Source: Telmatocola sphagniphila
Lineage (GTDB): Bacteria; Planctomycetota; Planctomycetia; Gemmatales; Gemmataceae
DNA length: 32,000 nucleotides
Reading direction: 5' to 3'
Assembly: GCF_018398935.1 (NCBI RefSeq)
Contig: NZ_CP074694.1
Span: 1,050,001-1,082,000 of the forward strand
Shown: positions 1-32,000 of the stretch, in pieces
Numbering within the stretch: position 1 is the first letter of the stretch
Layout: each line of letters opens with the position of its first letter
Translations under genes and position numbers: made by a program
The notes under the pieces: generated by a model
What the model was told of the DNA's origin: nothing
The model's input: only the letters and a program-made list of their open reading frames with translations
Databases searched by the model: none

Positions 1-184
1 GCGCCACCGTGGGCTTCGACGTGCCGCACTGCTGAGCAATGTCCTTGTTCCGTACACCCGCGGCCGCCGCGAGTATGATCTTCGCCCGCAGGACCAGCCG
101 AGCGGGAGTACTTCGTCCCCGAGACCAAGAAGTCAAAGTTTGTCGTTCCTCGTCAGAAAGTAAGATTGGCAGCGCGACTTTCAT
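1..184 (-). CDS. IS630-family transposase, N-terminal HTH part only (gene runs off the left edge of the window)
   Basis: This ORF is absent from the ORF track because it is truncated. A reverse-strand ATG at 184..182 opens MKVALPILLSDEERQTLTSWSRGRSTPARLVLRAKIILAAAAGVRNKDIAQQCGTSKPTVA, which stays open to the window edge. The pattern LSxEERxxL ... RAxIIL ... IAxxxGxSxxTV is the usual N-terminal helix-turn-helix of IS630-type transposases. Confidence 0.6.
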   Translation of the reverse strand, partial: MKVALPILLSDEERQTLTSWSRGRSTPARLVLRAKIILAAAAGVRNKDIAQQCGTSKPTVA

Positions 185-336
185 GGGTTTTCTCCTTTTC
201 TATAGAGTAAACCGCAAAAAGGAGCTAAAAGTAACGCTATTTCTGAGACACTACACTAGTGCTCCCTCACAGTAATATTTTGGGATTGCGCTCGGTTCGC
301 TGACCGATGATACTGGCAGCTTAGGGAGGGGCTGCC

Positions 337-801
337 ATGCAAAAGAAATACATCGTTCGGTTGTCGGTCGAGGAGCAAGCGACGTTACAGGAGGTGATTC
401 GTCGGCAGAAGGGTTCGGCGATGAAGGTTCGCCGGGCGCAGATTTTGTTGAAGGCGGATGCGGATGGTCCGAACTGGACGGATGCCCGGATCGTGGAGGC
501 CTTCGAGTGTCGACGTCAAACGGTGGAGATGCTGCGAGAGCGTTTGGTGACGGAAGGGTTCGAGGTCGCGTTGAACGGAAAGAAGAAACCGCCGAGGCCG
601 ACGAAACTCGATGGTGAGCAAGAGGCGAAGGTGATCGCCATGCGGTTAGGGCCGCCGCCGGCCGGCTATGCGAACTGGACACTGAAACTGCTGGCCGATC
701 GGGTGGTCGCGTTGGAGATCGTCGATTCGATCAGTTACGAGACAGTGCGTCGGACACTCAAAAAAACGGCTTCACGGCGAAGTAGGTCGAGTACTGGGTG
801 A
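337..801 (+). CDS. IS630-family transposase N-terminal HTH/winged-helix fragment (intact ORF part of a broken transposase gene)
   Basis: The ORF starts at ATG 337 and encodes MQKKYIVRLSVEEQATLQEVIRRQKGSAMKVRRAQILLKADADGPNWTDARIVEAF...ANWTLKLLADRVV...ISYETVRRTLKK. The frame leaves the expected sequence at an A7 run (760-766). The expected continuation, KNGFTAK*VEYWVIPPKADAEFVAGMEDVLDVYAEPF..VVCMDEQP, lies in the -1 frame. Confidence 0.75.
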   Translation: MQKKYIVRLSVEEQATLQEVIRRQKGSAMKVRRAQILLKADADGPNWTDARIVEAFECRRQTVEMLRERLVTEGFEVALNGKKKPPRPTKLDGEQEAKVIAMRLGPPPAGYANWTLKLLADRVVALEIVDSISYETVRRTLKKTASRRSRSSTG

Positions 802-1228
802 TTCCACCGAAGGCGGACGCGGAATTCGTGGCGGGCATGGAGGATGTGTTGGATGTGTACGCGGAACCCTTTGATTCGCAGATTCCGGTGGTGTGCATGG
901 ATGAGCAGCCGGTGCCGAGACCCGTAAGCCGATCCCGGCGGACGCGGACGCATCCGAAGCGGATCGATTACTAATACGAGCGGGCCAAAACGGCGAGTCT
1001 GTTCGTGTTCCGCGAACCGAAGTCGGGTTGGCGTCGGGTGACGGCCCGGCCACGACGGACGAAGGCCGACTGGGCGAACGAGTTGGCCGACTTGATGCGG
1101 ACGCGGAATGCGAAACCGCAGCGTGGTCCCAGGCCATCCATGCGAAACAACGCGGTGTAAACTGGCAGTTCCGCACTGATGACGCCCGGAATAAACTAAA
1201 ATCGCTCTATCCCAAATTAGATGAGTGA
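337..1228 (+). mobile_element. Decayed IS630-family element (transposase pseudogene with frameshifts, in-frame stops and an internal deletion)
   Basis: Recognisable IS630 transposase segments are spread over three frames. These are the HTH part (337-766), the segment WVIPP..CMDEQP..YERAKTASLFVFREP..RPRRTKADWANELADLM, and the C-terminal segment AAWSQAIHAKQRGVNWQFRTDDARNKLKSLYPKLDE (stop at 1228). In-frame TAG (783-785) and TAA (972-974) interrupt the middle segment. The stretch that should carry the second Asp and the Glu of the DDE triad is missing between ~1100 and ~1110. Element ends were not determined. Confidence 0.8.
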
Positions 1229-1634
1229 TGGAAAGCTAGGGTGCGGACGCTTCGGAGAAGATTTTGTTCAGATTAGCCGTGCCCGCTAATCCTGGAGTGC
1301 AATTGCTCACTTTTTAAGATCAAATTCACATCTCTGGTGGCACGAAGTATATTCGGCCCCCATTGAGCAGATCACCGCTCGGCAGCCTAAGATAAAGGAC
1401 TTCAGACTCCTCATAATGGAAAACTTTATGAGAGTCTTCATTGCGCGCCCGCACTCGATTCCCTTTTGCGACTACTCTACTAACTCCGAAATTGCAGAGT
1501 TTTTACAAGCCAGAACAGGAATGCGAATTCTTCCGGATTCCACTCGCCGGTCCGTGCTCTAAAGTCGACGTGCGAATTTGAGAGCATTTTGGCTCGATTT
1601 ACCGTTTATAGTTGAAAGGTATTGGCTAATCTCC

Positions 1635-3386
1635 ATGCGAAAAACACCTCGAAGCCTCTTCCATTTCGCCCCCAAACTCGAGCCTCTGGAATCGCGCACC
1701 GTTCTCAGCGGCAACGTTACCGCACTGGTGCTCGGCAATAGCCTGGACGTTCTCGGCGATTCCGGCAACAACTTCATTAGCATTCAGGGCACGGCTCCGA
1801 ATACCGTTTCCATCAATTCGACGGATGGCTCGACCACCATCAATGGCCAGTCGGGCCCGGTCACGTTGAGCGGAATTAAAGCGGGTGTTTTCATTATCCT
1901 GGGAAACGGGGACAATAATCTCGAAATCAGCGGGGTCGATACCAGTACGGAGTTCTGGATTTCAACGGGAACCGGGAACAATACGATCGGGCTGGCCAAT
2001 GTGTATTCCGGCCGGTCCCTGAATATTGCCTCAGCAGGTACAGGCTCGAACACGATCTTTGCGGACTACTGCTGGGGACTCGAAAACCTTTTCATCAATA
2101 GCGGGGCGGGAAGCGATAAGGTGGCCGTGTTGAACTCCGATTATGGTCCAAACAGTACGGTCACGACTACGGGACAGAACGGCACTCTTTCGTTGACCAA
2201 CGATACCTTCGGGGCCAATTCCAGTAATAGTGGATTTACAAATGTGCTCACTAACGCGCAACCCATCGTGAACAGCTCGACCGCTTCGGTTGCCGCCGGC
2301 TCGAGTACGACGATCAATGTGCTCGCCAACGATCAGGCAGTAGTTGGGGCTCTCAATCCCAGCTCCGTCACTATCGTTCAACAACCAAGTGAAGGCACTG
2401 CAACAGTAAACAGCGACGGGACGATCACCTACGCCGCGAATAGCTCCGCCACGTCGGCAACGGACACCTTTACCTATACCGTGGCGGACACTCTGGATAA
2501 CGTCTCGAGTGCGGCAACGGTTACGATCTCGGTGGCTGTGAAGGCGACTCCCGTGGCTGGAGCTGTGACGGCGAGCGTGAATGCGGGTGGAACCGTTTCG
2601 ATAAATCTCAGCGGAAATACCACGGATACCGGAGGGACTTTAGATCTGAGTTCGTTGGCTATTTCAACGCAACCTTCCCATGGCACCGTGAAAGTCAACT
2701 CCGATGGAACCGTCGATTATACCAACGATGGAACCTCGAACACTTCCGATTCGTTCCAATACACCATCAAAGATACGGATGGCAACATTTCGAATGCCGG
2801 CACCGTAACCATCACCGTGAATCAGCCTCCGGTGGCCAATGCCGACACGGCGAGTGTGAACGTGGGAAGCACCGTGAGTATCAATGTCCTGGCGAACGAT
2901 ACCGATCCGCAAAATAGCCTCGTTCCGGGAAGTGTCACCGTCGTGCAGGCTCCGACGAATGGGACCGCCACCGCGAACAGCGATGGCACCATCAGCTATA
3001 CACCGAATACTTCGACGACGGCAACCTCTGATACTTTCACATACACCGTGAAGGATGCCGCGGGTTTAGTTTCGCCACCGGGAACCGTTACAGTAACTAT
3101 CAATCAGCCACCAGTGGCTAACAACGATTCTGCATCCGTTGCCGCGGGAGGAACTGTTTCGATCAATGTTGGGTCCATCGATACCGATCCGCAGAATAGT
3201 TTGAATTTGGCCAGCATTGCGATCGTGCAAGCGCCGACGAATGGTACGGCCACTGCAAATAGCAATGGAACGATCAGCTATACCAACACCACGACTACTG
3301 CAACGACGGACAGCTTCACTTACACCATAAAAGATAATGCCGGGCTCCTGTCAAACGTGGGGACAATATCCATTACGATTACCTGA
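1635..3386 (+). CDS. Large secreted-type repeat protein with an N-terminal Gly/Asn-rich beta-helix-like region and four tandem Ig/cadherin-like repeats
   Basis: This is a long ORF. I prefer the ATG at 1635 (MRKTPRSLFHFAPKLEPLESRTVLSG...) over the TTG at 1578. The C-terminal 375 aa are four ~94-aa repeats with the pattern (A)NxDxASVxxGxTVSINVLANDTDxxxxLxxxSVxIVQxPxxGTAxxNSDGTIxYTxxxxxxxxDxFTYTVxDxxGxxSxxGTVTxTI. This pattern is typical of bacterial cadherin-like/Ig-like adhesin repeats. Confidence 0.8.
   Translation: MRKTPRSLFHFAPKLEPLESRTVLSGNVTALVLGNSLDVLGDSGNNFISIQGTAPNTVSINSTDGSTTINGQSGPVTLSGIKAGVFIILGNGDNNLEISGVDTSTEFWISTGTGNNTIGLANVYSGRSLNIASAGTGSNTIFADYCWGLENLFINSGAGSDKVAVLNSDYGPNSTVTTTGQNGTLSLTNDTFGANSSNSGFTNVLTNAQPIVNSSTASVAAGSSTTINVLANDQAVVGALNPSSVTIVQQPSEGTATVNSDGTITYAANSSATSATDTFTYTVADTLDNVSSAATVTISVAVKATPVAGAVTASVNAGGTVSINLSGNTTDTGGTLDLSSLAISTQPSHGTVKVNSDGTVDYTNDGTSNTSDSFQYTIKDTDGNISNAGTVTITVNQPPVANADTASVNVGSTVSINVLANDTDPQNSLVPGSVTVVQAPTNGTATANSDGTISYTPNTSTTATSDTFTYTVKDAAGLVSPPGTVTVTINQPPVANNDSASVAAGGTVSINVGSIDTDPQNSLNLASIAIVQAPTNGTATANSNGTISYTNTTTTATTDSFTYTIKDNAGLLSNVGTISITIT
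2259..3383 (+). repeat. Four tandem coding repeats of about 282 bp (~94 aa each) inside the adhesin-like gene
   Basis: The repeat units start at QPIVNSSTASV, (K)ATPVAGAVTASV, QPPVANADTASV and QPPVANNDSASV. Units 3 and 4 are the most similar at both protein and DNA level. Confidence 0.8.
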
Positions 3387-3416
3387 CCTGTCGTTCCGCA
3401 CAAACTCATCAAGACC

Positions 3417-3468
3417 AGGAGCACTAGAGATTGAGAGGAATTCATACCTCCGCATCGCTAGTGCTCCT
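3417..3468. terminator. Long hairpin between convergent genes (candidate bidirectional terminator)
   Basis: The arm AGGAGCACTAG (3417-3427) pairs perfectly with CTAGTGCTCCT (3458-3468). The 30-nt loop contains an inner GAGG/CCTC pair and is followed by TCGATTTTCT. The hairpin lies between the stop of the + strand repeat protein (3386) and the stop of the - strand RND gene (3506). Confidence 0.35.
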
Positions 3469-3505
3469 CGATTTTCTAGATTTGGGCTCCAACAAAGCTC
3501 AAGCT

Positions 3506-6500
3506 TTAGGTCGGCACATTGGTGGCATTTGAAGAAACGGAATTCGCCGAGCCGTTGTGGTTGTGACTGGTCTCCGTGTTGCTGCCCGGCACCGGTTTTG
3601 GCGGCCCGCTCAATAACTCGATGAATCCCTGCACGGCCACGTAAAACACCGGCACGAAGAAAATCGCCAGGAAGGTGGAGGTGATCATCCCTCCGAAAAC
3701 AGCGGTGCCCAGCGCCTGCCGACTGGCAGCTCCAGCACCGGTGGCTCGAACCAACGGTACCACACCCAGGATAAATGCAATCGAGGTCATCAAAATTGGC
3801 CGGAAACGCAATCGGGCGGCTTCCACAGCGGCTTGCCGAATCGATCGACCAGCGAGGCGCAATTCCCGAGCGAACTCAACGATCAAGATCGCATTCTTAC
3901 TCGCCAGAGCAATGATCAGCACCACCCCGATCTGCGTATAGATATTGTTGTCCAGACCGCGGATCTGAACCCCGGCCACGACCCCCAGCAGGCCTAATGG
4001 TACAACTAGAATCACAGCCAGCGGCAGCAACCAGCTTTCGTACTGTGCGGCCAGAACCAAATAAACCAGCAACACGGCCAGTCCGAAGACCAGGACTTCC
4101 TCGCCGCTGACGCGTTTTTCCTGGAAGGCGATGGATGTCCATTCGAATCCCATGGAGGGCGGCAGAGTTTCCTTCGCGGCGGCTTCCATTGCGTTCAAAC
4201 CTTGACCAGAGCTAAAACCCGGCTTTGTGGCTCCGCTAATGGTGGCCGTCGGGTAGAGATTGTATCGGGTCAAAGCCAGTGGTCCCACCCGGCTCTCGAC
4301 AGTCATCAGAGTACCCAGTGGTACGCGACCGCCCGAGCGATTCCGGACTTCCAGCCGCCGTAAAAGTGTCGGGTCGGAGCGATATTGGGCATCGGCCTGA
4401 ACCCGCACCTGATAGGTACGATCGAACTTGTTGAAATCGTTGACGTAAATCGATCCCAGGTTCGCTTGCAGCGCCGCAAAAACGTCGCTTAGGAGAACTC
4501 CCATTTTTTCGACTTTCACTCGGTCGATGTTCAGGTAAACCTGGGGAACACCGGCGCGGAACGTTGAACGGATGGCCGGGGGAGGAGCAATCTCCGGGTG
4601 ACGAATAGCGGCATCAATCACCGCTTGGGTACGCTCCTGCAAAGTTTCTAAGCCCACGCCTTCCCGATCTTCAATTTTCATTTCGAAGCCGCCCGAGAAA
4701 CCGAGACCTTGAATTGACGGCGGAACGATTACGAAAATAAACGCTTCCTGAATCCCGAAGAACTCCATTTGCAGGGCCTGAACTAACGCCTGCTGTTGCA
4801 TTTCCGGGGTAGTTCGCAATGCCCAGTCGGTCCAGGTGACGAATGCCGTAGCCCCGTTAGGAGCCGCCGTGCCGTCGAGCAAGGACGTACCGCCGAGCAC
4901 GAACCAGTTTTCGAGTGCTCCTTTTTCCCGATAACGGGCACAGACTTTGTTGATGCGCTCGGCGACTTCATTTGTGCGGTCTAAGGAGGCCCCATCTGGT
5001 AACTGCACGGCGATAATCGCGTAACCTTCATCTTCCGTCGGCAGGAACCCCGTGGGTAGGGTTTGATACCACCAGCCGGTAAAACCGACCAAGCCCACAA
5101 AAACTATCAGGGCTAGCCACCAGACCCGAAGCATTATGCGGATACTCCAGGCGTAAGCTCCTTCGATCGGTCTGTAAAAAAAATCGAAGACCTTCGAGAA
5201 GATCCCGCGCTTGGCCGGCTTCAGCCACAGCGCACACTGGGCAGGTTTCAAGGAAAGGGCATTAATGGCACTAATCAGGGCCGTCGCGGCAATCGTTAGT
5301 GCGAACTGCCTATACATCTGCCCGGTAATACCGCTAAGAAACGCGGTGGGGACGAACACGGCCATCAACACGAAGGTAATCGCAATCACCGGGCCGGTCA
5401 CCTCGTTCATAGCCTTGATGGTCGCTTCTCGAGGAGCTTCGCCCATTTCAATGTGATGGCTGGCGTTTTCGACGATCACAATGGCATCGTCCACCACGAT
5501 TCCGATAGCCAGAATCAAGGCGAAAAGCGTTAGAAGGTTAATCGAGAAGCCGAAGATGTAAAGGAAGGAAAACGCCCCAATAATTGTCACCGGAACCGTT
5601 GTGGCGGGAACCAATAACGCTCGCCAATTCTGAAGGAAAACGAGAATCACAATCAGGACGAGAACACCCGCTTCGATCAAAGTTCCATAAACGTTTTTGA
5701 TGGCCGCGCTGACGAATTTCGTGGTGTCGAATGGAATGTCATACATCAATCCCTCCGGCAGCGACGGAGCGATTTTCTTCATGGTTTCCCGAACCCGATA
5801 GGCGACGTCGTTGGCATTCGAGCCGGGCAGCTGAAAGACGAGCAAGTTGGCGGCGTGAAAGCCCGACTTCGTCTCAAAGGTATCGTAACTTTGCGAACCG
5901 AGTTCGACCCGCGCTATGTCGCGCAGATAGACGATCTGACCGTTGGTCCCCGATTTGACAACGATTCCCTCGAATTCCGAAGCCTCCGATAATCGCCCCA
6001 GAGTGGTAACCGTTAATTGAAACGATTGACCGGTGGGATTAGGCGGCTGGCCGATCTGGCCGGCAGCCACTTGGACGTTCTGACGAGAAAGAGCCGCCGA
6101 CACATCCTGCGTCGTCAATTGTCGGGAGGCCATCTTGTCGGGGTCGAGCCAGACTCGCATGGCGTAGTTGCCAGCTCCTTTGATCTGAACATCGCCGACC
6201 CCTTTGACGCGGCTGAGTTCATCGCGAAGTTTTAAGTTAGCGTAATTCGACAGGAAGATCGGATCGAATTTCCCACTCTCGGAAGTAAGCGAAATCACCA
6301 GAAGAATATTCGAAGATTGCTTGTTAACGATGATGCCTTGTCGCTTCACTTCATCGGGCAGGTTGGGCTGGGCTACGCTCAGACGATTTTGCACGAGAAC
6401 CTGGGCGGCATCGATGTTCGTGCCGATTTCAAAAGTAATCGTCAACGAATAAGAGCCATCCGAAGAACTGGTGGAGGACATGTACATCATGTTCTCCACG

Positions 6501-6715
6501 CCGTTGATTTGCTGTTCGATGGGAGCGGCCACGGTATCGGCGACCACTTTGGCATTAGCGCCGGGATAGGTTGTGCTGACCACCACTGTTGGCGGCGTGA
6601 TGGAGGGATACCGTTCGACGGGTAGCCGTTGCAGTGCCACAACCCCGAACAAGATTGTCAGGATGGCAATCACGTTCGCAAAAATCGGGCGATCGATAAA
6701 GAATCTTGAGATCAT
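3506..6715 (-). CDS. RND efflux transporter, inner-membrane permease subunit (AcrB/HAE1-like)
   Basis: The product is 1069 aa. It has the classic AcrB N-terminus MISRFFIDRPIFANVIAILTILFGVVALQRLPVERYPSITPPTVVVSTTYPGANAKVV. It also has the 12-TM plus two-large-loop architecture and conserved TM4-like IGIVVDDAIVIVEN. Confidence 0.97.
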   Translation of the reverse strand: MISRFFIDRPIFANVIAILTILFGVVALQRLPVERYPSITPPTVVVSTTYPGANAKVVADTVAAPIEQQINGVENMMYMSSTSSSDGSYSLTITFEIGTNIDAAQVLVQNRLSVAQPNLPDEVKRQGIIVNKQSSNILLVISLTSESGKFDPIFLSNYANLKLRDELSRVKGVGDVQIKGAGNYAMRVWLDPDKMASRQLTTQDVSAALSRQNVQVAAGQIGQPPNPTGQSFQLTVTTLGRLSEASEFEGIVVKSGTNGQIVYLRDIARVELGSQSYDTFETKSGFHAANLLVFQLPGSNANDVAYRVRETMKKIAPSLPEGLMYDIPFDTTKFVSAAIKNVYGTLIEAGVLVLIVILVFLQNWRALLVPATTVPVTIIGAFSFLYIFGFSINLLTLFALILAIGIVVDDAIVIVENASHHIEMGEAPREATIKAMNEVTGPVIAITFVLMAVFVPTAFLSGITGQMYRQFALTIAATALISAINALSLKPAQCALWLKPAKRGIFSKVFDFFYRPIEGAYAWSIRIMLRVWWLALIVFVGLVGFTGWWYQTLPTGFLPTEDEGYAIIAVQLPDGASLDRTNEVAERINKVCARYREKGALENWFVLGGTSLLDGTAAPNGATAFVTWTDWALRTTPEMQQQALVQALQMEFFGIQEAFIFVIVPPSIQGLGFSGGFEMKIEDREGVGLETLQERTQAVIDAAIRHPEIAPPPAIRSTFRAGVPQVYLNIDRVKVEKMGVLLSDVFAALQANLGSIYVNDFNKFDRTYQVRVQADAQYRSDPTLLRRLEVRNRSGGRVPLGTLMTVESRVGPLALTRYNLYPTATISGATKPGFSSGQGLNAMEAAAKETLPPSMGFEWTSIAFQEKRVSGEEVLVFGLAVLLVYLVLAAQYESWLLPLAVILVVPLGLLGVVAGVQIRGLDNNIYTQIGVVLIIALASKNAILIVEFARELRLAGRSIRQAAVEAARLRFRPILMTSIAFILGVVPLVRATGAGAASRQALGTAVFGGMITSTFLAIFFVPVFYVAVQGFIELLSGPPKPVPGSNTETSHNHNGSANSVSSNATNVPT

Positions 6716-6783
6716 GGGTTGCCTTACAGATTATGCGTTCGGGCTTGTTCTTAATCCGCGAGCCTTCTGATTTTCCAATTCCG

Positions 6784-8160
6784 TTATTTCGTGGGTGGTC
6801 TGAGATCCCAAATGTCCGGCGTCACCGGGGCTCCGGGACGAGCTTTTTGAAGTCCTTTAACAATAACCACATCGCCCGCAGCCAAACCCTTGGTAATTGC
6901 AACAATGGAACGGGCCGAAACGGTCGTGGGAGCCGGTTCCGGCGGCGGTCCTTTGGCTGCGGGCGGCGGGGCGGCGCCTTCCGGCGGCGGTCCGGCGGGT
7001 TTTGGATTCGACTGATGAAGAACCCATTCGGTGGGAGCGGTCGAACCGGCTTCTTTGGCACGCCAAACACCCGTACCCAATGTGACCGTGCGTTTCTGAA
7101 CCATATTGTCTTTGTCCACCACGTAGACAAATTTGCCTTCCTGCCCCGTCATCAACGCATCTTCGGGAATGACCAGTTGTTCCTTCTTGGATCCGATGGG
7201 GACGCGAACGCGAACGAATAGACCGGGATAGAGCAATCGGATATTTCGCGGTTTCACAAAGGGATTTTGAAGTTTACCGCGAATGCGAATGGTTCCCGTC
7301 CCGGTATCCACGCGGTTTTCCTGGAAATCAATAATACCCGCATGAGGAAAGCCATCTTCCGAGGCCAGGCCCACCTCCACCGGAAATTTGGTGGTGTTCG
7401 GGTTTGCGGCGACCTGCTCCTGCAATCCCTTCTGATACTCGATGAAATCTCGCTCCGGAGCATCGAAGTACACATACAACGGGTCGAGACTGACAATACT
7501 TGTCAGAAGCGTGGCATCGGTCTGGCCAACCAGGTTTCCGGCCGTGACCAACGTTCGGCTGATCCGCCCGTTAATCGGAGACTTGATCAGTGTGTACTCG
7601 AGTTGCAGCTTGGCCGTATCCCGGGAAGCTTCCGCGGCCGCTTTCGATGCTATGGCGGAATCGAGTTGCGCTTTGTTGGAATCGAGAGTGGCCAGGGATT
7701 TATCGACATCGCTCTTGGAAATTGCCCCACCGCTCATGAGTTTACTGGTTCGGTCGTAATCCGCCTGCGCGGCCACAATTTGGGCTTTGGCATTGGCAAT
7801 ATCGGCCACGGATTTAGAAATGTCCGCTTCACTTTTCGCCAGAGACGCCTTGTATTCCCGCTGATCGATGAGGTAGAGCTTGTCCCCCGTCGAGACTTCC
7901 GCCCCTTCCTTGAAGTAGACCTCCATCAGGACGCCCTTCACCCGGGCGCGAATCTCCACGCTTTCGATGGCTTCGAGGTAGCCGTTGTATTCGTTGAAAC
8001 TTTGAACCGGAAACAGCACCGGCTTCGAGACCGTTACCAGTGGCGGAGGAGGGGCGCCTTGCTGACCGGCCGGTTTCTGCGTACAGCCGAAGGGTAGGAT
8101 CACCAGGGCGATCGCAAAAATTCGGTAAATCGGAAGCTTAGGCATCATTCGAGAAGACAT
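6784..8160 (-). CDS. RND efflux periplasmic adaptor (membrane fusion protein), lipoprotein
   Basis: The gene lies 68 nt upstream of the permease on the same strand. It has a lipobox, ILPFG-C, after a hydrophobic leader. It also has a coiled-coil hairpin (AKSEADISKSVADIANAKAQIVAAQADYDR...) and the beta-barrel segments typical of AcrA/HlyD_D23 proteins. I prefer the ATG at 8160 because GGAGG lies 8 nt upstream; the ORF-track start at 8175 is the alternative. Confidence 0.92.
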   Translation of the reverse strand: MSSRMMPKLPIYRIFAIALVILPFGCTQKPAGQQGAPPPPLVTVSKPVLFPVQSFNEYNGYLEAIESVEIRARVKGVLMEVYFKEGAEVSTGDKLYLIDQREYKASLAKSEADISKSVADIANAKAQIVAAQADYDRTSKLMSGGAISKSDVDKSLATLDSNKAQLDSAIASKAAAEASRDTAKLQLEYTLIKSPINGRISRTLVTAGNLVGQTDATLLTSIVSLDPLYVYFDAPERDFIEYQKGLQEQVAANPNTTKFPVEVGLASEDGFPHAGIIDFQENRVDTGTGTIRIRGKLQNPFVKPRNIRLLYPGLFVRVRVPIGSKKEQLVIPEDALMTGQEGKFVYVVDKDNMVQKRTVTLGTGVWRAKEAGSTAPTEWVLHQSNPKPAGPPPEGAAPPPAAKGPPPEPAPTTVSARSIVAITKGLAAGDVVIVKGLQKARPGAPVTPDIWDLRPPTK

Positions 8161-8229
8161 GGCAACTACCTCCATCCCGGACGAAAAGGAAGATAGGGTT
8201 GATTACATTTAATAGATATGTTATATTCA

Positions 8230-8247
8230 TGACCGACCGGTCAGTCA
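8230..8247. promoter_or_regulatory. Candidate TetR operator: 18-bp palindrome in the divergent efflux/TetR intergenic region
   Basis: TGACCGACC|GGTCAGTCA pairs at 8 of 9 positions. It lies ~70 nt upstream of the adaptor start and ~215 nt upstream of the TetR start, next to an AT-rich stretch (TATATT / TTAATAG). Confidence 0.35.
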
Positions 8248-8462
8248 ATAGTGGTTATCATTACGAGTCCGTTTCAAGATACGATTTGAACTCCCCAACC
8301 GCGAAGTGCATAGACGGAGTCCCCTCGACGAGAGTGGGTTCACTGCGGTAAGAATTTCCCTGAGCGGATTGGGGAATCGTATTGGAAATACTTGTGAAAC
8401 CGGCCTCCGGGAATCGGCAAATGTCGTAATCCTTTGAACTCGCTCGCAATTTTGGAGCCAAC

Positions 8463-9116
8463 ATGAAACAACTCTCGGCCCGGCGCGGCAGGCCGAAAGA
8501 TTCGGCTTTAATCGAACGACGGCGCGATTCGATTCTCGCGGCCGCTTCCCGGATTTTTGCCGCCAAGGGTTACCCCGACACAGATATCCAGGAGATCGCC
8601 GACCGGAGTGGCGTGGCCAAGGGGACCGTATATCTCTATTTCTCGAGCAAGGAAGAACTGTTTCTGGCCACCGTCGATAGGGCCATGCGCAGCTTAAGCG
8701 AGCGAATCAGCGCGGCAACCGAAGCGATCGAAGACCCCATTGATCGACTGGAAATGGGCGTAAAAACCTACTTCGCACACTTTCGGGAGAATCCGGCTCA
8801 CGCTGAGTTGTTGATCATCGAAAGAGCCGAATATCGCGATCGAAAGACGCCGACTTATATCGAACACAAACGCGTTAACTGCACCCGCTGGGAACCCATT
8901 TACGAGAGCCTGATCGAAATGGGACGAATTCGGCAGATGCCCGTCGACCGCATCATCCGGGTGACTTCCGATCTGATGTACGGCACAATGTTCACTGATC
9001 ATTTTTTAGAGAAAAAACGCACGCCGGAAGAGCAGGCCACGGACGTTCTGGATGTGGTTTTTCATGGTATTTTGACGCCGGCCGAATGCCGGCGCCGAAA
9101 GCTTCGCGGCGCGTAA
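8463..9116 (+). CDS. TetR/AcrR-family transcriptional regulator
   Basis: The N-terminal HTH signature is RRDSILAAASRIFAAKGYPDTDIQEIADRSGVAKGTVYLYFSSKEELF. The gene is divergent from the RND operon. Confidence 0.93.
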   Translation: MKQLSARRGRPKDSALIERRRDSILAAASRIFAAKGYPDTDIQEIADRSGVAKGTVYLYFSSKEELFLATVDRAMRSLSERISAATEAIEDPIDRLEMGVKTYFAHFRENPAHAELLIIERAEYRDRKTPTYIEHKRVNCTRWEPIYESLIEMGRIRQMPVDRIIRVTSDLMYGTMFTDHFLEKKRTPEEQATDVLDVVFHGILTPAECRRRKLRGA

Positions 9117-9121
9117 TACCC

Positions 9122-10405
9122 TTACTTCGCGGCCTTCCTCTGGTTCTCCAAAAACGGCCCAAACTGCTCGTAATAGGCTTTGTGATCGCCGCCATGATCG
9201 GCCTGCGGCATGATCACCACTTTCTTGCTGCCCGGAATCTGATTGCAGGCCGCGATCGCCCCTTCGGGCGGACAGACCGTATCGACGAGTCCGATGCCAA
9301 TCAGGGCAGGGCACTTGATATTTTTCGCGAAGTTGACGACATCGAAATACCGCGATGCCTCCAGCATCTTCTTCTCGTCTTTCTTCTGCCAGGTCCGGCT
9401 CGCCCAATTTGGCCAACCGGGAGCACGGCCCGCCGCCTTACCTGTATGATCGCAACCGGCGGGGACATTCGCGGCCACCGCCGTGACGGCCGGGTGAAAG
9501 CCTGCCGTGACCAGAGCCTGATATCCTCCCTGACTTCCACCCTGGACGACCAGAGTTTTCTTGTTCCAATCGGGACTTTGGGTCAGATAATCGACGGCCC
9601 GCCAGCAACTCAGAAACATCGGCAAGAAATAGCTCGTATTGCGGTCGTCGTTGCCGATGCCCGGGTAATCGTTCAGCTCTTTATTCGATTTCTGCTTATA
9701 AAACTCTTCCTTTTCATCGATCGGTAGATCGTGGGCCGAGATATTCAGAACCAGCCAGCCGTTTCGCGCGTAACCGAGAATCCAATCTTTCTGCAAGGGA
9801 TACACTCCCGCCCATTGCACCTGCAAAAGTGCGGGCAGGTTGGTTTTTCCCGTGGGTTTCGCTAATTGACCATGAATCTTGATGCCTCGGATATTATCCA
9901 GCGTGATCTTGTAATACTCAACGTTCTTGTCGCCGACATCGACTCGCTCCAACTGAGCATTCATTCCAATGTTGTTCAGCTGATCGATCTGATCCTTCCA
10001 AAATTTCTCGAAGTCTTCCGGCGGGGGAGAGGACGCTTTGATCTTTTCCGGCGCGAAAACGGCGCCGCCTAACGCACTCAATTCTTTGCCGCCGTCCTTG
10101 GGCTTGTATTTCACGGTCAGTAGTAGCGTTCCGGGATCATCCCGCATGGAGAGAATCTTTGCTTCTCCTTGGTTCAGTTCGACGGTTCCAGAAGTCAGTT
10201 TAGTCAAACCCCCCTTGGTAACTGTGTAGTCGATTGAGCCCTCAAGTGGCTTATCCCCCTCTTTGAGGGAAACCTTCCAGGTGACTTTCTGTCCGAGTTC
10301 ATAGATTCCCGATTTCTGATCGGGGCTGACCTTCAACTGCGGTGCGGCCTGCAGTCCAAAATTCAAAGCCAATAGCCAAAGACATGCGGAGAGTCGGATT
10401 AGCAT
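9122..10405 (-). CDS. Exported acetyl xylan esterase / cephalosporin-C deacetylase-like alpha/beta hydrolase (AXE1/CE7-type)
   Basis: The signal peptide is MLIRLSACLWLLALNFGLQAAP. The nucleophile elbow VVQGGSQGGYQAL has the GGSQGG motif characteristic of the AXE1 family, and a C-terminal ..MPQADHGG.. segment supplies a candidate catalytic His. Confidence 0.82.
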   Translation of the reverse strand: MLIRLSACLWLLALNFGLQAAPQLKVSPDQKSGIYELGQKVTWKVSLKEGDKPLEGSIDYTVTKGGLTKLTSGTVELNQGEAKILSMRDDPGTLLLTVKYKPKDGGKELSALGGAVFAPEKIKASSPPPEDFEKFWKDQIDQLNNIGMNAQLERVDVGDKNVEYYKITLDNIRGIKIHGQLAKPTGKTNLPALLQVQWAGVYPLQKDWILGYARNGWLVLNISAHDLPIDEKEEFYKQKSNKELNDYPGIGNDDRNTSYFLPMFLSCWRAVDYLTQSPDWNKKTLVVQGGSQGGYQALVTAGFHPAVTAVAANVPAGCDHTGKAAGRAPGWPNWASRTWQKKDEKKMLEASRYFDVVNFAKNIKCPALIGIGLVDTVCPPEGAIAACNQIPGSKKVVIMPQADHGGDHKAYYEQFGPFLENQRKAAK

Positions 10406-10555
10406 GGAACTTACCCATTGGAATGGCGGTTGATGACAAAACAGATTTTAAACAAGGCAGAAGGAATTATCCAGCAGTCGTTTTTTGTTAGCGTGGAAGT
10501 TTGGACTCAGACTATAGGCATCATATGAAAGCTGGAATAAGTTAGAGGAGTTACC

Positions 10556-11245
10556 ATGCATTCCTGGCAGTTCATGCTGAATATTTTCCTGGCCATCCTT
10601 TTTGGAGCCGCAATTGGCTTCGAGCGCCAGTGGCGGCATCACACGGCCGGGTTGCGCACGAATACTCTCGTCTCACTCGGTGCGGCCATGTTCGTCTCCC
10701 TGTCGTTGCTGATGGACGACAAGGCCAGCCCGACCCGGATCGCTTCCTACATCGTCAGCGGCCTGGGATTTCTCGGTGGCGGCGTGATTCTCCGCGACGG
10801 CATGAACGTCAAAGGCATCAACACCGCAGCCACCATCTGGTGTACTGGAGCGATTGGTACACTCTCCGGGGCGGGATTTCTGATCGAGGCTCTGACCGGA
10901 ACAATAGCAATTTTGTTTGTAAATATCGGACTGCGCCCGGTGGTGGCGAAGATTGAAACACGCCGTCGCATTGCCCCCGATGTGGAGACCTATTATCGCG
11001 TTCGCATTCGGTGTAAGGGGCATCACGAAGCGGTTGTGCGTATGATCCTGCTTCGCCATGTGGGAGCGAACGAACGGATGAGCATTCTGAGCCTGGCAAC
11101 AGACGAGTCGGAGAAAGATGGTCCGATGGTCGTCGCCGAAATTTATGCGGTCGAACGAAACGATCGTTTCATGGAAGATATTATTGCCCGAGTGAGCATT
11201 GAACCGGATGTGCTGGGCGCCAGCTGGGAGAAGGTGCAGACGTGA
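10556..11245 (+). CDS. mgtC: MgtC/SapB-family membrane protein
   Basis: The sequence AILFGAAIGFERQWRHHTAGLRTNTLVSLGAAMF...GLGFLGGGVILRDG..VKGINTAATIWCTGAIGTLSGAG is the conserved MgtC core, followed by a soluble ACT-like C-terminal domain. A GAGGAG Shine-Dalgarno sequence lies 7 nt upstream of the ATG. Confidence 0.9.
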   Translation: MHSWQFMLNIFLAILFGAAIGFERQWRHHTAGLRTNTLVSLGAAMFVSLSLLMDDKASPTRIASYIVSGLGFLGGGVILRDGMNVKGINTAATIWCTGAIGTLSGAGFLIEALTGTIAILFVNIGLRPVVAKIETRRRIAPDVETYYRVRIRCKGHHEAVVRMILLRHVGANERMSILSLATDESEKDGPMVVAEIYAVERNDRFMEDIIARVSIEPDVLGASWEKVQT

Positions 11246-11246
11246 T

Positions 11247-11265
11247 CTCGCCGGGAAGCGGCGAG
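11247..11265 (+). terminator. Candidate intrinsic terminator after mgtC
   Basis: CTCGCCG-GGAAG-CGGCGAG forms a perfect 7-bp GC-rich stem. It starts 2 nt after the stop codon and is followed by a moderately T-rich stretch (TATTCATGTCTCTTC). Confidence 0.4.
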
Positions 11266-11477
11266 TATTCATGTCTCTTCGATTTCCTTAACCTGTGATC
11301 TGGTATTGTCTTGGGTGGTACTGGCCACTTGCCAGTGCGTATTCAAATTAATTTGATCACTGATGCGTAGTTAAGAACGATTTCCGACTTTGAGATTGCC
11401 ATGTTTCTGGATTGTGATCGTGGGCTTTCAAACATCCTTCGCAATTGCGGGAAAAATTGCCCTTTTTTTCTTTAATC

Positions 11478-11675
11478 GGACGTGTAAGCGAGGGCAGATG
11501 AGTTGCGCTGCCTATCTTCGTTAGCCCGACGCGTAAGCGAGGGCAATAATAAATAATATTCCATCTCCGCGAACCGACTATACAAAGAAAGTTTGTGTAC
11601 ATTATTTATACAAAACAATTCCATTCATTGTTCATGGACCTATATATACTCACTGCCCTCGCCAACGCTTCGGGT
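11478..11675. repeat. Iteron-like repeats flanking an AT-rich core
   Basis: GGACGTGTAAGCGAGGGCA (11478-11496) and CGACGCGTAAGCGAGGGCA (11527-11545) are direct copies 49 bp apart. An inverted partial copy, CTGCCCTCGCCAACGC (from 11653), shares the core GCGAGGGCAG. The segment between them (11546-11650) is strongly AT-rich. Confidence 0.45.
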
Positions 11676-12163
11676 CAAACAAGACGGCGTCCAAAGCTTT
11701 CAAAATTGCCCCTCACAATCACGGTCGACAAGGCATTATCATGTGGCTAAACTGAAATACCCAGATCTTGTTTTAGCCTCAATCAACGACTGTTTTCCCA
11801 TTGCGAATTCAACATCGCCGGCTTTTGACATTGAAACAGCGAGAACAACAGATTCTCTATCAAAGCGGACGATGACACAAACCTCCTCTACTGAAACGGA
11901 GTCGTTAAAAGTGAATGTTGCCAGTTGGTTCACGACGCACCTCCACCAGTTGATAAAATAATAGAATGCGATTGCGGCGAGCTTATCAAAGTCACTTCCA
12001 CATACCCACATACTGGATTTGATACTTGGGTGCAGGAAGATGACCCTTCTGGGCTCCCCCACAACCCACCTTGCCCGAGAGCCTCCAACGGTTTAAGCTT
12101 TAGCGTGCGTTCCATCCAGAACGCATTCCTCACATCGTATCCCTCATTTCCCCGCTACCTGCC

Positions 12164-13237
12164 ATGACCCAGCCAAGAAAAAAACGAAAAATTCAGTACT
12201 TCGTACCACTCGACAAAATCACCGAACGGGCCGCCGAGTGGATCTGGAAGCCCTGGCTGCCGATCGGCAAACTATGCCTGCTCGACGGCGATCCCGGACA
12301 AGGTAAATCGCTTGTTACGCTCGATCTGGCTGCCCGAATTTCTCAAGGTCGATCTTTTCCCGATCGGCAACGAAACGCCCTCGGCCCCGCCAATGTGCTA
12401 CTCATTTGCTGCGAAGATAACTTGCGAGATACCGTGTTGCCGCGCTTGCAATCTTTGGGGGCGGATCTCTCGAGAATCTTCAGCTATCAGTCGAACTCGA
12501 CGAAGTCGATCCCTAACGCGCTCCCAAAATTTCCCAGAGATTTCCGCAAGCTGGAGTCGACTCTGCGCCGTACCAAGGCGAGACTCGTCATCGTCGACCC
12601 GCTTCTTCCATTTCTCAGCGCTTCCACGAATGGCATCACTCAACAATCGGTTCGTAAAGTCCTGGGGCCGCTGGCGAGGATGGCCGAGCGTCTTCAAGTG
12701 ACATTCCTCTTCGTCCGATTATTAAACAAAACCAACGGAAAAACAGCGATCTATCGAGGTTCGGGCAGTATGAGCATTCTTTCCAGCATGCGCAGTGCCC
12801 TGCTTATTGGCCGGCATCCCCACAATCCGGAGAAGAGGATTTTGGCTCCGGTGAAAAACAACCTCACCGCCGAAGCGCAAGGACTACAGTTTGTGCTGCA
12901 GAGCAAAGCGGAGGCCGTGAACGTGAAGTGGGAGGGGAAGGTGAATATTCGAGCCAACGAACTGATTGGAGATTTCAAAAGCCTGCCTCCCACCGAATGG
13001 CTGCGCGGCTTCCTCAGCGATAAACATTTCCAGAGCAAGAAGGTCTACGAGGCCGGTCTGAAAGCCGGCTATTCCAGCGCTACACTGGAACGGGCCAAAG
13101 CGACTCTGGGCATAAAATCCAAGGCCAAAAGGCATGCCAACGGCCGCATTGTCTGGTACTGGCTGCCTCCGGGCGAGAAGGATTTTCCGTGGGAGGAGAT
13201 CTGTGAACTCGGTTTTGAGCACAATCCTCATGATTGA
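12164..13237 (+). CDS. RepA-like / AAA_25-type RecA-fold ATPase of mobile-element origin
   Basis: The Walker A motif is LLDGDPGQGKSLVTLDLAA and the Walker B-like motif is ARLVIVDPLLPF. A later segment, YRGSGSMSILSSMRSALLI, and a C-terminal winged-helix-like tail (KKVYEAGLKAGYSSATLERAKATLGIKSKAK) follow. This architecture is typical of plasmid, phage and genomic-island replicative or primase-associated ATPases. Confidence 0.78.
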   Translation: MTQPRKKRKIQYFVPLDKITERAAEWIWKPWLPIGKLCLLDGDPGQGKSLVTLDLAARISQGRSFPDRQRNALGPANVLLICCEDNLRDTVLPRLQSLGADLSRIFSYQSNSTKSIPNALPKFPRDFRKLESTLRRTKARLVIVDPLLPFLSASTNGITQQSVRKVLGPLARMAERLQVTFLFVRLLNKTNGKTAIYRGSGSMSILSSMRSALLIGRHPHNPEKRILAPVKNNLTAEAQGLQFVLQSKAEAVNVKWEGKVNIRANELIGDFKSLPPTEWLRGFLSDKHFQSKKVYEAGLKAGYSSATLERAKATLGIKSKAKRHANGRIVWYWLPPGEKDFPWEEICELGFEHNPHD

Positions 13238-13460
13238 TCAAAATGCCGTTAATTCCCGAGAAATAGTCAAAGGTCATCAAATTCGCGTTTTCCACTATGT
13301 GAAAAATGATGATCTGATGACCTTTAAGGAGAAACCACTGCAAAAACGAGAAATAGCGAGTGGTAGGGATTGGTAGTAAATGTGAGAGTCGATTGAACAA
13401 AGACTCTGTTTTGAGTCGGGTAAAGTGTGAAAAGGGCGATTGGTTACTTCAGTTAGAGGC

Positions 13461-13625
13461 CTAGATTCCTCGTTTGCGGCCGAACACCAGGGAGAAGATC
13501 AGGAGGACAATAAATATGAAAAAGAGTATGCGGGCAATCTCTTCAGCTCCGCTGGCAATGCCTCCGAAACCGAAAATAGCGGCAATGATTGCGACAATAA
13601 AGAAACCGATGGCGTAACGAAGCAT
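13461..13625 (-). CDS. ytjA: Small membrane protein, YtjA/UPF0391 (DUF1328) family, 54 aa
   Basis: This gene is absent from the ORF track because it is under 60 aa. The reverse-strand ATG at 13625 gives [54 protein letters not shown], with a stop (TAG) at 13463-13461. It is collinear with E. coli YtjA as I remember it ([53 protein letters not shown]). Confidence 0.85.
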
Positions 13626-13789
13626 AAGCGACCTTTCTTAATAGGGAATAACATTCTACTCAAACTTCCAAATGAGGTGGCTCGTATAAGTGTCCGATCA
13701 GTCGATTGCCCGTGGGTGCCGGGCAAAGGAAACGAGTGGGTTGGGGGAGAGGACTCAGTGCAATCAAGAAATCGAGCAAAGGAATTATT

Positions 13790-13807
13790 GAGAGGAGTTT
13801 TCCTCTC
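13790..13807 (-). terminator. Candidate terminator downstream of the CobN-like operon
   Basis: GAGAGGA-GTTT-TCCTCTC forms a perfect 7-bp stem. It lies ~115 nt downstream of the DUF2149-like stop on the minus strand and is followed on that strand by AATAATTCCTTTGC. Confidence 0.3.
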
Positions 13808-13921
13808 TTATTATGAGAATATCACCGTTGCTCGGGGAGAGCAATGGCTTCGAAATCTATCAGGATGGCTACTGTCCTACGTGTGTCATGATGCTTTAGC
13901 GGATGCGGGGCCGAAAGACAG

Positions 13922-14236
13922 TTACTTCTTCTTTTCCGGAACGTAGACCACTTTGCCCGATTTGAGCCGATAAGCCGTACCGAGGCGTTCCCCTTCACCG
14001 GTAAGCTGGTTGTTCGTCATTCGCAACGTTTCCACTTCTTTCCCCTGTTGGGTTACGATCTCCATATCGGGCTCACCAGGATTCTTCACAGGCGTGCCGG
14101 AGGCTTCCGAATTCCGAGTCACCGTCCAGGTAGCTAACAGCACCGCCACGGCGAAGACCAGCCAGACATCGAATAGATTCAGAAGTCCCGCTGCCGGATC
14201 GTCTTCTTCCAGTTCCCACTTTCGTTTTTTACGCAT
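13922..14236 (-). CDS. DUF2149-like single-pass membrane protein (ExbD/TolR-like topology)
   Basis: The product is 104 aa. A basic and acidic N-terminus (MRKKRKWELEEDDPAAG) is followed by one TM helix (LLNLFDVWLVFAVAVLLATW) and a ~65-aa soluble C-terminal domain. The start overlaps the upstream stop by 8 nt (ATGCGTAA). The family call rests on remembered size, topology and neighbourhood with CobN and MotA/ExbB homologues, not on an alignment. Confidence 0.7.
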   Translation of the reverse strand: MRKKRKWELEEDDPAAGLLNLFDVWLVFAVAVLLATWTVTRNSEASGTPVKNPGEPDMEIVTQQGKEVETLRMTNNQLTGEGERLGTAYRLKSGKVVYVPEKKK

Positions 14237-14852
14237 GGTCGGGCTTCTCGGGATAGAGTCGATTCAGAATGTACTCGAGATTGTCTAGATCCCGACTGGC
14301 CCAGGAACGACGAACCAAGCCGATGCCATAGGAGATACAACTTGTGACCAAACCCACTACGGTGGCGGCGAAGGCGACCACTAAATTCGAAGAAAGCTGT
14401 TGGACATTACCAGAGCTCAAGCCAGTCAGAGCCGGACCCAATGGAATGAGTGTTCCGAGCAAACCCAACATCGGACTAACGCGAGTAAGAAAAGAGAGTT
14501 TAGCGATGACATCCGCCGTGTCGCTTTCGAGATCTGAGAGACGCTTTCGTAGAACATCGGCGGAAGCGGGTCGTGTCGGGAGTCCTCGAATGAGAGCAGC
14601 GATTAAAGGATTTCGCGCCGACTGGAGTTGCTTCCATACATCGGAGAGTTCCAATTGCGGTTCGTCGCAGGCCAGAACAAGGTTTTTCAATGGCCGCTGG
14701 TGTCGAGCGCGTATGGCCCAGTCTCTTAAAAATGTGCCAGACAGAACGAGCACACCGGCAAGACAAATGAGAACCGCTAGTAAGACGGGTATGAGCAAGG
14801 CTCCGGAGATGACGGACATTACCTCCGTGATCGATGCAACGGTTTTATCCAT
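14229..14852 (-). CDS. MotA/TolQ/ExbB-family proton channel protein
   Basis: There are three TM segments. The family signature SPMLGLLGTLIPLGPAL lies in the second and LVVAFAATVVGLVTSCISYGIGLV in the third. I prefer the ATG at 14852 (MDKTVASITEV...), which overlaps the CobN-like stop by 8 nt (ATGGATAA). The ORF-track start at 14882 would overlap by 38 nt. Confidence 0.88.
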   Translation of the reverse strand: MDKTVASITEVMSVISGALLIPVLLAVLICLAGVLVLSGTFLRDWAIRARHQRPLKNLVLACDEPQLELSDVWKQLQSARNPLIAALIRGLPTRPASADVLRKRLSDLESDTADVIAKLSFLTRVSPMLGLLGTLIPLGPALTGLSSGNVQQLSSNLVVAFAATVVGLVTSCISYGIGLVRRSWASRDLDNLEYILNRLYPEKPDHA

Positions 14853-17800
14853 TACAGGTTTCCCTCGAGCGTCGCATAGCACCCGCCAGAATCAAGAGGA
14901 TAACCACTCCGCCGACACTGAGTCTCAACCAACTCGGGTTAACGCTTACAGGAGCCGCATTCGTTTCAGCCATTTCATTACCGCTCACGCTGGCATTATT
15001 TTCCGAAGGGGCTGCGCTGGCGCCGGCGACATCATTTGGAGGCTGGGTCGATTTCGCGATAGCCGTCTGGTAAGCCGTTTTGATAGGGGCTTCATTCGGA
15101 GCATTCAGAAGGGTGCTGACCTCGGTTTGCAATTTCAGATTACCTCCGGTAGCCAGTCCGGCACTATCGCCATGTTTAGCTACGCTTTGAGCATATTCCA
15201 GAGCGAGTTCATGTCGGGTAGCCTCGTCCGCTTTCCAATCCCCTTTCCGGGCGGCTTCCAGCAGCGTGGCCAGAATTTCCTGCCGAGCGAAAGGATTCTC
15301 TTTATCCATCCAGTCCTTCAAATGAAGCCCATGTTTGTCTTTGGCATAAACAGCATGAATTTCTTTCCAAAGTTCTTGCGACACGGCTCCTTTACGGGTG
15401 GCTTCCCAACCGGAGGTATTTCGAACCACCTCCACCATCATCCCAGCGCCGGAGTAGCCGTTTTCCATCATACCCTTGATCCATTTAGGATTGAGCATAG
15501 TGACGTACGCTTCCGTGGTCAGCACTTCATCGAAGTCGCGGACTTTGGGATTGCCACGAACATCATTAAAGAGAAGTTTGGGTTGTTTACCCGTGGTGGA
15601 TTCGATCGCCAGACTCAATCCTCCGGCGTACTCGTACACATGGTGGTTGGTCAACGGTCCTGTCATATTCGAAGTCCAGGTGCGTAGTATGAGTTCCGTT
15701 CCTTTCATGGCGTCATCGTACAGACCGGGAACACTTTCGCCCCAGGCATCGCCAGTGAAGGCGTAGGACATGTTCTGTTTATAAATCTCAGCGATTTCCT
15801 TGCGATCGTCCCAGGCGCCGGTCTTGGGAACCAGATAGAGAATATTCGTCCCATGAGATCCCGGTTTGGCTCCGAACAAGCGGGCGGGAGCATAAAGTTT
15901 CACTTTATCGGGAGCGATACCTCGTTTGGTTAACTCGGCGGCCTTTTCCTGAGTGCCCGTTCGAACAAAATTGTCCGGTTCGTTTAGTTCAGATACTAAA
16001 CGAATCGCCTTATCGATCAGTTTTACTCGGGAGGTGAAGGTGTCTCGCATGCTGCCGCCGAGTGCCAGGAAGACATCGATGCGCGGGCGCTTGAGTTCAT
16101 CCCTCGGGATGATTTCGACATTCACTGCGAGATTGTTGTGATCCCAGACAGGCCGAACTCCCATCAGAAATAAAGCTTGCGATTCGGTGACGCCGTAATC
16201 GCGAATGGTTTCATGGCCGTTGAGATCGAGAGCGACCTTGCGAAGGTTGGGACGGTCTTTCAATAATTGTTCGACAAGTTGAACGCCGACTTCCCAGGCC
16301 TGTTTCGTCGGCAATTCCTCGGGGTTCAGGGCGTAGAGGTTGCGACCGGTCGGGATCGCGCTCGGATTACGGACTGGATCGGATCCGGGACCTGGGGAAA
16401 CGAACGTTCCTTCGAGTGCTCTCAGGATGTTTTCGACTTCTTTGCCGCTCTGCTTGAATTGTTCTCGGAACTCAACGACTCGCCGCAACGTTTCGACAAT
16501 TCGCTTGGGATCGCCGGGGGGAATTTTGGCTCCAGCTAATTTCAATACATCTTCGGGGGCGTATCCATCGGCGACGATCGACTTAACCATCGCTTCCAAT
16601 TGGGGTCGAACCCATAGGGGGATATGTTCTGGTTCTTTTGCGACCTCGGCAGGCACGGGCAGTACCTTCCCCAGATCGTCCAGGTACTGCTGTCCCAGCA
16701 TGCTGGTCAGAAACGGAATCAGATGTTTGGCTTCTGGCTCCTGGCCGAGCGTGTGCAATTTCACAGCAGTAACCGAAAGTTCTATCTGATGCAATTGAAA
16801 GGCAATCTGTTCGATTTCTTTGTCGGAGAGTTCCCCCGATTGACGCGAGAACGCCGCTTTGCGGGACGCCTCGGAAATGGTCTTTCGATACTTCTGCTTC
16901 AAAAGCCCTTCTTCCAATGCGGCGAATTTATCGATATCGTTGTGGAGATTTTGTAATTCCGGTGTCAGCCCCGTGGATTCCAGAGGCGGGGTCAGATGAT
17001 CGACCGTGACGGCGTAGGCCCGTCGTTTGGCCATGATAGCCTCGGCGATATTATCGATGATCCAGGGGTATATATTGGGCAGGTTACCGAGACAGATGTC
17101 GCTGAAACTATCACCGGAGAGGCCATTAGCTTTACCTGGCAACAACAGTTCAGTGCCGTGCGTTCCAAAGTGCATCACGGCGTCGGCCTTAAATTCTTTC
17201 TGAAGCCACCAGTAGCAGGCGAGGTATTGGTGCGGTGGAGGGACATCCTTGGCGTGCAGTAATTTTTCATCGTTCTCCGGGCCACGAGCGGGCTGTGGCA
17301 GAAGAATCACGTTGCCTAAATCGATGCGCGGAAGCACGATCGATTTCCGGTCAGCGGTTGTCATTTGAGCGCCGGGTGCCGGTCCATAGGCCTTGGTGAC
17401 TACACCCTGATTTGCATTACTCAGCGTGGCAAACCATTTGGAATATTCTGTAACTGGCCAGAGTACCGGTTTGCCGACTCGAATCAACTCGGCTAGATCT
17501 CCTCCGGCCCAGGTTCCGACATTGTGGCCATCTCGTTTCATCCATTCCAGAAGCTCCAGGGTGTCTTTGGGAAATTTCGTGAAAGTATAGCCGCGAGCTT
17601 TCATGGCCTTTAGAACGCGGAAAAGACTTTCCGGTCCGTCCAGGAACGCGCCGGTGGCGCTACCGCGACCGACATCGGATTTGCCGAGATATTTGTTGTA
17701 ATAGATGATGGCGATTTTCTTTTCGGCATTCGGCTTCTTCCGAAGATTCAACCAGGACATAACACGCCCGGTTAACCGCTCCACACGATCGGGAATGGGT

Positions 17801-18798
17801 TCGTGTAATTTGAAACCGCCGACGTTCGCCTTCATAGCTCCGGTAACTACCGGATCGATAATTCCGTGCACTTCCTGAGTGAGAAAATGCAGGCCCACAT
17901 CAGCCGGTAGCATTCCCTGAATTGAGGAATCCCATTCGGCCACGGTCGAGCGAAGCAACATCACATTCTTGATTATCGGGATGTCGAGTTGTTCCGCTCC
18001 GGTTTTTAAAGCAGTCGACGCGTGGTGATCGTCGATGATAAGGTCCGGTTTCCAGGCCTCCAGCAATTCTTGTTGTTTTCCGGTAGAGGATCCGCCGAAG
18101 AGCACAGCCACGTTTACTCCCCGTTTCTCGAGACTATTCACCAGGGCTTCGTAGACTTTCGTGTCGCCGGTCATCAGGAAGCCTTGTTGAACCAGAAGTG
18201 CCACCCGAGGATTGCCGAGTTGGAAGTGCGACGATTTCCCGGCCCATTGGAGGTAAGCCGGTACATCGGAGAAAAGATCGGAAGCGGCCGGGTGGTAGAC
18301 TCCGAAATCGGGCACGATCACGGGAGGAAGAATCTCATCTTTGCCTTTCAGGTATTTGTTGCGGACGTAAGCCAGGAGCCTTTTAGTATTTTCAAGTCCG
18401 TTATATTTCCAGTACTTATAGATTTCCGGATCCTTATGCAGCAGACCGGCTTGTTCAAAACTCTTCTGCGTATCGCGCTGTGACAGAGAGAGTACAATAA
18501 GCCCCGGTCTGTTCTTCTTGGCTTCGGTAACCCGTTCCTTCAATTTCGCGGCCCCATCCGGCTTGAGGTTCAGCAGAAAAATAACGTCGGTCGTGGAAAG
18601 CTGATTGGTTGTCACCTGATCCGTATCTTCCGTAGTAACGAATTTCGCATTCATCCCTAAACTGGTGGCGGCCCGATCAAACATCGTTTCGCCGTAATCC
18701 CAACCGCCAATCACCAACAGGTTTTCACCGGCATAGACCGCGCTTGAGGAAAGGAGTAAACTGGTGAGCAGGGGCAGAAAGGAGAGTATAGATTTCAC
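14845..18798 (-). CDS. cobN: CobN/ChlH-family (class I chelatase large subunit) homologue with N-terminal signal peptide and C-terminal membrane anchor
   Basis: The product is 1317 aa. It carries the conserved CobN/Mg-chelatase signature VMHFGTHGTELLLPGK and is collinear with the family throughout. The N-terminus MKSILSFLPLLTSLLLSSSAVYA|GE looks like a Sec signal peptide. The C-terminus has a low-complexity linker, then SWLRLSVGGVVILLILAGAM, then RRSRETCNG. Confidence 0.92.
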   Translation of the reverse strand: MKSILSFLPLLTSLLLSSSAVYAGENLLVIGGWDYGETMFDRAATSLGMNAKFVTTEDTDQVTTNQLSTTDVIFLLNLKPDGAAKLKERVTEAKKNRPGLIVLSLSQRDTQKSFEQAGLLHKDPEIYKYWKYNGLENTKRLLAYVRNKYLKGKDEILPPVIVPDFGVYHPAASDLFSDVPAYLQWAGKSSHFQLGNPRVALLVQQGFLMTGDTKVYEALVNSLEKRGVNVAVLFGGSSTGKQQELLEAWKPDLIIDDHHASTALKTGAEQLDIPIIKNVMLLRSTVAEWDSSIQGMLPADVGLHFLTQEVHGIIDPVVTGAMKANVGGFKLHEPIPDRVERLTGRVMSWLNLRKKPNAEKKIAIIYYNKYLGKSDVGRGSATGAFLDGPESLFRVLKAMKARGYTFTKFPKDTLELLEWMKRDGHNVGTWAGGDLAELIRVGKPVLWPVTEYSKWFATLSNANQGVVTKAYGPAPGAQMTTADRKSIVLPRIDLGNVILLPQPARGPENDEKLLHAKDVPPPHQYLACYWWLQKEFKADAVMHFGTHGTELLLPGKANGLSGDSFSDICLGNLPNIYPWIIDNIAEAIMAKRRAYAVTVDHLTPPLESTGLTPELQNLHNDIDKFAALEEGLLKQKYRKTISEASRKAAFSRQSGELSDKEIEQIAFQLHQIELSVTAVKLHTLGQEPEAKHLIPFLTSMLGQQYLDDLGKVLPVPAEVAKEPEHIPLWVRPQLEAMVKSIVADGYAPEDVLKLAGAKIPPGDPKRIVETLRRVVEFREQFKQSGKEVENILRALEGTFVSPGPGSDPVRNPSAIPTGRNLYALNPEELPTKQAWEVGVQLVEQLLKDRPNLRKVALDLNGHETIRDYGVTESQALFLMGVRPVWDHNNLAVNVEIIPRDELKRPRIDVFLALGGSMRDTFTSRVKLIDKAIRLVSELNEPDNFVRTGTQEKAAELTKRGIAPDKVKLYAPARLFGAKPGSHGTNILYLVPKTGAWDDRKEIAEIYKQNMSYAFTGDAWGESVPGLYDDAMKGTELILRTWTSNMTGPLTNHHVYEYAGGLSLAIESTTGKQPKLLFNDVRGNPKVRDFDEVLTTEAYVTMLNPKWIKGMMENGYSGAGMMVEVVRNTSGWEATRKGAVSQELWKEIHAVYAKDKHGLHLKDWMDKENPFARQEILATLLEAARKGDWKADEATRHELALEYAQSVAKHGDSAGLATGGNLKLQTEVSTLLNAPNEAPIKTAYQTAIAKSTQPPNDVAGASAAPSENNASVSGNEMAETNAAPVSVNPSWLRLSVGGVVILLILAGAMRRSRETCNG

Positions 18799-18827
18799 GT
18801 CCGGCGATCCAAGTTACGAGGATGAAA

Positions 18828-19265
18828 CTACTTTAAATCGAAATCGATGGCAATGTTCTGAGGAGCTACTGGGACGCGAAGTTTGGAGGAACGGTTGGAA
18901 TAGACCCCTTTGAGGTTGTCTGGCAGTGAGCCAGATTCGTCCATTGCAAGTCCCGGCTTCGGCCAACTGATTGTGACGATAAATTCACCAGCGGGCGAAC
19001 CATCCTTCGGCGCATAACTGGTAAGTTGGTAGATTCCATTTTCATCCGCAATTCCTCCCGCCACAACCTCCGGTTTGGGATTGTCCCGAGGCAAAAAGCT
19101 GATCCTGGCATTTTGCATCACCGTCCCCTTGTATGTCCGCTTTCCTTCCACGGGATAGACGGGGGGATGATTTGGCCCTCCCGAACAGCCTAGGATCAGG
19201 AGGGGCAAACCCGAAAGAAACAACCCCCGAATTTCGCCAGCCATAAGTTTCACAGAACTTCTCAC
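18828..19265 (-). CDS. Small lipoprotein with carboxypeptidase-regulatory-like (transthyretin-like) beta-sandwich pattern
   Basis: The lipobox is LLILG-C. The pattern VEGKRTYKGTVMQNARISFLP...GGIADENGIYQLTS....GSPAGEFIVTISW matches the G.V...G.P...A.V.F....G.TDE.G.Y.L......G.Y.V motif of CarboxypepD_reg-like domains. The ORF-track start at 19265 is GTG; ATG at 19244 is the alternative. Confidence 0.7.
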   Translation of the reverse strand: MRSSVKLMAGEIRGLFLSGLPLLILGCSGGPNHPPVYPVEGKRTYKGTVMQNARISFLPRDNPKPEVVAGGIADENGIYQLTSYAPKDGSPAGEFIVTISWPKPGLAMDESGSLPDNLKGVYSNRSSKLRVPVAPQNIAIDFDLK

Positions 19266-19302
19266 GTTGAGAATCAGGCAGGAGGTCGATCCGTCTCGAA
19301 TG

Positions 19303-20412
19303 TTAATCCAAAGGGCCGGGAATATCGCCGTAGCGAGCGGTTAATAATGCGGCCATGGTAGAAAGCGAGATATTTTTCGTGAGAAATCGCACCGATCCAT
19401 CTCCTAGACAGACTTGAGCTCCCCCCGTATGGAAGCTATACATCCCCCGGAAATTGCTGCAGTTGATTACGCAAGCGTCTCCGAGAGAGGAAGGAAAAGT
19501 TGATGCGTTCCACTGTTTCATTCCATCAGAACTGAAGATTCCCGCGCCGAAATTGTTGTTCTGAGCCCAGGCGCCAAACCCGTACGAAAGAGCGATATCG
19601 TTTGTAGGGTCATTCAGGCTGGCGCTGATGGCATAGGAGGGGAAGTTCGCAAAGCTGAGTTTGTTGCCACCGGCCACATACATCCAGGGCCGACCCCCCA
19701 TTTCGGAAAAAAGGATCGTGTTAGAGAGACCATCGGTTGCACCGATTAGTGTGTAACGCTTGGGTTGGGAGGTTGCGGAATAGGATTGCTGAGGTCCTAG
19801 AATGCCACTCAAATCCGAGCTACCGGCTAGCGGTGTCGAACTGTCGAAGTGATTGAGAATGGCGAAGTAGGTGGCACTAGCACCCGATAGTGCATAATAG
19901 TCGACGCGGGCCGCGGTGAATTGCCAGCCACCGCCGACAGGGTTGTTGGTATCCGAGAATGAGGAGCTCGGGCAAATGGCCGTGAAAACGTCGGATGTCG
20001 GGTTGGAAGGGCATTCCGCTACGGGTAAACGCGTTGTGATTACGCTGTTAAGGGCCTGATGGTGCCAGGCATAGTTGTAGAGCGTACCACCTTGCGCGGT
20101 GCATGTAGCCGAATACTGACTGAATAGATTGCCTTGTTCAATGAATGGAAGGAGAGGGGTCGTCCAGCTCAGCTCATTCGACGAGCCGTAAAGTGTGGGC
20201 AGGTAACCGAAGGTGAGTTCATAGTTGTGGCAGGCCAAACCAAACTGCCGCATGTTACTCTGACATTTCATGCGAGCGGCGGACTCCCGAACTTTTTGCA
20301 CCGCCGGGAGAAGTAGACCGATCAAAATGGCAATAATCGCGATCACTACCAGCAATTCGATGAGGGTAAAAGCCGCCGGTGGTACTCGTCGCTTATTTCT
20401 GGAAATCATCAA
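19303..20412 (-). CDS. DUF1559 protein with prepilin-type N-terminal cleavage/methylation domain and C-terminal H-X9-DG motif
   Basis: The N-terminus is ...[44 protein letters not shown], which is a type IV pilin-like leader plus the DUF1559 start. The C-terminus [18 protein letters not shown] has H, nine residues, then DG. This family is greatly expanded in Planctomycetota. Confidence 0.92.
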
Positions 20413-20447
20413 TTACATCCTGAGATATAAAGAGTGAATGCTTATTA

Positions 20448-20467
20448 TGTAGTTAAAAATAACTACA
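20448..20467. promoter_or_regulatory. Perfect 8-bp inverted repeat upstream of the DUF1559/CobN-like cluster (candidate operator)
   Basis: TGTAGTTA-AAAA-TAACTACA lies 36 nt upstream of the DUF1559 start codon, inside a 415-bp AT-rich divergent intergenic region. Confidence 0.25.
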
Positions 20468-20827
20468 AAAATTCGGGATGGTCAGTAGGAGTATTATTCT
20501 TGCAGAGGAGAATTCATCTGGTTGTCATTGGTTATTCCCATTTCTAAAGTTATCCCTATCTAAAAATCGCATCAGAATTGCAGATTGAGCGCTTAAATGA
20601 AATTTTTTTGAAAATAAGTCGAAAACTTCGACAGCCGGAGCTTGTTCTCTCTGTTTTTAAGAGACTTTCCGGAGAGTAGTTCGTCCCGCAACCGATGCCT
20701 CCGAAGTCACGTTCGCGAGCTGGAACGGTTCAAAAATCGCAGTGAATCAACACATTGACAGTTCATAAGATGTCATTGCGTTGACATACGCCACAGAGAT
20801 TTTTTTTGGTCCGGAGTTTCGAATATT

Positions 20828-21742
20828 ATGAAACAGATCGTTGCTGCCTTAGTGCTAGTTTTCACCTCTACCGGGGTGCGGGCTCAGATTGGTGTGATAT
20901 CGCCGATCGAAGCGAACAAGTTAATCGAAAATCCCGATCCAGCCAAACGACCATTGGTGATCGACACCCGAGGAGGCTACAAGGATTATTTCCGCGGACA
21001 TCTTCCGACGGCACATCATCTCAACTTTGATACTCTTCGCGGCACCGATCACGGGGTTCCCGTTCAATATCTGCCGGATGATCTGACCAGGGCGCTTCTG
21101 GTGCGAGCAGGTGTGAATAAAAACCGGATGCACCTGATCTATGCCACGGGAGAAGAACTGCCGAACGATGAGATTCTGAGTGCGAGTATGGTGGCTTATG
21201 TACTGGAGAAATATGGTGTCCGAAACATCCAGATTGTAGATGGCGGACTCCCCGAATGGAAGAAACAGAAGCTACCCGTCACGCAGGAATACTTTGGGAA
21301 TCCCAGTGGGACTTTACCTGAAACAATGAACCTGGGTATAGCCCTAAACATAGACGACGTGCTTTCGCGGAAGGGCAAGAAAGGCGTTGTACTGGTCGAT
21401 GCCCGTCCAAAAAACGAGTATCTCGGAGAGGACGAGATCTGGCTTCGCAAAGGACACATCCCCGGGGCTATCAGTTTCCACTGGGCTCGCCTGATGGAAA
21501 AAGACAATACCCACAAATTCAAACCCTTCGAGCAAACCAAAGCCGCTCTCGAAGCGGCTGGCCTCACGGCTGACAAAGAAATTCTGGTATATTGTGGGAC
21601 TTCGCGCGAAGGTAGTCTTTTGCGATTCTATCTGAAACACGTTGCCAAATATCCCAATGTCCGACTTTATGAAGGTTCCTGGAAAGAGTACGTTTCGCTG
21701 AAGCAATACCCAGCAGAACGAACTGAAAACAAAGCTCAATAA
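20828..21742 (+). CDS. Exported two-domain rhodanese-family sulfurtransferase
   Basis: The signal peptide is MKQIVAALVLVFTSTGVRAQ. The first rhodanese domain is LVIDTRGGYKDYFRGHLPTAHHLNF, and the second is VLVDARPKNEYLGE...KGHIPGAISFHW with the active-site loop VYCGTSREGS. Confidence 0.88.
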   Translation: MKQIVAALVLVFTSTGVRAQIGVISPIEANKLIENPDPAKRPLVIDTRGGYKDYFRGHLPTAHHLNFDTLRGTDHGVPVQYLPDDLTRALLVRAGVNKNRMHLIYATGEELPNDEILSASMVAYVLEKYGVRNIQIVDGGLPEWKKQKLPVTQEYFGNPSGTLPETMNLGIALNIDDVLSRKGKKGVVLVDARPKNEYLGEDEIWLRKGHIPGAISFHWARLMEKDNTHKFKPFEQTKAALEAAGLTADKEILVYCGTSREGSLLRFYLKHVAKYPNVRLYEGSWKEYVSLKQYPAERTENKAQ

Positions 21743-21753
21743 GGGTTATTTTT

Positions 21754-22710
21754 GTGCTGGTAGTTCTGCTGTTTTTTTCGGTCGGATTTGTTGCTTTTAC
21801 CAATGGGGCCAATGCCAATTTCAAGGGAGTGGCCTCACTTTACGGAAGTAATACCACAACTCTCCGACGGGCACTCTATTGGGGAACGGCCACCACCTTT
21901 GCCGGCTCACTGGCGGCCGCTTTTCTGGCCGAGGGCATGCTGAAGAAATTCAGCGGTCGGGGTATAGTTCCCGATACACTTCTCGCTTCCCAGACGTTTC
22001 TAATCTCCGTAGCGCTGGGCGCTGCTCTTACTAGTTTTCTAGCCACGAAGTTAGGCTTCCCGGTTTCTACGACCCATGCTCTAGTAGGGGCGTTGCTGGG
22101 AGCGGGACTGGCGGGTAGCGGTAACGAAGTCAGCTTTCTCGCGGTGGCGCGAAATTTTTTCTATCCGCTCTTTTTCAGTCCCGCTGTAGCCATTGTGTTA
22201 GGGGCAGTTGTTTACCTGCTTCTCAAAACTTTGAGGTTAGCGCCTTCCCAACGGACCCGGACGTTAGATGTACTGCATTATTTGAGTACCGGAGCTGCGA
22301 GTTTTGCCCGAGGGTTGAACGATACCCCGAAAATGGTCGCGTTATTGCTCGCAGTGCCTGGTTTGGTAACGGACTGGGCCTTCATGGCGGTCGCCGTCTG
22401 TATTGCCCTCGGTGGATTACTTGATGCCGATCGTGTTGCTGAAACGCTTGGCAAAAAAGTGACGGATATGGATCCCGGTCAAGGATTCGCCGCAAGTTTG
22501 GTTACTGCCGGGCTGGTCGGCACGGCGAGTTCCCACAGTCTTCCTGTGAGTACCACACATGTCAGCGTTGGCTCCTTGATCGGGATAGGTATTATCAATC
22601 GCCAGGCGAAATGGCGGAAGATCTTCGAGATTCTTTCGGCCTGGCTGACTACCGTACCCTGTGGAGCAGCTTTGAGCGGATTAATCTACTGTCTGGCGAG
22701 TGCCTTTTAA
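21754..22710 (+). CDS. Short PiT-family (PHO4) anion permease
   Basis: A GTG start lies 12 nt after the rhodanese stop. The two-fold repeat signatures are FTNGANANFKGVASLYGS / ARGLNDTPKMVALL and FPVSTTHALVGALLGAG / LPVSTTHVSVGSLIGIG. These match the PiT pattern (compare E. coli PitA GFHDTANAVAT, HGANDGQKGIG and MPVSTTHVLSSSVAG). Confidence 0.85.
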   Translation: MLVVLLFFSVGFVAFTNGANANFKGVASLYGSNTTTLRRALYWGTATTFAGSLAAAFLAEGMLKKFSGRGIVPDTLLASQTFLISVALGAALTSFLATKLGFPVSTTHALVGALLGAGLAGSGNEVSFLAVARNFFYPLFFSPAVAIVLGAVVYLLLKTLRLAPSQRTRTLDVLHYLSTGAASFARGLNDTPKMVALLLAVPGLVTDWAFMAVAVCIALGGLLDADRVAETLGKKVTDMDPGQGFAASLVTAGLVGTASSHSLPVSTTHVSVGSLIGIGIINRQAKWRKIFEILSAWLTTVPCGAALSGLIYCLASAF

Positions 22711-23220
22711 GTCGGAGTGACGGATTCTAGATGGGAAAAATTTGTGGCAGCATGCGGCTGTAAAAACTCATTGATTCATGAACTCTTTGACGCATAAAAA
22801 TGCGACTTAGCAAGCAAGCAATTCAGAGAACGAGAAGACTATACTTGTAGAATTACTCTGCGTCTCTCGAAAGAAAGCGGACTCCCGATTTCTCGAATTC
22901 CTTCCAAATGGGAGACCATCAGTGAAAAATGATCTAATCGGTTAGCTGCTGGTCGTCTTTTTCTCTGAAAGCGGTGGACTGCTTCACGCCCAGGTGATTA
23001 AAGTCAATGCGAGCCAAGTAGTCGGGAAGGTTTCTCCCCACCTGTTGGGTGCTTGCATCGAGGATGTGAACCACGAAATTTGTGGTGGCTTATGCCGCCG
23101 GTTATTCCGCGCAGGAAAAATTGGAGTTCCGTCTGGAAAGAAGGAGAAATGAGTTTCGCGTTTACTGCCAATTCCTTTACGATCATTCGCCGTCGGCAAT
23201 AATATTTTTATGGCGAGGAA

Positions 23221-24642
23221 TCATGCCAGGATCTCCTTCACTACCCGGCCGTGGATATCGGTTAGCCGATAATCCCTACCAGAGTTTCGATAGGTCAATT
23301 TCTCGTGATCGAGCCCCATCAAGTGCAGAATTGTGGCATGGAAATCGTGAACGTGAACGGGATCTTTAGCCACGTTAATACCGTACTCGTCCGATTCGCC
23401 GAAAGTGATTCCCGGTTTAACGCCTGCTCCGGCCAACCAGGAAGAGAAAACCCAATGATGGTGCTCCCGTCCTTTGGCATCGGCCGCGGAATTAAAAGGA
23501 GTGCGGCCAAATTCGGTCGTCCAGACAACCAGCGTATCCTGTAACAGGCCGCGCTGTTTAAGATCTTTGAGAAGGCCTGCAATCGCCCCATCGACATTCT
23601 TTGCCAAAGGGACATGCGTCATCATATCGCCGTGAGCATCCCAATTGTTGGAGGAACCCACATCGATGAGCTCTACGAAGCGAACCCCTCTTTCAATGAG
23701 TCGGCGGGCGGTAAGGCACTGCCAGGCAAAGCCTTTCGTGCTGCCACGCTCCAGTCCATAGAGTTTCAAGGTGGCATCGCTCTCTTTACTGAAATCGAAC
23801 ACTTCCGGCATTTCCGACTGCATTCCAAAAGCTGTCTCGAAGCTTCTCATGCGAGCCTCCAATAGAGGATCCTTCGGATGTGAATCGAGATGGCGCTGAT
23901 TCATCTGTGCCAGAAGCCGGAGCTCCATTTCCTGCAGAGGAGCCGAAAGGGTGCGTCTTTTAATATTCGCTACCGGCTCTGCACCGGGAACCACCAGTGT
24001 ACCCTGGTGGGAGCCGGGAAGAAAATCGCTTCCCCATACTTGGCCCCCCGCGTAGGGAGATTGCGGCGCAATGACTATGAACGAAGGAAGATTGCGATTT
24101 ACCGTCCCAAGTCCATAGCTGATCCAGGATCCCATGCTGGGTCTGGCGAATGTGAAGGAACCGGTGTGCATGCCCAGTGTCGCTTCGTAGTGATTGGTGT
24201 GATCCGACTTCATGGAACGGATCACGCATAAATCGTCCACGCACTCAGCCATCTGGGGGAAGAGCTGGCTGACTTCGGTACCGCTTTTACCGTGCCTCTT
24301 GAAATCCCAATTCGGACGTTTCAGGAACATTTTAAAATCCCCTTTACGGCCCTGAAATTCATTCACCGGAATTGTTTTGGTAGCATCGGCGAAGAGCTTG
24401 GGTTTGGGATCCCAGGTATCGATATGCGATACACCGCCGCTCATATAGAGGAAGATGACTCTTTTCGCTTTGGCAGGAAAATGGCCCGGTTTCGGAGCCA
24501 GAGGATCCACGGAGGAGGAATTTCCCTCTTCCGCTAGCAGTCGAGCGACAATGCCGGGCATCAACATCGATCCGGCGATCATCGAGCGTAACGCGCCGCG
24601 ACGGGTAGGATCACCTTTTGAATTCCAGTTCATGGTTGCCAT
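23221..24642 (-). CDS. DUF1501 (sulfatase-fold) protein with Tat-type signal
   Basis: The preferred start gives MATMNWNSKGDPTRRGALRSMIAGSMLMPG, a twin-arginine-like leader. Family hallmarks are VIFLYMSGGVSHIDTWDPKP and the C-terminal DFHATILHLMGLDHEKLTYRNSGRDYRLTDIHGRVVKEILA. The ORF-track start at 24750 would overlap the upstream gene by 89 nt. Confidence 0.92.
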   Translation of the reverse strand: MATMNWNSKGDPTRRGALRSMIAGSMLMPGIVARLLAEEGNSSSVDPLAPKPGHFPAKAKRVIFLYMSGGVSHIDTWDPKPKLFADATKTIPVNEFQGRKGDFKMFLKRPNWDFKRHGKSGTEVSQLFPQMAECVDDLCVIRSMKSDHTNHYEATLGMHTGSFTFARPSMGSWISYGLGTVNRNLPSFIVIAPQSPYAGGQVWGSDFLPGSHQGTLVVPGAEPVANIKRRTLSAPLQEMELRLLAQMNQRHLDSHPKDPLLEARMRSFETAFGMQSEMPEVFDFSKESDATLKLYGLERGSTKGFAWQCLTARRLIERGVRFVELIDVGSSNNWDAHGDMMTHVPLAKNVDGAIAGLLKDLKQRGLLQDTLVVWTTEFGRTPFNSAADAKGREHHHWVFSSWLAGAGVKPGITFGESDEYGINVAKDPVHVHDFHATILHLMGLDHEKLTYRNSGRDYRLTDIHGRVVKEILA

Positions 24643-24661
24643 CCGAAATCGGGGGAGGTAT

Positions 24662-25792
24662 TTAGTCCACGTGCAAAAATTCATTGCTGCCGAGCAGGGT
24701 GCGCAAGTAGGCCGCGAGGGATCGCTGCTCGACGTTGTCCAGCTTGGCATTTTTCAATTCTGTTCGATACGCATTCAGGAAACCGAGTGCTTCGCTTCTT
24801 TCCTGTTCGCTCGGTGTTCGGCCTATGGCTTGTATCCAGGCGAGTTCAATCTGTCTCAATGGATCTGGAGAGCTCAATTGAAGTCGACTGGCCCATTTCT
24901 GAGCTTTCGCATGAACGAACGGATCGTTCAGGAAAAACAGCGATTGTGTAGGTACAGTAGTCGTTTGCCGATCTGCCGTGGTCGCATTCGGGTCGGCTCC
25001 ATCAAACAGCGCCAGGAACGGATGTCGCTTCAGTCGCTGGGTCATGAGATAAATGCTCCGTTTATCGTGCTCATAGACAGCACTAAATGGAGAATGCTGC
25101 GAATAGCCCCATTGCGCCGGGGAAGGGAATGGGTGCTCTTTGGCAGGCGTGCGGTCCAATTCCCCGCTAACGGCAAGAATCGAGTCCCGAATCTCTTCGG
25201 CACTCATGCGTCGGCGCGGGAATGAGATATAAAGATCGCTGATATCGAGATTCTTTCTGGTACTGGATTCAGAAGAGTCCGGAATTGATGATTGTTGATA
25301 GGCGGAGCTCAGCATGATTAAACGGTGCATTTCCTTGATTGACCAACCGTTTTTCATGAAGTGACTCGCCAAATGGTCGAGCAATTCGGGATGCGTCGGT
25401 GGCAAGCCGCGAACCCCGAAATCGTTGGGAGTTTTAACGAGTCCTCGACCGAAATGGTGTTGCCAAATTCTATTCACTATTACCCGAGCAGTTAAAGGGT
25501 TATCGGCTCGGGTGAGCCAATTCGCCAGTTCTAATCGCCCGCTTCCCACGATATTTGGTGGAAGTGCGTTGCCGCCGAGCGACCGGATAAGACTGCGAGG
25601 AACCATCTCTCCCGGTTTGTCGGGCTCGCCACGCAACTGAATGGCAACGTTATGGGGAGTCCCTTCCACAACTCCGTAAGTCATCTCAAAGGGGCCTTCG
25701 ATGAGCTTCTTGCTAAAAACCCTTTTGTCTGCTTCCAGCCGCAGTAGCTGAGCGCGTAATTCCATAATCTGAGCACGGCGATTCCTCTCCAA
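24662..25792 (-). CDS. C-terminal fragment (DUF1553 / PSD1 part) of a frameshifted PSCyt1-DUF1549-DUF1553 gene
   Basis: The fragment contains TYGVVEGTPHNVAIQLRGEPDKPGEMVPRSLIRSLGG, NRIWQHHFGRGLV, and the family-typical end LLGSNEFLHVD. It has no plausible start of its own. This frame is open upstream as far as 25897 and continues the upstream fragment if one C is added to the C6 run (plus-strand G6 at 25808-25813). Confidence 0.85.
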   Translation of the reverse strand: MERNRRAQIMELRAQLLRLEADKRVFSKKLIEGPFEMTYGVVEGTPHNVAIQLRGEPDKPGEMVPRSLIRSLGGNALPPNIVGSGRLELANWLTRADNPLTARVIVNRIWQHHFGRGLVKTPNDFGVRGLPPTHPELLDHLASHFMKNGWSIKEMHRLIMLSSAYQQSSIPDSSESSTRKNLDISDLYISFPRRRMSAEEIRDSILAVSGELDRTPAKEHPFPSPAQWGYSQHSPFSAVYEHDKRSIYLMTQRLKRHPFLALFDGADPNATTADRQTTTVPTQSLFFLNDPFVHAKAQKWASRLQLSSPDPLRQIELAWIQAIGRTPSEQERSEALGFLNAYRTELKNAKLDNVEQRSLAAYLRTLLGSNEFLHVD

Positions 25793-28440
25793 CGGATTTG
25801 CCTTGGCGGGGGGCCATCGAAAGCCGGCAATGGCTTGTTCTGGATCACGAAATTGTCGGCATCCAGAGAAGGTCGAACGCCACCGATGTGGCCATAGCTA
25901 TCAATGAAAGTATGGTTGAGGGTACCGTCCCAACCGGTAGCAAACTGGCCCTCAAAAGTGACTCTGCCGGTATGGGAAGTTAGAGAACCTCTATAGGATT
26001 TTAATTTGAGATCGAGAGTCAGTTGCAGCTGATACCATTGGCCGCATACTAAAGACCCCACCGCTTCCCGAGCGTCACCGCTCTGACGGAAAAATTTCTC
26101 GCCGTTGAAGAACAGTTCAACAGCTGCTGATTGTCCGGGGCCATGCCCAATGTAATACCTCCAGGAACCATTACCTCCCGCTGCCTGGCTTTCACAGCGG
26201 AAATCGAAACCGAGGTAGAGTAAACCCTGTGGATTGGGGCTCAATTTGGGGAGAGCCTGGCCGAAGCCATCGTACTCCCCGCGGTTGGGCATGTGGATTC
26301 CCAACTGCCCTTTTTCGTAAAGGTTCTCGAAAGGGCTTTGCGAGTTGACCGACAATTTCACCGCACTATTCGGCCCGGCGTTCCAAGGAGCAATAGGTGG
26401 CTGATCGTTAGCTTGCGATTCGAAATCTCCATCAATTCCTGCGATAGCCTGAAGTTGTTCCGCAATTGAGACGCGATCGAGTTTTTTGTCATTATTGGCT
26501 GCAGGCGGCTTCTCAGAGAACGCGGGAATAGGACTGAGTTGCACGCCAATATTGTCGTAGTCAATTGCGGGATGTTTCTGTTGCTGATTCACCGAATCCA
26601 ATTCGACCGATTCGATGCGACCCATCCACTCCTGCGAAATCGATTTCTCTTTAAACTCACTAGTTGAGCCGGGGAAACCATATCGACCGGAGATCTTCCG
26701 ATTTTTAAGATCCAGATCGAGTTGGAGGTTGTACCACTGGTTCGGCTGAATTGCTCCTAAACGTTCAATGGAAGCACCGCTCTTTAATGTGAGAGCATCG
26801 GCAGAAATCAAGATTTCGAAGACTGGTACAGAACCAATTGAATCGAGTCTGAAACGATGCATTCCCTTTGCTGGGAGATTACCATTGCCGACTCGGAAGT
26901 CGAGATTCACGTAGAGATGGCTACTATTTGAATCCGTATATATCGGATACAAAGCCTGCTTTACACTATAGTCTTCCGCTCCCGAGGATATCGAAATACC
27001 CGCTTTACCCGAGGGATAGAGATTCTGAAAGGGGCTTTGAGCGGCGTTGGTAACCGCGATTTTTCCCTCGTAAAGCCAAGGAGGGACAAGCACGCCATTG
27101 CTACCTCCCGCAGCAGGGGCCTGCATTTCAAAATCGCCATCCATTTCATGAAGAGAATGCTGGATGGAAACGGGTAGACTTTGCTTCTCTCTTGACAGTT
27201 CGCGAGAAAGCTGAGCGACTTGTCTTTGGAACTCGCGCCATTTGAGTTGCGATTCCGCAGGAGGCTCAAGAGGGACCATCAATGAATTTCGCTGCTTCTG
27301 CTCTGAACCTGGAAATGCGTAACGGCTACTATCGAAGATGGCATAGAGTCCGTAATAATCTTTCATCGAAATGGCATCGAATTTGTGATCGTGACATCGA
27401 GCACAACCCAGACTCAGTCCCAGAATTGATTGGCCTAGCGTATCGATCGTGTCCTGAATGGTCAGATACTGGTAGTTTTCGGAATCGAAGCCGAATCGTC
27501 GGGATATGGCTAGGTATCCGGTTGCAATTACCTGCTCGGCATACTTCTCGCGGGGACCTTGATTCGCCAATATGTCGCCGGCAATTTGCTCGCGCAGAAA
27601 TTGATCGTAAGGCTTGTCTGCATTGAAAGAATCGATGACGTAGTTCCGATAACGCCAGGCCTGCGGAACGGGATAATCGGCCGTGTCGCCCGCGGTATCG
27701 GCATAGCGAACAATATCGAGCCAATGCCGGCCCCATCGTTCGCCATATGCGGGAGATTTCAGCAATCGCTCGATGAGCGATGCATATGCACCGGGCGAAG
27801 TATCCTTCAAGAAGATGTCAATCTCAGCGGGAGTGGGAGGTAATCCCGTCAGATCTAAGGTTGCTCGCCGAATTAAGATCAGTTTGTCGGCTGGCTTCGC
27901 AGCTTTCAATCCAGATTTGATTTGACGGGAATGGAGGAAGGCATCGATACTATTTTGTTTGAGAGAATCATTAGAAATCCTTGGAGGTGGCCAATCACGA
28001 ACAGGTTCGAAAGACCAGTGTTTCGCGGCCAGGAATTTAGCGGATTTCGAGGGCCAGTTCGCTCCTTCCTTGACCCACTTTTCGAAGTAGGCGATTTGTT
28101 CGGACTTCAAGGCTTTTTCTTTTTCAGGTGGCATGGCTGAGATGTCGGCTTGGCGTCGAATCGCACGTATAAGGAGGCTTTCTTCCGGCTTACCGATAAC
28201 CAGGGCGGGACCGGAATCTCCGCCTTTGAGAAGAGCTTCCCGGGAATCCAGTCTCAATCCGCCGGAAGTCTTGATGCCACCGTGGCAGCGAAAGCAGGTA
28301 TCAATTAGAATCGGGCGAATTTTCGATTCGAAAAAATCCTCGCGTTCGTCCGCCCGAACTAGTGACGGCTGAGCAGCCAGGAAAATCAGGAATAGAATCG
28401 CGCCAGGGTAAGACTGCAGTCTCATACCAGACGGCTCCAA
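25681..28440 (-). CDS. N-terminal fragment (signal peptide, PSCyt1 CxxCH domain, DUF1549, two inserted beta-sandwich-like domains) of the same frameshifted gene
   Basis: The leader is MRLQSYPGAILFLIFLAAQPSLVRA. The planctomycete cytochrome-c-like motif is FFESKIRPILIDTCFRCHGG...GGLRLDS. The DUF1549 part is IDAFLHSRQ..GLKAAKPADKLILIRRATLDLTGLPPTPAEID...ERWGRHWLDIVRYADT, followed by LGCARCHDHKFDAIS. The last ~35 codons (RQIRWRGIAVLRLWNYALSYCGW...) look like out-of-frame read-through. Confidence 0.88.
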   Translation of the reverse strand: MEPSGMRLQSYPGAILFLIFLAAQPSLVRADEREDFFESKIRPILIDTCFRCHGGIKTSGGLRLDSREALLKGGDSGPALVIGKPEESLLIRAIRRQADISAMPPEKEKALKSEQIAYFEKWVKEGANWPSKSAKFLAAKHWSFEPVRDWPPPRISNDSLKQNSIDAFLHSRQIKSGLKAAKPADKLILIRRATLDLTGLPPTPAEIDIFLKDTSPGAYASLIERLLKSPAYGERWGRHWLDIVRYADTAGDTADYPVPQAWRYRNYVIDSFNADKPYDQFLREQIAGDILANQGPREKYAEQVIATGYLAISRRFGFDSENYQYLTIQDTIDTLGQSILGLSLGCARCHDHKFDAISMKDYYGLYAIFDSSRYAFPGSEQKQRNSLMVPLEPPAESQLKWREFQRQVAQLSRELSREKQSLPVSIQHSLHEMDGDFEMQAPAAGGSNGVLVPPWLYEGKIAVTNAAQSPFQNLYPSGKAGISISSGAEDYSVKQALYPIYTDSNSSHLYVNLDFRVGNGNLPAKGMHRFRLDSIGSVPVFEILISADALTLKSGASIERLGAIQPNQWYNLQLDLDLKNRKISGRYGFPGSTSEFKEKSISQEWMGRIESVELDSVNQQQKHPAIDYDNIGVQLSPIPAFSEKPPAANNDKKLDRVSIAEQLQAIAGIDGDFESQANDQPPIAPWNAGPNSAVKLSVNSQSPFENLYEKGQLGIHMPNRGEYDGFGQALPKLSPNPQGLLYLGFDFRCESQAAGGNGSWRYYIGHGPGQSAAVELFFNGEKFFRQSGDAREAVGSLVCGQWYQLQLTLDLKLKSYRGSLTSHTGRVTFEGQFATGWDGTLNHTFIDSYGHIGGVRPSLDADNFVIQNKPLPAFDGPPPRQIRWRGIAVLRLWNYALSYCGWKQTKGFLARSSSKAPLR

Positions 28441-28961
28441 TCGGATTGGCAGACTTTCGGCTGCGGGGTGGGAAGGAAGTCAAAGCCGAAACTGTGCGTA
28501 AGAATATGATGCTATCATACAGCACTTTAAGGATCACATCAACCTTCCGATTCGGAGAGTATCGGAACAGTTCCCCAGCAACACGACTCCTGAGTGAACC
28601 ATCTAGGATTCAAGATTATCTGTCGAATCAGTTTGGCTTCGCGATAAGCTCAGCTTTCGCTCTTAAACGTGAATCGATCAGGGACTTGTTTTCTGCAATA
28701 GCGATTGATTTGTCTCGTCCCGGATTGAAGTGTACCTCCTGTTTCGGAATCCCCGATGAGGTTAGACAACCCTTGGTGACGTAGCTCGGCCAATTATTCG
28801 CGAGCAAGCCCAATACGTTTAGAATGATCTCCCTTCTTCAGCACTGCTTAGTGACTGAAGCGTGGAGGGGAATCATTTTAATCAGTGGTGCTTCGGAAAA
28901 AGGAATCATGGGAATATTCCCACTTCCATCGTGCCCGATTCCGGCACTTCTGGCGCGAACC

Positions 28962-29768
28962 TCATGCCTTCGGAGAAACTTTTTTATTGAGTTTGGTTCT
29001 AGAGCGCGAGCTTCTCTTTTGGGTTTGATCGCGGAAATCGGAAGGGGTAAACCCTGTTGCGCATCGGAAAGTTCTGGAAAAGGCGCTGTGATCGTAAAAA
29101 CCACATGACTGAGCAATCGCCGTTATGGATAGATTCGTTTCTTGCAGAAGGCGTGAGGCTGCCGAAATTCGCGTCTTCAGAAGAAATTGAGCTGTAGTCA
29201 CACCGAACACATACTTCATCAGCCGAAGCAATCTCTGCGATGTAATCCCAGCTCGACGGGCCAGATTGGCCGGCGTGACCTCGCTTGAAAGAGTCCTCTC
29301 GAATTCCTCCAAGGCAGTGGCTAATCCTTTAGGAATATCGTTACGCTGCAAAGGCGCCCGCACGTCGCGAGAAAATCCGATGATTCCCACGATGTGTCCT
29401 ATTGCGTTGCGAATCGGTAATTTTGTCGTCAAACACCACACGGCTTCCCGGGGTCGCTGCCATTGAAGTTCCAAATGATCGATCAACGGAATACCTGTCT
29501 GCAATATCTGGAAATCCTGTTCGGAAGGTATGCGGCCAAAATCTCCCGGGCAGATATCCTGCGGACGTTTACCCAGAGCATCCGATTTTCGAGTTAAGCC
29601 GTGACGAGAAACGAGCGATTCGTTCACTGCAAGATATCGACCCCGATTGTCCTTGATGAAAAAAGCCAAATCCGGCGTTATATCAAAGAGAGTCTGCAGC
29701 ACTTCAACATCGATCGGTAGGCAATCGTTTTTTCCTGCCACGGCATTCTGCAGTGTGCGCGAATTCAT
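28962..29768 (-). CDS. AraC-family transcriptional regulator with N-terminal PAS-like sensor domain
   Basis: The PAS-like N-terminus is LQTLFDITPDLAFFIKDNRGRYLAVNESLVSRHGLTRKSDALGKRPQDI...WCLTTKLPIRNAIGHIVGIIGFSRDV. The C-terminal double HTH is LARRAGITSQRLLRLMKYVFGVTTAQFLLKTRISAASRLLQETNLSITAIAQSCGFYDHSAFSRTFRCATGFTPSDFR. I prefer the ATG at 29768; GTG at 29780 is the ORF-track start. Confidence 0.9.
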   Translation of the reverse strand: MNSRTLQNAVAGKNDCLPIDVEVLQTLFDITPDLAFFIKDNRGRYLAVNESLVSRHGLTRKSDALGKRPQDICPGDFGRIPSEQDFQILQTGIPLIDHLELQWQRPREAVWCLTTKLPIRNAIGHIVGIIGFSRDVRAPLQRNDIPKGLATALEEFERTLSSEVTPANLARRAGITSQRLLRLMKYVFGVTTAQFLLKTRISAASRLLQETNLSITAIAQSCGFYDHSAFSRTFRCATGFTPSDFRDQTQKRSSRSRTKLNKKVSPKA

Positions 29769-30059
29769 GTTAAGTTGCACTTACTTTACAAGCAGATAAT
29801 GATCCCCGTCGGGTACAATAGACTACAATAGCAGGTTTTCAATAGCTCAGAAGGTGCATACCGATAGAAGTGACTTCGGCGCGTTTCGATGTCTGCGGAT
29901 TCTCGATGAGAGTTCGATCACAATCGGTTTTTTTTGGATGGACCCCAAGGGAAGGGGGTGAGTAGCCGATTCCAGGCCTGCACGAATCGCTTATACCTCG
30001 GAAGATTTGCAAAAAACCTTGCTTAGTTAGCTTATGACGATTTTGAATCCCTATGAAGT

Positions 30060-32000
30060 AGGGAGTGTAAAAAAAAGCCGCTTACCCTCACAGCCCAATT
30101 CGGAAGAGGGATTTCTGTTAATAATATTTCAGCACTTAGAATCAATCAAAAACATAGCAGGAACCAGCATGATGTCACTCAAGCGATCCTATTACTCGAT
30201 GTTCGCCAGTCTGCTTCTAGTCCTCAAACAAGCGAAGTTTTTGATGCCAATTCCGTGGGGAGTTTTAGCGAGATAGTTCGATGAGTCCTCCGCGCCGGAG
30301 CTTTTCGCTCGGCCGAACGCATACTTCTATTTTTCAAACATTCTTCCTTTCCGCGAATAGCTCTCGGCGTTTTATCGGATCGGGACATCCGGATCCCGAC
30401 TTCATTCGGTCGAACGATCAACACCTCAGTGCTTTCAGTAGCCGGAAGAAGATTGGCAAGTGCGGGTTCCAGCCGAGCAATCGATAGACGATGCGGCCGG
30501 CCTTCCGGACGATCTGACAAGGCAGAAGCATGAAAGCATTGAGGAAGGTTTTGAATTCCATTTTCAAAACCGACTGCTTCTGGTCCCGATGCTTTTCCCG
30601 CCAGCGACCAGGAGTTTCCGGCAACGTCAAGGCCCACCAGGCTTTCAAGTTCCAGGCCAGGGAGGCCATCACCATGTACGCCCAATTGCTTTCCAGATCG
30701 TGCAGCGGCGCGTGCAAGGCCCGGCAACCGCCCTTGAGCTGCGCTATCAGATTTTCCTGATTGCAGCGATCGTTGGCTTCGTAGACGACTTCCGCGGCCG
30801 TGCACTCCCGGTCGTTGGTGATGTAGAAGAAATAGCGTTCGTCCGGATACAGAACGGATTCGCCTTTTTCCACGGAAAGATTCTTGCGAATCACCACCAG
30901 GCGATACGCCCTTCGGCAAGCGGTCGGTTGGTACTCGAACTCGGCCACCGCTTCGGAGATCAACTTCACATTTACGAATTCCCGCTCTTGGACGATCCGC
31001 TCCTTGGTGTTTTCCCGTCGGTGTCGCAACTTCGCTTTCGCCGAGTATTGCGCGGGACGCTCGAACTCGTGCCAGGCCGACTCCGGCAGGTTTTCCGCCA
31101 TTGCTTCGAGGTTTTGCTTCGAATCGTAGCCGAAATAAAAGCGTACTTTGGCGTTGGCATCCCAGCCGTCGAGGCGAGTGGTCTGCGAGAAATCGGTGTC
31201 GCCGCGAAAGACGATCCTGCGAAAGCCCGCTTGAAGGCACAGCAAAAGAGCCCGGTCGAGTTCGACCGCGGCCCCTTCGTGCGAAGGGCGATTGCCGGGA
31301 CGGTTGACGATGCTCAGCGTCTCACCGGTGTTGGCCAGGGTCACCGCCAGGGGGTGGTAACACCAGTCTCTGTTATAGTTGATGTCCATCCCCGCTTTAC
31401 GCTCGCCACGCGTTTGGGTAAAGCTGCCGTCGGCGTCGATCTTCGCGCATTCCCAAAAGGAATCGGGTTGCTTCGACCAGACGCGTAAACGGGTCTGGTT
31501 GAAAGCGTCGATCAAAGCCTGGATGCTGCCACTATCGAAGCGTCGACAAAAGTCGCCCGAAGTAGTCGGGTCGGGAAAACGCTGAGTGCCCAAGGCGTTG
31601 AGAAAGTTTTCGTCGCTGCGACGCAGTTCCATGTCTTGCAGGCAGGTACCCCCGCAAAGGGAATTGTAAGCGATGGCCAATACGTGGTCCGATTCCGAGT
31701 AAGGCTTTTGAAACTGGAGCAGATGCAGCTTCTCGTCGATGTCGTCGATCAGTCCGATACGCCGGGCCAGAAGGTGCATGGCCCCGAGGCCTCCGCAACT
31801 GATCGCCCCCACGCGTTCGGAGACTTCGTAATGAATGTTGGAGGCGTCGAAAGAAGGAGCGAAGGTCATCGCGGCCTCTCGCTTAGCCAGGCGACGTTCG
31901 ATTCGACTCTTGCATTTTTGAAACCAACGTCCGAAAATAACATTCACTCGAAACTCCTTTTTGCGACTGTCGATTTGTTAAGCGGTTACTTACACAAACC
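30060..32000 (-). mobile_element. IS1380-family insertion sequence (boundaries tentative; right end at or beyond the window edge)
   Basis: The span holds the transposase gene plus candidate imperfect terminal inverted repeats. GTGTAA(n7)CCGCTTA lies at 30065-30084. Its inverted counterpart TAAGCGG(n4)TTACAC lies at 31979-31995. Confidence 0.4.
30418..31947 (-). CDS. IS1380-family (DDE group 1) transposase
   Basis: The intact product is 509 aa. It has the N-terminal GGLGAMHLLARRIGLIDDIDEKL...YSESDHVLAIAYNSLCGGTCLQDMELRRSDENFLNALG...PDPTTSGDFCRRF pattern. It then has DADGSF..., ...YHPLAV... and ...FRGDTDF..., which I recognise as IS1380-type transposase blocks. AAGGAG lies ~10 nt upstream of the ATG. 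Confidence 0.78.
   Translation of the reverse strand: MNVIFGRWFQKCKSRIERRLAKREAAMTFAPSFDASNIHYEVSERVGAISCGGLGAMHLLARRIGLIDDIDEKLHLLQFQKPYSESDHVLAIAYNSLCGGTCLQDMELRRSDENFLNALGTQRFPDPTTSGDFCRRFDSGSIQALIDAFNQTRLRVWSKQPDSFWECAKIDADGSFTQTRGERKAGMDINYNRDWCYHPLAVTLANTGETLSIVNRPGNRPSHEGAAVELDRALLLCLQAGFRRIVFRGDTDFSQTTRLDGWDANAKVRFYFGYDSKQNLEAMAENLPESAWHEFERPAQYSAKAKLRHRRENTKERIVQEREFVNVKLISEAVAEFEYQPTACRRAYRLVVIRKNLSVEKGESVLYPDERYFFYITNDRECTAAEVVYEANDRCNQENLIAQLKGGCRALHAPLHDLESNWAYMVMASLAWNLKAWWALTLPETPGRWREKHRDQKQSVLKMEFKTFLNAFMLLPCQIVRKAGRIVYRLLGWNPHLPIFFRLLKALRC

Follow-up and report, generated by a model that had tools for sequence, protein, structure and literature searches.

The 32,000-nt stretch of DNA analysed here (the window) originates from the peat-bog planctomycete Telmatocola sphagniphila (Gemmataceae). 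Five co-directional open reading frames on its minus strand, together with three associated sequence features, make up the locus:

19303-20412, minus strand, DUF1559 gene (369 aa)
18828-19265, minus strand, small lipoprotein gene (145 aa)
14845-18798, minus strand, CobN-like gene (1317 aa)
14229-14852, minus strand, MotA-like gene (207 aa from the ATG start; 217 aa from an upstream GTG at 14882)
13922-14236, minus strand, DUF2149 gene (104 aa)
18730..18798, minus strand, Sec signal peptide predicted in the CobN-like protein, MKSILSFLPLLTSLLLSSSAVYA with GE next, read from the sequence
14875..14931, minus strand, C-terminal transmembrane (TM) helix of the CobN-like protein, WLRLSVGGVVILLILAGAM, with the basic tail RRSRETCNG after it
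20448..20467, no strand assigned, perfect palindrome TGTAGTTA-tttt-TAACTACA, located upstream of the DUF1559 gene, 36 nt from its start

The genes are separated by gaps of 37 nt and 29 nt and then by two 8-nt overlaps, as described in the initial annotation of this stretch, and a separate gene call on a Telmatocola contig returned identical boundaries for the CobN-like, MotA-like and DUF2149 genes. Both motifs quoted in that annotation, HFGTHGTELLLPGK and SPMLGLLGTL, were found in the sequence. The overlapping CobN-like and MotA-like genes are predicted to be co-transcribed, with the DUF2149 gene next in line. The reported absence of AAA+ partners, cobalamin or chlorophyll genes, TonB and a receptor was reproduced, as ChlI, ChlD, CobS, CobT, TonB, a TonB-dependent receptor and further tetrapyrrole genes were all missing from the window ORFs scanned; a cobalamin riboswitch was also searched for in the window and not found, and no heme, iron, FeoB or Fur context was present in it. 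The palindrome occurred once in the window (shuffled sequences: 0 expected) and was absent from all the related loci in which it was sought; it may be an operator or a promoter element.

The CobN-like protein matched the Pfam CobN-Mg_chel domain at full domain length (residues 127-1194; 6.9e-292), and its database names read ‘cobaltochelatase subunit CobN’. All NCBIfam equivalogs scored below cut-off, including those of CobN/BchH (e.g., 804 vs. a cut-off of 1248, and 532 vs. 822). The best solved relative was the heme dechelatase HmuS (PDB 9D26; 9d26_A, 8.7e-149, 500 bits, with ChlH at 425 and CobN at 375), and in the phylogenetic tree the clade of the window protein was placed apart from ChlH/CobN with the HmuS clade as its sister. 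Hydrophobicity peaked N-terminally at residue 4 (1.73) and reached 2.22 in the C-terminal helix, which together with its basic tail was found in nearly all homologues linked to the two downstream genes and not in ChlH/CobN. According to these features the HmuS-like protein, of the CobN/ChlH superfamily, is predicted to be exported, with its C-terminal helix on the cytoplasmic membrane and its body in the periplasm; the signal peptide and the TM helix followed by RRSRE support the extracytoplasmic location proposed initially and contradict a cytoplasmic one.

Residues H259, H547 and E586 are equivalent to His-254, His-538 and Glu-577 of HmuS, and H1052-H1053 to its Asp-1208/His-1209. The counterpart of His-254, the heme ligand of HmuS, was a His in all clade members (23/23). 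The two proteins differ in that Met-79 of HmuS is a Leu in the CobN-like protein, the Met-rich insertion is missing (the 170-aa linker has 1.2% Met), HAS stands in place of the HGR motif, and Asp-1208 is a His, giving a His-His instead of an Asp-His dyad. Since several HmuS signatures thus failed, heme is taken as a candidate substrate of the CobN-like protein.

The MotA-like protein matched the MotA_ExbB Pfam model (3.2e-10; 40.3 bits vs. a cut-off of 22.9) and, in profile comparisons with the PDB, MotA (0.004), TolQ (0.011 over full length) and ExbB (0.33). With three TM helices and a GLLGT Thr that was invariant in the alignment, it is a HmuU-like member of the MotA/TolQ/ExbB superfamily. 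The HmuV-like 104-aa protein matched DUF2149 (3.3e-23), a family of approximately 736 clusters at 50% identity among 1.84 billion representatives, and has one N-terminal TM helix that carries an invariant Asp (NLFDV), while its short periplasmic tail terminates in YVPE; P14, N20 and D23 were invariant in 20 diverse and 52 close sequences. The invariant membrane Asp is typical of ExbD/TolR/MotB-type partners. Homology between DUF2149 and ExbD is weakly suggested by a 21-column TM match (hhalign probability 8%), and the AF2 model of the DUF2149 protein was poor (pLDDT 61.8).

The families initially assigned from the letters alone, DUF1559, CobN, MotA_ExbB and DUF2149 were recovered with Pfam; the CarboxypepD_reg-like label of the 145-aa protein was not, as this protein gave no Pfam or NCBIfam match even at E ≤ 1 and the label rests on a homologue (locus L006, 736-1221) with sub-threshold matches to DUF6795 (1e-5) and CarboxypepD_reg (0.14). 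Its lipobox (LILG/CS) is kept in homologues and its fold is probably a beta-sandwich. At the same operon position a homologue was found in L087 (5512-5976) and L090 (7769-8194) alone; other Gemmataceae have a second DUF1559 gene or nothing there. Related proteins also come after different DUF1559 genes (the L006 homologue; L090, 1235-1696). Judged by this distribution, the lipoprotein is a lineage-restricted accessory.

The 369-aa protein matched DUF1559/SBP_bac_10 (3.2e-41), N_methyl (2.3e-05) and the H-X9-DG model TIGR04294 (38.2 bits vs. a cut-off of 19), and its N-terminus is of the prepilin type (FTLIELLVV). Its AF2 model (pLDDT 90.7) consists of a helix (17-68) and a globular domain, and Foldseek matches were restricted to type IV pilin N-terminal helices. 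The best matches in other Gemmataceae genomes were the copies adjoining a CobN-like gene; orthologues adjoin CobN-like genes in L001, L086, L087, L089 and L090, and the orthogroup is set apart by 23 specific positions.

The gene order CobN-like, MotA-like, DUF2149 (hereafter the trio) was found in 71 of the 85 related loci sampled, which range across bacteria and archaea from Proteobacteria to Methanothrix, and the CobN-like gene is thus tightly linked to the other two in a conserved core. A DUF1559 gene was located directly upstream on the same strand with short gaps in 15/15 Planctomycetota loci vs. adjacent in 1/53 other bacterial loci, and a TonB-dependent receptor was adjacent in 0/15 vs. 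39/53, although the loci compared are phylogenetically non-independent and DUF1559 is very abundant in Planctomycetota genomes. Neither a TonB gene nor a TonB-dependent receptor was found in the Planctomycetota trio loci checked. The DUF1559 linkage was distributed over three CobN-like subclades of the tree (Gemmataceae; Isosphaerales/Pirellulales/Planctomycetales; a Thermoguttaceae HmuS-like clade), with identities between the linked CobN-like proteins down to approximately 30%. Comparative genomics shows that in Planctomycetota a dedicated DUF1559 pilin-like orthologue fills the upstream position that other diderm phyla give to a TonB-dependent receptor. This supports the earlier suggestion that DUF1559 takes the place of the receptor; the lipoprotein that had been paired with it is limited to the window, L087 and L090.

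In the Verrucomicrobiota sister clade, the receptors had their best match in the heme/hemoglobin receptor family, below its cut-off. In the betaproteobacterial trio loci L040 and L064, the gene just upstream of the receptor is hemP; it is located elsewhere in L049 and L075 and adjoins a DUF1559 paralogue, 47% identical, in L088. Pirellulales-type loci carry an extra small lipoprotein whose CxxC...CxxxC motif resembles a metal-binding one. In Methanothrix (L017, L019) the trio is present with no TonB-dependent receptor in the locus. These archaea have no outer membrane, which suggests that the motor may serve the CobN-like protein instead of any receptor.

We consider it probable that the locus encodes the form which a widespread envelope module takes in Planctomycetota, composed of a periplasmic CobN-like (de)chelatase, a MotA-like/DUF2149 stator and a DUF1559 protein for substrate capture or delivery. 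The CobN-like protein would bind a metallo-tetrapyrrole in the periplasm and take out or exchange the metal, in the way that HmuS acts on heme; the foremost candidate is heme itself, and other metalloporphyrins or corrinoids may also be substrates. Cytoplasmic class I chelatases are driven by AAA+ ATPases. Here the MotA-like/DUF2149 pair would replace these, acting as a stator driven by proton motive force on the CobN-like protein via its C-terminal helix, and proton motive force is a plausible driver of a (de)chelatase. The DUF1559 protein would do the job of the TonB-dependent receptor or hemophore found elsewhere.

The same architecture might instead serve uptake of a metal or a non-heme metallo-tetrapyrrole (Zn, Co, Ni, corrinoid, Zn/Co-porphyrin) rather than stripping of heme iron, a possible but unlikely alternative. 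The homologous PA1922-25 operon is Zur-regulated and induced 44-147-fold by Zn limitation, with a rise in cellular cobalt (PMC4542158), and in Geobacter lovleyi a cobN-exbB-exbD-tonB cluster is sited between cobalamin clusters (PMC3403914); substrates may therefore differ across the family. The failed HmuS signatures with the His-His dyad and the CxxC...CxxxC lipoprotein are consistent with this, whereas HmuS as nearest characterised relative and sister clade, the heme-receptor-like and hemP associations, and searches that found neither a cobalamin riboswitch nor Zur-box evidence argue against it. It is doubtful that the pair is a private ExbB/ExbD energising outer- or inner-membrane transport without acting on the CobN-like protein. 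Published models have HmuU/HmuV power HmuR or inner-membrane heme transport (PMC12583661, Fig. 1; PMC13227078, Fig. 8; PMC4542158), receptors frequently adjoin the trio outside Planctomycetota, the Geobacter cluster includes tonB, and soluble HmuS needs neither ATP nor HmuU/HmuV to turn heme into protoporphyrin IX in vitro (PMC12583661), so that the motor is unneeded for the chemistry itself. However, the pair is kept in Methanothrix and in Planctomycetota loci lacking receptor and TonB genes, it adjoins a CobN-like gene with a C-terminal anchor in nearly all cases, and DUF2149 is a small specialised family, no generic ExbD.

That DUF1559 is a bystander, placed there by gene abundance and inherited arrangement, is improbable. 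The family is the largest paralogue family in Planctomycetota (68 paralogues in P. limnophila; PMC10632474), five copies lie within 20 kb in L006, and a single inherited event could explain the adjacency within each subclade. Against this stand the invariable adjacency across three divergent subclades, best matches in other genomes that are cluster copies, cluster-linked DUF1559s that are 53-69% identical among Pirellulales/Planctomycetales loci vs. a paralogue background of approximately 27-36%, and a position exactly in the receptor slot. An ordinary CobN that takes part in aerobic cobalamin synthesis together with CobS/CobT from elsewhere in the genome would agree with the database name and the full-length domain, and is very improbable: it is already contradicted by the signal peptide and membrane anchor, the equivalog scores, the separate clade, a MotA-like/DUF2149 linkage as in hmu, and a window without cob genes or riboswitch.

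Compared with known systems, the trio corresponds to hmuS/hmuU/hmuV of the Bacteroidota hmuYRSTUV heme operon (PMC11681262, PMC12583661, PMC13227078) and to PA1923-PA1925 of the Zur-regulated Pseudomonas aeruginosa operon (PMC4542158), with a further counterpart in G. lovleyi (PMC3403914), and the proposal of a candidate novel system was rejected for this core. The initial annotation had named HmuS and missed that HmuU and HmuV are the MotA/TolQ/ExbB and DUF2149 proteins, as described in P. gingivalis (PMC11681262). HmuS is periplasm-facing and anchored in the inner membrane (PMC12583661, PMC13227078); in gut Bacteroides such a gene set of exported enzyme and proton motor takes iron from heme. 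What is new is the Planctomycetota variant with DUF1559 upstream and no TonB-dependent receptor, and the receptor slot provides a first functional clue for this very large family of pilin-like proteins. The wider module reads hmuR-hmuS-(hmuT)-hmuU-hmuV in Bacteroidota and PA1922-PA1925 in Pseudomonas.

The operon consists of five genes, listed here with their family assignments (window coordinates):

19303-20412, minus strand: DUF1559 gene; Pfam DUF1559 (3.2e-41) and the prepilin N_methyl motif
18828-19265, minus strand: small lipoprotein gene, 145 aa; no Pfam family
14845-18798, minus strand: CobN-like gene; Pfam CobN-Mg_chel (6.9e-292)
14229-14852, minus strand: MotA-like gene; Pfam MotA_ExbB (3.2e-10; 40.3 bits against a cut-off of 22.9)
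13922-14236, minus strand: DUF2149 gene; Pfam DUF2149 (3.3e-23; 82.3 bits against a cut-off of 27.1)

The genes are co-directional, with gaps of 37 and 29 nt followed by two 8-nt overlaps at the last junctions, and the boundaries of the last three (hereafter the trio) were identical in an independent gene call on a contig from a Telmatocola sequencing run. The DUF1559 and DUF2149 proteins show 100% identity to proteins of Telmatocola sphagniphila, which assigns the window to this planctomycete of the Gemmataceae. The initial annotation had described these five genes from the sequence alone, and its coordinates, spacing and family assignments were confirmed using Pfam and NCBIfam; its label "CarboxypepD_reg-like" for the 145-aa lipoprotein is not retained, having been based on sub-threshold matches of one homologue only. 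ORF scans also bore out the absences it had reported, as no AAA+ chelatase subunit (CobS/CobT, ChlI/ChlD), cob or chl gene, TonB or TonB-dependent receptor was found within the window; nor was HmuY.

The flanking genes encode AcrB/HlyD/TetR, an esterase, MgtC, an AAA_25 ATPase, a rhodanese, PHO4, DUF1501/DUF1553/DUF1549-PSCyt, an AraC regulator and a DDE transposase. Among them, a DUF1553 ORF (24662-25792, minus strand) and a PSCyt1+DUF1549 ORF (25681-28440, minus strand) share 112 nt, read in different frames, with the DUF1501 gene (23221-24750) next after the pair. Because these domains normally form one polypeptide, the split pair at 24662-28440 may represent a frameshift or pseudogene. Downstream of the operon, the region 11300-13900 has a low GC content (0.47-0.48) and orphan ORFs and includes the AAA_25 ATPase gene (12164-13237); the Telmatocola Logan contig terminates near this region. 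In other Gemmataceae the cluster adjoins an integrase, a DDE transposase and a tRNA (related loci L087, 12306-13451, and L001, 5265-8263). The low GC, the orphan ORFs and these neighbors hint that the Gemmataceae cluster is located in mobile or variable regions. The Telmatocola contig call further placed a 54-aa DUF1328 small membrane protein at approximately 13461-13625 (minus strand), about 300 nt downstream of the DUF2149 gene; no DUF1328 gene was seen beside the cluster in the other loci.

A perfect 8-4-8 palindrome, TGTAGTTAttttTAACTACA, is present as a single copy in the window at 20448-20467, 36 nt upstream of the DUF1559 start, and may be an operator. As a shared operator it was rejected, having no counterpart across 85 related loci. 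Neither a cobalamin riboswitch nor any other RNA was detected upstream when the window and five related loci were scanned with Rfam, the only match being a tRNA in L001, and promoter and terminator scans gave no signal above that of shuffles.

For the distribution of the trio, 23 CobN-like homologues were aligned and the alignment was scanned against one genome per GTDB species, yielding at least 80 loci. Loci from exact-protein look-ups were added to the scan matches, and the trio was counted over 85 loci, a non-exhaustive sample. Using jackhmmer seeded with the window proteins, the trio was identified in 71 of these 85 loci among the matches listed and the look-up loci, with hosts in the Beta-, Gamma- and Alphaproteobacteria, Bacteroidota, Verrucomicrobiota, Lentisphaerota, Acidobacteriota, Desulfobacterota and Aquificota, a Firmicutes MAG and Methanothrix. 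Loci without it were chiefly canonical ChlH/CobN or truncated contigs. At the C-terminus, a hydrophobic helix with basic residues after it occurred in nearly every trio-linked CobN-like protein and in none of the ChlH/CobN-type proteins; therefore, it is the exported, C-terminally tethered CobN-like form that co-occurs with the MotA-like/DUF2149 pair. At 50% identity the compact DUF2149 family makes up about 736 clusters in a set of 1.84 billion representatives.

In the hmu annotation of P. gingivalis, hmuS is CobN-like, hmuT encodes a hypothetical membrane protein, hmuU a MotA/TolQ/ExbB protein and hmuV a DUF2149 protein (PMC11681262). The chelatase-plus-motor trio is a known and widespread module, found from Proteobacteria to methanogens, the mechanism of which is unsettled. 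The initial annotation had proposed a candidate novel system, which was overstated because it named HmuS but missed that HmuU and HmuV correspond to the MotA/ExbB and DUF2149 genes: the trio is the Hmu/PA1923-25 module that was already known. Its overall interpretation is supported in part. Two further candidates were rejected. [quoted passage not shown] DUF748 was considered as a conserved neighbor, and jackhmmer found no such family common to the loci.

The MotA-like profile was compared with solved structures and matched MotA (E 0.004), TolQ (0.011, full length) and ExbB (0.33); it forms a branch of its own within the MotA/TolQ/ExbB superfamily. Its T134, the Thr of the GLxGT motif, was invariant in 18 diverse sequences. 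The DUF2149 protein has one N-terminal TM helix in which Pro14, Asn20 and Asp23 (NLFDV) are invariant, resembling the FIDVML of ExbD. An hhalign comparison with E. coli ExbD (an approximate query sequence) aligned only 21 TM columns with a probability of 8%, and in the AF2 model (pLDDT 61.8) the helix alone was confident. Because of this short match and the low-confidence model, "ExbD-like" denotes a resemblance in function and motif rather than an established homology. PDB matches of DUF2149 to a designed coiled coil and to ribosomal L4 were spurious, and no relative was found in the PDB.

Methanothrix has no outer membrane. In its loci the CobN-like and MotA-like genes are separated by a gene for a "predicted transporter" of the DUF2162 family, which has a CPAC motif (L017, 12021-12713; L019, 4104-4793). 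This is the position of HmuT in Bacteroidota; HmuT-like ORFs were confined to Bacteroidota among the loci compared. That the motor pair accompanies TM-anchored CobN-like genes in Methanothrix, and in Planctomycetota loci devoid of receptor and TonB, favors a partnership with the CobN-like protein and speaks for HmuS, not HmuR, as the protein that HmuU/HmuV serve. The co-occurrence of pair and CobN-like protein in settings that lack an outer membrane or receptor is relevant to a point that studies of heme dechelatases have not settled. Soluble HmuS is active in vitro without HmuU/HmuV, and the motor is therefore not needed for the chemistry as such.

The window CobN-like protein has a predicted N-terminal signal peptide and a C-terminal TM helix. 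Its best solved relative was HmuS (9d26_A, 500 bits; ChlH reached 425 and CobN 375), and it scored below the cut-offs of the NCBIfam CobN/BchH equivalogs (NF004644, 804 vs. 1248; TIGR02025 BchH, 640 vs. 829; TIGR02257 CobN, 532 vs. 822). Residues were mapped onto the B. thetaiotaomicron numbering via a Bacteroides HmuS in the alignment.

Residues and features of HmuS and their counterparts in the window CobN-like protein.
His-538: H547, conserved
Glu-577: E586, conserved
His-1209: H1053, conserved
Site-1 His-254: H259, invariant in 23/23 clade members
Met-79: Leu (head-domain alignment less certain)
HGR motif: HAS (head-domain alignment less certain)
Asp-1208: His (NHHVYEY)
Methionine-rich insertion of domain IV: absent

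The linker of the window protein comprises 170 aa with 1.2% Met, compared with 197-247 aa in HmuS-clade loci, and the phmmer alignment of the two proteins leaves out HmuS residues 601-913. Because of the sub-cut-off equivalog scores and the missing HmuS features, the window protein is classified from its sequence as neither a biosynthetic CobN/ChlH nor HmuS sensu stricto, but as a member of a clade sister to HmuS. The position of Asp-1208/His-1209 is D-H in HmuS and Pseudomonas, H-H in the window protein, D-D in most Betaproteobacteria, K-Y in Pirellulales and related Planctomycetota as well as in Wallbacteria, and K-F in Desulfobacter; these at least five active-site variants suggest that exported CobN-like proteins differ in their substrates. 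For the receptors of the sister Verrucomicrobiota clade the best family was a heme/hemoglobin receptor, yet below the cut-off. The gene hemP lies directly upstream of the receptor in two betaproteobacterial trio loci (L040, 4873-4983; L064, 5182-5277) and also occurs, away from the receptor, within L049 (2177-2269) and L075 (13066-13185). Given the heme-receptor-like matches and the hemP associations, heme or a related metalloporphyrin is the leading but unproven substrate candidate.

The slot directly upstream of the trio was then compared between phyla. A TonB-dependent receptor, searched for by jackhmmer seeded with a Roseimicrobium TonB-dependent receptor, adjoined the trio in 39 of the 53 bacterial loci from other phyla as opposed to 0 of 15 Planctomycetota loci, and a DUF1559 gene was located immediately upstream on the same strand in all 15 of the latter (counts among the matches listed and the look-up loci). 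The Fisher p values for the DUF1559 and receptor contrasts were 3.6e-14 and 1.7e-7, respectively, with the loci being phylogenetically non-independent.

Such a linkage could be a coincidence inherited by related loci. In a neighbor-joining (NJ) tree of 82 CobN-like proteins, constructed without support values, DUF1559 linkage appeared at three places: (i) the Gemmataceae clade including the window protein, the sister of which is a receptor-linked Verrucomicrobiota clade, (ii) a clade of Isosphaerales/Pirellulales/Planctomycetales, the sisters of which, Desulfobacter and Wallbacteria, have receptors nearby, and (iii) one Thermoguttaceae protein within the HmuS-like clade. The cluster-linked DUF1559 proteins were 53-69% identical among Pirellulales/Planctomycetales loci and 41-48% within Gemmataceae, against a paralogue background of about 27-36%. 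When the whole protein collection was searched, the best matches of the window DUF1559 in other genomes were copies adjoining CobN-like genes (P0122 in L087, P0129 in Frigoriglobus L001, P0139 in Gemmata L086, P0128 in L089, P0123 in L090), and 23 positions were conserved solely in the window-type orthogroup. The three subclades, the co-diverging orthologues and the best matches to cluster copies argue against an inherited coincidence.

One homologue 47% identical to the window DUF1559 (P0125, in L088) has no CobN-like gene nearby; it belongs to a tandem DUF1559 pair and is divergent beside hemP (5388-5567), a hint that receptor replacement may extend beyond the trio loci. In the Victivallaceae locus L044 (2524-5545; Lentisphaerota MAG) two prepilin-type proteins are encoded upstream of a MotA-like/DUF2149/CobN-like cluster in which the CobN-like gene is split into two ORFs; they resemble DUF1559 proteins mainly via the N-terminal helix. 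In Zavarzinella (L006, 4124-5785) genes for two secreted EF-hand-like proteins (DxDxDG repeat) are found just upstream of tandem DUF1559 genes.

DUF1559 is the largest Planctomycetota protein family without an assigned function, with 68 copies in P. limnophila (PMC10632474), two of them essential. The literature searched gave no functional role for DUF1559 and yielded nothing usable on TonB-dependent receptors in Planctomycetota, and the swap of a TonB-dependent receptor for a dedicated DUF1559 orthologue in this phylum appears to be undescribed.

The window DUF1559 protein exceeded the cut-offs of PF07963, PF07596, TIGR02532 and TIGR04294, which cover the prepilin motif, the DUF1559 domain and the C-terminal H-X9-DG; H328, D338 and G339 were invariant in 64 DUF1559 sequences. 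The AF2 model built with these 64 sequences (pLDDT 90.7, pTM 0.86) has an N-terminal helix of 52 residues and, after it, a globular domain of alpha/beta type. In a Foldseek search of the PDB it matched type IV pilins only, and these via the helix only (E 0.2-0.8); the globular domain had no structural match. No pilus-assembly genes were found in the window.

The small lipoprotein was rejected as a conserved partner, since only the window, L087 and L090 have it at this position; the slot holds a second DUF1559 gene in Gemmata and Zavarzinella and nothing in Frigoriglobus. In Pirellulales/Planctomycetales loci the first gene of the cluster, upstream of DUF1559, encodes a lipoprotein of about 90 aa with the pattern CxxC-x(21-24)-CxxxC (L004, 8547-8837; L010, 6400-6774; L011, 6464-6736; L012, 6279-6587; L055, 6483-6758), a metal-binding-like treble-clef or TRASH-like pattern for which all Pfam matches were sub-threshold.

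A joint reading, which we consider rather improbable as a whole, would make DUF1559 the Planctomycetota substitute for the TonB-dependent receptor and the CobN-like protein a (de)chelatase fed by it and driven by the MotA-like/DUF2149 motor. Each DUF1559 paralogue would serve to capture or deliver a specific substrate, perhaps while exposed on a pseudopilus across the enlarged periplasm, and that of the operon would hand a metallo-tetrapyrrole to the periplasmic CobN-like protein. The conformational cycle of the latter would be driven directly by the dedicated proton motor, which would take the place of the AAA+ ATPases that power class I chelatases in the cytoplasm. The part worth pursuing is the DUF1559-for-receptor substitution. 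Through it DUF1559 gains a concrete genomic context, and the presence of a dedicated orthologue in the receptor slot therefore provides a testable hypothesis on the uptake of scarce nutrients in Planctomycetota.

The DUF1559 protein shares with type IV pilins and type II secretion pseudopilins the prepilin cleavage/methylation motif, Glu5 and an N-terminal helix of about 50 residues; its N-terminus also matches NCBIfam GspG/ComGC. It differs from both in its globular domain of about 300 aa, which has no counterpart among solved structures, in the dozens to hundreds of family copies per planctomycete genome, and in its location within a putative uptake/processing operon instead of a pilus or secretion locus.

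Like ExbB-ExbD-TonB, TolQ-TolR-TolA and MotA-MotB, the motor pair combines a MotA_ExbB domain, a three-TM TolQ-like layout and a conserved Thr in the second TM helix with an overlapping partner gene for a single-pass protein that has an invariant Asp near the cytoplasmic helix end. Unlike the named stators, the MotA-like protein is roughly equidistant from MotA, TolQ and ExbB (profile E 0.004-0.33), and unlike ExbD, DUF2149 is not detectably in PF02472. The operon encodes no TonB- or TolA-like third protein; the sole other membrane-anchored partner is the CobN-like protein, the helix of which is oriented opposite to that of TonB.

With CobNST and ChlHID/BchHID the operon shares a homologous catalytic subunit, with full-length PF02514, the conserved GTHG His and the central-cleft Glu. 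Whereas class I chelatases are cytoplasmic, soluble and AAA+-driven, the window CobN-like protein is predicted to be exported, is membrane-tethered, has no AAA+ partners in the window and is linked to a pmf-type stator. As judged from its published description, the cobN-exbB-exbD-tonB cluster on Geobacter lovleyi pSZ77, flanked by TonB-dependent receptors and suggested to deal with organometallic complexes within the envelope (PMC3403914), likewise has a CobN homologue without CobS/CobT adjoining exbB/exbD-like genes; unlike the window operon, it includes tonB and receptors and is embedded among cobalamin biosynthesis clusters.

The P. aeruginosa genes PA1922-PA1925 encode a TonB-dependent receptor, a CobN-like protein, an ExbB-like protein labelled "ExbD" and a hypothetical DUF2149 protein, are Zur-regulated and were induced 44-147-fold under zinc limitation (PMC4542158). 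The order of the last three genes and the exported, C-terminally anchored CobN-like protein are the same as in the window (L038, L053); the CirA-like TonB-dependent receptor upstream sets these genes apart, and their CobN-like protein falls in a different clade.

A close counterpart is the heme-utilization operon hmuYRSTUV of the Bacteroidota (B. thetaiotaomicron, P. gingivalis, B. fragilis). HmuS of B. thetaiotaomicron is a heme dechelatase with N- and C-terminal helix anchors and a cryo-EM structure (PMC12583661), and that of P. gingivalis appears to be inner-membrane bound and periplasm-facing (PMC13227078). The window CobN-like protein has likewise predicted membrane segments at its N and C termini and a body in the periplasm, keeps the cleft His-538 and Glu-577 and the site-1 His-254, and its gene is followed by those for the MotA/TolQ/ExbB (HmuU) and DUF2149 (HmuV) proteins. 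It differs from HmuS in lacking Met-79 and the Met-rich insertion, in having His for Asp-1208, and in belonging to a separate "PVC-type" clade, sister to the HmuS clade. Unlike hmuYRSTUV, the window operon has no HmuY hemophore or HmuR receptor, and no HmuT, for which the overlapping CobN-like and MotA-like genes leave no room; upstream it has DUF1559 and the small lipoprotein. The hosts contrast as well, the hmu operon being found in heme auxotrophs of animals and the window operon in a free-living peat-bog planctomycete.

Follow-up and report, generated by a model that had tools for sequence, protein, structure and literature searches.

A CobN-like protein of Telmatocola sphagniphila with predicted export and anchoring signals, encoded beside ExbB-like and DUF2149 genes

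The locus and its CobN-like protein

The window analyzed here is a 32-kb stretch of Telmatocola sphagniphila DNA (contig NZ_CP074694.1, positions 1,050,001 to 1,082,000), within which a DUF1559 pseudopilin-like gene, a small lipoprotein-like ORF, a CobN/ChlH-family gene, an ExbB-like gene and a DUF2149 gene follow one another on the same strand (Table 1). The pseudopilin-like gene is recognized by PF07596 (E 3e-41), PF07963 and TIGR04294. The lipoprotein-like ORF matches no Pfam or NCBIfam family and is not conserved, with one distant relative among 83 loci. Neither a Fur box, a Zur box nor a riboswitch was found at the CobN-like locus.

Table 1. Coordinates of the genes and protein features at the locus (positions in the window)
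Feature	Position	Strand	Details
DUF1559 / prepilin-type N-terminal methylation / H-X9-DG pseudopilin-like gene	19303..20412	(-)	first gene of apparent operon
Small lipoprotein-like ORF	18828..19265	(-)	145 aa, LILGC; 29 nt upstream of CobN-like gene
CobN/ChlH-family gene	14845..18798	(-)	1317 aa, GTG start; class-I-chelatase-fold protein, predicted exported and C-terminally anchored
Predicted Sec signal peptide	18730..18798	(-)	residues 1-23, MKSILSFLPLLTSLLLSSSAVYA; predicted cut before G24
Mature enzyme body	15064..18729	(-)	residues 24-1245
PF02514 match within body	15217..18420	(-)	residues 127-1194
A/S/N/P-rich tether	14932..15063	(-)	residues 1246-1289, body to helix; ~43 aa
Juxtamembrane motif V1271-S-G1273-N-E-M1276	14971..14988	(-)	general form [VI]xGxx[LM]
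C-terminal transmembrane helix W1290-M1308	14875..14931	(-)	WLRLSVGGVVILLILAGAM; hydropathy at least 1.6 over 1286-1311
Basic tail RRSRETCNG (1309-1317) and stop codon	14845..14874	(-)	predicted cytoplasmic
ExbB/TolQ/MotA-family channel subunit (HmuU-like)	14229..14852	(-)	207 aa from ATG 14852; longest ORF from GTG 14882
DUF2149 protein (HmuV-like)	13922..14236	(-)	104 aa; basic N-terminus, one membrane helix, small conserved outer domain

The PF02514 (CobN/Mg_chel) domain covers the CobN-like protein at full length (E 7e-292), and together with the histidine of the HFGTHG block and the downstream glutamate it places the protein among the class-I chelatase large subunits. The motif blocks HFGTHG, NIAEA and NHHVYE are all kept, and H547 and E586 fall in invariant columns of the family alignment (A1). 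Among solved structures the best match is HmuS (PDB 9d26, E 9e-149), followed by ChlH (5e-126) and CobN (6e-111); in the pairwise alignment to 9d26, H547, E586 and H1053 pair with His-538, Glu-577 and His-1209 of HmuS.

A Kyte-Doolittle scan (19-residue window, threshold 1.6) picks out just two segments of the protein at or above the threshold, residues 3-22 and 1286-1311, with an internal maximum of 0.94. The first belongs to the leader: the N-terminus reads MKSILSFLPLLTSLLLSSSAVYA followed by GENLL, the leader ending in VYA ahead of GE. Its sequence is 21% identical among 13 close homologues, which all repeat the pattern of a basic or polar start, a hydrophobic core and a small-x-small site recurs, and this site immediately precedes a conserved block, [GAS]E..L[VI][ILV]GGWDYG, that is 74% identical in the same set. 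A homologue from Zavarzinella (P0008) likewise starts with MKSIL. The leader was read for a twin-arginine motif and a lipobox Cys, and neither is present. A preliminary description drawn from the DNA letters had taken this region for a secretory signal peptide; the hydropathy and the conserved context of the cleavage site bear it out. The reading also survives the objection that a downstream start could do away with the leader: initiation at M39, the next Met in frame, would remove the conserved GGWDYG block, so the leader is no artefact of a misplaced start codon.

The C-terminal segment agrees with the same description in giving a hydrophobic helix (W1290-M1308) followed by a basic RRSR tail, as expected of a transmembrane anchor. 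Across 139 distinct C-termini, the helix is followed immediately by R (88%) or K (12%), with a further R or K next in 70%, and Gly is frequent 2-4 residues ahead of the basic cluster (23-41% per position); by the positive-inside rule the tail would lie in the cytoplasm. The preceding tether had been described as a low-complexity Ala/Ser/Asn/Pro linker of ~60 residues. The composition stands (A10 S6 N6 P5 in 43 residues), but the stretch is shorter and contains a conserved element, V1271-S-G-N-E-M1276, in which V1271 and G1273 reach a conservation of 90% or more (A1). This tether motif shortly before the helix is a new observation: its general form occurs in 123 of 140 exported-clade tethers as against 13.6% of shuffled tethers, a contrast obtained with a motif that was defined after viewing the alignment, and it lies at a median distance of 23 residues from the helix. 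Among close homologues the tether is 30% and the helix 40% identical, against 73% for the body.

Such an arrangement of tether, helix and RRR cluster could also be read as a signal for cleavage and sorting by an exosortase or archaeosortase, by which the enzyme would be released or attached to the surface instead of being kept in the inner membrane. The layout is indeed like that of the PEP-CTERM, PGF-CTERM and MYXO-CTERM signals, with their short motif, ~20 hydrophobic residues and Arg cluster, and a conserved motif does lie upstream of the helix. Against this, the motif is not directly adjacent to the helix, and a search of six tails at E up to 10 brought no CTERM model to its cut-off, the best being IPTL-CTERM with 11.8 against 20.5 bits, while the MYXO-CTERM models scored at most 9.7 bits on these tails. 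The activity and protein of HmuS, moreover, remain in the membrane fraction (PMC12583661, PMC13227078), and we accordingly regard sorting and release as very improbable.

A clade of exported CobN-like proteins

In a neighbor-joining tree of 194 sequences, all proteins with the C-terminal helix group in a single clade of 149 spanning bacteria and archaea, 140 of which score as bearing this helix. The remaining 45 sequences are the sampled cytoplasmic CobN/ChlH proteins, every one of which lies outside this clade, lacks both the leader and the C-terminal helix and has a C-terminal hydropathy of at most 0.7. The idea that the leader and the C-terminal anchor mark out a clade is upheld by this partition. 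The exported branch also includes the HmuS/BtuS heme de-chelatases of Bacteroidota and the zinc-starvation-induced PA1923 of Pseudomonas. In the tree the CobN-like protein of the window (cluster 0) is a member of a Gemmataceae/Verrucomicrobia branch. Lacking the Met-rich insertion, Met-79 and HGR motif of HmuS as well as the hmuY, hmuR and hmuT genes, it is not an HmuS orthologue.

What is known of HmuS lends weight to the further proposal that the body of the enzyme lies outside the cytoplasm. HmuS, the enzyme of gut Bacteroides that removes iron from heme, is membrane-bound and converts heme to PPIX and Fe(II) with no need for ATP (PMC12583661). When expressed in E. coli, the Porphyromonas gingivalis HmuS fractionates with the inner membrane, and is reached by proteinase K from the periplasmic side; the activity of HmuS is stimulated by inner-membrane fraction (PMC13227078). 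Alongside these results stand the clade-wide occurrence of the leader, helix and basic tail and the finding that no AAA+ gene of the ChlI, ChlD, CobS or CobT type lies within the 32-kb window. Together they confirm, at the level of sequence and homology, that a planctomycete gene annotated as CobN encodes an enzyme predicted to be exported and tethered by its C-terminal helix. Where the preliminary description went too far was in presenting this topology as a novelty: the papers of 2025-26 on HmuS describe it as anchored in the membrane, facing the periplasm and independent of ATP, and already contrast this layout with that of the cytoplasmic CobN and ChlH (PMC12583661, PMC13227078).

The public annotation would have the protein be an ordinary cytoplasmic cobaltochelatase of aerobic B12 synthesis. 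Its close homologues are indeed named 'cobaltochelatase subunit CobN', and the NCBIfam CobN models are the top NCBIfam matches, two of them reaching across the tether and helix. All nine models nevertheless score under their cut-offs (best NF004644, with 804 against 1248 bits), and neither CobS, CobT or other cob genes nor a B12 riboswitch was found nearby. This candidate, contradicted by the scores, the signal peptide and C-terminal helix, the position outside the CobN/ChlH group in the tree and the gene context alike, was rejected as scarcely credible. The label is of some consequence, as exported proteins publicly called 'cobaltochelatase CobN' inflate the predictions of B12 synthesis in Planctomycetota, Verrucomicrobiota, many Proteobacteria and methanogens.

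The ExbB-like/DUF2149 pair and its possible action on the enzyme

In ATGGATAA the CobN-like gene ends and the ExbB-like gene begins, the stop codon of the one overlapping the ATG of the other, as had been noticed at the outset; a GAGGGA lies 8 nt upstream. The ExbB-like and DUF2149 genes in turn share 8 nt at their junction. The ExbB-like protein is matched by PF01618 (E 3e-10, 40.3 bits against a cut-off of 22.9) and has conserved blocks, GPMLGLMGTLIPMGPAL and SNLVVAF, in common with 70 relatives. The DUF2149 protein (PF09919, E 3e-23) has a set of residues, N20, L21, D23, G82, G86, A88 and Y98, that are invariant in both of its alignments (A2 and A3), and an AF2 model that is confident for a helix at residues 14-43 only. 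A new observation is that its membrane helix bears an invariant Asp (Asp23, in NLFDV), as in ExbD. On sequence criteria the layout of one helix with an invariant Asp resembles that of ExbD/TolR, with no sequence match between its outer domain and ExbD or TolR.

Same-strand ExbB-like and DUF2149 genes within ~2 kb of the CobN-like gene are found in 44 of 51 bacterial and 9 of 20 archaeal loci, including planctomycete and archaeal loci with no TonB-dependent receptor; the other 11 archaeal loci are without the pair nearby. A TonB-dependent receptor adjoins the CobN-like gene in Verrucomicrobia, Poribacteria, Proteobacteria, Bacteroidota and Brocadiales, and is absent from all 11 non-anammox Planctomycetota loci. 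Each of these 11 has a DUF1559 gene beside its CobN-like gene and in the same orientation, lying upstream in 10 of them and, at L013, downstream, and it is a new observation that in planctomycetes this pseudopilin-like gene stands in for the receptor. DUF1559 is also the only upstream family found in common among the related loci, and hmuY is judged absent by this comparison. The sole apparent CobN::ExbB fusion (P0038) proved to be a deletion artefact and was discarded as a true fusion protein.

We posit, with a probability of roughly 0.55 for the explanation as a whole, that the locus encodes an exported HmuS-like enzyme with an ExbB-like/DUF2149 unit that acts on the enzyme itself. The three genes, which overlap where one stops and the next starts, would be expressed as a single operon. 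The CobN-like protein, a member of the class-I chelatase (CobN/ChlH) superfamily, would be exported via Sec and is predicted to be cut by signal peptidase after VYA23; its ~1220-aa body would then reside in the periplasm, held to the cytoplasmic membrane by the 43-aa tether and the helix W1290-M1308, with the RRSR tail inside the cell. Its chemistry would be HmuS-like, with metal removed from an imported metal-tetrapyrrole through the superfamily-wide His/Glu pocket and with neither ATP nor AAA+ partners. The ExbB-like and DUF2149 proteins would form a putative proton-driven stator unit acting on the enzyme through the C-terminal helix and the [VI]xGxx[LM] motif, thereby replacing the cytoplasmic AAA+ motor.

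It is plausible, as had been suggested, that the helix couples the enzyme with the ExbB-like channel. Direct coupling of motor and enzyme is favored by the linkage of the pair in both bacteria and archaea, some of whose members are hosts with no outer-membrane receptor, by the overlaps of the three genes at their stop and start codons, by the lack of any TonB gene noticed in the units examined (by inspection, with no TonB model applied) and by the conserved tether motif. The lower identity of the helix relative to the body, the want of any true fusion, the archaeal loci without the pair, the definition of the motif only after the alignment had been viewed and the DUF2149 outer domain with no sequence match to ExbD or TolR count against it, and we put it forward tentatively, with the balance of odds tilted against it. 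A bolder version, which we think unlikely, would have the stator grip the helix and motif so that the proton gradient does the conformational work of the AAA+ partners, the planctomycete module being fed by the DUF1559 protein. Were it true, it would be the first 5:2-type motor to power enzyme chemistry as opposed to a receptor, an envelope tether or a rotor, and the feeding would be the first concrete role for the hugely expanded DUF1559 family.

Alternatively, the helix might be a mere anchor, with the ExbB-like/DUF2149 pair powering the uptake of substrate across the outer layers by means of a TonB-dependent receptor in most phyla or, in planctomycetes, a DUF1559 pseudopilin device. This corresponds to the published view of HmuU and HmuV as powering HmuR (PMC12583661, Figure 1), and both the receptors adjoining the CobN-like genes and the weak sequence conservation of the helix are consistent with it. 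However, the pair is still linked to the enzyme in archaea, organisms without an outer membrane, as well as in planctomycetes with no receptor at the locus; no TonB gene was noticed among the units inspected; and a conserved tether motif would be superfluous for a plain anchor. We find this reading doubtful, though deserving of real weight.

The pair could also be an inner-membrane import path for the product, be it the released metal or the porphyrin, joined elsewhere by HmuT or DUF2162, with the enzyme simply parked beside it. ExbB/MotA-family proteins, however, are known as proton-driven stators and not as solute carriers, and no membrane protein of the HmuT or DUF2162 type is found in the window or in its whole branch. 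Reviews suggest that heme or iron crosses the inner membrane by way of HmuTUV (PMC12094164, PMC13227078), and DUF2162 is a predicted transporter by its Pfam label. Yet in Bacteroides released iron is taken up by FeoB (PMC6460266). On balance an import path appears improbable to us.

Chelatase-fold enzymes predicted to be exported and independent of ATP, together with their linked ExbB-like/DUF2149 pair, make up a pan-prokaryotic module, of which the heme-specific HmuS of Bacteroidota is only one branch. The papers on HmuS leave the role of HmuU and HmuV open. The minimal three-gene form, having no receptor, TonB or HmuT, therefore offers the cleanest system for asking what they do, and the exchange of receptor for DUF1559 provides a handle on a very large planctomycete family.

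Comparison with known systems

With the CobN-CobS-CobT and ChlH-ChlI-ChlD systems the protein has in common the full-length PF02514 domain and the HFGTHG and E586 motifs. Those enzymes are soluble, cytoplasmic, metal-inserting and dependent on AAA+ ATPases, whereas the protein of the window has export and anchor signals, no partners nearby and a position outside their clade.

HmuS and BtuS1-2 (Bacteroides thetaiotaomicron PDB 9d26, P. gingivalis, B. fragilis) belong to the same CobN/ChlH fold family and have a hydrophobic N-terminus, a C-terminal membrane helix and a periplasm-facing body, all of which are predicted for the protein of the window as well; HmuS does without AAA+ partners, none of which is encoded in the 32-kb window either, and both proteins have ExbB-like (HmuU) and DUF2149 (HmuV) genes in their operons. 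They differ in that identity is ~28-32%, the two sit on separate branches (HmuS in cluster 7), and the N-terminus of HmuS is an uncleaved helix, while that of the window protein looks like a cleavable signal peptide. The Met-rich insertion of HmuS (~120 residues) is missing: between two aligned stretches the window protein has ~158 residues against ~312 in HmuS, and its residues 600-770 hold 2 Met (1.2%). Of the site-1 heme ligands of HmuS, Met-79 (with Gly-80) is likewise missing, FGMG of an HmuS-like protein (P0062, residues 78-80) standing opposite L78-K79 (LNLKP). The other such ligand, His-254, is opposite H259, with the GR of the HGR motif replaced by AS. The site-2 residues His-538, Glu-577 and His-1209 are kept, and Asp-1208 is replaced by H1052 (LDHVYE versus NHHVYE); as His-538 and Glu-577 are superfamily-wide, they do not discriminate for HmuS membership. 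Of the partners in the hmuYRSTUV operon, namely the hemophore HmuY, the TonB-dependent receptor HmuR, the membrane protein HmuT, HmuU and HmuV, only the HmuU-like and HmuV-like genes are at the window locus, with no receptor found in the window or its branch; upstream there are instead the DUF1559 and lipoprotein-like genes. By analogy, HmuS-like de-chelation is the most likely activity of the protein. Heme is the sole demonstrated substrate of such de-chelation (PMC12583661), and the missing HmuS-specific features imply that the substrate here may differ; that it is heme in this organism has, in our estimate, somewhat less than an even chance.

The PA1922-PA1925 cluster of Pseudomonas aeruginosa likewise encodes an exported CobN-like protein with a C-terminal helix (PA1923) and has the gene order CobN-like, ExbB-like, DUF2149 seen in the window (L059, L079). 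PA1923 sits on another branch (cluster 8), and its cluster has a TonB-dependent receptor upstream. This cluster is Zur-regulated, being induced 45- to 147-fold by zinc starvation and responding to zinc, not iron, which counts against assuming heme as the substrate of the window protein (PMC4542158).

Finally, the TonB-ExbB-ExbD and TolA-TolQ-TolR systems, too, are built from an ExbB-family protein, a partner with one helix and an Asp that looks essential, and a third protein with one membrane helix and, beyond an extended linker, a large part in the periplasm, a role for which the CobN-like protein is predicted to have the requisite form. Its helix is C-terminal, not N-terminal as in TonB and TolA, there is no SHLS-type motif, and Pfam reports no TonB or TolA domain in it. 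The resemblance speaks to a possible way of working rather than to membership in these families.

Gene layout, leader and C-terminal anchor

The CobN-like gene is a real ORF, and the CobN/Mg chelatase domain (PF02514, Pfam) spans residues 127-1194 of its product (E 7e-292), which scores below the curated cut-offs of all nine NCBIfam CobN/BchH models that match it (best 804 bits vs 1248). The ExbB-like gene that follows likely starts at ATG 14852, which lies together with the CobN stop codon inside ATGGATAA and has GAGGGA 8 nt upstream; the last 8 nt of the ExbB-like gene are in turn shared with the start of the DUF2149 gene. The 32-kb window contains no AAA+ chelatase subunit.

Coordinates and features of the window locus, the CobN-like protein termini and the four-Cys lipoproteins of related Pirellulales-type loci
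Feature	Location	Strand	Remarks
CobN-like gene	14845..18798	-	1317 aa, GTG start
ExbB-like gene	downstream of CobN-like gene	-	MotA/TolQ/ExbB family, PF01618, E 3e-10
DUF2149 gene	after ExbB-like gene	-	PF09919, E 3e-23
Lipoprotein-like ORF	upstream of CobN-like gene, gap 29 nt		145 aa; no known family
DUF1559/prepilin-type gene	19303-20412	-	upstream of lipoprotein-like ORF, gap 37 nt; prepilin N-terminus, H-X9-DG
Tether	residues 1246-1289		A/S/N/P-rich; before helix
C-terminal helix	W1290-M1308		after tether
Tail	protein end, directly after helix		RRSRETCNG
Four-Cys lipoprotein	L011 6400-6774		just upstream of DUF1559
Four-Cys lipoprotein	L012 6464-6736		just upstream of DUF1559
Four-Cys lipoprotein	L014 6279-6587		just upstream of DUF1559
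Four-Cys lipoprotein	L015 6415-6783		just upstream of DUF1559
Four-Cys lipoprotein	L081 6483-6758		just upstream of DUF1559

The preliminary description had assigned the CobN homolog a signal peptide and a C-terminal transmembrane helix, and a Kyte-Doolittle scan indeed recovers exactly two hydrophobic segments, at residues 3-22 and 1286-1311, with a maximum of 0.94 between them. A Lys occupies position 2 of the leader, its hydrophobic core spans 16 residues, and V-Y-A stands ahead of G24. Among 13 close homologs the leader is only 21% identical to that of the window protein, with the small-x-small end always kept, and the block directly after this site, [GAS]E..L[VI][ILV]GGWDYG, is 74% identical. 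Since its properties are kept while its sequence drifts, the leader behaves as a signal peptide. A start at M39 in place of the GTG would delete this conserved mature sequence, and hence the objection that a better downstream start might remove the leader fails. At the other end, the linker had been described as about 60 aa of low-complexity sequence: the length is somewhat high, the tether being 43 aa, and while its biased composition stands, it is not merely low-complexity, as it carries a conserved motif (see below). A Gly is common 2-4 residues before the C-terminal Arg cluster; a C-terminal sorting signal was rejected, as no sorting-signal model reached its cut-off. As judged from the sequence, the reading of signal and anchor is correct, and placement of the chelatase body outside the cytoplasm is well supported, yet this layout has already been published for HmuS.

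Elsewhere the window holds typical planctomycete families (PSCyt1/PSCyt2, PSD1 and DUF1501), along with an AcrB/HlyD efflux pair, MgtC and transposases. Neither the window nor five related loci yielded riboswitches or other RNA signals, and the window has no tRNA; a promoter and terminator scan performed no better than on shuffled sequence. The DUF1559 start codon is preceded at about 36 nt by a perfect 8+8 palindrome, TGTAGTTA-TTTT-TAACTACA (20448-20467), set in an AT-rich region. This inverted repeat could be an operator; nothing like it was found upstream in eight related loci. Downstream of the operon the GC content dips across 11000-14000 (0.47-0.48 in 11-12 and 13-14 kb vs ~0.53 for the whole window), a region that includes an AAA_25 (RecA/KaiC-like) gene at 12164-13237, and transposase-type genes are found near both window ends (337-801; 30418-31947). 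In the Frigoriglobus locus L001 (3265-6263) the operon adjoins a tRNA, an integrase and a transposase, and the operon may lie within mobile DNA. A rhodanese-domain gene also adjoins the operon in both genomes, as a divergent, two-domain version with a leader in the window (20828-21742, + strand) and as a single-domain version downstream of the operon in Frigoriglobus (L001, 13858-14268), which may be a coincidence.

A clade of exported CobN-like proteins

Homolog searches recovered proteins of up to 82% identity from Gemmataceae-type genomes, followed by those of Verrucomicrobiota, Pirellulales, Poribacteria, Bacteroidota-like proteins and Methanosarcinales. These homologs (P0001-P0073), a few truncated sequences excepted, share the N-terminal hydrophobic segment and the C-terminal helix with a basic tail; the first CobN/ChlH-type matches (P0074 and P0075) have neither leader nor C-terminal helix, and the remaining such matches are likewise. 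A further 78 loci came from scanning representative species genomes. In a neighbor-joining tree of 194 near-full-length sequences, which is distance-based, lacks support values and is provisional in its deep branching order, all proteins with the C-terminal helix fall in one clade of 149 leaves, within which the few low helix scores belong to truncated or mis-called ORFs. The 45 other proteins, of the cytoplasmic CobN/ChlH type, have a C-terminal hydropathy of at most 0.7 and lie outside it. The suggestion that leader and anchor might define a clade is thus borne out.

Within this clade the window protein belongs to a Gemmataceae group (cluster 0) adjoining cluster 1, whose named members come from Verrucomicrobia, Poribacteria and Pirellulales. 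Cluster 7 comprises the HmuS-like proteins and cluster 8 the Pseudomonas/Burkholderiales type, and three further groups are archaeal. The window protein is best filed in the exported CobN-like clade, on a branch without a characterized member.

Two NCBIfam 'cobaltochelatase subunit CobN' equivalog models, NF004644 and NF004645, reach across the tether and C-terminal helix (window 14845-15063; positions 1215-1281 of the 1289 in the first model and 1543-1596 of the 1597 in the second), so exported HmuS/PA1923-type proteins seem to be what they were built on, and through them the CobN name spreads to such proteins. Methanosarcinales genomes (L031, L046, L058 and L063) possess two or three tandem exported CobN-like paralogs of 1400-2300 aa, and several of the longer archaeal-branch proteins (P0069 and P0073) bear additional N-terminal Ig-like or CarboxypepD_reg-type domains. 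Every paralog of the Methanolobus arrays (L046, L058 and L063) ends in a near-identical GFW[RK]RRKF, and the L031 pair in YWGYRRR; L031, L058 and L063 have no ExbB-like/DUF2149 pair within 8 kb. In Cupriavidus sp. YR651 (L060, 7701-11984 and 13248-17096), two CobN genes are separated by about 1.3 kb, one CobN-like and exported, without such a pair within 8 kb, the other of the cytoplasmic type.

The ExbB-like/DUF2149 pair, its neighbors and the tether

In 44 of 51 bacterial and 9 of 20 archaeal loci, the exported CobN-like gene has an ExbB-like and a DUF2149 gene on its own strand no more than ~2 kb away; short contigs and tandem paralog arrays account for many of the remaining loci. The ExbB-like protein keeps the GPMLGLMGTLIPMGPAL and SNLVVAF blocks. 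The DUF2149 protein has a basic N-terminus and a single helix, whose Asp (D23, within NLFDV) is invariant, as are Gly, Ala and Tyr positions in the protein's small outer domain; this layout is also that of ExbD, TolR and MotB. A profile search of the PDB returned nothing significant (best, a ComEA-like segment, E 1.3), and in an AF2 model from 47 sequences (mean pLDDT 63.6) only the membrane helix is confident. Accordingly, we do not treat DUF2149 as an ExbD/TolR homolog, and would claim for these sequences only the shared layout of one helix with an invariant Asp.

The genes flanking this unit differ by lineage: a TonB-dependent receptor in Verrucomicrobia, Poribacteria, Proteobacteria, Bacteroidota and anammox planctomycetes (Brocadiales), and DUF2162 in archaea. 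All 11 non-anammox Planctomycetota loci (the window, L001, L006, L010-L016 and L081) are without a receptor and instead have a DUF1559 pseudopilin-like gene flanking the CobN-like gene on the same strand, upstream in 10 and downstream in L013. The receptor fills the upstream slot in Verrucomicrobia, Proteobacteria, Bacteroidota and Brocadiales, and this exchange may suggest that the very large DUF1559 family acts in uptake. The only further conserved neighbor beyond DUF1559 or receptor, CobN-like, ExbB-like and DUF2149 genes is a small lipoprotein in five Pirellulales-type loci (table), with the pattern CxxC...(about 21 aa)...CxxxC that resembles a TRASH or treble clef; its Pfam matches are all below cut-offs (best Rhodanese_C, E 0.0022; Arc_trans_TRASH, E 0.18). 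In the archaeal locus L003 a YHS+FrhB-like gene adjoins the CobN-like gene. Both this gene and the four-Cys lipoproteins could be metal-handling or redox partners.

The pair would, in the mechanism proposed here, serve the window enzyme directly, with the C-terminal helix linked to the ExbB-like channel in the manner of TonB or TolA, a proposal we did not find in the literature searched. The main rival is the published view, by which HmuU and HmuV, the ExbB-like and DUF2149 proteins of the Bacteroidota hmu operon, power outer-membrane uptake and the helix is merely an anchor. We noticed no TonB in the examined units, and the link to the pair persists where no receptor exists, both of which speak for coupling. 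So does the motif in the tether: V1271 and G1273 are at least 90% conserved in our alignment of CobN-like proteins (A1), and [VIA]xGxx[LMIV], sought within the 75 residues preceding the helix, is present in 123 of 140 proteins of the exported clade, bacterial and archaeal alike, vs 13.6% of these regions after shuffling, an enrichment somewhat inflated by the pattern having been chosen after viewing the alignment. Its median distance ahead of the helix is 23 residues, with V/I at position 0 in 97% and L/M at position 5 in 96%; the Bacteroidota HmuS-type tails have a variant, MVLKRKEL.

Against coupling, the helix is weakly conserved (close homologs share 40% identity in the helix, 30% in the tether and 73% in the body), and there is no true CobN-ExbB fusion. 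The sole apparent case is P0038 from Poribacteria (L004 2873-6535; L005 580-4242), annotated as CobN and MotA_ExbB in one protein. Its alignments reveal CobN residue ~1085 joined in frame to ExbB residue ~111, with loss of the tail and helix of CobN and of the first helix of ExbB. As a deletion product that makes no topological sense, it was rejected as Rosetta-stone evidence, and it probably reflects either a dead gene or a faulty assembly. Coupling through the helix is a reasonable idea in light of these sequences, though we hold it tentatively and would give a direct coupling of the pair to the enzyme less than even odds.

Relationship to HmuS and other known systems

The best solved relative of the window protein is the heme de-chelatase HmuS of Bacteroides thetaiotaomicron (9d26, E 9e-149), followed by ChlH (5e-126) and CobN (6e-111). 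HmuS is membrane-bound, with anchoring predicted via N- and C-terminal helices that were removed for expression, and converts heme to protoporphyrin IX and Fe(II) in an ATP-independent, NADH-dependent reaction in vitro (Nath et al., EMBO J 2025, PMC12583661). A signal peptide and terminal helices set HmuS proteins apart from CobN and ChlH, which have neither; the P. gingivalis version, expressed in E. coli, localizes to the inner-membrane fraction, is accessible to protease from the periplasmic side and is stimulated in its activity by the inner-membrane fraction (2026 P. gingivalis HmuS paper, PMC13227078). The hmu operon has the order hmuY-R-S-T-U-V, where hmuU codes for a MotA/TolQ/ExbB protein and hmuV for a DUF2149 protein. 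In Pseudomonas, PA1922-PA1925 encode a receptor, a CobN-like, an ExbB-like and a DUF2149 protein, and are induced 45- to 147-fold by zinc starvation (PMC4542158); we confirmed this layout in L059 and L079. For Geobacter, a cobN-exbB-exbD-tonB cluster that lacks cobS and cobT was described in 2012 (PMC3403914). Given these reports, both topology and gene neighborhood were already known for this branch of the family.

We nevertheless reject the identification of the window protein as HmuS on the features that define the latter, namely the site-1 residues, the Met-rich insertion and the operon. These were mapped by pairwise alignment to 9d26 and a multiple alignment with HmuS-like proteins; the intermediates P0062, P0064, P0071 and P0072 were used for the N-terminal head (residues 1-126), because a direct phmmer search with window residues 1-322 matched only ChlH and CobN. 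P0062 has Met-79/Gly-80 at exactly those residue numbers and P0072 has INMAHGRM, like HmuS, whereas the window protein has L78-K79 (LNLKP). His-254 of the HGR motif is kept as H259, but GR is replaced by AS. The Met-rich insertion (~120 aa) is absent, with ~158 residues between the aligned stretches as opposed to ~312 in HmuS, and window residues 600-770 contain only two Met. The catalytic pocket is shared: His-538 and Glu-577, which are superfamily-wide, are kept as H547 and E586, and of Asp-1208/His-1209 (H1052/H1053) the His-1209 is kept while Asp-1208 is now His.

By analogy with these homologs, the window protein would face the periplasm, act independently of ATP and de-chelate heme; in broader terms, it would most likely act in the periplasm on a metal-tetrapyrrole that has been imported, taking out its metal. 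The leading substrate candidate is heme; zinc, cobalt and other metals are also possible in view of PA1923 and the missing site-1 ligands.

The operons, too, differ. None of hmuY, hmuR and hmuT was found at the window locus. Between the CobN-like and ExbB-like genes, the HmuS-like loci of cluster 7 have a 225-233-aa membrane ORF, and archaea and Desulfobacterota have DUF2162, whereas in the window branch the two genes overlap directly with nothing between them. The topology would hardly surprise an HmuS specialist; of possible value are the tether motif, the link to DUF1559 and the view across prokaryotes. Set beside the hmu and Pseudomonas systems, the locus is a minimal, receptor-less and HmuT-less exported chelatase module in a Gemmataceae-like planctomycete, with a DUF1559 gene ahead of it.
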